Below are positions 1 to 64,000 of a stretch of DNA of 64,000 bases, piece after piece (position 1 is the stretch's first letter; each line of letters starts with the position of its first letter). The stretch spans positions 1,856,001 through 1,920,000 of the forward strand of contig CAXXDV010000001.1 in NCBI GenBank assembly GCA_963674745.2, written 5' to 3'. The DNA is from Desulfosudaceae bacterium (GTDB lineage: Bacteria; Desulfobacterota; Desulfobacteria; Desulfobacterales; Desulfosudaceae). The translations under genes and the position numbers were made by a program. The notes below the pieces were generated by a model that saw only the letters and a program-made list of their open reading frames with translations, searched no databases and had not been told where the DNA came from.

Positions 1-11
1 CTCAAACCCAT
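1..11 (-). CDS. 5' end of the next gene in the pst operon (probably pstB), cut by the window edge
   Basis: ATG at 11-9 overlaps the pstA stop (TAATG), with AGGAG at 18-14. Identity inferred only from usual pstSCAB order. Confidence 0.4.
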
Positions 12-901
12 TACTCCTGAAGCTTTCGTCTTAAGCGCGCCCGGGCAATTATTGCAAAAAGGTTCATCCCGCAGACAAGCACAATCAGTACCAGCGCGGT
101 TCCGTATTGCAGTGGACCTGTTACGGCGATGTTTCTGCCCTCGGTGGCCAGGGCGTAAATATGATAGGGCAGGGCCATGACCTCATCAAATACCGAAGTG
201 GGTAAAACCGGTGTGAAAAACACCGCTGCCGTAAACAAAATGGGCGCGGTCTCTCCGGCGGCCCGTCCCAGGCCAAGAATCGCACCGGTCAGGATTTCAG
301 GAACGGCGGCCGGAATGACCACCCGATAAATCGTCTGCCACCTGGTCGCGCCCAGTCCCAGGGAAGCTTCCCGGTATGTATCCGGCACGGCTTTTAACGC
401 TTCCTCGGTTGCCCCGATGATGACCGGCAGGGTCATGACCCCCAGGGTCAGGGCCCCGGCCAGGATGCTGACGCCGAATTTCAGGACGGTGCAGAAAAAA
501 GCCAGTCCGAACAGGCCGAACACAATTGACGGCACCCCGGCCAGGGTGTTGATCCCGAAACGGATAACTCTTAAAAAACGACCCTTCCTGGCATACTCAT
601 GCAGATATACCGCCGTGGCTACACCGATCGGCATGGCAAACAGAAGCGCGCCGGAGGCAAGATAAAATGTGCCTATGATACAGGGCATGATACCACCCCT
701 GGTCATGGAATCGGATGGTGCCTGGGTGAGAAATTCCCAGCTGATACTTCCCGCTCCTCTGGACAGAACAAAATAACCGACGATCAGCAGGGCGGCCGCG
801 TTTACCAGCGTGGCCAGGCGGAAAAGCGAAAAAAAGAGCCCTTGCAGGGCCTTCCGTCGTTTCAGCCGTTTCGCTATGTTAATTGTTTCTTGTTCGTTCA
901 T
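11..901 (-). CDS. pstA: Phosphate ABC transporter permease PstA
   Basis: Multi-TM protein with LAGVPSIVFGLFG, EAA loop REASLGLGATRWQT and RAAGETAP; last of three pst genes. Confidence 0.95.
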   Translation of the reverse strand: MNEQETINIAKRLKRRKALQGLFFSLFRLATLVNAAALLIVGYFVLSRGAGSISWEFLTQAPSDSMTRGGIMPCIIGTFYLASGALLFAMPIGVATAVYLHEYARKGRFLRVIRFGINTLAGVPSIVFGLFGLAFFCTVLKFGVSILAGALTLGVMTLPVIIGATEEALKAVPDTYREASLGLGATRWQTIYRVVIPAAVPEILTGAILGLGRAAGETAPILFTAAVFFTPVLPTSVFDEVMALPYHIYALATEGRNIAVTGPLQYGTALVLIVLVCGMNLFAIIARARLRRKLQE

Positions 902-939
902 TATAAATAAATCGTCATTATATATGGGTGGTATTCGGA

Positions 940-1833
940 TTATCCTCCGAGTTGCTTCTTTTGGAACCGATTGGCCAGCACATCCGCCGTCAGGTTGAAC
1001 AGTAACGTAAACACAAAAAGCACAATACCGATGGCAAACAGGGCATGATAATGATTGCTGCGAAACGGGGCTTCAGCCATTTCAGAAGCGATGCTGGCCG
1101 GCATGGGACGGACCGGGTCAAACAGGGATTGCGGCACAATGGCCGCGCCGCCGGCCACCATCAACACCACCATGGTCTCGCCGATGGCCCGCGACATGCC
1201 CAGGATGACCGCCGTGCCAATACCCGACGCGGCAGCCGGAAGCACGATTTTAAAAATCGTTTCCAGTTTGGTGGCCCCCAGGGCCAGGGACGCTTCGCGC
1301 AGGGACTTGGGCACGCTGTGAATGGCGTCCTCGGATATACTGCAAATGGTCGGTACGGCCATAAAGGCCAGCATCAGTGAAGCATTAAACAGGTTAATGC
1401 CGACGGGCACATTGAACACTTTCTGCAAAAACGGGCCGAACACCATCAGGCCGAACAGGCCAATGACCACCGAGGGCAAAGACGCCAGGATTTCCACAAA
1501 GGGCTTGACGATCTCCGCCGTGCGTTTGCCCGCAATCTCCGCGATATAAATCGCCGTCATGATTCCCAGGGGCACGGATATAATTGAGGACAGCAGGGTA
1601 ACACAGGCAGAACCGGCGATCAGGGGGAGGATGCCGAACAGGGGCTCGTCATCGGTCGGATACCATAAACTGCCGAACAGAAAATCCTTGAGTGACGTGA
1701 ATTTTAGTACGGGAAGTCCCTCTGCAAAAAGGAACAGGCCGATCAGCAGCAGGCTGATAATGGAAACCAGTGCCACCACCAGAAAAAATATCTGAACGGA
1801 CCTGTCCGTGAACATTCGCCTTGAAATTTTCAT
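940..1833 (-). CDS. pstC: Phosphate ABC transporter permease PstC
   Basis: LASLPSVVIG, REASLALGATKLET, RAIGETM motifs. Start moved to ATG 1833 (MKISRR, GAGG upstream) because the longer ORF overlaps pstS. Confidence 0.93.
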   Translation of the reverse strand: MKISRRMFTDRSVQIFFLVVALVSIISLLLIGLFLFAEGLPVLKFTSLKDFLFGSLWYPTDDEPLFGILPLIAGSACVTLLSSIISVPLGIMTAIYIAEIAGKRTAEIVKPFVEILASLPSVVIGLFGLMVFGPFLQKVFNVPVGINLFNASLMLAFMAVPTICSISEDAIHSVPKSLREASLALGATKLETIFKIVLPAAASGIGTAVILGMSRAIGETMVVLMVAGGAAIVPQSLFDPVRPMPASIASEMAEAPFRSNHYHALFAIGIVLFVFTLLFNLTADVLANRFQKKQLGG

Positions 1834-1870
1834 GGCCTCAATTGTTCCTGTCCTTATTGTCGCCTCGGGC

Positions 1871-1896
1871 CTCGACCCCTTGAATCCTTGAACCCT
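1871..1896. repeat. Short 8-bp-period tandem repeat (ctcgaccc/cttgaatc/cttgaacc) between pstS and pstC
   Basis: Three imperfect octamers read directly. Confidence 0.45.
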
Positions 1897-1900
1897 TTCC

Positions 1901-2728
1901 TTACGGCATAAAAACCGGCACACTCCCGACCGCCTGCACCAGTTTCTGGCCTTTGGGCGAAAACACGTAGTTGATGAAATCCAGGGTGACGCCCTCCGGC
2001 CAGCCGTTGGTGAACATGTACAGGGGGCGGCTGACTTCATACTGACCGCTTATGGTTGTGGCTTCCGTCCCCTTGACGCCGTCGACCTTTAACTGTTTGA
2101 GTGATTCGTTCAGGTAGGCCAGGCCGATATATCCGATGGCACCGGTGGTCTGGCCGACCGTCTGGACGGCGGCGCCATTGGAGGCAACCGTCAGCGCGCT
2201 GGGTACAACCCGCTCTTTTTTCAACACAATATCACCCCAGACTTCATATGTTCCGGAAGAGCTGTCTCTTGAAACCACAACGATTTTCTCATTTTTGCCG
2301 CCGACGTCCTTCCAGTTGGTGATTTCCCCTTTATAAATAGCCCCCAGTTGATTGATGGACAAATCCGATACCGGGTTGGAGGGATGGACCACCGGAACGA
2401 TGCAATCCATGGCAATCCGGAAAGGCACCGGATATACCCCCTTGTCGCAGGCCATCTTGATCTCTTTGTCCTTGATAAACCGGGAGGCATTGGCAATATC
2501 GGTTGTTCCGTCGATAATGGCTTTGATACCGTTACCGGAGCCGCCGCCGGAAAGGGAGACAGACACATTTCTTTCCTGCATATAAGCTTCGGCGATCTTC
2601 TGGGCTGCCGGAAGTACCGTGGTCGAACCTTTGATGACCAGCTGTCCGGCCAGGGCGGGGCCCACGGCGATAAACACGGCCAGGGTAAGAACAATCGCAA
2701 TGGTTAATTTTTTAAACGTGTTTTTCAT
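1901..2728 (-). CDS. pstS: Phosphate-binding periplasmic protein PstS
   Basis: Signal peptide; GSTTVLP, GGGSGNG, ASR, SRDSSSGTYE and SRPLYMF motifs. Confidence 0.95.
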   Translation of the reverse strand: MKNTFKKLTIAIVLTLAVFIAVGPALAGQLVIKGSTTVLPAAQKIAEAYMQERNVSVSLSGGGSGNGIKAIIDGTTDIANASRFIKDKEIKMACDKGVYPVPFRIAMDCIVPVVHPSNPVSDLSINQLGAIYKGEITNWKDVGGKNEKIVVVSRDSSSGTYEVWGDIVLKKERVVPSALTVASNGAAVQTVGQTTGAIGYIGLAYLNESLKQLKVDGVKGTEATTISGQYEVSRPLYMFTNGWPEGVTLDFINYVFSPKGQKLVQAVGSVPVFMP

Positions 2729-2810
2729 TTTTCATCTCCTGTAATCTTAATAATTGTCATTTTTAAATCGTTTTTATGCATTTTTATGGTTGTTAAGTCT
2801 TAAAAAGAAT

Positions 2811-2849
2811 GATTAGGAAAATATGAGAATAAGATAAAATTACGATTAA
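2811..2849 (-). promoter_or_regulatory. Pho-box-like array upstream of pstS
   Basis: Minus-strand TTAATC, TTTATC, CTCATA, CTAATC at an exact 11-bp period. Confidence 0.7.
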
Positions 2850-3001
2850 AAGAATAATGGCGCGGTGACCGTTTTTATAATCAATGAAACACGCATGAAA
2901 AAACATCCGTCAACTTTTGGTCAACTCAAGAGCGGTTTTTCCGGTGGCATCCCTTTATTTGGATACCGCGAAATTCACAATATGTTGTGTTGGGATAGAG
3001 A

Positions 3002-3057
3002 TTGACACGCTACTTACGCCCTGCTAATAAGCGGTTAATTTGTTAAGAAAACGTTAA
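3002..3057 (+). promoter_or_regulatory. Possible sigma70 promoter of the PiT gene with a downstream reverse-oriented Pho-box-like pair
   Basis: TTGACA 3002-3007, 17 bp, TAATAA 3025-3030 (weak -10 with TG extension). tgttaa at 3041 and cgttaa at 3052 are 11 bp apart. Confidence 0.45.
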
Positions 3058-3079
3058 CTTTTTGTCAGGAACGGTTTGC

Positions 3080-5317
3080 ATGGAAATTTATTTATTTGCC
3101 ATCGTTGTTCTTTTTGCCCTGGCTGTTTTTGATTTGATGGTTGGTGTCAGCAATGACGCGGTTAACTTCCTGAATTCTTCTATCGGGTCTCGGGTGGCGC
3201 CCCGTTATATCATTATGATTATTGCCAGCCTGGGTATGCTGACCGGTGTTCTTTTTTCCAGCGGTATGATGGAGGTGGCCCGGAAGGGAATTTTTCATCC
3301 CCAGTTTTTTCTCATGCCGGAGCTTATTACCATTTTTCTGGCCGTGATGCTGACGGATATTCTTCTGCTGGATATTTTTAACACCTTTGGCCTGCCCACA
3401 TCTACCACCGTATCGATTGTTTTCGAACTGCTGGGCGCGGCGGTGGCCGTTTCTCTGATAAAAATACATTTGTCCGGAGAGCAGTTGAGCCTCCTGGGCC
3501 AATATATCAATACCGGTCAGGCCCTGGTCATCATTTCCGGCATCCTGCTTTCCGTGGGGATCGCCTTTGTCTGCGGCGCCGTGGTTCAGTTTGTCACCCG
3601 TCTGATATTCACTTTTGAATATACGGCCCGATTGAAACGTTACGGCGGCCTGTGGGGCGGTGCATCCCTGTCTGCCATTACCTATTTTATTTTAATCAAA
3701 GGCGCCAAGGGCGCTTCTTTTATTTCTCCGGAAATGTTGACCTGGATAAAAACGCACACATTCCTGATTCTGTCCGTAAGTTTCATTCTGTTCTCCCTGT
3801 TCTTTCAGGCCCTGCTTTTTATCACCCGGGTAAATATCCTCAAGCCCATCGTGCTCGTGGGAACTTTCGCTCTGGCCATGGCCTTTGCCGCAAATGACCT
3901 GGTGAACTTTATCGGAGTCCCTCTGGCGGGTTTTGCCGCCTTTAAGGTGGCTTCCGCGTCAACCGATCCGTTAACGGTCAGCATGGCTGCTCTGCAGGGC
4001 AAGGTTCAAACAGATACCCTGCTTCTTCTGCTGGCAGGTATTATCATGGTGATTACCCTGTGGACTTCCCGCAAAGCCAGAACGGTCACGGAAACTGAAA
4101 TCGGATTGGGGCGTCAGGATGAAGGTATCGAGCGGTTCGGTTCAACCCAGTTCTCACGCATTATCGTGCGCATGGTGGCGACCCAATTCGGCTATGTGAA
4201 AAAAATCGTGCCGTCGGCCATACGCCGCGTCATTGCCAGTCGTCTTGATCCGTCGGTGATTGAGCCGGATGCGCCCGCAAAAGACCGGCCCTCATTCGAC
4301 CTTTTAAGAGCCTCCGTCAACCTGATGGTTGCCAGCATGGTGGTTTCCTTTGCCACATCCATGAAACTGCCCCTCTCCACGACATACGTGACCTTTATGG
4401 TGGCCATGGGCACATCACTTTCAGACCAGGCCTGGGGCCGTGAAAGCGCCGTTTATCGTGTAACCGGCGTCATGACGGTTGTCGGTGGATGGTTCTTCAC
4501 GGCCATGATCGCTTCTACCGTGGCGTTTATTTTCGCGACCTTTGTGTATTTCTTCAAAGTTCCGGCCATTATCGCGCTTATTGCCGCCGCCGTTATGGTC
4601 ATCCGCCGGAGTTACCGGATGCACAGCAAGCGGGAGAAAGACAGCAAGACAATTGAGACCTTCAGCTTAAAAGAGATCTCAGACACCCAGGCCGCCATTG
4701 CGTTGACCCGTCAGCATTTCGGTGTTTTTCTGGAGAATGTCGGGAACGACCTTGATCATTGCATCACGGCCTTGATACAGGAAAATCGACCAAAATTAAA
4801 GGCCTTGCGTCGGGAAAGCCGCAAGATCCAGGACTGGTCAAACATTATCAACGCCAATATTTTTAAAACACTGTATCTGCTGAATCGGGACGATCTGGAA
4901 GTAGCCCGGGAATATGCCCTGACGATCCGTTCCCTGCAGGAAATAGCCGAAAGCCACCGGGACATTCTTATCCGGGCGCACCTGCATGTGGCCAACCATC
5001 ATACGGGTCTGCTTGATTCACAAAAGGTGGAACTGGAAACGCTACGGCAGATTCTGACCAATGAGTTGACTGGTGCCTCAGGTATGCTGTTGAAAAAAAC
5101 GCCTGTTGATTTTGAAAAAATCGTAACCGAGCTTGACACCTTAAAATCCAGGGCAGCTGAATTCGACTGTAACCAGATCCAGCGGATCCAGAACGCCGAA
5201 TCCAAGACCCGGCTCAGCATCCTTTTTTACAGCCTTCTGGCCGCCGGAACGAAAATCGCGGAAGAGACCAGCACCCTGCTTAATATTTTCAGAGACACTT
5301 TCAAGGTGGACCGATAG
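3080..5317 (+). CDS. Inorganic phosphate transporter (PiT/PHO4 family) with a C-terminal PhoU-like helical domain
   Basis: Two PiT signatures (GVSNDAVN, AANDLVN), GLPTSTT and LPLSTT, many TMs, soluble helical C-terminus. ATG 3080 preferred over TTG 3062. Confidence 0.88.
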   Translation: MEIYLFAIVVLFALAVFDLMVGVSNDAVNFLNSSIGSRVAPRYIIMIIASLGMLTGVLFSSGMMEVARKGIFHPQFFLMPELITIFLAVMLTDILLLDIFNTFGLPTSTTVSIVFELLGAAVAVSLIKIHLSGEQLSLLGQYINTGQALVIISGILLSVGIAFVCGAVVQFVTRLIFTFEYTARLKRYGGLWGGASLSAITYFILIKGAKGASFISPEMLTWIKTHTFLILSVSFILFSLFFQALLFITRVNILKPIVLVGTFALAMAFAANDLVNFIGVPLAGFAAFKVASASTDPLTVSMAALQGKVQTDTLLLLLAGIIMVITLWTSRKARTVTETEIGLGRQDEGIERFGSTQFSRIIVRMVATQFGYVKKIVPSAIRRVIASRLDPSVIEPDAPAKDRPSFDLLRASVNLMVASMVVSFATSMKLPLSTTYVTFMVAMGTSLSDQAWGRESAVYRVTGVMTVVGGWFFTAMIASTVAFIFATFVYFFKVPAIIALIAAAVMVIRRSYRMHSKREKDSKTIETFSLKEISDTQAAIALTRQHFGVFLENVGNDLDHCITALIQENRPKLKALRRESRKIQDWSNIINANIFKTLYLLNRDDLEVAREYALTIRSLQEIAESHRDILIRAHLHVANHHTGLLDSQKVELETLRQILTNELTGASGMLLKKTPVDFEKIVTELDTLKSRAAEFDCNQIQRIQNAESKTRLSILFYSLLAAGTKIAEETSTLLNIFRDTFKVDR

Positions 5318-5489
5318 CCTGGTTTCCATCCATAAAACCCTTTTTTCACAATGTCTGCTTCAAACTGCGGCCTTGCCCGTGCGGTGAACGTCCAGTACAC
5401 CTCCGTACAAACCCTTGTTTTCCTTAACCCTGATAAAGACACATTTCAGGATTGAAATCACCAGAGGGCGTCCACTCTTATCAAATGGG

Positions 5490-5517
5490 TTGACAATGGT
5501 GAAAAAGGCTGTATAAT
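5490..5517 (+). promoter_or_regulatory. Consensus sigma70 promoter upstream of the GAK operon
   Basis: TTGACA 5490-5495, 16-bp spacer, TATAAT 5512-5517. Confidence 0.65.
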
Positions 5518-5583
5518 TTCAAGAATTGTTTTATGCGTTTAACCCTTCCTGACCATTCCAGACAAAAGCTCACCGCGAATTTC

Positions 5584-5620
5584 CGTTAGGGTTCTGTTAC
5601 GATTGTTAAGGTATTGTAAG
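5584..5620 (-). promoter_or_regulatory. Two reverse-oriented Pho-box-like pairs in the GAK operon leader
   Basis: cgttag 5584 / tgttac 5595 and tgttaa 5604 / tgtaag 5615, each pair 11 bp apart. Confidence 0.55.
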
Positions 5621-5715
5621 TAATTGGTTTCTTATTGTTTTAAGTATTGCATAGGCTTTTATTGACATATATTATAATTTGATTCCGATTTCAGCTCTTA
5701 TCAATTTAGGAAAAT

Positions 5716-6885
5716 ATGATGCCGCAAGAAAAATCTGCCAAATTAATAAAAACCGATCTGACTGTGGTCCCGGAAGATATCCCCGACGAAATAACAGAAT
5801 TGGACCGACAGCGTTTTTTTAAAGTCATTGCCACGAACCTTACGCCGGAACAAGAGGCCTTTATTCGGACACCGGAGAACGTATTTACCGATCAGCAGGA
5901 TGTCCTGGCGGTTCACTGGCACCCGGAATTTATTCCCTTACCCCTGGTTCAGGAACGCATTGAAGCCATGTATCCCGGCAAGACCAACGAACTGATTATT
6001 CCTACCCAGCATAATATCCTGCTCGAGTACGGTAGCTTTTCCGGGGTGGAAGTGGATTGTTATTCCAGCGGTTTTAACCAGAAAGTACAGTTGTTGTTAC
6101 ATTTTCAGACAACCCGATTAAAAGAGGCCGATGTGTTAAAGGAAATGCTCGGCCATACATACAGATACAGAGCAGGTCAGTTGTTCGACTTCATCCATAC
6201 AATTATCAAACCCGATGAGGATCGCTTGAACGAGGCTGCCCGGGAAACCGGCGTCAACGAAGCGCTGATCCGGTTTGTCCAGGTACATGTTGATAAAATT
6301 TATCGCCTGCTTCAAGAAAATGAAACATCCATAAATCCGCAGATGATCAGAAATAAACTGCTGGCGAATTTCTTTGATGAGTTGCGCGATACCTACGCTG
6401 ATTCTCTGATCAATCGCGTTCAGACGTTTTTAAGGGCCGTAAAACAAGTCGTGAAAGCAAATTTTTCTCTGGAATATTTTTACCGTACATCGGAAATAAT
6501 TGAAGAGGCCCGAAGTCTTGGTGCCGGAATTGTAATTCCCCATCCGGAACAGTTCTGGCCGGTTTTGCTGGCAGACTACGATGTAGATGGATATGAAGTA
6601 TGGAACCCGCAATCAAAACGCTATACGAAATTTCTGGTTTCGGTGTTAAGGGAAAAAAACAAGACGATAGGTATGTCCAAAAGGCGTTTGCTGATTTTTA
6701 TGGGAGACGATACCCATCTGGGCGAAAAGCTCAAATCGCCGGAAAAACAGAATCTGGAAAAAGCCGCCAGAGAAATCGGATTCCAGCCTGCCTGGGGAGA
6801 TCTCAATATACAAAAAGGATTGATCCTGGCTGATATGGACAGAAAAAGCGTTATCCAGGAGTACCGAAATCGTTTGACGGGATAA
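5716..6885 (+). CDS. Divergent PHP-family (phosphoesterase-like) protein heading the GAK operon
   Basis: PHP motifs in order: HWH, TQHN (for TDHN), GVEVD, IPHP, DGYEVWN, GDDTH. Confidence 0.65.
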   Translation: MMPQEKSAKLIKTDLTVVPEDIPDEITELDRQRFFKVIATNLTPEQEAFIRTPENVFTDQQDVLAVHWHPEFIPLPLVQERIEAMYPGKTNELIIPTQHNILLEYGSFSGVEVDCYSSGFNQKVQLLLHFQTTRLKEADVLKEMLGHTYRYRAGQLFDFIHTIIKPDEDRLNEAARETGVNEALIRFVQVHVDKIYRLLQENETSINPQMIRNKLLANFFDELRDTYADSLINRVQTFLRAVKQVVKANFSLEYFYRTSEIIEEARSLGAGIVIPHPEQFWPVLLADYDVDGYEVWNPQSKRYTKFLVSVLREKNKTIGMSKRRLLIFMGDDTHLGEKLKSPEKQNLEKAAREIGFQPAWGDLNIQKGLILADMDRKSVIQEYRNRLTG

Positions 6886-6906
6886 TTACTAATAAGAGGA
6901 AAAGAA

Positions 6907-7194
6907 ATGGCTAAAGAAGATTATTTTGAACACGAATCATATCAGGACAGGGAAACGATCAAGCACTACCTGGCATCACTGTTAAATGGATTTGAGTCGG
7001 GAAAAATCGTTATGAATTCTGAAAAAGACAACATTGAAATGAATGTCAATTCCCTGATTAAATTCCGTGTTTCGGCCAGAAAAAAAGGCGACAGGAATAA
7101 GGTTGAACTGGCCATTTCCTGGCGGGACGGCAAACAGAAAATTTCCCAGGAAAAGATTTTCATTGGCTCCCAGCCAAATAATCCGGAGGCTTAA
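6907..7194 (+). CDS. Amphi-Trp domain protein
   Basis: Small protein with an amphipathic helix (YLASLLNGFESG), alternating beta strands and terminal ELAISW. Confidence 0.85.
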   Translation: MAKEDYFEHESYQDRETIKHYLASLLNGFESGKIVMNSEKDNIEMNVNSLIKFRVSARKKGDRNKVELAISWRDGKQKISQEKIFIGSQPNNPEA

Positions 7195-8837
7195 TGCCGG
7201 TTTATACATCGATTCTGGAAAACTTCAAACTTGTGATCGCTGAAGTGCTTGGCCAGGTTCAGTTGACCCGTCAATTACTGCAGGATTCAGCTGAACAAAA
7301 GCGTTTATTGTTTCAGATATCCTCAAAAGATGACTATATTGATAATTTAAAAACCACTATTGAAGATGAATGTTTCTCCAGCATCTGCCATATTGATCCG
7401 GAAAACGTCCAGGCTGTAAATAACAGCCGGGCCATTCATATCATATGTCTTAATCTTGAACGCATCGCCGACTTTTGTGTCAATATTGCCCGCCAGTCCG
7501 AATACCTCAAGGACAAATCATTTATTCAACATTATGATTATTCCGACATGTTCGAGGAGATTGAAAAGAGTATTTCCCACATTCTCCCCGTTTTCCAAAA
7601 AAAAGACCTTATCGGCGCGCTGGAGATATGTAAAACCGAACTGTCGATTGATAGAATGTACAAAACCAATTTTGACTACATCATGACCGCTCTTCGCAAT
7701 ACGATTGAAGTCGAAGATTCGGTTACCACGATTTTTATTTTTCGGTATATTGAACGCATCGGTGATGCCCTGTTAAATATCGGTGAAGCCGTTATTTTTT
7801 CAATCATTGGTGAACGCATCAAAATCCGACAGTTTGTCGCGCTGGAAAAAACATTGCATGACTCGGGCTTTGATGGCACGCTGACCGACATCGAATTCCG
7901 CGCCATCAAGGGCTCCCGCTCAGGCTGTCAGATCGGAAGAATTTCTTCCGATCATTATACGCCCACCAAAGCCCAGGGGATATTCAAAGAAGGTGCAATA
8001 CAAAAGATCAACAAGGAAAAGAAGAATATCGAACAATGGAATTCCATCTATCCGGGTATTGCTCCAAGGGTTTATGGGTACTATGAAAAGTCCGACACGG
8101 CCTCGCTCTTCATGGAGCTCTTCCCCGGCTGCACCTTTGATGAAATTATTCTTAATGCCGATGAAGAAATCGTTCATAACGCCTCTTATATCCTGGAAAA
8201 TATTCTGTTAAGCGTATTCGAAAAAACACGGAAAGAAAGCGGCAAAAAACCGGATTTTATGCGCCAGTTGAGCAGCCGGTTAGCCGACATAAAGAAAGTT
8301 CATCCCCACCTGTATCGCTCCGAGCAACACCTTGACGGTTTCAAGGTGGTTTCTTCAAATGAGCTTCTTGATCGTTGCAGGGAAAAAGAACAGACCCTCA
8401 GGCGACCGTTTGATGTTTTTATCCATGGAGACTTTAATACCAACAACATCATTTATGATCACAGTAACCAGGAAGTCCATTTTATCGACACGCATCGTTC
8501 AGACTGGGGAGATTATGTCCAGGACGCGTCCGTGTTTCTGATTTCAAATTTCAGGTTGCCTTTTTTTGAAGACCGTCAACGTCAACGGCTGAATGAGACC
8601 ATAGAGAATTTCTATCATTTTTATCAGCAACTGGCCGAGACCATGGATGATAAAGACTTTGAGTATCGGATGGCCTTTGCCCTTGCCAGATCATTTTATA
8701 CATCCACGCGATTTGAACTCAATGATGAATTTGCCCAGAACATGATATTACGGTCCCATTTCCTGATGGAAAAAATTATTCAACACAATGACGCCCCGGC
8801 TTCTTTTCGATTGCCGGAAGATATCCTTTATTATTGA
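7194..8837 (+). CDS. PhoU domain / APH-choline-kinase-like phosphotransferase fusion
   Basis: Two PhoU repeats (LERIAD, IERIGD) followed by a kinase domain with IHGDFNTNN and FID. Confidence 0.85.
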   Translation: MPVYTSILENFKLVIAEVLGQVQLTRQLLQDSAEQKRLLFQISSKDDYIDNLKTTIEDECFSSICHIDPENVQAVNNSRAIHIICLNLERIADFCVNIARQSEYLKDKSFIQHYDYSDMFEEIEKSISHILPVFQKKDLIGALEICKTELSIDRMYKTNFDYIMTALRNTIEVEDSVTTIFIFRYIERIGDALLNIGEAVIFSIIGERIKIRQFVALEKTLHDSGFDGTLTDIEFRAIKGSRSGCQIGRISSDHYTPTKAQGIFKEGAIQKINKEKKNIEQWNSIYPGIAPRVYGYYEKSDTASLFMELFPGCTFDEIILNADEEIVHNASYILENILLSVFEKTRKESGKKPDFMRQLSSRLADIKKVHPHLYRSEQHLDGFKVVSSNELLDRCREKEQTLRRPFDVFIHGDFNTNNIIYDHSNQEVHFIDTHRSDWGDYVQDASVFLISNFRLPFFEDRQRQRLNETIENFYHFYQQLAETMDDKDFEYRMAFALARSFYTSTRFELNDEFAQNMILRSHFLMEKIIQHNDAPASFRLPEDILYY

Positions 8838-8863
8838 TTCACGCTGTAACGTGAGGACTTGAA

Positions 8864-9745
8864 ATGAAAATTGGAGTGGTTGGCGTACCGGGCGGATGGT
8901 CCTCGGAAAAACTGGCTGACATGGTTTACGAAATGACCGGTTATCGACTGTTGATTGATATGAGCAAAACGGCCTTCAACCTGTCTGATTTATCATGCTG
9001 GTATGAAAACATAGATCTGTTAAAGCTCGATGCCCTGATCGTAAAAAAAATCGGCGCCCGATATTCTCCAGATCTGCTGGACCGGCTGGAGATGCTCCGC
9101 TTTATGGCGAATCAGGGCCTGCCGATATTTTCTCAGCCGGAAAATATGATGCGTGTAATCGACAGGCTGAGTTGCACGGTAACCATGCAACTGGCAGGCA
9201 TCCCCATGCCGGAAACAACCATCACCGAAGACATGGATCTGGCTTTGGAGACCGTAAAGGCCTATGAACGGGCCGTATTCAAGCCGCTATACAGTTCTAA
9301 GGCACGAGGAATGATGCTTATTGATTCTTCTTCTGACCCCAGGGGCGAGATCGAAGAATTTAAAGCCGATAATCCTATCATGTACATCCAGAAACAGATC
9401 GATCATAACGGTCGTGACCTGGGCATCGCTTTTCTTGGCGGAAAATACCTGACCACCTATGCCCGTTGCGCCAACGGTGATTCCTGGAATACTACCATTC
9501 GATCCGGTGGCGGTTATGCTGCTTATGAACCGGGGCCGGACATTTTGCAACTGGCGCATCGTGCCCAGAGCCTGTTTAACCTTGACTTTACGTGTGTGGA
9601 TGTGGCGGAAACCGATAATGGACCAATGGTATTCGAGGTGTCCGCCTTCGGGGGGTTTAAGGGGATTCATGCCGCTTCGGGGATGGATGCGGCCAGACTG
9701 TACGTTGAGTATGTATTAAAACAGTTAAACAAGGTGAAAGATTAG
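8864..9745 (+). CDS. GAK system ATP-grasp enzyme (RimK-like)
   Basis: IPMPETTI, VFKPLYSSKARGM, YIQK, FTCVDV and FEVSAFGGF motifs. Confidence 0.88.
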   Translation: MKIGVVGVPGGWSSEKLADMVYEMTGYRLLIDMSKTAFNLSDLSCWYENIDLLKLDALIVKKIGARYSPDLLDRLEMLRFMANQGLPIFSQPENMMRVIDRLSCTVTMQLAGIPMPETTITEDMDLALETVKAYERAVFKPLYSSKARGMMLIDSSSDPRGEIEEFKADNPIMYIQKQIDHNGRDLGIAFLGGKYLTTYARCANGDSWNTTIRSGGGYAAYEPGPDILQLAHRAQSLFNLDFTCVDVAETDNGPMVFEVSAFGGFKGIHAASGMDAARLYVEYVLKQLNKVKD

Positions 9746-9749
9746 GCCG

Positions 9750-10829
9750 ATGAATGTTGGCGAGGCGATTGATCATTACCGGATTTTTGACCGCTATCCT
9801 GTAGAACCCCATTTGTTTGTACGCTTTGGTAATTGCCTGATAAAAATTCTTGCAAACAACAAGACGGTTGTTGATGAACTGACATCATACTTTCAGGAAT
9901 TTGTCGTTTCATCCGGTTTGGCGGATATCACGATTTCCGTCCACGAGGCCCCTGAATTCGTCACAATGGAGAACTTTATTGTCAAACAGCCTGATCCCGG
10001 AAAAACAAAGATTAAAGAAGAATACGTTGACCTTGATGACGGCCGAATCGTTCACAAACGGCTGACCGGGATGATTTTTATTTTTGGCCGGGGTAACCAT
10101 ATCGCCATCGGTCCTTGCCTTGGAAATTTAAATCAGGTCGTCAATTTCATCAATAACCGTTATATTGAATGGCTGCTTTGCCGGGGATGCCTTCTCGGCC
10201 ACGCTGCTGCCGTGGCATGGCGGAATAAAGGCCTGGCCCTGTCCGGATTTTCAGGGGCGGGCAAATCGACACTGGCGCTTCGGTTGATGGAGAAGGGGTT
10301 GAACTTCATCAGTAATGACAGGCTGATGGTTGAAAATACGGAAGAGGGGATGACCCTGCACGGCGTTGCCAAGCTGCCGCGTATTAACCCGGGAACAGCA
10401 CTTAATAGTGAATCATTAGCCCACCTGGTTCCGGAAGATGACAAAAAAAGGTTCGCCGCGCTTCCCTTGAAAGAACTCTGGCAGGTTGAAAACAAGTATG
10501 ACGTGCCCATTGATACGTGTTACGGTCCGAAGCGTTTCATCCTGGACGCAAAAATGATCGGCCTGGTGGTTTTAGACTGGAAACCCCAAAATGGAAAGCT
10601 GATCGTGGAAAGGATAACTGATGGTGACAGAAGAAAGGCACTGCTGGCGGCTTTTATCAAAGAGACCGGGCTGTTCTTTCTTCCTGCCGGTGATTGCCGT
10701 ATGCCTGTGCCGACCGTCGATAATTACCAGCAGTTGCTTGCGGATGTTGATATGTGGGCGTTTACCGGAGGGGCAGACTTTGATAAAGCGGCAGATACCT
10801 GTCTGTCGTTTCTGCTGAAAAACGATTAA
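9750..10829 (+). CDS. HprK-related kinase B (GAK system)
   Basis: HAAAV, Walker A GFSGAGKST, ISNDR and PRINPGT motifs. Confidence 0.85.
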   Translation: MNVGEAIDHYRIFDRYPVEPHLFVRFGNCLIKILANNKTVVDELTSYFQEFVVSSGLADITISVHEAPEFVTMENFIVKQPDPGKTKIKEEYVDLDDGRIVHKRLTGMIFIFGRGNHIAIGPCLGNLNQVVNFINNRYIEWLLCRGCLLGHAAAVAWRNKGLALSGFSGAGKSTLALRLMEKGLNFISNDRLMVENTEEGMTLHGVAKLPRINPGTALNSESLAHLVPEDDKKRFAALPLKELWQVENKYDVPIDTCYGPKRFILDAKMIGLVVLDWKPQNGKLIVERITDGDRRKALLAAFIKETGLFFLPAGDCRMPVPTVDNYQQLLADVDMWAFTGGADFDKAADTCLSFLLKND

Positions 10830-10841
10830 ACGGACATTCAT

Positions 10842-12032
10842 ATGCAGCTAAAACTGACCAGAACCGTAAACATCCCGGATCCGATCCAGGTTGCCCGTTG
10901 CGTCCATTATCCCGAACTGGGGCCCAAAATACTTTTTTTCAGTGGCGGCAGCTCTTTACGGTTATTAAGCCGGGAAATAATCAAATACACACACAACTCC
11001 ATTCATATCATTACCACGTTTGATTCCGGGGGGAGTTCGGCCATACTGCGCAAGGCGTTCAAGATGCCCGCTATCGGTGATATCCGTAACCGCCTGATGG
11101 CACTGGCTGACAGAACATTACATGGTAACCCGGAAATTTTTGATCTGTTTGCGTACCGTTTTCCCGGGGATGCGGACAATGCCGAATTGCACAATAAGCT
11201 GGAACTGATGATCCAGGGGAAAGACAAACTGATTGCCAGTATACCCGACCCGATGCGAAAAATTATACGCAATCATTTGCGTCATTTTAAAACACATATG
11301 CCGGCAAATTTTGATCTTTGTAACGCCAGTATCGGAAACCTTGTCCTGACCGGCGGATACATGAACAATCAACGACATATTGATCCGGTTATTTTTGTTT
11401 TTTCAAAGCTGGTCCAGGTCAGGGGAACCGTCCGGCCGGTACTGAACCAGAATCTGCACCTCATCGCCACCTTGCAAAACAGAACGGTCGTAAAAGAACA
11501 GCATAATTTGACCGGAAAGGAAGTGTTGCCGATCAAGTCCCCTGTCAAAAATCTGTATTTAAGCAAGCATCTGAAAAGGCCCAGACCGGTTGCTGCTTCG
11601 GTGCGCAATAAAACAAAAAAACTCATCGCCGACGCGGAGTTAATCTGTTACCCCATGGGCAGTTTCTATTCCAGTCTTATTGCCACCCTGCTGCCGAATG
11701 GGGTGGGGCAGGCGGTTAAAGACAATCCCTGCCCCAAATTGTTTATCCCTAATACCTGCCCGGATCCGGAATTGTATGGAATTTCAATAAATGATCAGGT
11801 GGACATACTGTTGAATTATCTGAAGAAAGACGTGCCGGAAACAACCAGGCCCAAGAATTTTCTGGATATCATTATTATTGATAAGAAAAACGGTCATTAT
11901 AATGGCACACTGAATCGCGGGGCAATGAGGAAGAAAGGAATAACGGTTATTGACAGCAGACTTATTACGCCGGAGAGCGCGCCGTTCGTTGATGAAAAAC
12001 TGTTGATACCGTTATTGTTGACATTAGCCTGA
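10842..12032 (+). CDS. GAK system CofD/YvcK-like protein
   Basis: FSGGS, DSGGSSAILR, GDIRNRL, ASIGNL and PMGSFYSS motifs. Confidence 0.88.
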   Translation: MQLKLTRTVNIPDPIQVARCVHYPELGPKILFFSGGSSLRLLSREIIKYTHNSIHIITTFDSGGSSAILRKAFKMPAIGDIRNRLMALADRTLHGNPEIFDLFAYRFPGDADNAELHNKLELMIQGKDKLIASIPDPMRKIIRNHLRHFKTHMPANFDLCNASIGNLVLTGGYMNNQRHIDPVIFVFSKLVQVRGTVRPVLNQNLHLIATLQNRTVVKEQHNLTGKEVLPIKSPVKNLYLSKHLKRPRPVAASVRNKTKKLIADAELICYPMGSFYSSLIATLLPNGVGQAVKDNPCPKLFIPNTCPDPELYGISINDQVDILLNYLKKDVPETTRPKNFLDIIIIDKKNGHYNGTLNRGAMRKKGITVIDSRLITPESAPFVDEKLLIPLLLTLA

Positions 12033-12090
12033 TCCGGATATTTCAAGAACTATCCGGGCTAACACGTAAACCAAAACAGGAGAACATGTC

Positions 12091-12528
12091 GTGAATGAAA
12101 AAAAGAAAGCCATGAAAACAGCGGCAGAAAAAAGGCCACCAGGAAAAAAAGGAATAAGCGCCGCTAAAACAGTCAGTATCAAGGATGCATCGAACTACCT
12201 GGAAGAAGTGGCGATGTGTTTAAAAAAGGGCAAGCTGGTTGTAACCCAGGGGGATGAGTGCTGCGCCCTGGCGCTGCCTGACGCCAAAACCTTAAAACTC
12301 AAAATTGATGTAAAACAGAAGAAGGACAAGACAAAGGTCGAGATTGGCATGACCTGGCAGCATCTCACCGAATCGATTGAAAAAAATGACCTGAAAATTT
12401 CAATAACCGAGCCTGTAAAGATGCCGCCTCCGGCCAAGCCAGCCGTTGCAGCGGCGTCAGCAAAAAAATCACCGGCCCGGAAATCTGCTGCGCGTGCCGG
12501 GAAAAAAGCGCCGGCCCCAAAAAAGTAA
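12091..12528 (+). CDS. Amphi-Trp domain protein with a Lys/Ala/Pro-rich histone-H1-like tail
   Basis: Amphi-Trp core ending EIGMTW; tail PAKPAVAAASAKKSPARKSAARAGKKAPAPKK; GTG start after AGGAG. Confidence 0.8.
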   Translation: MNEKKKAMKTAAEKRPPGKKGISAAKTVSIKDASNYLEEVAMCLKKGKLVVTQGDECCALALPDAKTLKLKIDVKQKKDKTKVEIGMTWQHLTESIEKNDLKISITEPVKMPPPAKPAVAAASAKKSPARKSAARAGKKAPAPKK

Positions 12529-12559
12529 GATTAGAGAATGGTCGTTTTGGCGCTGGCGA

Positions 12560-14257
12560 TTAAATTTTAAACCGCGTCAACCCTGAGCGCAGTTTTTCTG
12601 AAATGCTGTATAGCTCATTGGCCTTCAATTCGACAGAAATACTCTCATCGTTGATCTTTCCGGATGATCCGGCAATTCTTTCGACTTCACTGTCGATTTG
12701 TTCCAGGGCCAGGCTGCTGTTGGCCACGCTATGGGTGAGGTTTTGCATGCCCGAAGAGATCTGAGACATACCGGACAGGATCTCTGATGAAATCATGGCC
12801 TGCTTTTCAGATGTTTCCGCAATATGGGAAATGATCGGATCGATGGATTCGATGCTCCGGATGATTTCATTGATACGTTCGACAGTATTGGCGCTGACTT
12901 TCTGGATATCGAAGACCCGCTCACTGATAATGCCGGCGGCTTCATTTGATTTTCCCGCCAGGCTTTTAATTTCATGGGCCACCACACCGAAACCCATTCC
13001 CAGCTGTCCGGCCCTGGCTGCCTCGATGGTCGCATTCAATGCGAGCAGATTGGTCTGCTCGGAAATTTCGGTTATCATTTCGGTAATGCTGTTGATTTCA
13101 TCCGCAGCTTTTCCAAGTGTTTTGATGGTTTTTGAAATAGTCTCAGAGTGGTTGACTGCCGATTTGGTAATGGTGAGCGCTCTTTCCGTCTCTTTGGCAA
13201 TGTGACTGATACCGGCATTCATTTCTGACGAAACTTCATTGATCCGGTTTATGCTGGCAAGCGATTGCTCCATTGAGGCCGCCACGACATGCACGGCGGT
13301 TTTGACTTTTTCCGTATTTTTTGCCACTTCCAGGGATTGTGTCCTGGTTTCACTGGTTTCCGAAGAAACCTTGGCCGAAGATGTCAGCAGGCTGGAAGAG
13401 GAGGCGTTTAAAACCTCGGCGTTGGTCAGAATATCCCGGATCATGGCCTGCTGGTTTTCAAGAAACTGATTAAAATTTTTAGATAACCGGCCCGTTTCAT
13501 CGCTGCCGTTAACCCGCAACCGTACGGTCAGGTCTCCTTTGCCCTGGGCGATCTGCTGAAACATTTGAGATGTCTTTTTGACAGGGGCGGCGATGCGGCG
13601 GGAAATATACAGGCCGATCAACGATGCCAGCAATAAAACAACCAGTGAAACCAGAACCGATTGAACGATCTGGTCGTTCAGCGCTTTTTTCATGGCTGTT
13701 TCTTTCTGGGCCACGATCATGTCAATGTCTGAAATATTAATGCTGGTGCATATGACCCACTGCCAGTCTTTGAAATATTTGAAATACATTAACTTTTTTA
13801 AGGGCGGCTGATTTTTGTCCGTTGTTTCCAAAAACTCCAGATACCCCTCGCCATTATCCCTGGCCGTGCTCAAGATATTCTGAAACAAAAAATTGCCGTC
13901 AGCGTCTTTGATATCTTTGATGAAACCACCTGCCAGTTCATTTCTGGCAGGATAGACATAACAGTAATAATCCTTGTCAAAAACGATAAAGCTGTTCTGA
14001 TGTTCCGAGCCGAATCGCATATCCTTCAGAACGTCAACCGCATCCGTGTAGAAGCTGGCGTTGGAGACAACCGAATAAGCGTTTGCCATAACATCCCTGA
14101 TCTGTGCTTTACGCTCTTTGGATAACAGCATCTTCAGGTTTTCCACGTTATGTTCATTGTTCTTTTCCAAAGAAATAATGTTTGATAAAATAGACACGGC
14201 GGAAATAAGTAAAACGGTGACAATGGTCAACAGGCTGATCTTTGATCCGATTTTCAT
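12560..14257 (-). CDS. Methyl-accepting chemotaxis protein with Cache and HAMP domains
   Basis: TM-Cache (KDADG)-TM-HAMP, then ISEQTNLLALNATIEAARAG. ATG 14257 has an RBS. Confidence 0.93.
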   Translation of the reverse strand: MKIGSKISLLTIVTVLLISAVSILSNIISLEKNNEHNVENLKMLLSKERKAQIRDVMANAYSVVSNASFYTDAVDVLKDMRFGSEHQNSFIVFDKDYYCYVYPARNELAGGFIKDIKDADGNFLFQNILSTARDNGEGYLEFLETTDKNQPPLKKLMYFKYFKDWQWVICTSINISDIDMIVAQKETAMKKALNDQIVQSVLVSLVVLLLASLIGLYISRRIAAPVKKTSQMFQQIAQGKGDLTVRLRVNGSDETGRLSKNFNQFLENQQAMIRDILTNAEVLNASSSSLLTSSAKVSSETSETRTQSLEVAKNTEKVKTAVHVVAASMEQSLASINRINEVSSEMNAGISHIAKETERALTITKSAVNHSETISKTIKTLGKAADEINSITEMITEISEQTNLLALNATIEAARAGQLGMGFGVVAHEIKSLAGKSNEAAGIISERVFDIQKVSANTVERINEIIRSIESIDPIISHIAETSEKQAMISSEILSGMSQISSGMQNLTHSVANSSLALEQIDSEVERIAGSSGKINDESISVELKANELYSISEKLRSGLTRFKI

Positions 14258-14321
14258 TATACATTCCTTCCTTTTCAAGAAACAAATCTGCCTAAAAACG
14301 AAATTCAACCTATCGGTATTT

Positions 14322-14349
14322 TTTTAGAATACAATTATCGGTTGATTAA
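14322..14349 (-). promoter_or_regulatory. Pho-box-like array facing the MCP gene
   Basis: Minus-strand TTAATC, ATAATT, CTAAAA at an 11-bp period. Confidence 0.45.
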
Positions 14350-14498
14350 TTTTTTATTCGGATCCGTATTCGATTTGTTCATCCTGCTTGCCCGGCTAAC
14401 ACAAAAAACTTTCTTTCCTTACCAATTCTTCATTTTGACACGTTAAAACAATAACAGATCAAAAACCGATTAACCTATTTTCAAGAAACAAGAGACGA

Positions 14499-15173
14499 AT
14501 GACAACGCGAAAAATATTGATCTTCTATTGTACGCTGGCGGCCTTTTTATTCTGTGGTTCTTTGGTGAACGGTTCCGAACCGGAACATTATCAGTATGAA
14601 AGTAAAATAGACGAGACCCGCCTTGCGGTTGACTGGAAGCTGGAAAAAAGAACTGAATATTCACTGACGTTTAGAACTGTTGAAGAACTATCGATTACCA
14701 TAATGAAGCCGGACGGTGAGACGGTTCGTTGGGAATATCAGCACTACGAAGATCAGACGAATATTATCGCCGAACGACAGGATAATTGTATCCATGTCCG
14801 GGGCACATTGAAAGGCAAGCCTATAAAACGCAATGAAGCGGTGGATGGTGCTCCCTGGTATCAGGCCCTGTCATTTTCATTAAGACCTTTTGTTATGTCC
14901 GAGTGTCAGAAATTAATGTTCTGGACGCTGCGTCCGGAAAAGATGACCGCTCACCGGTTAATTGCCGAAAAAAAAGGGACCGGGACGATTGCCGCAATGA
15001 ACGAAACGATCCCGGTTCAAGAGATAAAAATAACCCTCCCCGGTGCCCTATCGTCTTTCTGGAGCGGCGCCTACTGGCTTGATTCAGGAAACGGCCGCTT
15101 TATCAGATACAAGGGCGCTACCGGACCCCCGGGTAGCCCCGTACTCACAATTGATATTTGTCGTAAAATGTAG
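14499..15173 (+). CDS. Secreted beta-rich hypothetical protein (DUF3108/LolA-like appearance)
   Basis: N-terminal signal peptide and alternating beta pattern; no catalytic motif recognised. Confidence 0.6.
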   Translation: MTTRKILIFYCTLAAFLFCGSLVNGSEPEHYQYESKIDETRLAVDWKLEKRTEYSLTFRTVEELSITIMKPDGETVRWEYQHYEDQTNIIAERQDNCIHVRGTLKGKPIKRNEAVDGAPWYQALSFSLRPFVMSECQKLMFWTLRPEKMTAHRLIAEKKGTGTIAAMNETIPVQEIKITLPGALSSFWSGAYWLDSGNGRFIRYKGATGPPGSPVLTIDICRKM

Positions 15174-15273
15174 CCGTATGCTTTAGCCCCCTTAATGATT
15201 GTTTCACCCAGCGGTATTTGTCGCTTGCCTTTGACCTTCTGTCTTTTGTTTTCTTAAGAGATACCCTTCAGTT

Positions 15274-15290
15274 TTAACACAAAAATAATC
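15274..15290 (+). promoter_or_regulatory. Pho-box-like pair upstream of the ligase-PSD-Lgt operon
   Basis: TTAACAcaaaaATAATC, nearly identical to TTAACCaaaaaATAATC at 57811. Confidence 0.6.
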
Positions 15291-15372
15291 AGTCTCTCCG
15301 AAAATCATAATAAACAAAACAGACTATGCAGCCAGAAAAAGACGCATGTGAATTTAAAAAAGAAAGTAACTC

Positions 15373-17865
15373 GTGAGTCGTATCGCGTCAGCCATGCCCC
15401 AGGAAGGCATGCAACCATCTGCCTTTGAGGACCGGCCCCCCAGACCCCTTCCCGGTGAGATGTCAGACTATTGCCGCTTTTTCGATGTTTTTCCTCAGTC
15501 GTCGGAATCGTATATTGAAAACCTTCCCTTTGCCCCGGGCGATACAACCGCCGGAACGGAAAATGAACTTCAGTCGGCCGTCATCGGGCAGGCGGCTGAT
15601 GTCGATCTTGCTCAGGTGATCGCCACATCCAATTATTTGAAGAATATTCGGAAAAGAACACTGGCCGGCGAAACACCCCGGCAAATGGCACCGGATCTGG
15701 AAAATTTTATCGCTGACAATCCGACCAATATCTGGGAGAACAGCTGGGTACGTTTTCCCAGAAGCGTCCTGAACGACAGTGCCCGTGAAGTTTTAAACCA
15801 TGACCTTCTGGCGGATAAGCAGCAGCCGCAAGGCCCTATGCGGAAAGACGTCCATAAATTCAATATTGTTCAGGACGGACGGGAAATGCTTCGGCTGCCG
15901 GTCAGCTATCTGCTTAAGCTTTCCCTGGCCCAGGCCATGGGAGAGTTACCGCCTGAAGCGACACCCTTAAGAAAGATGGGGCTGCAATTGATGTCTCATT
16001 TTTCAAATGACAACACCTCGCCTGAGACATGTTCTTTTTACACGCCCCGTTTGGTGAAAACCCGTGACGGCATGGGCCGATCCATCGCAGCCGAAACCAG
16101 CCTGCGTTATTTGGTCTGCCAGGTACTGATTCAATACGCCAATCATTGTTTTGCCCTGTGCACACACGGCCAGGAAGCGTCTCTTTACATGGCACCCAAT
16201 CCGCCAATCCGTCAGAAAAAGCTGAATGACTTGATTTCGGACGCCTTTTACAGGGAGTTGTTCATGAGCCCCTGCCTTTCAGGATGGGATCGGGGGGAAG
16301 ACAAACATCACTACATGGGGCTTTGCCACCAGGTTTTGTCCCGCAGTCAACTCAACGCCGTCGCGAAACTCAAGGAAGCCCAGATTATCAACAACAACCT
16401 GGTTGTCCTGCCAAACACGTCTAACGTCAGCCTGGCCAACAACGGAACCCATTTAAGCCTCGGCAGTCTGAAGTTGAGCGCTTTGCTGGAAGATTCCAAA
16501 TCAGGTTTCGGGCCGGCCGATGAAAAAAACATGGGCGACCTGGTCATCAAAATATGTGAGCATTTTCTGCCCCTGTTCGTGGGAACATACAGCGCGGCCC
16601 CGTACCGAATCGATTTTACAGATTTTCATCCGGAAAGAGTGCTCGGATATCTTCCCCATGAACTGGATTTTACTCACCTGCGTATGATCTGGCGAAGATG
16701 GAAGAAAAAAGCCCGCCTCAAAATTTTAGGGCGGGCCTGTACCCCTTTCGGTCCTTATCCGGTTGATCGTTTTCTGCAGCGCTGCTTTCGGCTGAAGGGT
16801 GATTTTGTGCCGGACTTCAGACTGCTGGATTATCTCATCTGTCTGAAAAGCACAGAGGAAAGCGCCGCCCTGGACGGAATCCTTGACAATGATCTGCGAC
16901 TCAAACGGGATTTAAGCGATCTTGGCGTTTTTGACGAGCGGATGAGTTTGTATTTGCTTTATAAACAGCGGCAATCCCATGTCATGGGTTTTTCCGGTTT
17001 TGAAGGACGCTATTACAGTCAGTTTGAAAGTCTTAACACAGACTTGAGCCGTGCGGCCGGTCTCCAGACCCTGATCACCGTCTTTGCCTGCAAAAGCATC
17101 CTGAACGGCAGCCTGTCCCACAAGGATATTCCCAGTGATTCCTTTACGGAAAGTGAACGCAGACAGATATTTTTCGCGACCGCAATCGGCTTGCCGACTT
17201 TTTATGTCAACAAGAAAACAAAAAACCGGTTCCTTTTGAGAGTTTTGCGTTCGGTCAAAGATATGCGTTTCAGCCGACGTTATCCCGGTTATCTGCGTGT
17301 TCCCAACACATCGTTTCACCAGGCACTGATTCGCATGTTGACCGATGAGGCCGCTGATCTGATCGAATTGATGGGCCTTGAAGATACCATCGAAGACTTG
17401 AGGAAACGGATCCGGTTTCCGGAACAGCGATCGGTTGCCGGCAGATTAACTGCCGCCATACTGGATAAAGCCGGTGCTCAAAGCCCCATGGATCTGGACA
17501 GCAACGAATTTGCCGGTGCCGCCGAAAATTATTATCGTGATGATTTGCGCCTCAAGCACATGACCGAGGCCATGGATTTTCTGGCGCAGGAGATGAATAT
17601 TATCGACGGAAAAACCATACTGAACAGAGGCCGGTATCGTGAAATCCTCAGATCCGTCCTGCAGGACAAGGATGCCTCCCGCTTCGTATCGGCAGTCAAA
17701 GACGATATCCTGAGAGGCACTGCATCGGTAAGCGTACTGGAGCGTTTCCTGGCGCTTTGTGTAATGATTATGGGTATGAAAATACCGCTATATAGAAAGC
17801 TTTTCGATGAACCGAATGAAAATGACGGGGAACGGATTGTTTCCTCACCAGTTTGTGTGTCGTGA
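15373..17865 (+). CDS. Large hypothetical protein with carboxylate-amine ligase (GCS/YbdK/PafA-fold) motifs
   Basis: Ordered motifs AGTENE, NNGTHLS, FLPLF..SAAPY and FEGR. Start codon uncertain. Confidence 0.6.
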   Translation: MSRIASAMPQEGMQPSAFEDRPPRPLPGEMSDYCRFFDVFPQSSESYIENLPFAPGDTTAGTENELQSAVIGQAADVDLAQVIATSNYLKNIRKRTLAGETPRQMAPDLENFIADNPTNIWENSWVRFPRSVLNDSAREVLNHDLLADKQQPQGPMRKDVHKFNIVQDGREMLRLPVSYLLKLSLAQAMGELPPEATPLRKMGLQLMSHFSNDNTSPETCSFYTPRLVKTRDGMGRSIAAETSLRYLVCQVLIQYANHCFALCTHGQEASLYMAPNPPIRQKKLNDLISDAFYRELFMSPCLSGWDRGEDKHHYMGLCHQVLSRSQLNAVAKLKEAQIINNNLVVLPNTSNVSLANNGTHLSLGSLKLSALLEDSKSGFGPADEKNMGDLVIKICEHFLPLFVGTYSAAPYRIDFTDFHPERVLGYLPHELDFTHLRMIWRRWKKKARLKILGRACTPFGPYPVDRFLQRCFRLKGDFVPDFRLLDYLICLKSTEESAALDGILDNDLRLKRDLSDLGVFDERMSLYLLYKQRQSHVMGFSGFEGRYYSQFESLNTDLSRAAGLQTLITVFACKSILNGSLSHKDIPSDSFTESERRQIFFATAIGLPTFYVNKKTKNRFLLRVLRSVKDMRFSRRYPGYLRVPNTSFHQALIRMLTDEAADLIELMGLEDTIEDLRKRIRFPEQRSVAGRLTAAILDKAGAQSPMDLDSNEFAGAAENYYRDDLRLKHMTEAMDFLAQEMNIIDGKTILNRGRYREILRSVLQDKDASRFVSAVKDDILRGTASVSVLERFLALCVMIMGMKIPLYRKLFDEPNENDGERIVSSPVCVS

Positions 17866-18880
17866 CACAGGCGCGGTGGAAACCGAGGTGCTGGTCGGTG
17901 ACCTGGCCGTTCTGGGGTTATATCACCTGGCCCGTGAGCGGGCCGGGTGGCTGTTTAACGCCGTCACCAGTGCCCATGTCAGTTCCGCTCTGGGGTTTTG
18001 CTGTTATGACCGGCCTTTTTTCAACATACATGCGGCTGTGAAAAGACTGTCAATCAAAATGGGTGTTGACCTCGAGGAATGCCTGGATCCGCCGTCGGCT
18101 TATTCCAGCGCCAGAAAATTTTTTGAAAGAAAAATCAAATACTGGCAATATCGCCCCATGCCCGATGAGAGAGCGGCAATCGTATCCCCGGCCGATGCCC
18201 GGGTTATCGTCGGCGCTCTGGAAGAAACGCCCGCCCTGTTTCTCAAACAGTCCTTTTTTACCTTCGAAGCGCTGCTGGGCAGCGATAAGCCCGAGTGGCT
18301 GAGGGCCTTTGACGGCGGGGACTATGCCGTCTTCCGCCTGACCCCGGACAAGTATCATTATAACCATGTACCGGTCTCCGGAATGGTCAGAGATATTTAT
18401 GTCATCGACGGTGTTTACCATTCATGCAATCCGGGTGCGGTTATCGTTGAAGCCACGCCTTATTCCAAAAACAGGCGCGTGGTCACGGTTCTGGATACGG
18501 ACGTGGCCGGCGGTACCGGAATCGGTCTGGTCGCCATGATCGAGGTCGCGGCCATGATGATCGGTGATATCGTTCAGTGTTACAGTGATCACCGTTACGA
18601 CAACCCTGAAGATGTGGTCCCGGGTATGTTCCTGAAAAAAGGGCAGCCCAAAAGCCTTTACCGGCCCGGCAGTTCTACGGACATCCTCCTTTTCCAGAAA
18701 GGCGAAATGCGATTCAGCGATGACCTGGTGGAAAATACGTCACGGTCGGATGTGAAAAGCCGTTTTTCCGAAGGATTGGGGCGCCCACTGGTGGAAACCG
18801 AAGTGCGCGTCAGGGAACAGATCGGCTGTGCCGGAAAAAAAGGTTTTGACAAAGATACTTCAATAACTCAAGGAAAATGA
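17807..18880 (+). CDS. Phosphatidylserine decarboxylase-like pyruvoyl enzyme
   Basis: FFERKIK, VSPADAR, RLTPDKYHYNHVP, NRRVV and the self-cleavage-like motif GSST. Confidence 0.85.
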   Translation: MNRMKMTGNGLFPHQFVCRDTGAVETEVLVGDLAVLGLYHLARERAGWLFNAVTSAHVSSALGFCCYDRPFFNIHAAVKRLSIKMGVDLEECLDPPSAYSSARKFFERKIKYWQYRPMPDERAAIVSPADARVIVGALEETPALFLKQSFFTFEALLGSDKPEWLRAFDGGDYAVFRLTPDKYHYNHVPVSGMVRDIYVIDGVYHSCNPGAVIVEATPYSKNRRVVTVLDTDVAGGTGIGLVAMIEVAAMMIGDIVQCYSDHRYDNPEDVVPGMFLKKGQPKSLYRPGSSTDILLFQKGEMRFSDDLVENTSRSDVKSRFSEGLGRPLVETEVRVREQIGCAGKKGFDKDTSITQGK

Positions 18881-18883
18881 AAA

Positions 18884-19930
18884 ATGGCATCTTATGTTTT
18901 TGTACTCTGCCTGGCAGTATTTCTGGTAATCATTCTGGCATGGGGTTTCAAGCATCTGCCTGACGCATGCTGGCAGTTCGTGGCGGCGGTCCCCAGGGGA
19001 AAGCTGCCGCAAGGCGGGTGGTCCGGGGCGAATTTTACCTATTATGGCCTGATCATTGCCTGTTCAACCGTATTTTCAATGGCACTGGCCATTTTTCTGC
19101 TGGGCGCCATTTCGTTACCGCTAAAGGCGTCGTTAACTGTGGCCGCAATCCTTATGGCTGTCTGTATTCCTGCTTCACGAATAGTGGCGGGAATTGTGGA
19201 AAAAAAACGTCACACTTTTACGGTGGGCGGCGCGCTTTTTCTCGGTATTCTGCTCATGCCCTGGGTGATTTATCTGGTCAAAAAAACGGGAACCGGCCAT
19301 TTCCAGATGGAAGTGCTGCCGGTTTGCGCGGCTCTGGCTATTGCCTACGGTTTTGGAGAGGGACTGGGGCGTCTGGCCTGCCTGAGTTTCGGCTGCTGTT
19401 ACGGGAAACCCATGTCCCAGGTACACCCATTGCTCCGGCGTGTTTTCGGCGGACATGGAACCATCTTTCACGGTGAAACAAAGAAGATCGCATATGCTTC
19501 CGGGCTGGAGGGCGAAAAAGTTTTTCCGGTTCAGGCCGTCACCACTACCCTTTACTGTGCCAGCGCCTTGATCAGCACCCTTTTGTTTCTAAAAGGGCAC
19601 TTTGCCGCGGCTCTGGTGCAGGTGCTTACTATTACACAGATCTGGCGGATTGTTTCTGAAACCCTTCGGCATGACTATCGAGGCGATGGGGAGATATCCG
19701 CTTATCAGATTATGATGATCATCACCCTTTTTTACAGCTTTAGTCTACCGTTTGCTTTCCCCATGTCAAACACCACTGCACCTTCCCTGGTTTCCGGCTG
19801 GCTGACAATCTGGTCTCCGGGTGTGATTCTGGCCCTCCAGGCCGTCTGGATGGTCATGTTTGTCTATTACGGCAAAAGCCGGGTTACCCGGGCGGTCATC
19901 GCTTTTAACGTGCAGCAGGACCGGATATGA
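18884..19930 (+). CDS. Prolipoprotein diacylglyceryl transferase (Lgt)-family membrane protein, divergent
   Basis: YYGL, GEGLGRLACLSFGCCYGKP and WRIVSETLRHD motifs; about 9 TMs. Confidence 0.8.
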   Translation: MASYVFVLCLAVFLVIILAWGFKHLPDACWQFVAAVPRGKLPQGGWSGANFTYYGLIIACSTVFSMALAIFLLGAISLPLKASLTVAAILMAVCIPASRIVAGIVEKKRHTFTVGGALFLGILLMPWVIYLVKKTGTGHFQMEVLPVCAALAIAYGFGEGLGRLACLSFGCCYGKPMSQVHPLLRRVFGGHGTIFHGETKKIAYASGLEGEKVFPVQAVTTTLYCASALISTLLFLKGHFAAALVQVLTITQIWRIVSETLRHDYRGDGEISAYQIMMIITLFYSFSLPFAFPMSNTTAPSLVSGWLTIWSPGVILALQAVWMVMFVYYGKSRVTRAVIAFNVQQDRI

Positions 19931-19963
19931 GACAAAGAAAACACCCCCACTTCTGAGATTGAC

Positions 19964-21091
19964 TCACAAATCCGATTCGGCAATGGCATCTGTTCTGGAG
20001 CGGTAAAGTACAGCGCCGACAATTGCCGTGAAAGGCGCAACCGCGACCAGACCGAAGCTGCCGACAAAGATATTCAGGATTTCGGACGCCACAAAGTTGA
20101 TATTGAGTATCTGCTTAACTTTCAGTCCTTGCCCCATAAAACACATCAGCATGGCGGTATACCCACCGGAATAAGCCAGCAAAAGGGTCGTCGTCATGGT
20201 GCCGATGACGGATCGGCCGACAGCCATCCCGGAAGTAAACAAATCCCAGGTTCCGATATCCGGTTTTTTGTTCGTTATTTCATCCATTGAGGCGGCAATG
20301 TCCATGGCCAGATCCATGACAGCGCCCGAGCATGCCAGGAAGATACCTGATATAAAAATTTTCATCAGGTCCAGGTGAGGATATCCGGAATATAAAAGGT
20401 TTTCGGCAAAGGGCTTTACCGCACCGTGAAGATGAAAACCGGGAGCGAACAGTTCAGCCAGTATGCAGGCCAGCATCAGACCGGCAAAAGATCCAAGAAA
20501 AGCGGTTATCCCCTTACGGGTCATTCCCCCGACCAGGAAGCTGACCGACCCGGTCAGCGCGGCAACCACGCCGAGCGTGACCGGAATGGGGCTGATATTT
20601 TTCAAAAGAAGCGGAATCAAGAGTTTCCAGAGCATCAACGCCGCGAATACAAGTGAAAGGAGGGCCTTAAGGCCTGTTTTGCCGGCAACGGCAACCAGAA
20701 AAATACTAAACAGGACAACCAGGACCAATTCATGGGTCAGCCGATAGTGCCCCCGGGTGTATGCAAGGTGGACACTGCCATGGGCGGTATTGTATTCGAC
20801 CAGGATAATATCGTCGACTTTGTAAATTTCATCGTATTCGAGTTTGCCGGACAATGGATTGACCACCCTGGCCCTGGCCCCTTTATGCGGGCCGTCAAGC
20901 ATCTCGACCTGAACATCCTGCGTGCCGGTCTTGGCGATTAAATTCCGGCGCAGATCCTTGTTATCAATGGAAACGACTTTTGCCTTGGCCAGGATCGCGG
21001 TCTTCGACTGGCTTCCCTCAAACCCGGTGGGAAGGAACCAGAGAAGAATGGACAGGGCGGTAAATAAAATAACGGAAGCGTATTCTTTCAT
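19964..21091 (-). CDS. YibE/F family membrane protein
   Basis: GAVMDLAMDIAAS, GRSVIGTMTTTLLLAYSG and VAPFTA motifs. Start moved to ATG 21091. Confidence 0.88.
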   Translation of the reverse strand: MKEYASVILFTALSILLWFLPTGFEGSQSKTAILAKAKVVSIDNKDLRRNLIAKTGTQDVQVEMLDGPHKGARARVVNPLSGKLEYDEIYKVDDIILVEYNTAHGSVHLAYTRGHYRLTHELVLVVLFSIFLVAVAGKTGLKALLSLVFAALMLWKLLIPLLLKNISPIPVTLGVVAALTGSVSFLVGGMTRKGITAFLGSFAGLMLACILAELFAPGFHLHGAVKPFAENLLYSGYPHLDLMKIFISGIFLACSGAVMDLAMDIAASMDEITNKKPDIGTWDLFTSGMAVGRSVIGTMTTTLLLAYSGGYTAMLMCFMGQGLKVKQILNINFVASEILNIFVGSFGLVAVAPFTAIVGAVLYRSRTDAIAESDL

Positions 21092-21110
21092 GGTTTGTTT
21101 TATATCCTGA

Positions 21111-21154
21111 AAAATTAAAAAACGTGGGTGGAAAAGTCTTTTTTCCACCCACGT
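21111..21154 (-). terminator. Rho-independent terminator after alkaline phosphatase 1
   Basis: 14-bp perfect stem acgtgggtggaaaa/ttttccacccacgt, followed by a T-rich run on the minus strand. Confidence 0.75.
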
Positions 21155-21213
21155 ATCTGTCCATCCGGTGCTTTTCAGATCTGACCGGATTATTAATGGT
21201 TAATTAAAACCGA

Positions 21214-22779
21214 TTAGAACGGGTAGCCCAAGTTTATATTCATGATTTCTGCGATTTTATTGGCTACATCCGTATTCTCGTAATAACCATCAAAGATGTC
21301 AGCATTGACGCCGGAGACCAGAACCGGAACCGGAACAGCGGTATGGTAATAGGAGGTCCATGCCAGACCGGCTTTGCGGTTCAAAAGATGGGTAATGGTG
21401 ACGCTTAACGGATTGTAGTAGTCATACAGGAGATTGTCTTCTTCCTGATAATTGCTGCTAGTCTCGTGGACGGCTTTATCGAAAGCCGCTTCCAGAAGGC
21501 TGATTTCGTATTCGGACAGATCGTCGTCGGTGTCATCCGTAAGAGAAGCACCGTCAAGGCCGAAGTATGTATAAATAATCTGCCACATATCGGCATCAAT
21601 GTTCGCCGGGGCCGGATCATGGCCGGCCAGATAATCGCTGAAAATGGTGCTGTCAAAATCATCATAGGCGATTGTCTGGTTGACCAGTCTTTCATAATAA
21701 GTCTCATATCCGGTTCCGGCAAAGCCCAGGGACATACCGCCGCACTCATGATCACCGGTTACGACGATCAAGGTCTGGGAGGGGTGTTCTTCGGCAAAAT
21801 CCACAGCAACCTGAACGGCATCATCAAAGGCAATGGTGTCTTCGATAGCCGCGCGTGCGTCGTTGGCATGGCAGGCCCAGTCAATCTTGCCGCCTTCAAC
21901 CATCATGAAAAATCCCTGGCTGTTACCTTCCATCAACTCAATTCCCTTGGCCGTGAATTCGGCCAGCGTAATGGAGCCCTCATACGCTTCACCGGCCCCG
22001 TCGGCGTTCATCCGGTTGATGGCATACGGGATGGCGTTGGATCCATCAAGGTAGGGGTTCACCGCGATCGCCTGGCCGGAATTTTCGTTTAAGGCATCAA
22101 ATTCCGCTCTTGTGTCAGCGTATCTAAAACCGTTGGCTACGGCCGTGTTTTCCACCACCTGGTAACGCTCTTCATTGGACATTCCGTCATATTGGGCACT
22201 TTTCCACTTGTTGACCCGGAAACCGCCACCGGCAAAATAATCGAAACCTGAATTGAGCAGTTCAAAATCGATCTGTTCGTAATTATTCCGGCTGGGCTGA
22301 TGGGCGTAAAACACCGCCGGTGTCGCATGGTCGATGGAAACACTCGAAATAATACCGACTTTCTTACCTTTCCATTTAGCCGCTTCGGCAAGAGTGGTAT
22401 AGGGCATGGTGGCTTTCGGATCCATGGCAATTACACCGATGTTGGTTTTCTTGCCACAGGCCAGCGCCGTCCCGGCTGCGGCGGATCCGGTGATAAACCG
22501 GTCATTGGCATAGCTCATTTGCATGCCCTGTACGGGAAATTCACTCATGGCCAGTTTTTTGGCTTTGACGCCTCCGGCAACCGTGTCATCATCCTGGAGT
22601 GATGCCAGGTATGCCTCGGTGGCATGAATTTGCGGACTGGCCATGCCGTCACCGATAAAAAGAAAAACATATTTTGGCCCGGCACTGTTAGAACTGCTGG
22701 CGGCAAAAGATAAATTAACGCTCAGCAGGCAAGCAAGGCCTGCCATACAAAATGGCCTGACGAAATTTGAAAATTTCAT
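21214..22779 (-). CDS. phoA: Alkaline phosphatase (PhoA family), secreted
   Basis: IGDGM, TGSAAAGTA (nucleophile Ser), HATPA, EGGKIDWACH, TGDHECGG and HTAVPV motifs; signal peptide. Confidence 0.92.
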   Translation of the reverse strand: MKFSNFVRPFCMAGLACLLSVNLSFAASSSNSAGPKYVFLFIGDGMASPQIHATEAYLASLQDDDTVAGGVKAKKLAMSEFPVQGMQMSYANDRFITGSAAAGTALACGKKTNIGVIAMDPKATMPYTTLAEAAKWKGKKVGIISSVSIDHATPAVFYAHQPSRNNYEQIDFELLNSGFDYFAGGGFRVNKWKSAQYDGMSNEERYQVVENTAVANGFRYADTRAEFDALNENSGQAIAVNPYLDGSNAIPYAINRMNADGAGEAYEGSITLAEFTAKGIELMEGNSQGFFMMVEGGKIDWACHANDARAAIEDTIAFDDAVQVAVDFAEEHPSQTLIVVTGDHECGGMSLGFAGTGYETYYERLVNQTIAYDDFDSTIFSDYLAGHDPAPANIDADMWQIIYTYFGLDGASLTDDTDDDLSEYEISLLEAAFDKAVHETSSNYQEEDNLLYDYYNPLSVTITHLLNRKAGLAWTSYYHTAVPVPVLVSGVNADIFDGYYENTDVANKIAEIMNINLGYPF

Positions 22780-23024
22780 TTTCTTCCCCTTTATGAGTTT
22801 AGATTATTTTCAGTTAAAAATTTTTACAGTTAAATCGAAATTAAACGTTTAAAGTCCAGCGTACTTGCTGTGCAGACATGCGGGCACCAAACCACCCCCC
22901 CTTGAATTGTTGTGCTGTTTTGATTTATACTTCTGCTGATTGAATCGACAGGCGCGGCTAAAAACACGCTTTTCTGTGATCTGGTTCCACTTATCTTGGG
23001 AATATTAACCGAAAATAATAATCC

Positions 23025-23041
23025 GGTTATTTTTTTATGAA
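23025..23041 (-). promoter_or_regulatory. Pho-box-like pair facing alkaline phosphatase 1
   Basis: Minus-strand TTCATAaaaaaATAACC. Confidence 0.5.
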
Positions 23042-23237
23042 CGTGTCCCGAATGATGTCTGCCTGATAAGAAAACGGGGAAATCAGTACTGGCGTTGTAA
23101 AGTGCCAGATTGGAAAAAAAGATTGTCAAGTCAGAATCAAAGACGATTGCACGAATTTCAAAAAAGTCCTGGCCGGAGCCCACCCCAGGCACTCATGGTG
23201 AATACACGGCATGGAAAAAATTTATAATAAAACCGGG

Positions 23238-24452
23238 TTAAGGCTGATTTCTTTCAGCTTTAATCAGATCTTCAACGATGGCCAGGCTGCCTTCGGCCCA
23301 GGAACGATAACGTTCGAACCCGGCCGCTCGTTTTAAGGCCTTTTCGGCCTCTTTCCAGTCCTTTAGGTCCATGGCACATAGGCCAAGCATGATACAGGCG
23401 GTGCTGTTTTTATCATCCAGTTCCAAGGCTTCCTGAAAAGCTTCCATAGCCCGGGCGGTATCCATTTTGTGATATAAAAATATGCCCTTTTTCAGATAAT
23501 GTTCCGGGCTGGGGGCTAGATCTATCGTTTTCTGGATAAATTCAATCGCCTTGTCATAGCGTAATGCCCTGGCATAGGTTTCAGCCAGTTGTTCGGTGAT
23601 GTCACCACACTTTTTTTGCCCCAGCGCTTTTTCAAGACAACCGGCGGCTTTTAAAGGCGCATTGATGTAATAATAGATATCTGACAGGTTCTTCCAGTCA
23701 CCAGGCTCGGGCAGTTTTAACTGATACGCGATTTCAAGCGCTGCGGCGGCATCCCGGTAGCGATTCCGGTTGATGTTCAGGTGTGCTAATAGCTCCCAGT
23801 ATTCAGCCGATTGGGGTGCAGTTATAAGCAATGTTTCAATCGTTTTTTCGGCCGCCGCCCAGGATTTCTGGCTGATTTGCGTATATGCCAGAAGTATTAA
23901 CCAGTCCTGTCGGGGCGGGGCAAAATTTGCGGTCAACTGTTGAAGGGTTATTTCCGCGAGGGGAAAATGTTCTCCCTGATAATAGGCGGTCGCCGCCCGA
24001 TAGAGAAAATCGGCATCTGGCGGTTGCCCGGCTTTTTTTTGAATATTATAGGCTTCAACAAAATGCTCTCCCGATAATCGAAATTGACCGGTCTGATAAC
24101 AGACCAGCGCGTAGTTCCTGTGCAGGTCAACGCTGGCGGGAATAACTGCCAGTCCCTGTTGATAGGATTCCTGCGCTGCCGTATAATTTTCCTGATAGAA
24201 CCAGGTATTACCGAGGAGCAGATATACTTCTGCGTACGGGGCATCGGGCTTTTCTGTCAGATACCCGTTAATGGTTGACCGCGCCTGATCATAATTTTTC
24301 GCTTTTATGGCCTGTTGGGCATAATAGAGCGTGTTTCGTACCTGGCGGGGGAGATAGTCCGCCTGACCGCCCTGGACGACAGATGTGCTCATTCCCAGAA
24401 TCAGGGCAAGAATGATACAGGTGAGTTGAATCTGGCGGCAAAGATGCATCAT
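23238..24452 (-). CDS. Periplasmic tetratricopeptide-repeat protein (TtpD-like, TonB-system associated)
   Basis: Signal peptide and many TPR helices; last gene of the TonB operon. Confidence 0.85.
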   Translation of the reverse strand: MMHLCRQIQLTCIILALILGMSTSVVQGGQADYLPRQVRNTLYYAQQAIKAKNYDQARSTINGYLTEKPDAPYAEVYLLLGNTWFYQENYTAAQESYQQGLAVIPASVDLHRNYALVCYQTGQFRLSGEHFVEAYNIQKKAGQPPDADFLYRAATAYYQGEHFPLAEITLQQLTANFAPPRQDWLILLAYTQISQKSWAAAEKTIETLLITAPQSAEYWELLAHLNINRNRYRDAAAALEIAYQLKLPEPGDWKNLSDIYYYINAPLKAAGCLEKALGQKKCGDITEQLAETYARALRYDKAIEFIQKTIDLAPSPEHYLKKGIFLYHKMDTARAMEAFQEALELDDKNSTACIMLGLCAMDLKDWKEAEKALKRAAGFERYRSWAEGSLAIVEDLIKAERNQP

Positions 24453-24513
24453 TATCAGTTTATTGCACAGGTAATTTTAAAAAAGCATTTCAAAATATTA
24501 CGGGCAGGGCGGA

Positions 24514-24912
24514 TTACAAGTCAAATCGGATTGGTACAATCAATCTGGTATTTACCGGTTTGCCCTCATGTATTGCCGGCTTAAAACGCCACTTTAGAAC
24601 CGCTTCAATAACACTTTGGTCAAAGACATCTGATGGTTCGGACCTTATAATAGCCGGATTTTTTACATTTCCTCCCCGGTCCACAATAAACTTGACAGAG
24701 ACTTTACCGGTAATCCTTTGCTGCCGAGCCTCATCAGGATAAACCGGACTGACCCGGCTTAGCAAAAGGGGTCGCTGGTCTACTTCGTTAAGATTCAAAG
24801 CCTCATCGAATCCGTTTTCTAGGGTTAGACCCGGTGTAACGCCAATACTCATTATCAATGTTATCATGATAACGGTCACTCGAAATTGGTTTGATAATCG
24901 TTTCATTGTCAA
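24514..24912 (-). CDS. Short TonB-family protein (anchor plus TonB C-terminal domain)
   Basis: PVYPDEAR, GKVSVKFIVD and WRFKPA motifs; no Pro-rich spacer. Confidence 0.85.
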   Translation of the reverse strand: MTMKRLSNQFRVTVIMITLIMSIGVTPGLTLENGFDEALNLNEVDQRPLLLSRVSPVYPDEARQQRITGKVSVKFIVDRGGNVKNPAIIRSEPSDVFDQSVIEAVLKWRFKPAIHEGKPVNTRLIVPIRFDL

Positions 24913-24969
24913 TTCACCTTAATAAGTCCAAACATCCTCTAAAAAACCATTCGGTTTCATATCTTCTAA

Positions 24970-25653
24970 CTACATGTCGAACCGGATCGGTATCGTCATT
25001 CGCGAATCAACCGGCTTTCCCTTAAACATACCGGGCTCAAAGCGCCACTTTAAGACTGCGTCAACGGTGTTGTTATCAAAAACGCCTGGCGGTTCGGATC
25101 TGACAACGGCCGGGTTTTTTACCATCCCGTGACGGTCAACAATAAATTTTACGAGGACTTTACCGGAAATCTTTTCTTGTCGAGCCTTATAAGGATAAAG
25201 CGGTTCAATCCGGCTGATCAGGCGGGGCCGCTGATCCAGCTCATTAAGATTGAAAATCGAATCAATGCCGGCGATGGCCGGGGGAACGGCAATTGCCATA
25301 TCTCCGGGGCCTTTGCCGGCCAGGGCAGGATCAAAACGGGGCAAATCCAGCTGGATCTGCGGCGGTGGAGGCGGATCATTCTGCTGTTCGTCAGGCATAA
25401 CGTCTTTTTCCGGCAACGGTTTCAACTCTTCGTCTCTGGTCACCTTTTTCTGCTCATCCTGCGGTTTTTCAATCAATTGCGGTTTATCCATTGTCACTAC
25501 CGTTGCCGGTTCGCTCCGGTCCCTGGAGGGCCGTTGGGATCCGGTCAACATGGGTATCATTATAAAGACCAGAATGTTTATCAGGGCTGTTAATACAACA
25601 ATCCACAAATAGTTCAACATCCAGGACGGTATTCGGGAAGGTTCCGTGTCCAT
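24970..25653 (-). CDS. tonB: Energy transducer TonB
   Basis: TM, Pro-rich linker, PLYPYKAR...WRFEPG. Start moved to ATG 25653. Confidence 0.88.
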   Translation of the reverse strand: MDTEPSRIPSWMLNYLWIVVLTALINILVFIMIPMLTGSQRPSRDRSEPATVVTMDKPQLIEKPQDEQKKVTRDEELKPLPEKDVMPDEQQNDPPPPPQIQLDLPRFDPALAGKGPGDMAIAVPPAIAGIDSIFNLNELDQRPRLISRIEPLYPYKARQEKISGKVLVKFIVDRHGMVKNPAVVRSEPPGVFDNNTVDAVLKWRFEPGMFKGKPVDSRMTIPIRFDM

Positions 25654-25667
25654 GACCAAGTCTTCTT

Positions 25668-26078
25668 TTATTCTGGTTTTCGGGCCGCGATACTGATGTT
25701 CTGCACACCAGCCAGCCGGCATCCATCAAGCACCTTTATCAGGGTATCGATCTGGCCCTGTTTGTCAGCGGCAATGACAACAGAACCTTTGGGTGTCTCC
25801 AGAACATACTGTTTCATGCGCGAACGAACCGATCGGACATCGATATGTTTCCCTTGAATAAAGACCTGGCCCTCTTCATCGATGCCGATAATCATATTAG
25901 CCGACTCTTTGGAAACAGCTGACTTTGCTACCGGCCGCTTAACATCAACACCCGATTCTTTCACAAAACTGGTCGTGACAAGGAAAAAAATCAACAGGAT
26001 AAAAATCATATCAATCAACGGCGCCATGTTGATCTCCAGGGCCCGGGACCTTCGGTTGCGGATGCTGCCAACGCTCAT
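25668..26078 (-). CDS. exbD: Biopolymer transporter ExbD
   Basis: INMAPLIDMIFILLIFFLVTTSF motif. Confidence 0.93.
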   Translation of the reverse strand: MSVGSIRNRRSRALEINMAPLIDMIFILLIFFLVTTSFVKESGVDVKRPVAKSAVSKESANMIIGIDEEGQVFIQGKHIDVRSVRSRMKQYVLETPKGSVVIAADKQGQIDTLIKVLDGCRLAGVQNISIAARKPE

Positions 26079-26105
26079 GAATGTTTATTCCTTTTCTTTA
26101 ATGAA

Positions 26106-26693
26106 TTACAGTTCTCGTAAAAGCCCCAGGCAGAAATAATGTATTCGGTCCCTGATTCTTTCCGCCCGGCGACTGATAAAACTGCCTAGAATCAAGCCCG
26201 GTACTGCTACTACCAGGCCGGTCTGGGTGGTAATCAGGGCTTCGGAAATGCCGGATGCCATGGCCCTGGCATTGCCGGTGCCGAACAGGGAAATCACGTC
26301 AAATGTTTTGATCATGCCGACAACTGTTCCCAGCAGGCCCAGCAGGGGAGTTATAGCCGCAAGCACCAGGATGGTTTTGACATGCCGGTCCACCCGCATC
26401 TCATGAAGCCGCTGAAGTCTGTCCAGGTCCTTTTTGGTCGGCTTAAGACGTGCTGTCCGGTATTGCATGAAACTTTGCAGGATTTCAACCTGCCAGGGCG
26501 CTGCGGAAAAACCGGGTGAATCTTTTTCTTGAACACACTCCAGAACGGACCGTTCCTGGCTACGCCAGCGGTAAAATTCAACGAGTTTGGTGATAATTAA
26601 TCCCCACATCCACACGGAAATGACAATCAGGGGGATAATTACCCCACCGCCGCTCTGGAGATATTCAACGGTTTCAATCAGCAGATTGTTCAT
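26106..26693 (-). CDS. exbB: MotA/TolQ/ExbB proton channel protein
   Basis: PLLGLLGTVVGMIKTF and GISEALITT motifs. Confidence 0.92.
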   Translation of the reverse strand: MNNLLIETVEYLQSGGGVIIPLIVISVWMWGLIITKLVEFYRWRSQERSVLECVQEKDSPGFSAAPWQVEILQSFMQYRTARLKPTKKDLDRLQRLHEMRVDRHVKTILVLAAITPLLGLLGTVVGMIKTFDVISLFGTGNARAMASGISEALITTQTGLVVAVPGLILGSFISRRAERIRDRIHYFCLGLLREL

Positions 26694-28111
26694 TGGGCCG
26701 TTGCCCCCTCTGTGATAACGCCTTTCTTTAAAAGTGCCACTACGATTTTATTGCCTTTTTCCTCGATATCCCCCAGTATTTTGTCAATACGCCGTTCCAG
26801 AAAATGATGCATTAAGATGATCGGCACGGCTACGGCCAGGCCGAGCTGGGTGGTCACCAGTGCCTCGGAAATACCGCCGGACATCAATTTGGGATCGCCG
26901 GTACCAAACAGGGTAATCACCTGAAAGGTATTAATCATACCGGTCACCGTACCCAACAGCCCCAGCAGGGGGGCGATGGCCGCCAGGACAGCCAGGGTGG
27001 CCACAAACCTTTCCAGGCGAGGAATCTGTCGCAGTATAGCCTCCTGAATTGCGTTCTCCATGGTCTCCCTGGAGACGTTCAAGTGCTCGAAAACCGACCG
27101 TAACACCCGGCAGGTCGGAAAACGGTTGTTTTTATCACAATAGTCGCGGCATGCCTGCCATTCTTCCCGGTCAACATACCCAAGAATATCGGCCATGATT
27201 TTATCTGAGTTGGTACGAATCCGCATGAGAAAGGCAAATCGTTCGGAGGCCAGAACAATGGCCACCAATCCGATAAGTAAAAGCGGCCATATTAACAGGC
27301 CGCCGGCATTCAGCCAGTCGGCTACATCTTTCTTCTCCGACAGCATCTCAAAAACCGTACCGCCGGAAATGTCCAGAGGCATATGAAGTGTCTTGCCTTT
27401 AAAGTACGATTTCAAGGAAGACGACACGTGCCAGGGAAGATCCCCGGTTACCGCTACATATTTTTTATTTTCTCCTGTGCGAAGATATCCGACATCATTG
27501 TTACGGGTCTGAAAGGCTGCCGTAAGGGTACCGATACGAATGATCCGACCGGTTAGTTCGCTGTAGTCAGGACCGATAAAACGCCCTTCATACAATTTTC
27601 GTTCACCGGATGCGGCCAATTCCGACCAGTATATATCAACCAGGGTATGTACGCCCTCAATCCCGGGAAACCGTTGTTTTGAAATCAACGGCATTAATTG
27701 TTCCATACGATGCGGTTGTTCAGCCGAAACCGGACTTTTCTCAATCAATGCGACAGCCCGCTGCGCGGCATTATAAAGCGTATCTTCGACGTTTTTGATC
27801 TCTTCTTTTTCGCTTTCAATGGCTTCTTTCAGGATTGTTTCCCCATCCAGTAAATTCTGAAACGTCTCTTTTCTGGCACGAAAAACTTCTTCCGCCGCAC
27901 TCAGCTGTTCGGTCAGGCGGTTTCTTTCCTTCTGAAGTTGACTGCGATCCATTTGAATCAGGGACAACGTATATCGGGCATCCTGTTGTGTCTGTCGGCT
28001 CTCCTCGATAATCCGGGAAGCAAAAGATTCTGTCCGGGGTTCGGAAAAGGCTGTGCACAGAGGAAAAAGAGAAAAGACCAGGATGAACATATAACACCAC
28101 CGCAATCTCAT
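26690..28111 (-). CDS. Large ExbB-like protein with periplasmic coiled coil (TtpC-like)
   Basis: Signal peptide, coiled coil and a C-terminal MotA/ExbB domain. Confidence 0.88.
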   Translation of the reverse strand: MRLRWCYMFILVFSLFPLCTAFSEPRTESFASRIIEESRQTQQDARYTLSLIQMDRSQLQKERNRLTEQLSAAEEVFRARKETFQNLLDGETILKEAIESEKEEIKNVEDTLYNAAQRAVALIEKSPVSAEQPHRMEQLMPLISKQRFPGIEGVHTLVDIYWSELAASGERKLYEGRFIGPDYSELTGRIIRIGTLTAAFQTRNNDVGYLRTGENKKYVAVTGDLPWHVSSSLKSYFKGKTLHMPLDISGGTVFEMLSEKKDVADWLNAGGLLIWPLLLIGLVAIVLASERFAFLMRIRTNSDKIMADILGYVDREEWQACRDYCDKNNRFPTCRVLRSVFEHLNVSRETMENAIQEAILRQIPRLERFVATLAVLAAIAPLLGLLGTVTGMINTFQVITLFGTGDPKLMSGGISEALVTTQLGLAVAVPIILMHHFLERRIDKILGDIEEKGNKIVVALLKKGVITEGATAQ

Positions 28112-28896
28112 TATTTAATCCCTCCTATCGGCAGATCAACAATTTCCACGGCTTTTTTCTGACTGACCATATCAATGGTATCTCCGATCACTCCCTGAAA
28201 TTTGGATGAAAGGGCTTCCCACTGGTTGTTCTCAGGGTTCAACCGGCCGACATGATGACCATCAAAAGACCTGTAAAACAGGGCGATCCTGCCGATGCGG
28301 AGGATCTCAACCTCAATATCTCTCCCACCCACGGATAATGTTTCCGGTGTCACCTCCAGTGAACGGCCGTATTCCGCCTCCACCGCCAGAGCTTCCAGAA
28401 CACGGTTAAGTTTGTCACTCATGGACAGGTGATAATCATTAACAGCAGATTTCAAAAACGACAAACGCTGATTTCTTTCTTCCTCCAGAAAGTTCATATC
28501 CTGGGTGATAAATTTTTCCAGCCGCCCGATTACCGTGTCCAGGTAGGGTTCCAGTTGCCGACGTAATTTGTCCATTTCTTCTTTTTTACGTTTGAGCTCG
28601 GCAATGGTCGTTCGTTCATTTTCGATATATGCGGCATACTTCATGTTCTGATATTCTACCCAGGCCAACCGCGTTTTTGTCTGCCGGATTTCGGCAATAA
28701 AACCTTCTTTCTCCTGACTCCACTGGTCTGCTTCTTTCTGGGCCTCGATTTCCACTTCTATGGCCTTTTCCAGATGAACCCGGGCCTGATTAATATCGAC
28801 CGTCTCTGCCTGAACGACCGGGGTTAAGAAACAAAAGAACCCCGTTATCGCCCCAAAAAATTTTAATAACCGTGAAAAAGAAATATCTGTTCTCAT
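28111..28896 (-). CDS. DUF3450-type periplasmic coiled-coil protein (TtpB-like)
   Basis: PYLD, FLEEERNQRL, EAEYGR and LRIGRIALFY motifs. ATG 28896 follows GGAGG. Confidence 0.82.
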   Translation of the reverse strand: MRTDISFSRLLKFFGAITGFFCFLTPVVQAETVDINQARVHLEKAIEVEIEAQKEADQWSQEKEGFIAEIRQTKTRLAWVEYQNMKYAAYIENERTTIAELKRKKEEMDKLRRQLEPYLDTVIGRLEKFITQDMNFLEEERNQRLSFLKSAVNDYHLSMSDKLNRVLEALAVEAEYGRSLEVTPETLSVGGRDIEVEILRIGRIALFYRSFDGHHVGRLNPENNQWEALSSKFQGVIGDTIDMVSQKKAVEIVDLPIGGIK

Positions 28897-28927
28897 TTGG
28901 CCTCCGCCTTCTCCGGCGCTTAACAAT

Positions 28928-29995
28928 TTATTGTTCATCGATATGTTTTGCGAGGTCCTCCCAACGGTAATATTGAAACGTTCTGTCATTTGACATGGCC
29001 ACAAAAAGACCGCAGCGAAACGTTTCGTTCAAGGCCAGGGAACATACGTCGGAACCGTCACTTTCATTGACCGCCAGATTAATCTTCCCGATGAGGTGAT
29101 GGAGATGGGGTTGATCAATTGTTCCTATCCGGTTGTAAATATTGAAGCTGCCTGATTCCTGGTCGGAAACAAGAATATACCCTTGCTTTTCGTCTTTAGC
29201 ATAAATAGATATACCTTCCCGGTCAGCAGCGAATCCTTCTGTGCCAAACAATGCTAGCTCCTCATCTCCAGCATCCGGGTCGGCGTGGTATTTCCGTATG
29301 CCGATATTTTCATCAGCGTAATAGACGTAGCCATGCGCGTCATCGACGGCAATGGCTTCGATCTCCTTTGTCCCACTGAATCTGCCGAACTTTCTCACCA
29401 GGTCGGCGGTTACCCGGCCTTCACTTGTTCCCAGTCGATACTGCCACAGATAATCTTTTTCCGGTCCGTTTTTTCGTCCGACTATGGCGAATACCGCCCC
29501 GTCTGACGGCCGTTTATAAAGAGCGATTCCCATTGGCGACCGGTAACCCTCACCCTGTTCTTTCGCAAATACTTCTATGCCGCCGCCGTCCAGCGGTTTC
29601 ATGTCCGGCAGAGCGAACACCCGGATACAGTGTGTAATCCGTTCGGTTACTACGGCAATGTCCAACGGACGGTCGTTTATCATCAGCCCGTATTCCACAT
29701 CCACATTATTTGGTCTTCGCAAACCCCGAACGACCTTGCTTTCAATAACACGACCGCTCAAATCAAAAACATAAAGTGCCCCGGGATCATGTTTATCGGT
29801 GCCGATAACCAGGCTTTTCCCGGGTTCGGTCGGGTGCACCCATATAGCGGGATCATCGCTATCATTTTCTACCGGTGAAGTTACAATAACAGGCTGAATT
29901 ATAGCGGGCACGTCGGTTACAAAAAAATCCGTCCAGCAACATGCGCTCAGTGCAAGAAGGGTCATAAATAAAAATATTTTTTTAATTGTATTCAT
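28928..29995 (-). CDS. Beta-propeller (3-)phytase, secreted
   Basis: DDPAIWVHP, GTDK, NNVDV, EIEAIAVDD, DREGISIY and ESDGSD motifs. Start moved to ATG 29995. Confidence 0.92.
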   Translation of the reverse strand: MNTIKKIFLFMTLLALSACCWTDFFVTDVPAIIQPVIVTSPVENDSDDPAIWVHPTEPGKSLVIGTDKHDPGALYVFDLSGRVIESKVVRGLRRPNNVDVEYGLMINDRPLDIAVVTERITHCIRVFALPDMKPLDGGGIEVFAKEQGEGYRSPMGIALYKRPSDGAVFAIVGRKNGPEKDYLWQYRLGTSEGRVTADLVRKFGRFSGTKEIEAIAVDDAHGYVYYADENIGIRKYHADPDAGDEELALFGTEGFAADREGISIYAKDEKQGYILVSDQESGSFNIYNRIGTIDQPHLHHLIGKINLAVNESDGSDVCSLALNETFRCGLFVAMSNDRTFQYYRWEDLAKHIDEQ

Positions 29996-30090
29996 TATAT
30001 TGCCGGATAAATAATACCCCGGGTTCGCCAATTGAAGTGGGACCCGGGGCCAGTTTGATGTTTACATCGCATTCATTTTCATGCTGGAGT

Positions 30091-30135
30091 ATATCCTGAC
30101 GTTCTCCTCCCTGTCGGAGGAGAACGTCAGGATAT
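30091..30135. repeat. 20-bp perfect inverted repeat between the TonB-dependent receptor and phytase
   Basis: atatcctgacgttctcctcc-ctgtc-ggaggagaacgtcaggatat; no U-tract. Confidence 0.8.
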
Positions 30136-30145
30136 TTGGACATAT

Positions 30146-32893
30146 CTACATGGCGAATTTAATACCCACCCGGGCCGACCAACCGTACTCTTCAAACTGA
30201 CGCAACCGGCCGGATTCTCCATAATAGGCTTTTAACGGCTCATTGGTAATATTGATCAGATTGGCATAAACCGTGTACTTCTCCATAAACGTATAGGCCG
30301 TTGACAGGTCAACCTGGAAATGATCGTCTATATATTCGTCTTCCAACGGTTCTTCGCCCAGCGAATCCAGATATTCGCTGCGGTAGCTTCCGCTCAGCCG
30401 GGCAAAAAAACCGCTTTTTTCATAAGACAGGGCTATGCTGCCAACCGTGTCCGAATGACCAACAAAATCGATATCGCGGGCAGGTTCGCCGCCGGTTTCC
30501 GGTACTTCAGCATTACTGCTGGAAACCGTCAGGTTGGTCAGAAAAGAAAAGCCGTCAAGAGGGGCCGGCAGAAATGAAAGCGCCTGTTGATAGGCCAGTT
30601 CCATGCCAAGGATATGACCGTGCTTGCCGTTATTCCAGGTGGTCAGTTCATAATCACCCATGTCGCTGGTCTGAGAGTAAATAAAATTATCGATATCCTT
30701 GTAGAAAACGCCGATAGAGGCCATTCCCACCATGTCGGGCAGATAATAAGACAATGTGGCATCCAGGTTCATGGCTTCATAAGGATCCAGTTCAGGGTTA
30801 CCGATTTCGATGTTGTCATCTTCGTCTGTTACCTGGGCATATCTTGTCTGTTCCCATAATGGCCGTGATATACTGTTGGTCCAGGCGGCATGAAAGACGA
30901 CGTCATCGATGATGTCCATTTTAACATGAATTCCCGGCATAACATTCGAGTAATCATGTTCAAGGCGGGCCGCGCCGACCACGGGATTGTCAAGGTCTTC
31001 ATCAATTATATATCCCTTTGCCTCCAGGTCGGTATACTCCATACGGATGCCGGCCATAACATCGACATCATCAAAGGACACGTTCCCCATGATATACATT
31101 CCGGTAATGTCCTCGTCTGTTTCATAGTCCTCCGCCAGTGAATCGACGACTTCATATTCCATGGCAAAGGCCTGACGGTTGCTTTCAAAACGACCCGTTA
31201 AACCTTCGTCAATCAGCGGAAAGTCGGAATATTCATTGCGTCCTCCGCCTGTATTCCCCGCCAGTGTGTCAAAGTCTCCCGGCGCATCGTCATTCACGTA
31301 TAATTCCACATCACTCTTTTTGTTCCTGGCGCTGAAAAGGAACCCGCCTTTAATATAGGCAGGATTAGAGGTGTCGAGTTCTTTTTTGAAATTCACACCG
31401 TATATCCGGGCCTTTTCCTCAACGATCTGGTTCTCGTCCGCCACTTCGTCAAACTCATAAATACCCAGGTCATTAATATCCCCGGTTTGCGCGGTTAACT
31501 TCGGCGTATCACCATAGGCGCCCGAGTAACGGTAACTCAAATCTTCGGTAACAAAGGTGAACTCTCTATCATCGGGGGTGTCCTGCTCGGCATAGGAATA
31601 GGCCGCCATATAATCGATGGTCCAGTTGTCCACAACATTTTCACCGCCAAAGGATAAAGCGTAGTTCATTTGAGTTTCAGTCCGGTCCTTCATTAGGATA
31701 GCCGTCTCCGGATAAATCCCATCGTCTTCATGAACGATCATACCCGTATTACCACCGGCATCTGGTTCCATGGCCATGTCGCCGATTACCGTCCGCCGCC
31801 GGTACTCATGATCTTCGTAATCACCGTATAGTCCGCGCAGAAAAAAATTATGGTTATTATCAGGTCTAAATTCCAGGTTGGCTGTAAGTCCCATCCTCTC
31901 ACGGGTTAAATCATACTCACGGTATTCCAGGCTGTCCGTAACCCAGATCCCGTTATCGTTCTGCTCCCATGGGTCGGCTTCGACATTGTCTGAACCGAGG
32001 TCTCTTTTGTCAAAGCTGGCAGACAAAAGCAAACCGAATTGCCGGTTTGCCCCGAAGACATCACCATAGGTCATCTGGGCACTCTCCGCCCATTCTTCCG
32101 TCAACTCTGAATAGTTTCCGCCCAAATTACCCATGAGCGTCCGCTTGGATTTATCATAAGCACTCGGGGTTTCAATATTGATATGGCCGCCGATACTGTC
32201 ACCCGGCATATCGGGCGTCAGCGCCTTGGTCACCACCAGTGTTTCCATGACATTCATGGGTAGTACATCAAGCAGTACGGCCCGGGTATCGGCATCCGGT
32301 GCGGCCATGGCAACATTATCCACAGAGGCACTGTTCAGGTGAGGACTGATTCCCCGTACAATAACAAACCGGCCTTCACCCTGATCCCTTGCAATAGAAA
32401 TACCAGGCAGGCGGTCCAGGGCTTCAGCGGCATTCTGATCCGGAAACCGGCCGAAAGCATCCGATGCCACGATATTTTTAAGATTCAAGGATGATTTCTG
32501 GCGGTTCAGTGCCTTGGCCTGGCCCACCATCGATCCCTGTACCACCAGTTCTTCAAGGGCATTGATGGATTCGCCGAAATTAATGTCCAGACGAACGGTT
32601 TCCCCGGTTGTTACCTGGATGGATTCTGTTACCGGTTCAAAACCGATATATTTAAATGTCAAGGAATGGCTGCCCTGCGGCAGATTTATTCTATATTCAC
32701 CATTGGTGTCTGTGGTCGTTCTAAAACGACCGTCCGGTGTGGAAACCGCAACACCCATTAAATTAATATCATTCCACACATCTTTTACCTGGCCGGTCAC
32801 CTGTCCTTTGTCCCCTGCGAAAGAAATACCGGCTGACAATAATAGACAGATAATTATTGCAAGCCGTTGAAGAAATGTTCTTCTGATTTTCAT
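30146..32893 (-). CDS. TonB-dependent receptor with N-terminal extension (phytase-associated type)
   Basis: TonB box LEELVV, plug FPDQNAAEALDRLPG and GEGRFVIVRG, GNPELDP and a barrel C-terminus. ATG 32893 follows GGAGGAG. Confidence 0.93.
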   Translation of the reverse strand: MKIRRTFLQRLAIIICLLLSAGISFAGDKGQVTGQVKDVWNDINLMGVAVSTPDGRFRTTTDTNGEYRINLPQGSHSLTFKYIGFEPVTESIQVTTGETVRLDINFGESINALEELVVQGSMVGQAKALNRQKSSLNLKNIVASDAFGRFPDQNAAEALDRLPGISIARDQGEGRFVIVRGISPHLNSASVDNVAMAAPDADTRAVLLDVLPMNVMETLVVTKALTPDMPGDSIGGHINIETPSAYDKSKRTLMGNLGGNYSELTEEWAESAQMTYGDVFGANRQFGLLLSASFDKRDLGSDNVEADPWEQNDNGIWVTDSLEYREYDLTRERMGLTANLEFRPDNNHNFFLRGLYGDYEDHEYRRRTVIGDMAMEPDAGGNTGMIVHEDDGIYPETAILMKDRTETQMNYALSFGGENVVDNWTIDYMAAYSYAEQDTPDDREFTFVTEDLSYRYSGAYGDTPKLTAQTGDINDLGIYEFDEVADENQIVEEKARIYGVNFKKELDTSNPAYIKGGFLFSARNKKSDVELYVNDDAPGDFDTLAGNTGGGRNEYSDFPLIDEGLTGRFESNRQAFAMEYEVVDSLAEDYETDEDITGMYIMGNVSFDDVDVMAGIRMEYTDLEAKGYIIDEDLDNPVVGAARLEHDYSNVMPGIHVKMDIIDDVVFHAAWTNSISRPLWEQTRYAQVTDEDDNIEIGNPELDPYEAMNLDATLSYYLPDMVGMASIGVFYKDIDNFIYSQTSDMGDYELTTWNNGKHGHILGMELAYQQALSFLPAPLDGFSFLTNLTVSSSNAEVPETGGEPARDIDFVGHSDTVGSIALSYEKSGFFARLSGSYRSEYLDSLGEEPLEDEYIDDHFQVDLSTAYTFMEKYTVYANLINITNEPLKAYYGESGRLRQFEEYGWSARVGIKFAM

Positions 32894-32994
32894 GGTTCTC
32901 CTCCCCTTGATAATTAATAACCGTATCATTGATCTTTAAAATCAAAACTTTCCCTAAAAAAAATTCTAATTGCAGCGTTATCAAATGATGAAAT

Positions 32995-33033
32995 TGTGAA
33001 ACTTCGATGAACCGATGATTTGATTATGGTTAG
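32995..33033 (-). promoter_or_regulatory. Pho-box-like array facing the receptor-phytase operon
   Basis: Minus-strand CTAACC, CAAATC, TTCATC, TTCACA at an 11-bp period. Confidence 0.6.
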
Positions 33034-33043
33034 CCACCCAAAA

Positions 33044-33071
33044 ATAACAGTCCGATGACAATTTTTTAACG
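33044..33071 (+). promoter_or_regulatory. Pho-box-like array facing alkaline phosphatase 2
   Basis: ATAACA, ATGACA, TTAACG at an 11-bp period. Confidence 0.55.
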
Positions 33072-33213
33072 GAAACCAGATAAAGCCCTAAACAATCATG
33101 ATTAAGATATCGAACTATAAGCTGTGGATGGTTATGATAGAATGTTGATGCTTTTGACTGTGAATGAATAAAAAGTCAGATTAATATGTGAATTTAATTT
33201 TTTGGATAACGAT

Positions 33214-34527
33214 ATGAATATGAGAAAAATCAGAAGCGTGTTGATGTGTCACCTGGCCGGCTGTTTTTTAGCCATTTTTGTGTCAGGCTGCGCCTTGACG
33301 TATACTGCGGCTTCAAGCGTCAAAAACGCAGGCTCTGCCGGAGGGGGAGAGCCCAGATATATTTTCTTCCTGGTTCCTGACGGCATGGGGCTATCGAACG
33401 TTACCGCCGCCCGTATTTATAAAAACGGGCCCGGCGGCGTTCCGCTGACTTTTGAAAGACTTCCCTATATCGGTTATCAGCGCACACATTCAAAAAACAG
33501 CACGGTCACCGACTCTGCCGCTGCCGCCAGTGCCTGGGCGTCCGGAGAAAAATTCAACAATGGTGAAATTTCCTGCCACGATGACAATGGCGACGGACTC
33601 TGCGACGGGACCTTAAAGAATCCACAGACCATATTGGAACTGGCAGCGGCCCGTGGGATGGGAACAGGCCTTGTGGCCACCTCAGATATCACTCACGCAA
33701 CGCCGGCTGTATGGGGGGCGCATGTTCACAGTCGAAAATGTGAATCTGAGGTTTTCTCGCAATTCCTGGATCTGGGTATCGATGTGCTGCTCGGCGGGGG
33801 AATTGCAGCCAATCATGGTGCCTGTCTTCTCGAACCGACTGATGAGACAACAACAGAAGCGTTGATTCAAAGAGCACGTAATGAAGGATACGCTTATGTA
33901 ACAACTGAAAAGGAAATGATCGCCAGGCAGGCATCAGCGAAGAAGATACTCGGTGTTTTTAACAGCGGCGGTTTATCTCCGCTTTACACCCGTTCATCTG
34001 CGTCTACCGAACCCACCCTGGGAACCATGACCAGAGCGGCGTTGGAAGTTTTACAGGGCTTTAATAGCGGTTTTTTTCTGTTGGTCGAAGGGTCTCAGGT
34101 GGACTGGGCCAATCACGATAACGACATGGTCTATCAGATTCATGAAACCCTTGATTTTGATAATGCCGTTAAAGTCATTCTGGACTGGGTGAATGGCTCT
34201 GAAATTCGAAAGAAAAACAGCCTTGTCATTGTAGTGCCCGATCATGACTGCGGTGGTTTTGGCATCAACGGGCCTAAAGGTGAGCTGTCTGTACCCGGTG
34301 ATTCCGGCAGGAAATATCGGCTTAAAAACGAAGCCGGTGTCATGGTGGACTTAAAAAATAATGATGGGAAGCCGATTTACGCGCCTGATTTTGAAGCCGG
34401 CTGGACCTCAGACGGACATACGGCCGTAGATACTCTGATCTGGAGTAACTCTCCTGCCTGCGGCCGTGCAATGGATAACACGGATCTGTTTTATGTAATG
34501 AGAACTTTTCTTCAAGGTAACTTCTAA
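33214..34527 (+). CDS. Alkaline phosphatase (PhoA family), probable lipoprotein
   Basis: VPDGMG, VTDSAAAASA, THATPA, EGSQVDWANH, PDHDCGG and GHTA motifs; lipobox VSGC. Start is 33214 or 33220. Confidence 0.9.
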   Translation: MNMRKIRSVLMCHLAGCFLAIFVSGCALTYTAASSVKNAGSAGGGEPRYIFFLVPDGMGLSNVTAARIYKNGPGGVPLTFERLPYIGYQRTHSKNSTVTDSAAAASAWASGEKFNNGEISCHDDNGDGLCDGTLKNPQTILELAAARGMGTGLVATSDITHATPAVWGAHVHSRKCESEVFSQFLDLGIDVLLGGGIAANHGACLLEPTDETTTEALIQRARNEGYAYVTTEKEMIARQASAKKILGVFNSGGLSPLYTRSSASTEPTLGTMTRAALEVLQGFNSGFFLLVEGSQVDWANHDNDMVYQIHETLDFDNAVKVILDWVNGSEIRKKNSLVIVVPDHDCGGFGINGPKGELSVPGDSGRKYRLKNEAGVMVDLKNNDGKPIYAPDFEAGWTSDGHTAVDTLIWSNSPACGRAMDNTDLFYVMRTFLQGNF

Positions 34528-34571
34528 AAGCCGGCGCAACCGTTGAAAAACTAAAAAAACGCAAAATATCG

Positions 34572-35513
34572 TCATCTGATGTTGGATGCCCCCATATTGA
34601 TTACGGGCTCTGCCTGGGCTTCTCCGCAAAGCACAACCAGAAGGTTGCCCACCATTGCCGCTTTACGCTCTTCATCCAGTTTTAGAATTTCTTTCTCTGA
34701 TAATTCCGCAAGGGCCATCTCCACCATGCTGACGGCACCGTGGACGATTTTTTTCCGGGCTGCAATGATGGCCTCTGCCTGCTGACGCCGGAGCATGGCG
34801 CCGGCTATTTCCGGGGCATACGCCAGGTGTGTCAACCGCGCTTCCGACACAATAACGCCTGCTCTGGAAAGTCTTTCCTGAAGTTCTTTTTCCAGGGCTT
34901 TGCTTATCATGTCGGTGTTGTCACGTAACGTTGCTTCTTTTTCGTCCCCATCCTCGGAATGATCGTAAGGGTAATTGTTGGCCAGGTGGCGAAGGGCCGA
35001 TTCGCTCTGCACCTGAACGTAATGCTTGTAATTGTCCACGTCAAATAATGCTTTGGCCGTGTCCTGAACGTGCCAGACGACAACGGCGCCTATTTCGATC
35101 GGATTGCCGCGCTGATCATTAACCTTCAGGGTTTCCGTTTCAAAATTCCGCGCTCTTAAGGACACACGATATTTTTGAAAAAGATGCATGGATGCTGAGT
35201 GGTCTTTATCCTGAGATGCCATTGAATCCCACGGTCCCCGGTGCACGGAAAAAGGGTTCGCCCAGTGAAACCCGTCTTTTTTAACTGTCCCCTGGTATTT
35301 CCCGAAAAGAATTAACACCCTTGCTTCATTCGGCTGTAAAGTGAATAATCCCTGGGCCAAAAAAATTATTAGGGACATGCCGATTACAATGAAAAAAACA
35401 CTGCCAAATGCCATATCGACAACAAAAAATAAAACCATTACTGCCACTAGTAATATTGCAATTACACAAAGCATTATCAATCCGTTCAATGTACTGACAA
35501 TCTTTTCTTTCAT
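34572..35513 (-). CDS. SPFH/band-7 domain membrane protein
   Basis: [19 protein letters not shown] and [17 protein letters not shown] motifs. Start at ATG 35513. Confidence 0.9.
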
Positions 35514-35655
35514 GTTTGCTCTCCCGAATTCCATGCAACGACGTAATGGCACAAATTTTCAGTGTGATCCATGGCACCGGTTGCTATGGGGGTAATTGGG
35601 CTATTATAGGTTTTTCTGTGGCGCTTTCGGCGGACTGAAATAACGGTATTATGGT

Positions 35656-35904
35656 TTACGGCAGATATCCGTCAGACGGCATGAAATTTTCATTGTTTTG
35701 CAGGATATGATTTTTTACGGTTTTTTCCACAAGAATTGGGATGAAATCAAGGACCACCGCATCACGCTCCAGCCGGGAACAGTATTTCCAGTATAATGTC
35801 TTTAATTGTTCATCGGGAATGTTACCAAAATCGTTTTTAATTCTTTTAAAACTTTCCTGGTGTTGTGTTTTTGGTATCCTGCTTTCCATTTTATCGATCT
35901 CCAT
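35656..35904 (-). CDS. Small helical protein (three-helix-bundle dimerisation / DUF3562-like)
   Basis: LERDAVVLDFIPILVEKTVKNHI motif. Confidence 0.6.
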   Translation of the reverse strand: MEIDKMESRIPKTQHQESFKRIKNDFGNIPDEQLKTLYWKYCSRLERDAVVLDFIPILVEKTVKNHILQNNENFMPSDGYLP

Positions 35905-36382
35905 TTACAACAAATCAAAAAAAAGAGGAAGCAAAAGCATCTCCCTAATTACATATAAAAATATCGCAAAGGACGACTGCCCTGTCAAGAATCGGCTACC
36001 CATAAATCCCTTTGTCCTGGACCGTTTCGTCATCTGTTAACTATTTGGATTTAAGCGAATTCAAATCAATTGCGGCAAAGTCGTCATCGGTCTGATTTGT
36101 AAGCGTTTGATTAGTTTTCTGTGAAAAACAATCGGCAAAATGGACTATCTGTTCAAAAGGATATAACCATAGATGACTTAAATCATTAAATAGCGACTCA
36201 TTTGACGTAAGCCGGGTGCTTTCCCTGGAATTCATCTCTAAAGGAACAGCGGATAACTTTGGGAATGGATCAGGAAATACATTTAACGCAATAATGGATA
36301 ATACCTTTTAAGAACGCATACATGGACGGCAGCAGGGAACTCTTTTCTCAGCCTTTTGAATAAATTATGAAAATGATGATGG

Positions 36383-37117
36383 CTATGAAGGTTGATAAGG
36401 ATTCTGTTTTCTGTTACTAATGCAGCCCCCAATCAGCCTGATTGATATAATTATTCCAAAACCTATTGCCATGGAAGCCATCATGCCCGGGTTTTTAATC
36501 GGATTCAGCGACTCACCTGCCTTTACCGCCTCGATGATATTGTCGCTCAGCCATGTGAGTACTATTATGTGATGAAATGTCCCCAGCACGGTTCCCAGTA
36601 AGAAATCCCTAAAGCCTATATTTGACAGGCTGAGCATCCAGTTAAAAGGCGGCAGCATGAAAAACAACAACCGCAAATACAGGACTGTTTTGAACCCCCT
36701 ATGCTCAAGTTTTTTATCGAATTGATCAAGTTTGCTGCCGCAAAGTCTTTTTAAAAACCCCCTCCCAAGGTATTGAGCAATAACGTAAATTGTCATTGCC
36801 GCAATATAAATAGAAATGGCTGACACAATTGCTGCCTTAATTCCACCAAAAATGATGACTGAGAACAGGATGATTACAACGGATGGGATATTTATTACAA
36901 TTGCACATATGGCAACTATGACAAACAATACATTCCCGTAGAAACCGTATCCTGAGATGAGTTTCCGAATAGATTCGATACTGTCGGATATGTACTCTTT
37001 TGTGAGATTTTGCGAGTAATCTGTATAATAACAGAAAAATATTCCGGCTGAAATGATTGTAAGCAGGATAATGGCCCTGATAACGGATGACCTGTCAAAT
37101 TGTTGCTCTTCCTGCAT
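36383..37117 (-). CDS. TVP38/TMEM64 (VTT/DedA superfamily) membrane protein
   Basis: YLGR, YLRLLFFMLPPFNWMLS and FLLGTVLG motifs. Confidence 0.85.
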   Translation of the reverse strand: MQEEQQFDRSSVIRAIILLTIISAGIFFCYYTDYSQNLTKEYISDSIESIRKLISGYGFYGNVLFVIVAICAIVINIPSVVIILFSVIIFGGIKAAIVSAISIYIAAMTIYVIAQYLGRGFLKRLCGSKLDQFDKKLEHRGFKTVLYLRLLFFMLPPFNWMLSLSNIGFRDFLLGTVLGTFHHIIVLTWLSDNIIEAVKAGESLNPIKNPGMMASMAIGFGIIISIRLIGGCISNRKQNPYQPS

Positions 37118-37262
37118 CTTATTATCTGTTTTTATCAGTTGAAAGTTTCTATATTGGTCTTCACAGATCTTTTAATGAAAATGAAAGAAGGTGTTTAATC
37201 AATATCACAGAACGAACCAAAAGAAACCAGGAGGCTTTATGATGTTTATGGTGATTGTCGAT

Positions 37263-38642
37263 TCACCCCAGGAGATCCTCCTGTTTGTATAATTTATGGT
37301 ATTGCCGCATTTCTTCTTTAGAGTACCGTTCCAGTCGTTGCTCCGGAATTTTTACTCTTTTCTCAATATCTGTAACTTTTGCATTCTCGACAAATAAATT
37401 TCTTCCCCTGCCGAACTTGATCAGTTGAAAAGAATCGTACAAATCACCTGTCACCGTATATGCGTTAAAAGTCAGCGTGTTTTTATTGATGTCTATGATC
37501 TGATATAGCTGAGTCAAAGAGGCTGATTGATCAGGCATCTTTTGCGGACCCAGGCCATACATTTTTTCACCAGCCACAGACACCACATATACAGGCGTGC
37601 CTGAACCATGTGAGCCAATCGAGTCAATATAAATTCCCCGGCAATAGCAATGATCATGTCCTTGCAAAACAAGGTCAACACCATATTTCTCAAGAAGCGG
37701 TTTTATTATTTCCCTTAACCCGTCATTATCGCGCCCTCTGGAACAGGAGAAAACCGGATGATGAAAGGTGACAATCGTCCAGTTTTGTGAATTTGATGCC
37801 AATACATTTTCAAACCACTCGATTTGACGTTCGGATTCGGCCTCATCTAAGATAAAGGGAAACGAATCTAAAGATATTATCCTGGTTCCCTGGTAATCCA
37901 CAAAGTAAACCCTGTTTTTAAAGGGAAACGGACCGTTTGAGGGGTTGATGAAAATCTGATTCCAATGACGGGAAAATGGTCTTTTACCATTTTCAGGCCT
38001 TTTGTAATATTCATGATTTCCGGGTGTGGCGATACAGGGAACCTGGCTGTAAAGGTATCCACCGGCATGAAAAAACGCCTGCCAGTCCTTATCGATGCTT
38101 CTGTTGACAAGGTCGCCGGCAAAAAGCATAAAGGCCGCTCCGGGGTTGTGCGCGTAAGCCTGCCGGATATTTCTCGAACCATTCTCAATAATTCCATTTT
38201 GTACATCACCGAAGTATATGAATGAAAATGGTTTTTCTGTTTTCGATGCGGTTTTAAACTGAATCCATTCGCTGAATTTTTTGCCATCTCCAACCCGATA
38301 AACATACGGTGTGTCGGGTTTTAACCCGGTAAAGATGACCTTATGCCCCATTGCTTCCTTCCGGCCTTCTTCCCAGGATGAACTCTTCCCGGTTACCTTT
38401 ATTATATTATTATCCAATACCGGGGCGGGGCTTGCTTCGGTAATCTCGCCCAAAGCTTTTTTAATACTAAAATCTGTTCTCCAGGTTATGCCAATGGTGT
38501 TTGAGGGATCGCCCGGGAAGCACATCATAATGCGGTCGGGATATTCGCTAACGGCCCTGTCTTCTGTGTTCTGCCGAGATTGTGTAAAAGAGACAAACAG
38601 AATCATCAAAAAAAATAATATGTAGATAAGGGCGTTTTTCAC
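37263..38642 (-). CDS. Purple-acid-phosphatase-like metallophosphoesterase (FN3-like plus calcineurin-like domain), secreted
   Basis: GDVQ, GDLV, GNHE, FHHP and GHDH motifs; N-terminal LKPDTPYVYRVG. Confidence 0.9.
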   Translation of the reverse strand: MKNALIYILFFLMILFVSFTQSRQNTEDRAVSEYPDRIMMCFPGDPSNTIGITWRTDFSIKKALGEITEASPAPVLDNNIIKVTGKSSSWEEGRKEAMGHKVIFTGLKPDTPYVYRVGDGKKFSEWIQFKTASKTEKPFSFIYFGDVQNGIIENGSRNIRQAYAHNPGAAFMLFAGDLVNRSIDKDWQAFFHAGGYLYSQVPCIATPGNHEYYKRPENGKRPFSRHWNQIFINPSNGPFPFKNRVYFVDYQGTRIISLDSFPFILDEAESERQIEWFENVLASNSQNWTIVTFHHPVFSCSRGRDNDGLREIIKPLLEKYGVDLVLQGHDHCYCRGIYIDSIGSHGSGTPVYVVSVAGEKMYGLGPQKMPDQSASLTQLYQIIDINKNTLTFNAYTVTGDLYDSFQLIKFGRGRNLFVENAKVTDIEKRVKIPEQRLERYSKEEMRQYHKLYKQEDLLG

Positions 38643-38726
38643 TGGTTCGGCCTTTAATTTTATCTGACAAATTTAAGGTCGAAACGTTTAAAACAAATGT
38701 GAATAATATTTTTTTTTGATAAATGT

Positions 38727-41700
38727 TTATTGAATGTATGATGAGTATTCCCTGCTCTTTTCTTCGCAAGCTTTTTCATCAATTATCCGACGGATCATCC
38801 GGGCCAGGTCGGATTTGACAATCGGCTTCATCAACAATCCTTTGATGCCGGTGGCTTTTACTATTTCCTTGTTGATCAGTTCGCTGAACCCGGTGCAGAT
38901 CAGTATGGGCATGTCGGGTCGTATGGATAAGACTTTTGCGGCAAGTTGATCGCCGGTCATGTGCGGCATGGTCATGTCGGTTATCACAAGATCAAATCTA
39001 TCAGGACTTGCCTCAAACGCTTCCAGGGCTTCCACGCTGCCGGTTCGCATGGTGACATGGTACCCGAGTCTTTCCAGCATTAGTCTCTCCATATCGGCAA
39101 TTGACACTTCATCGTCAACCAGGAGAATATGTTCATTCCCGGTTGGTATGCTCTGAGGGATTGTCACCACATTCGATATTTCCTCGTTCTCGATAACGGG
39201 CAGATAAACATGAAAGGTGCTGCCGATACCGGGTTCACTATAAACAGAGATATGCCCTTCATGATTGTTGACGATTCCATATACGACGGCCAGGCCCAGA
39301 CCGGTTCCTTTGCCGCTTTCCTTTGTGGTGAAATATGGATCGAAAACTCTATTGATGATGTCCGGTGTCATCCCCTTACCGTTGTCGCTGACAGTCAGTC
39401 GAATGTATCTGCCCGGGGTTAAACCCGGTTTGTCTTCCATGTCGTCCGTTTCAAGTTCAATCTCAGACAAGGTAACCTCGATCTTTCCGCCTCTTTCATC
39501 CAAAGCATGGTAGGCATTTGTAAACAGGTTTATCACAATTTGGTGGATCTGGGTGTGATCGCCCAGGATCAATCCGCAGTCGTTGTCGATGTATTTATTA
39601 ATTTCGATATTCATGGGTATGGAAGCGCGAATCAGTTTAATGGCTTCTTTTACGACAATCTTGACAATTAAAGGCCGTTTTTCCTGACTGCCCTTGCGGC
39701 TGAATGTCAATATCTGTTTTACCAGATCCTTTGCCCGCATGGAAGCCGTGAAAATACCCTGAAGGAATTCATGTTCCAGGCTGTCCGGCTGAACACAGTC
39801 TATCGTTAACTCCGTGTATCCGACAATCGAGGAAAGAATGTTATTGAAGTCATGGGCAATCCCTCCGGCCAATGTCCCGATTGATTCTACTTTGTGAGAC
39901 TGGATGATTTGTTTTTCCATCTTTTTTATCTGAGTAACATCCCTGACAAAACACAGCGCTGCCGGATTATTTTCCCATATGATCTGCACACCGTTTATTT
40001 CCAGCAGCAACTCTTGTTTTGATTTGTCCTTTACCCTGAATGTGGTGTAATCCGTTATATTTTGACCTTCAATGATCTTTGTATAGCGATCGTGAATTTT
40101 GCTTTGGTCATCCGGATGAATGATATCCATAAAAGAAATACTTGATAATTCTTTCTTTGAGTAGCCCAGGATTTTTTCCGTACTTGAATTGCAATATTTC
40201 ATCATATCGTCCTGGGTGACGATAATCGCATCACGCGCGTTTTCTAAAATAAGCCGATGACGTTCTTCGGCGATTCGTTTGTTTTTTACTACCTGTATTT
40301 CCGTGGTAATATCACGGATAAATTCCACTACTCCGCTGATCTCTTTGGAATTCTGATCCGTCAGGGGAAATACCGACAATTCGATCCATTTGATATCGGA
40401 TCCGGCAGGGCCGGGTACGATATTCGTTTCAATTTTACCAGAATCAATGCATGAGAGGGCCGGGCAGGGTTCGCAAGGCTCTTGGGAACTGAAATAACAC
40501 TCGTGACATTTCCGGCCCTCCAAAGGCCGGGTTTCCGGATACCATTTTTTTATCACGCCATTGACCTGTCGGATGGTCAGATCACGGTCCAGAATGGAAA
40601 CACCATCCTGAATACTTTCAAACAAATTCGAAAAAAGTTTTTCACTGTTTCGTAATGAAATTTCTATATTCGTCTTTTCCGCAATATATCGTTCCAGATC
40701 GGCTGCCATCTGATTAAACGACTTGCCCAATATACCAAATTCATCTTTTGATTTTATTGGTATTCTTTTTGTCAATTCCCCTTTACCCAGGGCGGATGTT
40801 GCCGAGAGCAACTGTTTAAATGATCTGGTTACATGGGTCGTGAGCAGAAGGACGATGACGGTACATAGGATTACGGAAATAAATATTAATGAAAGGATCA
40901 TTTGTTTTGCTTTGTTTGCCGTACCAATGCCCTCAAGTTTGGCATTGTTCAGATCAGCAAGCGCCGAATTTTTCACGTCCTCATGGAGAATGTGGTGTAG
41001 GTTCGAGCGAATTTTTGTAAAGTTGGACAGATAATAATTAAATGCGTACTCAATGCCGAGGATTTCTGATGTCAAAGCGTGTGTTTCGCTGAACAGGTTA
41101 CTGATTTGTTGCGTCCAGTATTTTTCATCTTCCGTTAACGGCAGGGATTTCCATTGTTGGAGATGACCGAAAAAATCGTTGGCATGGATAGAAATGCGAT
41201 CTTTATATTCAGGCGCTTCCGTAATTAAGTAATTGCCCAGCCCGATACAGGCTTCATTGTAGTTTGTTCTCAAGCCGAAATAGTGAAGTATCTTTTGCGT
41301 TTGAACGGGATTTCCGGTATCGGTCAATTCGGGTTGATACTGGCCGAAAAGCAGAAAGGCCGAATTGAGTTTTTCGGCAAAGTCCGCAAACAGGTTTTTC
41401 TGGTAATCCTTGGCGTTCATCAAGCTGATGCCGGTGGGTTGGAGCTCCTCATAAATTTTTGCGATATCTTCGCCCGGATCATTTCCCTGGTTGTTGTTCA
41501 AAAGCTGTAGATATTCATTATGAAATTTTTTAAAGTCCTGGTCGTTCTTTACAATATTCGCACGGGCTTGCGGATCTGTGTTGAAAAGATAATTTAGAAT
41601 ATTTATTTCCGTTTCAATGGCATGAATTTCCATTTCAAAGGCGGCTGTGGTTTTGGGCTCGGCTTTATCCGTTATCTCCTGTATGTCCCTGATAACGGTT

Positions 41701-41798
41701 TGCGCTTCAAAATAGGATACAAATCCGATCATTATTAAAAAAAGGAGCAGGATACCGAATCCAAGCGCCAGCTTGCGCCCGATTGTGAATTTTATCAT
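38727..41798 (-). CDS. Hybrid sensor histidine kinase (periplasmic helical sensor, HAMP, 2 PAS, HisKA, HATPase, REC)
   Basis: GGIAHDFNNIL, FTTKESGKGTGLGL, LLVDDE and ITDMTMP motifs. Confidence 0.93.
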   Translation of the reverse strand: MIKFTIGRKLALGFGILLLFLIMIGFVSYFEAQTVIRDIQEITDKAEPKTTAAFEMEIHAIETEINILNYLFNTDPQARANIVKNDQDFKKFHNEYLQLLNNNQGNDPGEDIAKIYEELQPTGISLMNAKDYQKNLFADFAEKLNSAFLLFGQYQPELTDTGNPVQTQKILHYFGLRTNYNEACIGLGNYLITEAPEYKDRISIHANDFFGHLQQWKSLPLTEDEKYWTQQISNLFSETHALTSEILGIEYAFNYYLSNFTKIRSNLHHILHEDVKNSALADLNNAKLEGIGTANKAKQMILSLIFISVILCTVIVLLLTTHVTRSFKQLLSATSALGKGELTKRIPIKSKDEFGILGKSFNQMAADLERYIAEKTNIEISLRNSEKLFSNLFESIQDGVSILDRDLTIRQVNGVIKKWYPETRPLEGRKCHECYFSSQEPCEPCPALSCIDSGKIETNIVPGPAGSDIKWIELSVFPLTDQNSKEISGVVEFIRDITTEIQVVKNKRIAEERHRLILENARDAIIVTQDDMMKYCNSSTEKILGYSKKELSSISFMDIIHPDDQSKIHDRYTKIIEGQNITDYTTFRVKDKSKQELLLEINGVQIIWENNPAALCFVRDVTQIKKMEKQIIQSHKVESIGTLAGGIAHDFNNILSSIVGYTELTIDCVQPDSLEHEFLQGIFTASMRAKDLVKQILTFSRKGSQEKRPLIVKIVVKEAIKLIRASIPMNIEINKYIDNDCGLILGDHTQIHQIVINLFTNAYHALDERGGKIEVTLSEIELETDDMEDKPGLTPGRYIRLTVSDNGKGMTPDIINRVFDPYFTTKESGKGTGLGLAVVYGIVNNHEGHISVYSEPGIGSTFHVYLPVIENEEISNVVTIPQSIPTGNEHILLVDDEVSIADMERLMLERLGYHVTMRTGSVEALEAFEASPDRFDLVITDMTMPHMTGDQLAAKVLSIRPDMPILICTGFSELINKEIVKATGIKGLLMKPIVKSDLARMIRRIIDEKACEEKSREYSSYIQ

Positions 41799-41910
41799 TG
41801 ATCATACCTCGGCAATCTTAATGATTCGTCATTTCGGTGCATTGTAAGAGAAAAAGACCGAATAGCGCTGATACAAAATTTAAAAGTTGAACGGTATTAT
41901 AGAGACAGGG

Positions 41911-41927
41911 TGTTAAATTAATATGAG
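41911..41927 (-). promoter_or_regulatory. Pho-box-like pair facing the hybrid kinase
   Basis: Minus-strand CTCATAttaatTTAACA. Confidence 0.5.
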
Positions 41928-42121
41928 GGCAACGGTAGCTTTTTGATTTTAAGGACAAGTGAGCATATACTGGTATCATCTTGATGGAGCTGATATCACC
42001 AAATTATCGCCAGCCACCGCCTGAAGGTAGATGCCGCAGGATAAAACATTGAACAATCGAACTAAAAATCGTGTCCGTAAAAATGGACCTTCGGTGAAAC
42101 ATCCGAAACGGAGAGGAGAAA

Positions 42122-42595
42122 ATGGCTCTTGATGCAAAACGATTATCCATGAAATACGAAATGACAATCCCCGCCCCCCGTGAGCAGGTTTTCCCTATGC
42201 TTTGTCCTGTCCGGGAGTATGACTGGCTGCCTTACTGGAATTGCCGCATGATCTATTCGCTTTCCGGGGTGGCCGAACAGGATTGCGTATTTATGACCGA
42301 TTTCCCGGACAGAGGAGAAATGATCTGGACCGTTACCCGATATTCATCTCCGGATCATATTCAATACACCATCTGCAAACCTGATTCCCATATTTTGAGC
42401 CTGAACATTGTCCTCGAAGAGATTAATTCTCAGGAATGTCGGCTGACATGGCGTCATGTATTCACGGGATTCACCAAAGCAGGTAATCAATATTTGGTCG
42501 GATATACCGACGAACATCACCGCCTTCATCTGTCGCGGATTGAAAAGTGCCTGGTGTATTATGTGAAAACCGGTAATATCCTGAAAGAGGGATGA
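42122..42595 (+). CDS. SRPBCC/START-like hypothetical protein
   Basis: IPAPREQVFPMLCPVREYDW N-terminus typical of this fold; RBS GGAGAGGAG. Confidence 0.65.
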   Translation: MALDAKRLSMKYEMTIPAPREQVFPMLCPVREYDWLPYWNCRMIYSLSGVAEQDCVFMTDFPDRGEMIWTVTRYSSPDHIQYTICKPDSHILSLNIVLEEINSQECRLTWRHVFTGFTKAGNQYLVGYTDEHHRLHLSRIEKCLVYYVKTGNILKEG

Positions 42596-42635
42596 GTTCG
42601 GCCTGGATTGTTTGGGCATGCAAAGGAATGGTATA

Positions 42636-43301
42636 ATGACCACGAAATCCTTATCTGCACGTTTTTTGTCCGCCCGTTTCGTGCACCAGGCGATCTCTAT
42701 TGTCGCCACGGATCTATTGTATGGTGTCGGCATCCTGTTCTTTTCCTGGCATGTCTTCGATATCCTGGTCATTCTATGGGTTGAAAGCGTGCTTCAGGCA
42801 GTGATGGGGTTGTTTCGGTTACTGATCGCAGGCGGCACGCTTTTCATTCGTCGTCTTCAGATCGCGGTATTCTTTTCCGTCGGAGGCGCGCTATTCAGCC
42901 TTGCCTTCGGTCTGTTTGCCTTTGTTTTCTATTCCGACCTCAACGTACCCGGAGACAGGGAAGCGTCACTGGCCGCCATGGCCGGCCTGCTCACGAGTCC
43001 TTCCGTGGTCATATCGGCACTGTGCATATTGGCCTGCCTGGTGTACGAATTCTTTGCCGGGTATATCGGTGCCGGTGCTTATCGAAAAGCTCAAGGGGAA
43101 TGGGAGATGGTCCATGTCGGCCTGCGGCAGCCGCTTTTGCTGATGGGATTGATGTTCGGCGGAGCCATCCTGGAAAAACACGGTAACCCGGTACCGGGGT
43201 TGCTCCTGGTGCTGATACTCAAGATGGGGGTGGAATTTCTTTCTGCCTTTCATCGCGCGTTTCAGCCTCCGGCCGTCGCGGTTGAACAATCGGGCACATA
43301 G
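42636..43301 (+). CDS. Membrane hypothetical protein (DUF6498-like)
   Basis: GILFFSWHVFDILVILWVES start; about 6 TMs. Confidence 0.55.
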   Translation: MTTKSLSARFLSARFVHQAISIVATDLLYGVGILFFSWHVFDILVILWVESVLQAVMGLFRLLIAGGTLFIRRLQIAVFFSVGGALFSLAFGLFAFVFYSDLNVPGDREASLAAMAGLLTSPSVVISALCILACLVYEFFAGYIGAGAYRKAQGEWEMVHVGLRQPLLLMGLMFGGAILEKHGNPVPGLLLVLILKMGVEFLSAFHRAFQPPAVAVEQSGT

Positions 43302-43341
43302 ACATGAAAGCCACATAACCAATCAAGAAAGAAAGGATACC

Positions 43342-43953
43342 ATGTCTGGATCGCAGAATGAAAAGAAAAAGAAAATGAGTATGCCTGCCGGCGAAGCAGC
43401 GGATATGTTGCGCGTCATGGCAGAGGAGTTGGAAAAGGGCCGTATCTCAATTGACGAAGAAGGGATCCAGGTCGCTTTTGACGCGCCGGTAAAGATCAGC
43501 TTGAAATCCAAAGACGACAAGTTGGTCGTGAAAATACAATTCAAACTCTGTATGACCGGGGATGACGAACGGACAGCACTTGTGGTTGAAGCCAAACAAC
43601 GGCATGGTTCTCGAGGCCCCCGAAAGAAAGGGACAGGGCCCAAAAAAGCCGCGGGGAAGAAAACAGAAAATTACAAAACCCTGAAAAAACGTATGTCCAA
43701 GGATTTCAATGCCATTGCCAAGTGCTGCCGTGACGAAGAAACCCTTCCGGATGCATCGCTTGTAGAGCAGTTCTGCCGTGACTCAAAACAAATGTGCACT
43801 TACAAAGGCAAGGGAGATGCGTTTTACGACGCTTATCTCAAAGCGGTAGAATCCTTTTACCGGGGTTTTCTGGCAACCGATCTGGAAGCGATTCACTTCG
43901 CTGTCGACTCCCTCAAACGGATGAAAAAGGAATGCCATCACAAATACAAATAA
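43342..43953 (+). CDS. GAK system XXXCH domain protein with an N-terminal amphi-Trp-like domain
   Basis: YKTLKKRMSKDF and C-terminal KKECHHKYK. ATG 43342 follows AAGGA. Confidence 0.82.
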   Translation: MSGSQNEKKKKMSMPAGEAADMLRVMAEELEKGRISIDEEGIQVAFDAPVKISLKSKDDKLVVKIQFKLCMTGDDERTALVVEAKQRHGSRGPRKKGTGPKKAAGKKTENYKTLKKRMSKDFNAIAKCCRDEETLPDASLVEQFCRDSKQMCTYKGKGDAFYDAYLKAVESFYRGFLATDLEAIHFAVDSLKRMKKECHHKYK

Positions 43954-43994
43954 GTGATTTGTATCTCAATATATTTTTTATATTTTCGTACCAT

Positions 43995-44022
43995 TTAACA
44001 AGAAAATAACCACAACCTAATT
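43995..44022 (+). promoter_or_regulatory. Pho-box-like array upstream of the amphi-Trp gene pair
   Basis: TTAACA, ATAACC, CTAATT at an 11-bp period. Confidence 0.6.
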
Positions 44023-44116
44023 ATTTTTTAGGATTATTGAGTATAACTTTTTCTGGTAGTTACAGTTTGGGTGTGCTCCTTCTGTGTTAATGATAAATCA
44101 TTAAGAGGAAGACGAT

Positions 44117-44374
44117 ATGGGAGACAAAAAAGAAATAAGCTTTGAGACCCTGGTTACTCGTGAAAAAGTGGCCGGGTATCTTCAGAACCTGGCCGAGAGT
44201 ATTTCCAGTGGCAAATTAAATATCCAGAAAGGGATCGAAACTATCGCTTTGACCCCTGGAGAGACAGTGGCTATGGAAGTGGAAGCCAAGCAGAAAAAAG
44301 AGAAAGAAAAGTTTTCTCTAAAATTGACCTGGACAGTTTCCCCTGAGCAAACCCTTAAAATTACCCCCGATTAG
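44117..44374 (+). CDS. Amphi-Trp domain protein
   Basis: YLQNLAESISSG and EVEAKQKKEKEKFSLKLTW. Confidence 0.85.
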   Translation: MGDKKEISFETLVTREKVAGYLQNLAESISSGKLNIQKGIETIALTPGETVAMEVEAKQKKEKEKFSLKLTWTVSPEQTLKITPD

Positions 44375-44391
44375 AACTAAGGAGATCAGCC

Positions 44392-44730
44392 ATGGCAAAA
44401 AAAAGCACGACCAAAAAAGGCATAAGCATTGAGGCGCGTTTATCATTGAATGACGCCTTGGCCCAAATTGAGGAACTGGTAAAAAACTTTAAAGCAGGTG
44501 TCTGTACTATCCAAAAAGGGCCTGAAGCCATCGTCATTAAACCTCAGCAGGAAGTCAATTTTGAATTAAAAGTAACCCAAAAGAAAGATGATAAAGAGAA
44601 GATGTCAATCGAGTTAAGCTGGCAAAGACCGCCAACGCCGGTTACGTCGGATGATTTTAAGATCATACCAGGCGAAGTGGCGCTTCCTGCTCAGGAAGAA
44701 GCATCTCCACAGGATGAAACCGACAAATAA
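44392..44730 (+). CDS. Amphi-Trp domain protein
   Basis: QIEELVKNFKAG and ELKVTQKKDDKEKMSIELSW; acidic tail. Confidence 0.82.
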   Translation: MAKKSTTKKGISIEARLSLNDALAQIEELVKNFKAGVCTIQKGPEAIVIKPQQEVNFELKVTQKKDDKEKMSIELSWQRPPTPVTSDDFKIIPGEVALPAQEEASPQDETDK

Positions 44731-44796
44731 TTCGGGAGTGGAGCGGGAATTTACTCATGGAGATGAACCGGAACATATCTTTCTAAGGAGGGGTGC

Positions 44797-45264
44797 TTGA
44801 CAGCAAAGAAATTCATTTTTTATTTAGGCACCCCTTTGGTTGCTTCAGTCGTGCTGATGATTCTATTAAGTAGCATTCCCGGCATAAAGCAACTTCCAAC
44901 TTTAGAAGAAAAAGCAAGGTCCGGGAATGTAAAAGCTATGATCGAACTGGCTCAAAAATATGATTATGATTGGTCTCATGTTGATAATCATAAGGAAAAA
45001 GCCATGAAATGGTATCAAAAAGCGGCCAAGGCCGGGAACTTGGAGTCTACATATAAAATTGGTATGCGGTACTTAAACGGTGATGGCGTCACCCAGGATG
45101 AACACCGAGCGGCCTGCTGGCTGGAAAAGGCGGCCCAAAAAGGTCATGAGCGTGCTCAAGGCACTCTTGAGCAACTCAAAAAAAGACATATATTCCCAAC
45201 AAGGAACAGCTCGAGGCTGACGCCGGGAAAAAGAGCTACGGTTGACTTAAAAGCAGCTCCATAG
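44797..45264 (+). CDS. Sel1-repeat membrane-anchored protein
   Basis: N-terminal TM; KAMKWYQKAAKAG, YLNGDGVTQD and WLEKAAQKG. Confidence 0.85.
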   Translation: MTAKKFIFYLGTPLVASVVLMILLSSIPGIKQLPTLEEKARSGNVKAMIELAQKYDYDWSHVDNHKEKAMKWYQKAAKAGNLESTYKIGMRYLNGDGVTQDEHRAACWLEKAAQKGHERAQGTLEQLKKRHIFPTRNSSRLTPGKRATVDLKAAP

Positions 45265-45330
45265 TCCTTTCTCCGAACAAAAGCAACTGGCTTATTAGCC
45301 TGGTACTGGATCCAAATTGATAAAAAGGAA

Positions 45331-45671
45331 TTACTGGACTGACCCACTGTAGAAAAACCAGCCTGAACCAACAACATATAAAAATATTTCCATGAGGCTA
45401 TGTTCGATGTTGATTATCAGTAGGGACTTTGATTGTAATTAACGATATGCCAGAATCATTCCGGCAAATATGGGTAAGGTCGGTGCGATAATATTCCCAT
45501 ATCATAAATGAAATAGTCCAAAACTTAATCCGTTAAACAAATTCAGGGGTAACGGCCCGGAAAAAATTGAACGGCAGCGATGAAAGAAAAAAACTTTTTA
45601 AAAATGATTTCCTGGGGTAGAGCAGCCAACAGCGGATACAGTAGCACAAATATCAAAACCGCTTTCGGGTG
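45331..45671 (-). pseudogene. Degenerate copy of the 3' half of the CPBP gene at 46828-47535
   Basis: Colinear nucleotide similarity to 46828-47166 with premature stops (Tyr to TAA, Trp to TGA) and small indels. Confidence 0.85.
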
Positions 45672-45741
45672 TATCACTGACAGACTTTATAATGTGTGCA
45701 GCCGTTATAGGCATACTAATACCGCATTGGATTAATCTAAT

Positions 45742-46077
45742 ATGAAGAAATTACCGTATAGGAAGTTTGGTGATAATTACATAAGGAAGGAAATATTTAT
45801 AATTGTCCCAATACTATTATTATTTATTCTCATTGCCTTATTCAGGAGACAAGATTCTTTTATTATACCTTTACTTACTGTTTTAATAATCCTGATATCT
45901 GTTGCTGGAACTATCTGGCAAACAAAACGATTAAAGGAGTTCGCATGCCCTAATTGTGGAAAGAAAATTCTGGAACCAACCATAAAATACAGAAGTGATG
46001 GAGATCCAATAAATTATTATTGTCCGGACTGTGATATAGAATGGGAAACAGGATTAACTGAATCAACTTCTTCTTAA
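45742..46077 (+). CDS. AT-rich hypothetical protein with 2 TMs and a CxxC...CxxC zinc ribbon
   Basis: CPNC and CPDC motifs. Confidence 0.65.
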   Translation: MKKLPYRKFGDNYIRKEIFIIVPILLLFILIALFRRQDSFIIPLLTVLIILISVAGTIWQTKRLKEFACPNCGKKILEPTIKYRSDGDPINYYCPDCDIEWETGLTESTSS

Positions 46078-46085
46078 TAAAACAA

Positions 46086-46205
46086 CCTATAACACATGCA
46101 CTTGACTCGCAGGGGCGAATTGCTTTGGCATTATCGTGATCCGGTGAAAACGTGGCTTTACTAAAGCCACCTTCCCCTGCTCCCAAGTGACGGAGGAAGT
46201 CGGGA
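46086..46205 (+). mobile_element. attC-like site (degenerate integron cassette boundary)
   Basis: CCTATAAC just after the stop is the exact reverse complement of GTTATAGG at 45704-45711. Imperfect stem cacttg..gcagggg / cccctgc..caagtg; ends GTCGGGA. Confidence 0.45.
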
Positions 46206-46217
46206 GAGATAAGAGAT

Positions 46218-46403
46218 ATAAACCTAAAAAAAATTACACGAATCACCTCTATTGGGATTGCCACTGCCTTTATACTTTCTTTCTTCGGTATCCCTTGGAA
46301 GTGTCTTGGACAAGATCCACGATTGATTTTTTCGGTTGTCAGCAATTCCCTGATGTACGCCTCAATCCTGTTCTTTTTAATTAATCTTTATCGGCGGAGT
46401 TAA
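46218..46403 (+). CDS. 61-aa two-TM ORF with an ATA start (not in the ORF track)
   Basis: INLKKITRITSIGIATAFILSFFGIPW...SILFFLINLYRRS*; purine-rich upstream sequence; stops 1 nt before the next gene. Confidence 0.4.
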   Translation: MNLKKITRITSIGIATAFILSFFGIPWKCLGQDPRLIFSVVSNSLMYASILFFLINLYRRS

Positions 46404-46404
46404 A

Positions 46405-46797
46405 GTGTCTGAAGCAGAAAAGTTTCTCGGGCTAAACTTCGATCAACCTCCGGATGAGCCAAGCGAAATTTCAATAAAACGTAAGCTAACTTTTATTTTA
46501 TCAGTTTGGTTTCTGGGATTTCTCATTGCTTGTCCTGACCCACGCTGCGTCCTTCTGATTCCGGCCTTCCCATTTGGTCTGGCAGCATATATTCAGGAAT
46601 GGATCGTGAAACTAGATCAATCAGAAGCGGCTATTCTGATAATTGGTTGGCTGATATATGCTGGTTTTACAGTAGGATCTCTCTCTATGAAACGAAGGCG
46701 ATGGTTTTATATGTGCTGGGTCGTTTTGACGACTTTACTAGTGCTAAACGGTGTTGGGTGTCATGCAATGCTGAAAGAGTTAGGGAAAATTCATTAA
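46405..46797 (+). CDS. Hypothetical membrane protein
   Basis: About 4 hydrophobic segments; GTG start after GGAG. Confidence 0.55.
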   Translation: MSEAEKFLGLNFDQPPDEPSEISIKRKLTFILSVWFLGFLIACPDPRCVLLIPAFPFGLAAYIQEWIVKLDQSEAAILIIGWLIYAGFTVGSLSMKRRRWFYMCWVVLTTLLVLNGVGCHAMLKELGKIH

Positions 46798-46827
46798 CCC
46801 CACATATGAAAATTGATAAAAAAAGAG

Positions 46828-47535
46828 TTATTGGATTGACCCGCTGTAAAAAAACCAACCCATTCCAACAACATATAATAGTATTCCCATGAGACCATGT
46901 TCGATGCTGACTAGCAGGAGGGACTTTGTCTGCAAATAACGATAAGCAAGAATCATTCCGGCAAATATGGATAATATCGGCGCGATGAAATTTCCATACC
47001 ATAAATGAAACAGCCCGAAACTTAACCCGTTAAAGAAAATCAGAGGTAATGGCCCGGGGAATATTGAACGGTAGCGATGAAAGAAAAAACATTTAAAAAT
47101 GATTTCCTGGGGTAACGCAGCCAGCAGCGGATACAGTAGAACGAAGGTCAAAGCTGCATGTGGGCGATTGATTGGGAAGACCAGAAATCGATCTCCAAAA
47201 AACAGGTAAGTCAATGTGCCTATAGCAATGCCGATACCTATGAGTGTGATCAGTATTTGTTTGATGTGGGATAAGAAATTGCGGGTATTCCACAGGATTG
47301 GAAGTTCAAATTCTTTAGAAGAAGCTATATATATCATGCAGCCAAGAGCGAGAAGCAATAAAACAGGTACTAACCTGAAAGCCAGGAAATGACGAAACCA
47401 ATATAATGCGATCGGTGCAATAAAAAACAACATGACACATTCGATCAGGGTATAATATTTTTTCCATTCAAAATTAAAACTTTGAATGGTACATGCTTCA
47501 TTATTTAATGTAGACAGCTCGACAATTTCTTCCAT
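46828..47535 (-). CDS. CPBP (Abi/CAAX) family intramembrane protease-like protein
   Basis: PQEIIFK (degenerate EExxxR), FGLFH and SIEHG motifs. Confidence 0.8.
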   Translation of the reverse strand: MEEIVELSTLNNEACTIQSFNFEWKKYYTLIECVMLFFIAPIALYWFRHFLAFRLVPVLLLLALGCMIYIASSKEFELPILWNTRNFLSHIKQILITLIGIGIAIGTLTYLFFGDRFLVFPINRPHAALTFVLLYPLLAALPQEIIFKCFFFHRYRSIFPGPLPLIFFNGLSFGLFHLWYGNFIAPILSIFAGMILAYRYLQTKSLLLVSIEHGLMGILLYVVGMGWFFYSGSIQ

Positions 47536-47582
47536 CTCACGTTTCCTGTATCAATCCTAAATTCCCGCTTTGACATGTAAAT

Positions 47583-47621
47583 ATAACACAATATTAACAA
47601 AAAATAAACATAAATGTCATA
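47583..47621 (+). promoter_or_regulatory. Pho-box-like array upstream of the alpha/beta hydrolase
   Basis: ATAACA, TTAACA, TAAACA, GTCATA at an 11-bp period; includes TGTCAT. Confidence 0.65.
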
Positions 47622-47734
47622 TATTTACAAATAATAAATATTTTGAAGATATGGGAAGTCGAATATGATTTAAGCGGATTGAATCTAATATGTTACAGAT
47701 GTTGCGGTACGACTGAATTATATAAAAATAGAAA

Positions 47735-48736
47735 ATGGTAGACTGCAAGACACTCACTATAATTGGATTACTAATCCTTGTTATCATCGTCGCGGTCTTT
47801 CTGGCAGGACCGAGGATAGAAATCAATACAACGGTTCACCCCGTCATAATTCCGACAGACCTTGAGGCGTATGTTGCAAATTCAGAGTCCGCTATTGATG
47901 ATATCGTTCCGGGAACAGAGAAAATTATAATTTGGGCCGGTGAAACCGGCGTCCAGACTCCATTATCAGTCGTATATCTGCATGGATTTTCAGCCTCACG
48001 TCAGGAAACAGCCCCTCTCTCCGAAATAGTAGCCTCAGATTTAGGCGCGAACCTGTTTTATACACGTTTCACCGGGCATGGCAGGAACGGTACCGCCATG
48101 TTGGAGGGCAGCGTTCATGCCTGGCTGAGCGACGCATATGAAGCGTTAGTTATAGGCCGCCGGTTGGGTAAAAAAGTTATTGTGATCGGAATGTCAACCG
48201 GTGGAACGGCTGCAACATGGCTGGCCACCAATGATTTTTCAGACACTGTAGCCGCCTTTGTATTAATCTCTCCCAACTTTGCTCTTACAGACAGTAGATC
48301 CCGCGTTTTGTCGTGGCCATGGGGCGGGTACCTGGCTGAATTGTTTATTGGCCCGGAACGCAGCTGGGATCCGGTTAACGATCGCCAGGGAAGATTCTGG
48401 ACGCATCGTTATCCGACACGGGCTTTACTGCCAATGATGGGAATGGTAGATCTGGCCAATTCATTGGACCTGTCAACGATTGACACCCCTTTTCTTATTA
48501 TTTATTCACCTGATGATCAGATTGTCAGCAGTAATTCAACAGAAGCGATGTATCAAAGAATCGGTACCAGGCAAAAACAATTGATTGCTTTTTCAAATGC
48601 AGAGGACCCGTCTCAACACGTTTTAGCCGGCGATATTTTGTCGCCAGGTTCAACAGAAGTGATTGCACGTGTGATTCTTAATTTTATTTGCCAATATAGT
48701 GATCCCCGGGGACAGAAAACGAATTCCGAGGAATAA
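47735..48736 (+). CDS. Membrane-anchored alpha/beta hydrolase (esterase/lysophospholipase-like)
   Basis: LHGF, GHG, GMSTG nucleophile elbow, DDQIV and QHVLAG motifs. Confidence 0.85.
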   Translation: MVDCKTLTIIGLLILVIIVAVFLAGPRIEINTTVHPVIIPTDLEAYVANSESAIDDIVPGTEKIIIWAGETGVQTPLSVVYLHGFSASRQETAPLSEIVASDLGANLFYTRFTGHGRNGTAMLEGSVHAWLSDAYEALVIGRRLGKKVIVIGMSTGGTAATWLATNDFSDTVAAFVLISPNFALTDSRSRVLSWPWGGYLAELFIGPERSWDPVNDRQGRFWTHRYPTRALLPMMGMVDLANSLDLSTIDTPFLIIYSPDDQIVSSNSTEAMYQRIGTRQKQLIAFSNAEDPSQHVLAGDILSPGSTEVIARVILNFICQYSDPRGQKTNSEE

Positions 48737-48766
48737 ACCACCGGCATGCCAGCCTGTATTGTCTAA

Positions 48767-48805
48767 TTAACTAAAAATAAATCATTTCCTCAAAAATTCT
48801 TCATG
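48767..48805 (+). promoter_or_regulatory. Pho-box-like array upstream of the PHP-GT4 operon
   Basis: TTAACT, TAAATC, CTCAAA, TTCATG at an 11-bp period. Confidence 0.6.
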
Positions 48806-48862
48806 CAGCCGCTATAGAACAACTATTAAAAATGACGATAAATTTAATTGAGGAGCATGACC

Positions 48863-51316
48863 ATGTCATCCATGAAGGTTGATCTTCACGTCCATTCCAA
48901 GTTTTCCAAGCGGCCATCTTACTGGATCCTTCAGAAGCTGGGCTGTTCCGAGAGTTATGTGGAGCCGAAAGCGATTTATCGTATCGCCCGTGAAAAAGGC
49001 ATGCGGTTTGTAACCATCACCGATCATAACACCATTGCCGGCAGTCAGGAAATCGCGCACTTGCCGGACACCTTTATCAGTGAAGAGGTGACAACTTATT
49101 TTCCGGACAGCGGTTGCAAGGTCCATTTGCTCGCCCTTGATATTACCGAGATCCAGCATGAGGAAATATCGCGTTTAAGACCCAATATTTTTGACCTGGC
49201 CGCCTATTTGCAGAAACAACGGATTACGCATGTCGTTGCCCATCCTTTATTTGCTGTGAATGACCGCTTGACGCCGGAACATTTTGAACAGCTGCTGCTC
49301 ATGTTTACCAATTTCGAGTTAAACGGCACCAGGGATGCCTATCAAAATGATGTTCTGGTGAACATCCTGACGCGGCTAACGCCGGAAGATATGGCCCGAT
49401 TGGTCTGTAAGCACAATCTTTCCGCTTATGGCGAGACGCCCTGGAAAAAGAATTTTACCGGCGGTTCGGATGATCATTCCGGGTTTCACATTGCCCGGAC
49501 ATTTACGATGGTTGAAGAAGACGGGGATCTGGCTGATTTCCTGCGGGCGGTTAACAGCGGTCAGGCACTGGTCTGCAAAAACAATTATGAACCCAAAATG
49601 CTGGCCCACACCCTCTATTCCATCGCCTATCAGTTTTATAGCCGCAAATTCAATCTGGAGCGGATAAAACAAAAGGATGAGTTCATCGCCTTTGTTGATA
49701 ATACACTGAACCAGCACGGCAACGTCGATAGAGGCGCACTCACCAATAAGGAAGAAGAAACCGTATTTGATGACGCGCAAAACGATATGAACAACCCGGC
49801 CAGAACGATCTCCAATTTTTGCGAACAAACGGCCCGGGACGTACTGAAGGAATTCCCCGAGTTCAACCGGATGGTTCAGGGTAAAACGGTTACAACCGAC
49901 CAGCGGGTAAAACTGTGCTACAATTTTGTCGACCGGGCCGGTGATGCCATCCTGGCCCGTTTGTGCGGCACAACCATGAAACGGGTTTCAAGCGGCAACA
50001 TTTTCGATGTCTTTCAGATGATCGGGGCCGGCGGCGCCCTCTATGCCATGCTGGCGCCATATTTCATTTCCTACAGTGTTTTTACCAAGGACCGCCGTGT
50101 CTGCAAGACCATACATGAACAATTGCATCTGAAAAGGCCTAAAAAAGAACATCTGCGGGTGGGCCATTTTACCGATACATTACACGACATCAATGGTGTG
50201 GCCAGAACACTCCGGCAACAGGCCGAGATCGCCGCGCGCATGAATAAACACTTAACACTGATCACCTGCGGACCGGAAAATCGTCGATCGGGGTTTAAGA
50301 CTTTCTCACCCATTGACACCTTTGACATGCCCGAATACTCCGACCTGAAGCTTTATTACCCGCCCTTGCTCAAAATGACGGATTATTGCTATGAGCAAAA
50401 TTTCAATCGTATCCATATCGCCACACCCGGTCCGGTTGGCCTGGCTGCCCTGGCCATTGCCCATATTCTGCAATTGCCGGTCTTTGGTACCTATCACACG
50501 TCCCTGCCGCAATATGTCAGCCAGCTGACCGGCGACACCGGTCTGGAGGACCTGACCTGGAAATATATCATCTGGTTTTACAGCCGAATGGATGTTGTGT
50601 TTGTGCCCTCAAAGGCGACGGGTGATGAACTGATCGAGCACGGTATCAGCGCCGAAAAAATCAGATTTTATAATCGCGGCATTAACACCACGTTATTTCA
50701 TCCGTCCAAACGTAATGGTTTTTATAAAAAACAGTTTAACCTGGCCGACCAATCCTTGAAACTGCTTTACGTCGGTCGGGTTTCCAAAGAAAAAAATATG
50801 GATCATCTGGTTGACATAATGAAGCTCATTTCTCCTGATTTTCCCGATGTCAGCCTGGTGGTCGTCGGAGACGGTCCGTATCTGGAAGAAATGAAAGAGC
50901 AATGTCGACATCTGCCGGTATATTTTACCGGTTTTATGGAAGGGGAGGACTTGAGCGAAGCCTATGCCGGAAGCGATATTTTTGTTTTTCCTTCAACTAC
51001 CGACACCTTTGGTAACGTGGTGCTGGAAGCCCAGGCCTCGGGCGTTCCGGTTATCGTCACCGACAAGGGCGGCCCCAGCGAAAATCTGCTGCCCGATAAA
51101 ACCGGGTTTATTGTTCCCGGGGGCGATATTCGGGCCTTTGTCGAGAAAATCTCGCTGTTGCTGAAAGACCCCGCCCTGATGGCGACGATGAAACAGAACG
51201 CCAGGGCCTATATGAAACCCCGATCATTCGATTCGGCTTTTTCACAACAATGGGATTTATATCATGATCCGCTGACGCCGCCGGAAAATTCCCCTTCAAT
51301 GGTTTCCTCGAATTAA
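48863..51316 (+). CDS. PHP phosphoesterase domain / GT4 glycosyltransferase fusion (paralog 1)
   Basis: DLHVHS, TDHN, AHP, ELNG, GGSDDH; then NGVA, YHT, YVGRVSKEK and DTFGNVVLEAQASG. Confidence 0.9.
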   Translation: MSSMKVDLHVHSKFSKRPSYWILQKLGCSESYVEPKAIYRIAREKGMRFVTITDHNTIAGSQEIAHLPDTFISEEVTTYFPDSGCKVHLLALDITEIQHEEISRLRPNIFDLAAYLQKQRITHVVAHPLFAVNDRLTPEHFEQLLLMFTNFELNGTRDAYQNDVLVNILTRLTPEDMARLVCKHNLSAYGETPWKKNFTGGSDDHSGFHIARTFTMVEEDGDLADFLRAVNSGQALVCKNNYEPKMLAHTLYSIAYQFYSRKFNLERIKQKDEFIAFVDNTLNQHGNVDRGALTNKEEETVFDDAQNDMNNPARTISNFCEQTARDVLKEFPEFNRMVQGKTVTTDQRVKLCYNFVDRAGDAILARLCGTTMKRVSSGNIFDVFQMIGAGGALYAMLAPYFISYSVFTKDRRVCKTIHEQLHLKRPKKEHLRVGHFTDTLHDINGVARTLRQQAEIAARMNKHLTLITCGPENRRSGFKTFSPIDTFDMPEYSDLKLYYPPLLKMTDYCYEQNFNRIHIATPGPVGLAALAIAHILQLPVFGTYHTSLPQYVSQLTGDTGLEDLTWKYIIWFYSRMDVVFVPSKATGDELIEHGISAEKIRFYNRGINTTLFHPSKRNGFYKKQFNLADQSLKLLYVGRVSKEKNMDHLVDIMKLISPDFPDVSLVVVGDGPYLEEMKEQCRHLPVYFTGFMEGEDLSEAYAGSDIFVFPSTTDTFGNVVLEAQASGVPVIVTDKGGPSENLLPDKTGFIVPGGDIRAFVEKISLLLKDPALMATMKQNARAYMKPRSFDSAFSQQWDLYHDPLTPPENSPSMVSSN

Positions 51317-51336
51317 CTTTTATATCAGGTGATATC

Positions 51337-52686
51337 ATGGAACAAATACTTACGATTCCTCAAATAAGAAATAATCATCGCCGTTCACACGCATCGGCGT
51401 CTTTGTTAACAAAGGCGCTGCCGACGCTGTTAAGGCAACGACTTCCCGGCCAGGTGATTATTCAAATCACCGACCGTTGCAATGCCTGTTGTCCTCATTG
51501 CGGTATGCGTGTGACCAATTCGTTTTCCCGGACCAGCCTTTCCAACGACAACATTTTCCGTGTCATCGATGCGGCCGCGGCCAACGGCGCGGCGGCCGTT
51601 TCTTTTACCGGTGGTGAACCCATGCTGCGGCTGAATGACCTGGTTCAAGTGATCAACCACGCTGGCGCAGCGGGTATCCGCCTGATCCGCACCGGCACCA
51701 ACGGTTATTTCATGCAGATGAGCGGCACTGACAAAACAGCCTTGAAGTCAAAGGTATCATCCATTGTCGAAAAGCTGGCTGCTACCAGCCTTCGCAACTT
51801 CTGGATCAGCATGGACTCCAGTGTGCCGGAAGTTCATGACCGTATGCGGGGTTTTGATGGCCTGGCCCGCGGTATTGAAGCAGCGCTTCCGGTTTTTCAT
51901 GAACACGGGATCTATCCGGCCGTGAACCTGGGGGTTAACCGCAATGTTGGTGGAAATTTTACAGCCGAGATCGATTTTCGCCATTTTATACTCAGAAAAG
52001 ACTATCTAAGAGAATTCTATCGTAGATACAAGATCGCCATCGAAGGGTTCTATCGGCGGGTAATCGATATGGGGTTTACCATGTTGAACACATGTTATCC
52101 CATGAGTGTTGAATCCTGTGCAAGAGAAGGTTTGAGTGCCGTCTACGCGGCCACCGCCGCCGATCGGATCGTGTCTTTTGATCGGGACGAAAAAGCCCTC
52201 CTTTTTAAAATCCTGCTGGAGTGTGTGGAAAAGTTCCGCCATCAGATTCGTGTTTTTTCACCCCGGGTTTCCCTGTACACGCTTTATCGTTACTACTCGG
52301 AAAATGAATCACCCGGATTTACACCGGCCGGATGCCGTGGCGGCCTTGATTTTTTCTTCATTGACGCCAAAAACGGCGACACCTACCCCTGCGGTTACAG
52401 AGGGTCGGAAAGTATGGGCAAGTTCTGGGAGCTGAACATGCGACGGCTCAACAAACCCGCCCTTTGCCGGCGGTGCGACTGGGAGTGTTTCCGGGACCCG
52501 TCAGAACAGTTCGCACCGTTGCTGCAGGCTGTTTCCTCACCCGGGCGGGTTGCTTACCGGGCCCTGGCCGACCGGACATACACCCGACTGTGGCTGAAAG
52601 ATCTGGCCTATTACCGGGCCTGTGATTTCTTTGACGGCCGTCAGCCGCCGCGTTTTGAAAGGATGTCGCGACCAAAGGCAGCTTAA
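51337..52686 (+). CDS. Radical SAM protein with a C-terminal SPASM/twitch-like Cys cluster
   Basis: CNACCPHC, FTGGEP, TGTNG and GCRGG..YPCG..CRRCDWEC motifs. Confidence 0.9.
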   Translation: MEQILTIPQIRNNHRRSHASASLLTKALPTLLRQRLPGQVIIQITDRCNACCPHCGMRVTNSFSRTSLSNDNIFRVIDAAAANGAAAVSFTGGEPMLRLNDLVQVINHAGAAGIRLIRTGTNGYFMQMSGTDKTALKSKVSSIVEKLAATSLRNFWISMDSSVPEVHDRMRGFDGLARGIEAALPVFHEHGIYPAVNLGVNRNVGGNFTAEIDFRHFILRKDYLREFYRRYKIAIEGFYRRVIDMGFTMLNTCYPMSVESCAREGLSAVYAATAADRIVSFDRDEKALLFKILLECVEKFRHQIRVFSPRVSLYTLYRYYSENESPGFTPAGCRGGLDFFFIDAKNGDTYPCGYRGSESMGKFWELNMRRLNKPALCRRCDWECFRDPSEQFAPLLQAVSSPGRVAYRALADRTYTRLWLKDLAYYRACDFFDGRQPPRFERMSRPKAA

Positions 52687-52697
52687 GGGCAGATGAC

Positions 52698-53924
52698 ATG
52701 AATGAATTCTCGTTAAGAGAGAATATTATCATCAGCTACAGGACCTATTTCCATCTTTTCAAACGGACTTTTTTTGCATGTCGGAAAACCCAGGCCAGAT
52801 TAACTTTTCGGCGTTTTTTGACCATGATGTTTTTTTCCCCGGCCCTGCTGGCGCTGCAGACCGTCCACTGGCTCTTCTATATTGCGGACGATTTGTTTTT
52901 CCCCGGCTATCGAACTGTAGATATTGAACAACCGCTGTTTGTGGTCGGCGTACCCCGCAGCGGAACGACATTTCTTCACCGTTTTCTGTCACAGGACAAG
53001 GAACGGTTTATCACCTTTTCCATGTGGGAATTGATTTTTGCGCCTACCATAACACAACGCCGACTGATTCTTTTTTTTTCTGCTATGGACCGGCTGGCCG
53101 GGGAGCCGCTGGGGCGCATGCTTAAAGGACTTGAGCGGCTTATTTTCGGCAGTCTGGATGATATCCACAAGATTTCACTGTCTGAACCGGAAGAAGATTA
53201 CTTCGCACTGGCGCCGATTTATGCCTGCTTCCTGATGATTCTTCCCTTTCCTTTTCCGGAAGAACTGGGACATCTGGCCTATTTTGATGACCAGACACCG
53301 GAATCAGACAAAGCGCGTATTTTTGCTTTTTACAAGACCTGCCTGCAGCGACATCTGTACGTTTGGGGCACGGATAAAATTCTGCTGTCCAAAAATGTTT
53401 CGTTTTCGCCGATGATAGAAACACTTAACCGGTTTTTCCCGGAATGCAAAATCATCGGTACTGTTCGGGATCCTCTGCTGGCCGTACCTTCCCATATCAG
53501 TTCGATGATGGCGGGGGCCGCGATTTTTGACAATGACATACAGGGGGAAACGTTTCGGGACCAGATGATGGAAATACAGGCTTATGCCTTTTCGCGAGTG
53601 GGAAAATTTCTGCCCGGTTTACCCGAAAGCAGACAGGTCACCGTAAAAATGGAAGACTTAAAGGCCGAACTGTATCCAACCATCCGAAACATTTATGACC
53701 GGCTGGATTACAAAATGTCCCCTGATTTTGAGTTCTATCTGAGATGCCAGGACCGTGAACAGAAACGATATCAAAGTCGTCATAACTATGACCTGACATC
53801 GTTTAATCTTTCAGCGGAGGTTATTTACCGGAAATTCGCAGATGTTTATCGACGTTACGGTTATCCAAAAGCCGCTGCGACCGGTTCGGAAAATATTCAG
53901 GGAGCTCCAGTTGCAGAAAACTGA
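52698..53924 (+). CDS. PAPS-dependent sulfotransferase family protein with N-terminal hydrophobic segment
   Basis: 5'-PSB GVPRSGTT, EPEED, LSKN and 3'-PB VRDP..AVPS motifs. Confidence 0.88.
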   Translation: MNEFSLRENIIISYRTYFHLFKRTFFACRKTQARLTFRRFLTMMFFSPALLALQTVHWLFYIADDLFFPGYRTVDIEQPLFVVGVPRSGTTFLHRFLSQDKERFITFSMWELIFAPTITQRRLILFFSAMDRLAGEPLGRMLKGLERLIFGSLDDIHKISLSEPEEDYFALAPIYACFLMILPFPFPEELGHLAYFDDQTPESDKARIFAFYKTCLQRHLYVWGTDKILLSKNVSFSPMIETLNRFFPECKIIGTVRDPLLAVPSHISSMMAGAAIFDNDIQGETFRDQMMEIQAYAFSRVGKFLPGLPESRQVTVKMEDLKAELYPTIRNIYDRLDYKMSPDFEFYLRCQDREQKRYQSRHNYDLTSFNLSAEVIYRKFADVYRRYGYPKAAATGSENIQGAPVAEN

Positions 53925-54663
53925 TATTTCAAACACCCGGAAACTTTCAGCGATTGTTTCCATACATGATGTCATGCCCCGGACGCTGACCAGGGTGCTT
54001 GAGTTGGTGTCGTTTCTCGAAGAACGGGGCATCAACCGCTTTTCTCTGCTGGTTGTGCCGGGAAAAACATGGTCGCCCCGGAAAATTGAAGTATTGAATA
54101 CACTGCACAACCAGGGAAAAGAAATTGTGGGTCATGGTTGGCGTCACCGGGTTTATCGCGTGAACAACCTTCGGCACCGGCTGCACGGAAAAATAATCTC
54201 CAGGGATGAGGCTGAACATTTATCTCTATCAGAGAGGGAGATCTCCGGTATCATCAACCGTTGTTTCAAATGGTTTGGGGGCGTCAGTATAACTGCCCCC
54301 CGTGTATATGTTCCACCAGCCTGGGCCATGGGTGACATTTCCAGAAAAACCCTGCGGGCATTGCCGTTTGAACTATATGAAACCCAGTGCGGCCTCTATC
54401 ACGCAAGAACCTTACGGTTCGTTCCGATGCCGGTCATCGGATACATGGCGGATACCCCGACCCGGGTACGGTTAATTAAATGGACCAACACGGTGAACCT
54501 GCGAATCCCGCTGTCGCCGACCCGGATCGCCATCCATCCAGACGATCTGTATTTGCCCCTGGTGAATGATCTTGAGACGCACTTGGGCTTTTTCAGGAAA
54601 TTTATAACCTACAATGATTTATTTGAACGGGCGCCAGACGGGGACCCGGCCGCCAATCAATGA
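53911..54663 (+). CDS. Polysaccharide-deacetylase-like protein (DUF2334 type)
   Basis: SIHDV, GHGWRH, VPPAW and IAIHPDD motifs. TTG 53911 follows GGGAG. Confidence 0.82.
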   Translation: MQKTDISNTRKLSAIVSIHDVMPRTLTRVLELVSFLEERGINRFSLLVVPGKTWSPRKIEVLNTLHNQGKEIVGHGWRHRVYRVNNLRHRLHGKIISRDEAEHLSLSEREISGIINRCFKWFGGVSITAPRVYVPPAWAMGDISRKTLRALPFELYETQCGLYHARTLRFVPMPVIGYMADTPTRVRLIKWTNTVNLRIPLSPTRIAIHPDDLYLPLVNDLETHLGFFRKFITYNDLFERAPDGDPAANQ

Positions 54664-54676
54664 AAGGTAGGGACCA

Positions 54677-57130
54677 GTGATTACCAAGGAAGAAAACCAG
54701 AAACAAAATCAAGGGCTTTTCAGGGAAAAGGCATCAACATTTTTTAAGGTGGATATGCATGTTCACTCCTGTTATTCACAACGTCCTTCATCATGGATTC
54801 TGAAGCAAATCGGCTGCGCCGAAAGCTATACCGAGCCTCTTTATCTATATCAAACACTAAGACAACGCGGTATGGACGGCGTGACCATTACCGATCACAA
54901 TACCATTGAGGGATGCCTGGAAATCGCCCACCTTGAAAATGTATTTATCAGCGAGGAAGTGACTACATATTTTCCGGACAACTGCAAGGTTCACGTACTG
55001 GTTTATGACATCTCCGAAAGTCAGCATGCCGAAATCGCGCGGCTTAGAAAAAACATATTTGAACTGGTCGCATATCTGAACGGGGAAGACATTATTCATG
55101 GGGTAGCGCATCCCATGTTCAGCGTCAACGGTCGGTTACAGATGGCGCATATTGATCAGCTTTTACTGCTGTTTAAGATCTTTGAGCTGAATGGTGCCAG
55201 AAGCAGCCAGCAGAACGCGGTCATTAGCCGGATAGCCGGTATGTTGACCAAAGAAAGAATCAACATTCTGGCCGACAAATATCATCTGACGCCTCGGGGC
55301 AAGCGCCCCTGGGAGAAAATCCTTATCAGCGGGTCCGATGACCATTCTTCTTTGTATATGGGAATGTCATATACACAAAGCCGGCAGGCAGATTCGACGG
55401 AAACCTTTCTGGATAACGTCCGTTTCGGCCGGGTTGACTTGCAAACCCATGATGCTCGCCCGGAAACACTGGCTCAGAATATCTACAGCATTATGTACCA
55501 GTTTTACAATAAAAGATTCCAAATTAATCGCTGGATAGATGACAAAGCCCTGACGTCTTTTCTCAACAACTGCCTTTGTACGCAAAGTGATGAACAGGAG
55601 TCCGAAACAGCGTCAGCAACATTTGAAACAAATGGAAATCTGGGCCGTTTTACAGGAGGCACAATTCCTCAACGGTTTCTAACTAATGCCAGAAACATTA
55701 TATTTTCCGACCCCGAACTGCGGAATATTGTCTCCCAGTGGCCTTCTGAAAAAATAAAAGATGGTGCCTGGTGGCGGTTCGTAAACCGGCTTTCCGGGAT
55801 TATCATGCATGAGTTTGCCGATGAAATCCTGAATAGAATAAGTGATGCCGATATCCTTTACCTGTTCTCCGCAATCAGTTCCTCCGCATCCCTGTATATG
55901 ATGTTATCTCCGTATTTCATCTCTTATTCCCTGTTTGCCAGAGACCGCGCTTTCGGTCAGGACTGCCTGAAAAGACATGACGGGCAAACATCCGAGCTCA
56001 AGATCGGTACACACCGTGTGGCCATGTTTACCGACACCTTCAATGAAATCAATGGTGTTGCCGTGGCCATTCAGTCCCTGGTTGAAGGTGCCCGTTTGAC
56101 AGGCAAAGACCTGACGCTGATCACCTGCGATTCAGGGCAAAAACAACCTCCAGGCGTCAGGACTTTCGAGCCCATCGGCAAGTATGATCTGCCCGAGTAC
56201 CCTGAGCTGAAAGTTTATTATCCGCCTTTTCTGGAAATATTATCTTACTGTTATCATCAGGGATTCACTCGAATCCATGCAGAAACGCCGGGGGCCATGG
56301 GCTTGACGGCCATGGCGGTTGCACATTTATTGAATCTTCCCTTTTACGGAACATACCACACGGCTTTGCCGCAGACGGTTATGGCTTTGACCGGCGATTC
56401 TAAAATTGAGGATCTTTTCTGGAAGTATGTCCTCTGGTTCTATGGGCGCATGGAAAAAATATTTGTTCCTTCGGCCATGACAGCCAAAGAATTGATCGAC
56501 AAAGGAATTCCCGCGGAAAAAATTATTGTTCATCAATGGGGGGTGGATACAACTTTTTTTCACCCGGATAAACGAAACGGTTTTTACGCCAGCCGGTATC
56601 AAATAAATGACGCCACAATTAAACTGCTTTATGTGGGCCGTGTTTCCCCTGAAAAGAACCTTGCGGTTTTTGTGCCTGTTATGCGGAAAATTCTTCAAGT
56701 CAGAAGTGATGTCTGCCTGGTGGTGGTGGGCGATGGGCCCTACCTTCAGGAAATGAAGCAATCCACGAAGGGCATGCCGGTGATTTTCACCGGTTATCTG
56801 TCGGGGGAAATGCTGACCCAGGCATATGCATCAAGTGATCTGTTTGTTTTTCCTTCCACTGTAGACACAATGGGCAACGTGGTTGTCGAAGCACAATCAG
56901 CCGGTGTTCCGGTTATTGTCACCGACAAGGGCGGGCCTTGTGAAAACATGATCGATGGAAAAACAGGACTGGTGGTAAGCGCTAATGAGGATTTGCCGGA
57001 CCGCTTTGCAGCGGCCATCATGGAATTGTGTGATGATCCGGCCTTAAGAAAAACAATGCAGCATAATGCACGCGAATATGCCATGCAGCGCTCCATCCAA
57101 AAGACATTCCTCTCTTTCTGGGGCCACTAA
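54677..57130 (+). CDS. PHP phosphoesterase domain / GT4 glycosyltransferase fusion (paralog 2)
   Basis: DMHVHS, TDHN, SGSDDH; then NGVA, YVGRVSPEK and DTMGNVVVEAQSAG. Confidence 0.9.
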   Translation: MITKEENQKQNQGLFREKASTFFKVDMHVHSCYSQRPSSWILKQIGCAESYTEPLYLYQTLRQRGMDGVTITDHNTIEGCLEIAHLENVFISEEVTTYFPDNCKVHVLVYDISESQHAEIARLRKNIFELVAYLNGEDIIHGVAHPMFSVNGRLQMAHIDQLLLLFKIFELNGARSSQQNAVISRIAGMLTKERINILADKYHLTPRGKRPWEKILISGSDDHSSLYMGMSYTQSRQADSTETFLDNVRFGRVDLQTHDARPETLAQNIYSIMYQFYNKRFQINRWIDDKALTSFLNNCLCTQSDEQESETASATFETNGNLGRFTGGTIPQRFLTNARNIIFSDPELRNIVSQWPSEKIKDGAWWRFVNRLSGIIMHEFADEILNRISDADILYLFSAISSSASLYMMLSPYFISYSLFARDRAFGQDCLKRHDGQTSELKIGTHRVAMFTDTFNEINGVAVAIQSLVEGARLTGKDLTLITCDSGQKQPPGVRTFEPIGKYDLPEYPELKVYYPPFLEILSYCYHQGFTRIHAETPGAMGLTAMAVAHLLNLPFYGTYHTALPQTVMALTGDSKIEDLFWKYVLWFYGRMEKIFVPSAMTAKELIDKGIPAEKIIVHQWGVDTTFFHPDKRNGFYASRYQINDATIKLLYVGRVSPEKNLAVFVPVMRKILQVRSDVCLVVVGDGPYLQEMKQSTKGMPVIFTGYLSGEMLTQAYASSDLFVFPSTVDTMGNVVVEAQSAGVPVIVTDKGGPCENMIDGKTGLVVSANEDLPDRFAAAIMELCDDPALRKTMQHNAREYAMQRSIQKTFLSFWGH

Positions 57131-57582
57131 CCTCCCCAGATCCAACCGAATTGAAATCCGGCCAATGTAACTAACAACGACCATAAAAATGCACTGAAAA
57201 CATTCAAGAGAAAAAAACGAACGGGCTTTATTCCGGCCGCCCCGATGATAATCGGTGTTACGGCACGAAAGCCATAGACGAATCGGAAACACAAAATGAC
57301 AAGTGTCTGATGTTTTTGAAATATTGAAAAAACTTTTACCGCTTTTTTTTCAAATGACGGGCTGCGTTTCAACAGGCTGATACCGTATGTTTTGCCCGCA
57401 AAAAAGAAAATCTGATCGCCGCAGACGCTTCCGATCAAGGCTGAAATGATTACCCCGGGCAATGATAAATATCCGGCGCCGGCAAGAATCGCTGCGGAAG
57501 TCAAAATCACTTCTCCTTCGAAAATGGTCCCGATGGCAATGGCAATGTAGCCATAACTGTTAATCAGCTCTGCCGTAGACAA
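57127..57582 (-). CDS. DedA family membrane protein (short C-terminus)
   Basis: FEGE, GDQIFFFAG and FRFVYGFR motifs. TTG 57582 follows GAGG. Confidence 0.85.
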   Translation of the reverse strand: MSTAELINSYGYIAIAIGTIFEGEVILTSAAILAGAGYLSLPGVIISALIGSVCGDQIFFFAGKTYGISLLKRSPSFEKKAVKVFSIFQKHQTLVILCFRFVYGFRAVTPIIIGAAGIKPVRFFLLNVFSAFLWSLLVTLAGFQFGWIWGG

Positions 57583-57778
57583 GCGAACCTCAACTGTTTT
57601 GGTTTGAAGGTAAAAACAATAATCCTGTAAAATCATCCGTTTTGTTTGTTTGTCTGATATTTGCAGTTTGTCAGGAACACGTTATTTTTGAAGAAAATTT
57701 TGAGCGGTCAGTATGTCTCTGAGGCAACGTCTATGCTGTATCCAGGGGAATGTATTCGTTTATGAAACACAACTAATC

Positions 57779-57849
57779 CTAACATAAGTCTAACAAAACC
57801 CATCGTTGTCTTAACCAAAAAATAATCTTTTGGTCAAAATATCCTAACA
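57779..57849 (+). promoter_or_regulatory. Extended Pho-box-like array upstream of the second TonB operon
   Basis: CTAACA at 57779 and 57790; then TTAACC 57811, ATAATC 57822, GTCAAA 57833, CTAACA 57844 (11-bp period). Confidence 0.7.
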
Positions 57850-57963
57850 AGCCTCCAGTAATTTTTTCCCATAATTTTGAAGGACGGAAAATAATTTTCG
57901 TTCCAGCAAATTGATAATAATGAAAGCAAACTTTACCAGAATGAAAGGGAGGAAAGGAAAATC

Positions 57964-60129
57964 ATGAAAAAAACCCCTAACTTTTTAACAGTTCTTCGTT
58001 ATGCGAGCCTTTTGGCAATGGTCACGCTCGGACTGTTGGCGATCATCGCTTCCGGCGGTGGCGGCGGTGGCGGCAGCAGCAGTGAAAATAACAACAACAA
58101 TGGTAACGGCGATACCACGTCGACCCTGGCCGGTGATATCACCACCGACAAGACGCTGACAGCCGACACGGTATGGTATCTTGACGGCCTGGTGGCTGTC
58201 AAAAACGGCGCTGTCCTGACCATTCAAGCCGGCACAACGATTGTTGGTAAAAGCGGTACCGGCGCCAACACCAGTTACCTTGTCATCGACAAGGGATCGC
58301 AGATCATCGCAAACGGTACAGCCGCCAAACCCATTATTTTTACCTCGGAAACCGCTTATAACGGCGGCGCCGAAGCTCCCGGCCAGTGGGGCGGCCTGAC
58401 AATCATCGGCAATGCGGCTGATGTGGGCGTTGTCGCCGGCAACGAACAGGTTGGTCCTTACGAGTGCAATGCTGAATTTGTGCCCGGCAGTACCGACGCC
58501 AACGACAACTCCGGTACGCTGCGTTATGTGCAGATACTGAACTCCGGTATCACCATGGAACAGGACAAGGAAATCAACGGCCTTTCAATGGTCGGCGTTG
58601 GCCGCGGCACCACGGTTGAAAACGTAAGTGTCATCCGCAGCGATGACGACTGTATCGAACTCTGGGGCGGGACGGTGGACCTGACCGATTGTTATGTCGA
58701 GTACTGTACGGACGACCAGTTTGACATTGATGACGGGTACTCCGGAACGGTCACCAACCTGACCATCAATCAACACACCGACGGCAATGCCGGAATTGAA
58801 ATGTCCGGCTCAACTGCAGCCACTTTTATCGGTTTAACCCTCACACAGAACTACTCTGATAAAGAAGGTGCCATTTTCTTTAAGAAGGACGGTATCGGCG
58901 GTAACTTCATCGATTGTCAGATCACCGACAATGTTGACGACGGCCTGACGATCTTCTCACAGGGCGATGCGGACGAGGACAATATCTCCTTTACCAATGT
59001 GGCCATTACCAGCCCGGACACCATGACCAACTTCACCGATGACCCGGATGACGGCGGCAGCTCCGCGGATATTGAAGCCATTTTTGATGCCGGTGTCGGC
59101 AATACCGAAACCAGCAACCGCGCCATGCAGACCCTGGCCGGCGATATCACCACCGACATGACACTGACGTCCGACACGGTCTGGATGCTGGACGGCCTGG
59201 TGGCCGTGAAAAACGGTGCCGTGCTGACCATTCAACCCGGAACGACGATCATCGGCAAAAGCGGCACCGGCGCCAACACCAGTTACCTGGTTGTTGACAA
59301 GGATGCCCAGATTATGGCCAATGGTACCGCCGCCAAACCCATCATCTTCACCTCCGAGATCGCTTACAACGGCGGCGCCGCAGCACCCGGCCAGTGGGGT
59401 GGATTGACGATTATCGGCAACGCGGCTGATGTGGGTGTTGCCCCGGGCAACGAGCAGGTCGGTCCCTACGAATGTAATGCCGAGTTTGTGCCCGGCAATA
59501 CCGATGCCAACGACAATTCGGGTACGCTTCGTTATGTTCAGATTCTGAATTCCGGTATCACCATGGAGCAGGACAAGGAGATCAACGGCCTGTCCATGGT
59601 CGGTGTCGGCAGGGGCACAACAGTCGATCACGTTTCCGTCATCCGCAGCGATGACGACTGTATTGAACTCTGGGGCGGGACGGTGGACCTGACCGATTGT
59701 TATGTCGAGTACTGTACGGACGACCAGTTTGACATTGACGACGGGTACTCCGGAACGGTCACCAACCTGACCATCAACCAGCATACCGACGGTAATGCCG
59801 GTATCGAGATGTCCGGTACCACTGCGGCGACTTTCAACGGGTTAACGCTCACCCAGAATTATTCCGATAAGGAAGGGGCCATCTTCTTCAAGAAGGACGG
59901 TATCGGCGGTAACTTCAACAATTGTCAGATCATCGATAATGTCGATGACGGCCAGACAATTTTCTCCCAGGGCGATGCCGATGAGGCCAACATTTCCTTT
60001 ACCAATGTGGCCATCACCAGCCCGGACACGGATACGAACTTTGTCGATGACCCGGATGACGGCGGCAGCGCGGCAGATATCGAGGCTGCATTTGACGCCG
60101 GCGCCGGCAACACTGAAACTGAAAACTAA
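57964..60129 (+). CDS. Secreted, highly acidic, probable beta-helix protein made of two near-identical ~336-aa halves
   Basis: Signal peptide, Gly/Asn linker, and twice PIIFTS, PGQWGGL, DNSGTLRYV, EINGL, DDCIELWGG, DDQFDID. Confidence 0.85.
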   Translation: MKKTPNFLTVLRYASLLAMVTLGLLAIIASGGGGGGGSSSENNNNNGNGDTTSTLAGDITTDKTLTADTVWYLDGLVAVKNGAVLTIQAGTTIVGKSGTGANTSYLVIDKGSQIIANGTAAKPIIFTSETAYNGGAEAPGQWGGLTIIGNAADVGVVAGNEQVGPYECNAEFVPGSTDANDNSGTLRYVQILNSGITMEQDKEINGLSMVGVGRGTTVENVSVIRSDDDCIELWGGTVDLTDCYVEYCTDDQFDIDDGYSGTVTNLTINQHTDGNAGIEMSGSTAATFIGLTLTQNYSDKEGAIFFKKDGIGGNFIDCQITDNVDDGLTIFSQGDADEDNISFTNVAITSPDTMTNFTDDPDDGGSSADIEAIFDAGVGNTETSNRAMQTLAGDITTDMTLTSDTVWMLDGLVAVKNGAVLTIQPGTTIIGKSGTGANTSYLVVDKDAQIMANGTAAKPIIFTSEIAYNGGAAAPGQWGGLTIIGNAADVGVAPGNEQVGPYECNAEFVPGNTDANDNSGTLRYVQILNSGITMEQDKEINGLSMVGVGRGTTVDHVSVIRSDDDCIELWGGTVDLTDCYVEYCTDDQFDIDDGYSGTVTNLTINQHTDGNAGIEMSGTTAATFNGLTLTQNYSDKEGAIFFKKDGIGGNFNNCQIIDNVDDGQTIFSQGDADEANISFTNVAITSPDTDTNFVDDPDDGGSAADIEAAFDAGAGNTETEN
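58123..60120 (+). repeat. Intragenic direct repeat with a 1008-bp period
   Basis: Units start accctggccgg at 58123 and 59131; long near-identical stretches. Confidence 0.92.
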
Positions 60130-60175
60130 CCCGGTAATTACGGGTTCCATTAACACAGGCGAATCCAGAAGCGTT

Positions 60176-60211
60176 ATCAGCTGCCGGTGGCAGCAGCTAC
60201 CGGCAGCTGAT
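60176..60211 (+). repeat. 16-bp hairpin after the duplicated secreted protein gene
   Basis: atcagctgccggtggc-agca-gctaccggcagctgat. Confidence 0.75.
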
Positions 60212-60266
60212 CACCTTCTTACCAAGCATGTCTGACTTACAACAGCAGACTCATGAGGTGTACATT

Positions 60267-61037
60267 TTGAAAAAGCAAATAAGAACATTTATTGTGCTGA
60301 CCTTATCGTTGCTTCTATTTTCACCAATCGCTACCAGGGCAGATGATAAGGAAATGGTCGCGTCTATTATGAATTTAAGGGCCGATGTGGAAGCGCTTTA
60401 CACCAAGATAGACGAGAATAAGGAAAACTACAAAGCACAGATGAAGTCGCTGGCGTTGCAGGTTGCGGACAGCGAGGCGCAGATTAACAGGGTAGAGACC
60501 GCCATTAAGCTGGCGGACCTGGATCTCCAGAAAATCCAGATCAAAATTGCAAATACATCAACAGAGAACGTTGAATTAAGGCCGCTGTTAAAAAAAGCGT
60601 TCTACATGTTGGAAGAAAATATCCGGGAAGGAATCCCCTTTAAAATAAATGAAAGATTGTCCGCTCTTGACAAAATCAAAAAAGACTTGGCGCAAAACCT
60701 GATTACAGAAGAAAAAGCGTTGGCCTTACTCTGGGCGGGCTATGAAGATAATACCAGGCTGACCAGTGAAATCGGTCTGTTCAAACAGAAAATCGTACTC
60801 GGTGGTCAGGATGTGCTGGCCACCGTTGCAAAAATAGGATCTGTCATGCTCTATTTTTCGACTCCGGACAACAGGGTCGGATATGTGCTCAAGAATAAAA
60901 ACATTTACATCTATAAGACCATAGATGACAGGGATGAAAAGAAATTGATATTGACGCTTTTTGAAGCGCTGAAAAAACAGATTAGAACGGGATATTTTAC
61001 ACTTCCCAACGCACTCTTAACAGGGGGTAGCCGATGA
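60267..61037 (+). CDS. DUF3450-type periplasmic coiled-coil protein (TtpB-like)
   Basis: Signal peptide, GIPFKINERL and AKIGSVMLYF motifs. TTG 60267 follows GAGGTG. Confidence 0.8.
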   Translation: MKKQIRTFIVLTLSLLLFSPIATRADDKEMVASIMNLRADVEALYTKIDENKENYKAQMKSLALQVADSEAQINRVETAIKLADLDLQKIQIKIANTSTENVELRPLLKKAFYMLEENIREGIPFKINERLSALDKIKKDLAQNLITEEKALALLWAGYEDNTRLTSEIGLFKQKIVLGGQDVLATVAKIGSVMLYFSTPDNRVGYVLKNKNIYIYKTIDDRDEKKLILTLFEALKKQIRTGYFTLPNALLTGGSR

Positions 61038-62368
61038 GAACAATAACCATTTTACTCCTGTCATTGACGATATTATTTTCCGGGCTGTCGGCAGTTTTTG
61101 CTGATGAGCTCTCTGACGCCTATATGAAGGAATACACCTTTTTAAAAGCGCAGAAAGATGAGCTTGCCAAAAGGCTGGAAAAAGAACAGGAACAGCAGAA
61201 CCTGGAGATTTCCAATGCCAAGAACAAGGTCACCCGTCTTCAGAACGAACAGGTGATGCTGTCAAAAACGCTCAAGGAAATGGAAAACAAAATAGAAAAA
61301 GCCCAGGAAACACTTCAGGACAAAACCAGCAATAAAGACATCATCAACAGTGTCATTACCCAGGCAAAAATTGGACTCGAAGATCACGGAATCAAACTGG
61401 ACGATACGGCAGTTTCAAAACTCGACGTGATGATGGAGGCCTTTATCAGTTCGACAAACCTCTATCACAAATTATCCTCGATGATTGTCGAAAAGGGTAA
61501 GTTCTACCTTATGGACGGAACGATCGCGGAAGGTGAAATTGTCAGAATCGGCAATATCGCCGCTTACGGTGTTTCCGCCAAATCCAGCGGCGCACTGCTG
61601 CCCGCCGGTAACGGAGAATACAAGATCTGGAACAAATCCGGCAGCGAGGATGATGCCCGGGCACTTTATGAAGGTAAAAAACCCGAGACACTGGACATTT
61701 TTGTGTATGAAAACCTCGATAAAGACATCGAGTACCAGAAGGAAAAAGCGCTAAAAGACGTCATTAAAAGCGGCGGCATTATCGGCGTTGTCATCATCAG
61801 CCTGGGGATTCTTGGGCTGTTACTGCTTCTGGCCAGGGTCTTTTTTCTGCTGAAGGCCGGCAGTAATGTGAAAAATATTACCGCACTCGTTTATGAAAAA
61901 ATTGAAAGCAGCGGTAAGGCCACAGAGGCGTACAAGGCGATTGAGGATTTTAAAGGCTCCACGGCCCGGGTGATCAGGGCGACCCTGAGAAACATTACCG
62001 GCGACAGAGAACATATCGAAGACATTATCACGGAAAATATCCTGAACGAAAACAGGGCGCTTGACCGTTTCGGCAGCTTTACCCTGGTGATCGCCGCCGT
62101 TGCCCCGCTGCTCGGTCTTCTGGGCACGGTTACGGGTATGATTCATACCTTTGATATAATAACCGTATTCGGTACCGGAGATCCCAAACTGTTAAGCAGC
62201 GGCATATCCGAAGCGCTGGTCACCACCATGCTGGGGCTGATTGTCGCCATTCCGTTGCTGCTGCTCGGCAACCTGTCCAACGGCTGGGCCGACAATATAA
62301 AAGACTCTATGGAACAGAGCGCCCTGCATGTCGTTAACCTGTTTGAAAAGAATACCGTGATAAAATGA
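61034..62368 (+). CDS. Large ExbB-like protein (TtpC-like)
   Basis: Coiled coil plus APLLGLLGTVTGMI..GISEALVTT. Confidence 0.88.
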   Translation: MRTITILLLSLTILFSGLSAVFADELSDAYMKEYTFLKAQKDELAKRLEKEQEQQNLEISNAKNKVTRLQNEQVMLSKTLKEMENKIEKAQETLQDKTSNKDIINSVITQAKIGLEDHGIKLDDTAVSKLDVMMEAFISSTNLYHKLSSMIVEKGKFYLMDGTIAEGEIVRIGNIAAYGVSAKSSGALLPAGNGEYKIWNKSGSEDDARALYEGKKPETLDIFVYENLDKDIEYQKEKALKDVIKSGGIIGVVIISLGILGLLLLLARVFFLLKAGSNVKNITALVYEKIESSGKATEAYKAIEDFKGSTARVIRATLRNITGDREHIEDIITENILNENRALDRFGSFTLVIAAVAPLLGLLGTVTGMIHTFDIITVFGTGDPKLLSSGISEALVTTMLGLIVAIPLLLLGNLSNGWADNIKDSMEQSALHVVNLFEKNTVIK

Positions 62369-62991
62369 TTGAAAGCATAATGACATACCCGGAAACATTC
62401 GTTTCCATAATGAATGAAGGCGGCCTGGCCATGTGGGTCCTGTTTTGCTTAAACCTGATGCTGTGGTATGGCCTGGGGTACAGGCGGCTCATTATGAGAC
62501 GCAGGACAATGTTCAATGTTCGTGTTCTGGTTAGAGAACATGTCAAAGAAAAGGGGCATCACGAATGCCAGAGTATTCTGGATCATGCCATCGCGGACGC
62601 ACTCAAGGCTGCTTCCGAAGCCAGAGCCGTCGGTAAAAACCCCAGAAAATTTATCCACGACGCCCTGTGGCCCCATCTCCGGGAGATCAGAAAATATGCT
62701 GTCCTGGTCAAGACGATTGTGGTTCTTGCACCGCTTATCGGTTTACTGGGGACGGTAATCGGCATGATAGAGACGTTTGACGCCCTTCAAACCAGTGCCA
62801 TGTTTTCCCAGGGAGACAGTATTTCCGGGGGTATTTCCAAGGCTCTATTTACCACGGAGCTTGGTCTGATTGTCGCCGTTCCCGGTCTGATTGTCGGCCG
62901 GATCCTGGACCGTCAGGAAAACAGCTTCGCCCTGGAGTTTGAACAAATTAAGGACATTATCAGCACAAAGGAAACAACAAGTGAAATTTAG
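62365..62991 (+). CDS. exbB: MotA/TolQ/ExbB proton channel protein
   Basis: APLIGLLGTVIGMIETF and GISKALFTT motifs. Confidence 0.9.
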   Translation: MIESIMTYPETFVSIMNEGGLAMWVLFCLNLMLWYGLGYRRLIMRRRTMFNVRVLVREHVKEKGHHECQSILDHAIADALKAASEARAVGKNPRKFIHDALWPHLREIRKYAVLVKTIVVLAPLIGLLGTVIGMIETFDALQTSAMFSQGDSISGGISKALFTTELGLIVAVPGLIVGRILDRQENSFALEFEQIKDIISTKETTSEI

Positions 62992-63388
62992 ACGAAAAGA
63001 ACAATCCGTCAACAACATCGATGTGTCCCCTTTGATTGACATGGTGTTTATCCTTTTAATTTTTTTTATGGTGACGACCACGTTTGTCAAAGACATGAAA
63101 CTGGACCTGAACCGTCCCAGCGCGGCGGCCGCTTCAATTATCGATGAAAAGGTGGTCCGGGTGTATATCGATAGCAATCAGGATGCCTTTATCGATAATC
63201 AGCCGATTCAGATATGGGCGATTCAGAGCAAGCTCAGAGACCTGCTGAGAAGTTCCACAAACAAAGCTGTTCTGGTTGTGACCGACACCAATATACCGGT
63301 CGAGGCGCTCATTGATGTTGTGGATGAGTGCTATTTAAGCGGTGCCAGGGATGTGGCGGTATCCACGACCAAGGAACTGGGAGGGTAG
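62981..63388 (+). CDS. exbD: Biopolymer transporter ExbD
   Basis: IDVSPLIDMVFILLIFFMVTTTF motif. GTG 62981 follows AAGGA. Confidence 0.9.
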   Translation: MKFRRKEQSVNNIDVSPLIDMVFILLIFFMVTTTFVKDMKLDLNRPSAAAASIIDEKVVRVYIDSNQDAFIDNQPIQIWAIQSKLRDLLRSSTNKAVLVVTDTNIPVEALIDVVDECYLSGARDVAVSTTKELGG

Positions 63389-63393
63389 AACAT

Positions 63394-64000
63394 ATGTCAA
63401 CCAATCGTAAAGGTTCTACACCTCATCATATGGGCGCTTTTTTCTCCATGTTGCTCGGAGGGCTGTTAATGATTCTGCTGGTCGTGTCTTTCAGCAAGAC
63501 GGTCGATCGAAAAGAAGACGTTCTCAAAAAACAGACGCGGATCGTCAAGATGAAAGAAACCAAGAAAAAGGTGACTAAAAAAGAAGCACCAAAGGCCGCG
63601 CCCAAAAAAGTGACAAGAAAAACACCCAAGGCACAGCCGCCCGACCTGACGTCCATCATCGGCGGGATCGCCATGAATATTCCCGAACTCGCTGTGGCGG
63701 ACATTGCCGGTGATGCCAGCGAACTGCTTGACGATATCGCCGAAGATACCATCATGACCGAGGATACGGTCGACAGTAAACCGCAGGTCACGTACCGGGC
63801 TCCGATTGAGTATCCTGAAGAAGCGATAAATAACGGTGTCCAGGGATACGTTGTGGTGCATCTGCTGATCACCAAAGACGGCGGTATTCAGATCGCCAAG
63901 GTGCTTGATTCCGAGCCACAGGGCGTGTTTGACCAGACGGTATTAAACGCGATTCACGACTGGCGGTTTACACCGGCCAGATACAAGGGTGAGCCCGTGC
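63394..64000 (+). CDS. tonB: Energy transducer TonB (partial, runs off the window; not in the ORF track)
   Basis: My translation: MSTNRKG, a TM, a Lys/Pro-rich linker, then PIEYPEEA..GYVVVHLLI..WRFTPARYKGEPV. Confidence 0.88.
   Translation, partial: MSTNRKGSTPHHMGAFFSMLLGGLLMILLVVSFSKTVDRKEDVLKKQTRIVKMKETKKKVTKKEAPKAAPKKVTRKTPKAQPPDLTSIIGGIAMNIPELAVADIAGDASELLDDIAEDTIMTEDTVDSKPQVTYRAPIEYPEEAINNGVQGYVVVHLLITKDGGIQIAKVLDSEPQGVFDQTVLNAIHDWRFTPARYKGEPV

Follow-up and report, generated by a model that had tools for sequence, protein, structure and literature searches.

A candidate phosphate-regulated lipid-remodelling locus in a Desulfosudaceae bacterium joins a PHP-GT4/radical SAM module to a sulfotransferase-glycosyltransferase-deacetylase cassette

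The window analysed here, a 64,000-nt stretch of the genome of a Desulfosudaceae bacterium (G000), carries five ORFs in the same orientation between positions 48767 and 57130, as delimited by ORF calling (Table 1). From PHP-GT4 A to PHP-GT4 B, the genes are separated by 20 nt, 11 nt, an overlap and 13 nt; the overlap lies at the probable TTG start of the deacetylase, which falls inside the end of the sulfotransferase ORF and spans its stop. A preliminary description of this DNA had reported five co-oriented, tightly spaced genes encoding a PHP-GT4, a radical SAM protein, a sulfotransferase, a deacetylase and a second PHP-GT4. Both the arrangement and the identities were confirmed, the latter with Pfam and NCBIfam models. 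The four-unit Pho-box-like array that it placed ahead of these genes begins exactly at 48767, and the flanking esterase and DedA are likewise present.

Table 1. Features of the operon and its immediate surroundings (positions are those of the window).
Feature	Coordinates	Strand	Remarks
Alpha/beta hydrolase (esterase), N-terminal hydrophobic segment	47735..48736	+	Upstream neighbour
Pho-box-like array, four-unit, 11-bp period	48767..48810	+	Sole such array found before the operon
PHP-GT4 A	48863..51316	+	Module 1; ORF open from TTG 48848, probable ATG 48863 after GAGGAG
Radical SAM, uncharacterised family with auxiliary-cluster cysteines	51337..52686	+	Module 1
Sulfotransfer_3-family sulfotransferase	52698..53924	+	Module 2; 5'-PSB and 3'-PB motifs intact
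DUF2334 / GpgD-like deacetylase	53911..54663	+	Module 2; metal and catalytic motifs intact
PHP-GT4 B	54677..57130	+	Module 2; own clade, PHP ligands intact
DedA/VTT protein	57127..57636	-	Convergent; candidate flippase, loose association

The esterase was not found in the related loci L001-L041 or L060-L139, and the AT-rich array of its own does not reach significance (p=0.32); it probably lies outside the pathway. DedA adjoins or lies near the sulfotransferase in L027, L042, L043, L046, L068 and L071, and sulfotransferase-VTT fusions account for 3 of the 120 matches listed. Models of undecaprenyl-phosphate transporters give weak hits to the DedA proteins. A scan for sigma-70 promoters and terminators returned counts at chance level (18 vs 15.1; 12 vs 12.6).

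Comparative analysis reveals that the five genes are two modules, A with the radical SAM gene (module 1) and a sulfotransferase-GT4-deacetylase cassette (module 2), and does not support the one linear pathway proposed in the preliminary description. Found in 66 of the 251 genomes of the order, the radical SAM gene co-occurs with A in 63 of them, 48 times within 4 kb. It was not found in 3 of the 11 cassette genomes of the order, nor in any of the 80 metagenome cassette loci examined, which are the best 80 of 386 when ranked by likeness to the deacetylase of the window. A link to a ligase/decarboxylase/Lgt trio was also considered and is weaker (48/66 genomes, vs 63/66 for A; within 4 kb in 6, vs 48).

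Structurally, A consists of an intact N-terminal PHP metallophosphatase domain, a helical linker and a GT4 domain (model pLDDT 86, pTM 0.84). Fold searches with the whole model list GT-B matches throughout, and sucrose-phosphate synthase, BshA and MshA are among the top fold matches of the GT4. All 13 catalytic positions of Agt/GTcp that were mapped, by the motifs and spacing of PMC8231724 and not by the GTcp sequence itself, are kept in A. The GT-B fold, the His104-Asp256 dyad and the GRVxxEKN and FPSxTDTFG motifs occur in 34/34 A-type loci, as do equivalents of Arg163, His104, Asp256 and Phe258; at the DAG site, the Arg163 equivalent is present in 34/34 and that of Trp320, whose mapping is approximate, in 32/34. 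Mutation of Arg163, His104, Asp256 or Phe258 inactivates GTcp (PMC8231724). These features suggest that A is a Glc/GlcA-diacylglycerol synthase of the Agt/Dde_3613 type, and module 1 is very probably the known system for P-free lipid replacement, here in sulfate reducers. PHP-GT4 fusions are found in 84/251 genomes of the order. PHP proteins of 590-670 aa, considered as a second architecture, were truncated or frameshifted PHP-GT4s in the cases examined, and the 1349-aa frame that seems to fuse PHP-GT4 with radical SAM in L140 is only a shadow frame.

The PHP domain retains the ligand set HxH, DH, E, H, H, DxH, and 12 of its positions are invariant in 30/30 aligned rows, 6 of which are B-type. 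The CehA/McbA model matches it in 18/18 members, under the cut-off; 12 of the 18 weakly match 3',5'-bisphosphate nucleotidases (best E 5e-4), and the comparison with PDB 3e0f gave only E 0.29. The Pfam Metallophos domain, the calcineurin-like domain of PlcP-type enzymes, has no match in A or B, whose N-termini match PHP-type models. TIGR01854, a PlcP/LpxH-like proxy from which the absence of plcP does not follow, has no match in G000. As for sulfoquinovose lipids, an N-terminal motif of UDP-sulfoquinovose synthase matches no ORF; at the level of the epimerase family, the genome gives 24 hits. The PHP domain would offer an answer to how Desulfobacterota come by the DAG for their glycolipids when the locus has no partner of the PlcP type.

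The closest solved structure to the radical SAM protein is BlsE (PDB 7vob; profile E 5e-11, Foldseek E 1e-11). The alignment with BlsE spans 295 residues (VIA, Z 22.5, rmsd 3.5; next folds Z 20.3) at 17-18% identity. At 40.7 bits against a cut-off of 400, it falls outside the BlsE decarboxylase family TIGR04466, and its language-model neighbours include HpnH-like proteins. By this remote analogy, it might modify the sugar head made by A in a BlsE-like manner.

The cassette of module 2 is widespread and apparently undescribed. The deacetylase occurs in 11/251 genomes of the order, with a sulfotransferase within about 1.5 kb in 11/11. Among the best 80 of 386 metagenome loci (GC 28-73%), those with at least 2.6 kb upstream of the deacetylase contain a sulfotransferase in 41/41 cases and, between the two genes, a single-domain GT4 in 40/41. 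Most cassettes use this unrelated GT4, only about 22-24% identical to A, which again does not favour a single linear pathway of five genes. At E<=1e-30, 2636 deacetylase relatives were found among 8000 candidates scored. The sulfotransferase matches Pfam Sulfotransfer_3 well (79.5 vs a cut-off of 27 bits), and Arg87, Thr90, Arg257 and Ser265 are invariant in 51/51 aligned cassette sulfotransferases. It weakly resembles PDB 2z6v and 2zq5 (E about 1e-5), the mycobacterial Stf9/Stf1. Scores against the GpgSD equivalogs fall far below the cut-offs: the deacetylase reaches 61 bits with the GpgD model NF053788 (cut-off 280), the PHP-GT4s 140 and 121 bits with the GpgS model NF053787 (cut-off 480), and the cassette single-domain GT4s 51-57 bits. 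GlcNAc as the donor is therefore suggested by the deacetylase alone. An APS kinase is encoded in the window genome and in 5/5 cassette genomes tested. The neighbours of the cassette show no recurrent gene for polysaccharide export, and no GpgF-type flippase was found in the window locus, which has DedA instead, or recognised among the neighbours scanned. Three distant DUF2334 proteins from a 301-genome sample of the phylum have no sulfotransferase within a short flank of about 1.5 kb. A metagenome scan with the sulfotransferase alone as query gave no match, and a plasmid search yielded 23 records, with distant sulfotransferases only. In L050, what looks like a 719-aa fusion of sulfotransferase and GT4 is artefactual, since its parts lie in different frames. 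For module 2, the deacetylated, sulfated glycolipid of the preliminary description is the best-supported prediction.

In the lineage of the window, the cassette's single-domain GT4 has given way to paralog B, which is 46% identical to A. B forms a single clade in a quick GT4 tree from which 2 partial rows were dropped (SH-aLRT 100), and it is placed after the sulfotransferase and deacetylase in every case. The sulfotransferases of B-type loci nest within the single-GT4 type (FastTree 98/99; 8 duplicate or near-duplicate loci removed), and a search of 5 B-type genomes for the single-domain GT4 found it in none. In 8/8 B-type loci the Arg163 equivalent has become Trp (6) or Ala (2) and the Phe258 equivalent Met; in B of the window, HIAT has become HAET. 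The Arg is essential in Agt and binds DAG in docked GTcp (PMC8231724). The A/B pair constitutes a natural experiment in donor and acceptor switching within GT4.

The window forms a phosphate-starvation island. The operon array has 11-bp-period repeats resembling those before pstS. With a scoring matrix derived solely from this genome's two pstS promoters, it stands out from 300 dinucleotide shuffles (p=0.010) but ranks only 129 among 4778 upstream regions, so that it is above chance yet modest on its own; the region before the sulfotransferase in the window ranks 4553/4778. The operon array is backed by conservation, as an array at p<=0.05 lies upstream of 8/15 A orthologs. In relatives with split loci, each module is a separately boxed unit, with Pho-box-like arrays upstream of the sulfotransferase in 6/7 B-type split loci. 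Pho boxes were not found upstream of 4/4 single-GT4 cassettes in the order. With a hand-set matrix, E. coli-type boxes were found in 10 of 41 metagenome cassette loci, several of them near-duplicates, and not in the other 31 (among the best 80 of 386). The phosphate-starvation island and the conserved arrays support Pho control, as first proposed, and chances are about even that two transcription units have been joined here into one Pho-regulated unit for lipid remodelling.

For module 2, we put at roughly 0.5 the probability that GlcNAc is transferred to a glycerolipid, followed by GpgD-type deacetylation and PAPS-dependent N- or O-sulfation, with DAG derived through the PHP domain in place of PlcP, and that the outcome is a sulfated glucosaminyl lipid free of phosphorus. 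In A, the PHP domain would free diacylglycerol, as a phosphatidate phosphatase or a phospholipase C, and the GT4 domain would add Glc or GlcA, for which Agt, GTcp and, genetically, Dde_3613 provide precedent. The radical SAM protein might then alter this sugar head as BlsE does. B would add another kind of sugar, with GlcNAc the likeliest, either to DAG or to the glycolipid of A, and the GpgD-like deacetylase would remove the N-acetyl group. Sulfate from PAPS, if placed on the freed amine, would yield an anionic, PG-like sulfamate; if placed on a hydroxyl, it would yield a PE-like zwitterion. The preliminary description expected O-sulfation to yield an anionic PG substitute; on a free amino sugar, an O-sulfate would instead make a zwitterion, a PE substitute. 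The product would perhaps be flipped by DedA. A more specific version is tentative and unlikely: a membrane lipid would undergo chemistry of the heparan sulfate kind, in which GlcNAc is transferred, N-deacetylated and N-sulfated to produce an N-sulfoglucosaminyl glycerolipid, here possibly with a GlcNS-GlcA head on GlcA-DAG, and the PHP domain would act as a novel enzymatic source of DAG, channelling it to the GT4 to which it is fused. The available portions of published lipidomic work on sulfate reducers under P limitation mention no sulfated lipid with an amino sugar. The literature covered, with few subscription journals, contained no description of such a glycerolipid or of a DUF2334-sulfotransferase-GT set, and nothing on a PHP domain with a glycosyltransferase in phosphate-limited glycolipid synthesis.

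Four other readings were weighed. That A and B jointly build one diglycosyl-DAG, which is then deacetylated, radical-SAM modified and O-sulfated, is consistent with the single operon and single array of the window, with PHP-GT4 in 10/11 cassette genomes of the order, with HexSD as a precedent for HexN-Hex-DAG (as cited in PMC12713373) and with the loss from B of the DAG-binding Arg, which fits a different acceptor. The distribution of the radical SAM gene and the separate boxing of the modules in relatives nevertheless make it improbable, as do the fully kept PHP ligands of B, which would be dispensable if B merely extended the product of A. Decoration of phosphatidylglycerol by module 2 in the manner of GpgSD, with a sulfated GlcN-PG serving to adjust the charge of the membrane and not to save phosphorus, would explain why GpgS and GpgD are the best NCBIfam matches of the GT4 domains and the deacetylase. 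It has little likelihood given the low scores, the lack of a recognised GpgF-type flippase among the neighbours scanned, and the Pho-box control and fused intact PHP phosphatase domain, which fit P removal.

An envelope acceptor other than a glycerolipid (LPS/lipid A, a protein glycan or one linked to undecaprenyl, a sphingolipid or an ornithine lipid) is unlikely. In its favour, sequence cannot tell the donors and acceptors of GT4 enzymes, the single-domain GT4 is distant from A, and the DedA proteins have weak matches to undecaprenyl-phosphate transporter models. Against it, no Wzx/Wzy/ABC export or LPS gene is recurrent beside the cassette, and that an Agt paralog displaced the single-domain GT4 implies an acceptor resembling DAG. 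In the fourth reading the product is a sulfated amino sugar in soluble form, and PHP either serves as the phosphatase once the GT has acted on a phosphorylated acceptor, in the manner of synthase-phosphatase pairs, or clears PAP or UDP. The GT4 fold matches to sucrose-phosphate synthase, BshA and MshA and the weak nucleotidase-like PHP matches agree with this, but it is made unlikely by the lipid phenotype of Dde_3613, by single-GT4 cassettes that have no PHP domain, and by the occurrence of PHP-GT4 in 84 genomes against 11 for the cassette, so that PAP clearing is not the general role of PHP.

P-free replacement of phospholipids is known; what is new is the conserved cassette and the proposed PHP-domain route to DAG. 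If the N-sulfoglucosaminyl glycerolipid exists, it would add to SQDG and BACys another class of lipids that trade 'sulfur for phosphorus'. The cassette, spread over unrelated aquatic bacteria, predicts a sulfated amino-sugar lipid of calculable mass that environmental lipidomics could search for. With a DAG core of 32:0, the [M-H]- values come to 808.525 for HexN-SO3, 970.578 for HexN-Hex-SO3 and 984.557 for HexN-HexA-SO3, and a pentosyl-DAG, which would suggest that the radical SAM protein decarboxylates as BlsE does, to 699.542. A fragment at m/z 97 is insufficient by itself, as telling HSO4- from H2PO4- takes high resolution and a sulfamate may mainly lose SO3; N-sulfate can be recognised with nitrous acid at pH 1.5. 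Heparan sulfate N-deacetylase/N-sulfotransferase (NDST) couples deacetylation to sulfation, on a polymer; it resembles module 2 in chemistry, the level at which the two were compared, and has a sulfotransferase of a different family. The mycobacterial Stf-type enzymes share the PAPS motifs of the window's sulfotransferase. BlsE, the top profile and fold match of the radical SAM protein, is a cytosylglucuronate decarboxylase with a glucuronide as substrate (PMC3715490); the low identity and the low TIGR04466 score set the window protein apart from it.

The closest counterpart of A by annotation is Dde_3613 of Desulfovibrio alaskensis G20, a glycosyltransferase group I protein with a PHP N-terminal region. 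This Agt homolog, with homologs stated for over 50 deltaproteobacterial genomes, is required for glycolipids (MGDG, GADG) under P limitation, which the mutant lacks; unlike at the A locus, none of its flanking genes Dde_3610-3612 and 3615-3616 is named as a radical SAM (PMC5193443). The main text of that paper does not use the word 'PHP'. Agt/GTcp shares with A the catalytic dyad, both UDP-sugar motifs, the Arg/Trp DAG-site equivalents and the DAG-to-glycolipid logic, but relies on a separate PlcP metallophosphoesterase to free DAG, whereas A has a fused PHP domain; B differs further, without the Arg and Phe equivalents (PMC8231724). Among amino-sugar lipid systems, GpgSDF of Pseudomonas aeruginosa and HexSDF of C. 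difficile, whose GpgSD and HexSD (a GT and a deacetylase) both make such lipids, combine a GT4 with a COG3233/DUF2334-type deacetylase as the cassette does (PMC12713373, with HexSD as cited there). Unlike GpgSDF, the cassette scores under the family cut-offs, is Pho-linked, and has as its obligatory third gene a sulfotransferase in place of the GpgF flippase.

The five open reading frames of the preliminary description are borne out, with successive spacings of 20 and 11 nt, an overlap and 13 nt. Pfam and NCBIfam assign GT4 domains to both large proteins, A and B, and Radical_SAM, Sulfotransfer_3 and DUF2334 domains to the others. The N-terminal domain of both large proteins is a PHP domain with 12 putative metal-ligand positions invariant in 30/30 aligned rows; the CehA/McbA model matches 18/18 members, below cut-off. 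A and B share 46% identity and are the only PHP-GT4 fusions in the genome.

Genomic distribution separates module 1 (A and the radical SAM) from module 2 (sulfotransferase, deacetylase and B). In a sample of 251 genomes of the order, PHP-GT4 was detected in 84 and the radical SAM in 66, of which 63 also encode PHP-GT4 (within 4 kb in 48); in the 21/84 PHP-GT4 genomes without the radical SAM, the latter is dispensable for the glycosyltransferase. The sulfotransferase (E<=1e-25) was found in 22 genomes and the deacetylase in 11, with the two within about 1.5 kb of each other in 11/11. B follows the deacetylase in six of these cases, and in five a single-domain GT4 separates deacetylase and sulfotransferase. 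The unbroken five-gene order was seen in the window only; a DedA gene interrupts it at locus L027, and about 9 kb separates the modules in genomes G006 and G009. Scanning metagenomes with the deacetylase alignment gave 386 confirmed loci, of which the best 80, several of them near-duplicates, were kept. Among these, 41 loci extend 2.6 kb or more upstream; all 41 carry the sulfotransferase and 40 a single-domain GT4; across the best 80 of 386, a PHP domain is present in 4 and the radical SAM in none. Deacetylase relatives bear names including Gammaproteobacteria and Wenzhouxiangellaceae. With shadow frames set aside, no further neighbour recurs in more than 8/58 cassette loci. Module 2 is a conserved cassette, and the single five-step route across all five genes proposed in the preliminary description is improbable.

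Because the sulfotransferase and a single-domain GT4 accompany the deacetylase across metagenome loci with no other neighbour recurring above that level, the ancestral cassette is sulfotransferase-GT4-deacetylase. B-type sulfotransferases, from cassettes with B as glycosyltransferase, form one clade nested inside this type (FastTree), and a search of 5 B-type genomes detected the single-domain GT4 in none; B therefore displaced it in one event. Locus L117 has the same cassette with a third GT4 type. At L060, the A-like gene located 3' of an entire single-GT4 cassette is disrupted: it has an internal deletion and a change of frame. A second, distant sulfotransferase of the genome (33% identity), adjoining an alpha/beta hydrolase, falls outside the cassette clade.

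The window is a phosphate island: a pst-phoU-phoB-phoR operon lies at its left edge, and it also encodes a PHO4 transporter, two alkaline phosphatases, a phytase (accompanied by a TonB-dependent receptor and Exb genes) and a purple-acid-phosphatase-like gene. With a Pho-box matrix trained on two pstS promoters only, the array before A scores p=0.010 against shuffles and ranks 129 among 4778 upstream regions. Similar arrays precede 8/15 A orthologs and 6/7 B-type sulfotransferases, and occur at 1/6 methyltransferase-led A loci and 0/4 single-GT4 cassettes of this order. The region 5' of the window's sulfotransferase ranks 4553 of 4778, so that two units appear to have been brought under one box. 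Before the metagenome sulfotransferases, a hand-set matrix finds E. coli-type Pho boxes at 10/41 loci and the pstS-type matrix matches 2/41. A protein resembling, by eye, the window's 721-aa protein sits 5' of the L060 cassette.

Elsewhere in the window is a three-gene cluster whose first gene is present in 71/251 genomes, frequently close to the PHP-GT4/radical SAM pair. The motifs of the 830-aa product are reminiscent of the glutamate-cysteine ligase fold, for which PDB and Pfam gave no support. The computed cation of decarboxylated gamma-Glu-Cys, 205.0641, matches the BACys head fragment of m/z 205.064 given in PMC11181052.

Coordinates of the features discussed (window positions unless a locus or contig is named)
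Feature	Position	Strand	Remarks
Large Pho island	1-38642		Also PhoU-kinase/RimK/HprK/CofD/amphi-Trp cluster, second DedA
Three-gene cluster	15373-19930	+	830-aa protein without Pfam match, PS-decarboxylase-like, Lgt-like
Pho-box-like array	48767-48810		
PHP-GT4 A	48863-51316		
Radical SAM	51337-52686		
Sulfotransferase	52698-53924		
DUF2334 deacetylase	53911-54663		
PHP-GT4 B	54677-57130		
721-aa duplicated-domain protein	57770-60129	+	Probably surface; no Pfam match; then DUF3450-ExbB-ExbB-ExbD; Pho-box-like array p=0.007, rank 16 of 4778
Uncharacterised 420-aa protein	G000:C3:1186652-1187914	-	Probably exported; preceded by strongest non-pstS Pho-box-like array of genome, rank 3 of 4778
Only APS kinase of genome	G000:C3:258301-260046		581-aa fusion; polysaccharide-type locus with epimerases
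Second sulfotransferase (L059)	G000:C1:1000607-1001734		
Broken A-like PHP-GT4	L060 4621-6404		
OlsF-like ornithine lipid synthase directly 5' of radical SAM	L039 6521-9918		400 bits, cut-off 620
Methyltransf_24-led PHP-GT4	L001-L017, L020, about 7600-9000		Desulfobaccales/Syntrophobacteraceae

B forms its own clade (SH-aLRT 100, quick tree). In 8/8 members the active-site equivalent of Arg163 is Trp or Ala, that of Phe258 is Met and HIAT reads HAET, residue changes from which donor or acceptor has probably changed; the Arg is likewise missing from single-domain GT4s, where 38/38 have Thr. That B retains an intact PHP domain tips the balance slightly towards DAG as its acceptor, rather than the product of A being extended. 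The motifs of the deacetylase are intact, and its sole NCBIfam match is GpgD, far below cut-off. The sulfotransferase has intact PAPS motifs, and this genome and 5/5 other cassette genomes tested encode APS kinase. DedA recurs, adjoining the sulfotransferase or fused to it. The strict deacetylase-sulfotransferase pairing points to the freed amine as either a requirement for sulfation or a counterbalance to it, with N-sulfation (yielding an anion) and O-sulfation (yielding a zwitterion) about evenly placed. We give a probability of about 0.5 to the module 2 product being a P-free sulfated amino-sugar glycerolipid. For GpgS/GpgD, PMC12713373 describes GlcNAc-PG formed first, then GlcN-PG, and cites HexSD as producing aminohexosyl-hexosyl-diradylglycerol. 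The literature searched, subscription journals being mostly outside its reach, holds no description of the cassette.

In module 1, AlphaFold predicts A confidently across its domains (pTM 0.84), in a model compatible with a rigid PHP-linker-GT unit. The PHP relatives examined are PHP-GT4 fusions or broken copies. Release of DAG is the role we infer for the PHP domain. Since most PHP enzymes are monoesterases, a phosphatidate phosphatase, which may be its activity, is at least as likely as a phospholipase C, a rather doubtful assignment. The radical SAM carries CxxxCxxC, GGE and seven further invariant cysteines. Profile, Foldseek and VIA comparisons all place BlsE first, but at 17-18% identity and only about 2 Z units ahead of the next match; language-model neighbours include HpnH-like proteins. 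BlsE is a decarboxylase acting on a glucuronide (PMC3715490), and radical modification of a GlcA/Glc head is a tentative assignment here. At the methyltransferase-led loci, a Methyltransf_24 protein precedes PHP-GT4 in 18/18, a PS-decarboxylase-like gene is usual (15) and no radical SAM follows PHP-GT4; these are possibly another P-free aminolipid route.

Glucuronosyl glycerols are reported from a P-limited bacterium (PMC11181052), which belongs to the Desulfobacterales. Residues whose mutation inactivates GTcp are listed in PMC8231724; located through motif and spacing, all 13 are present in A. Of these positions, 11 are invariant across the 34 A-type loci; a gap replaces one Gly in a single row, and 32/34 have the Trp. 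Under P limitation, MGDG and GADG are absent from D. alaskensis mutated in Dde_3613 (PMC5193443), and A is likened to Dde_3613 by annotated architecture. Module 1 very probably belongs to this known system; its PHP domain has gone unremarked, and its radical SAM is an orphan.
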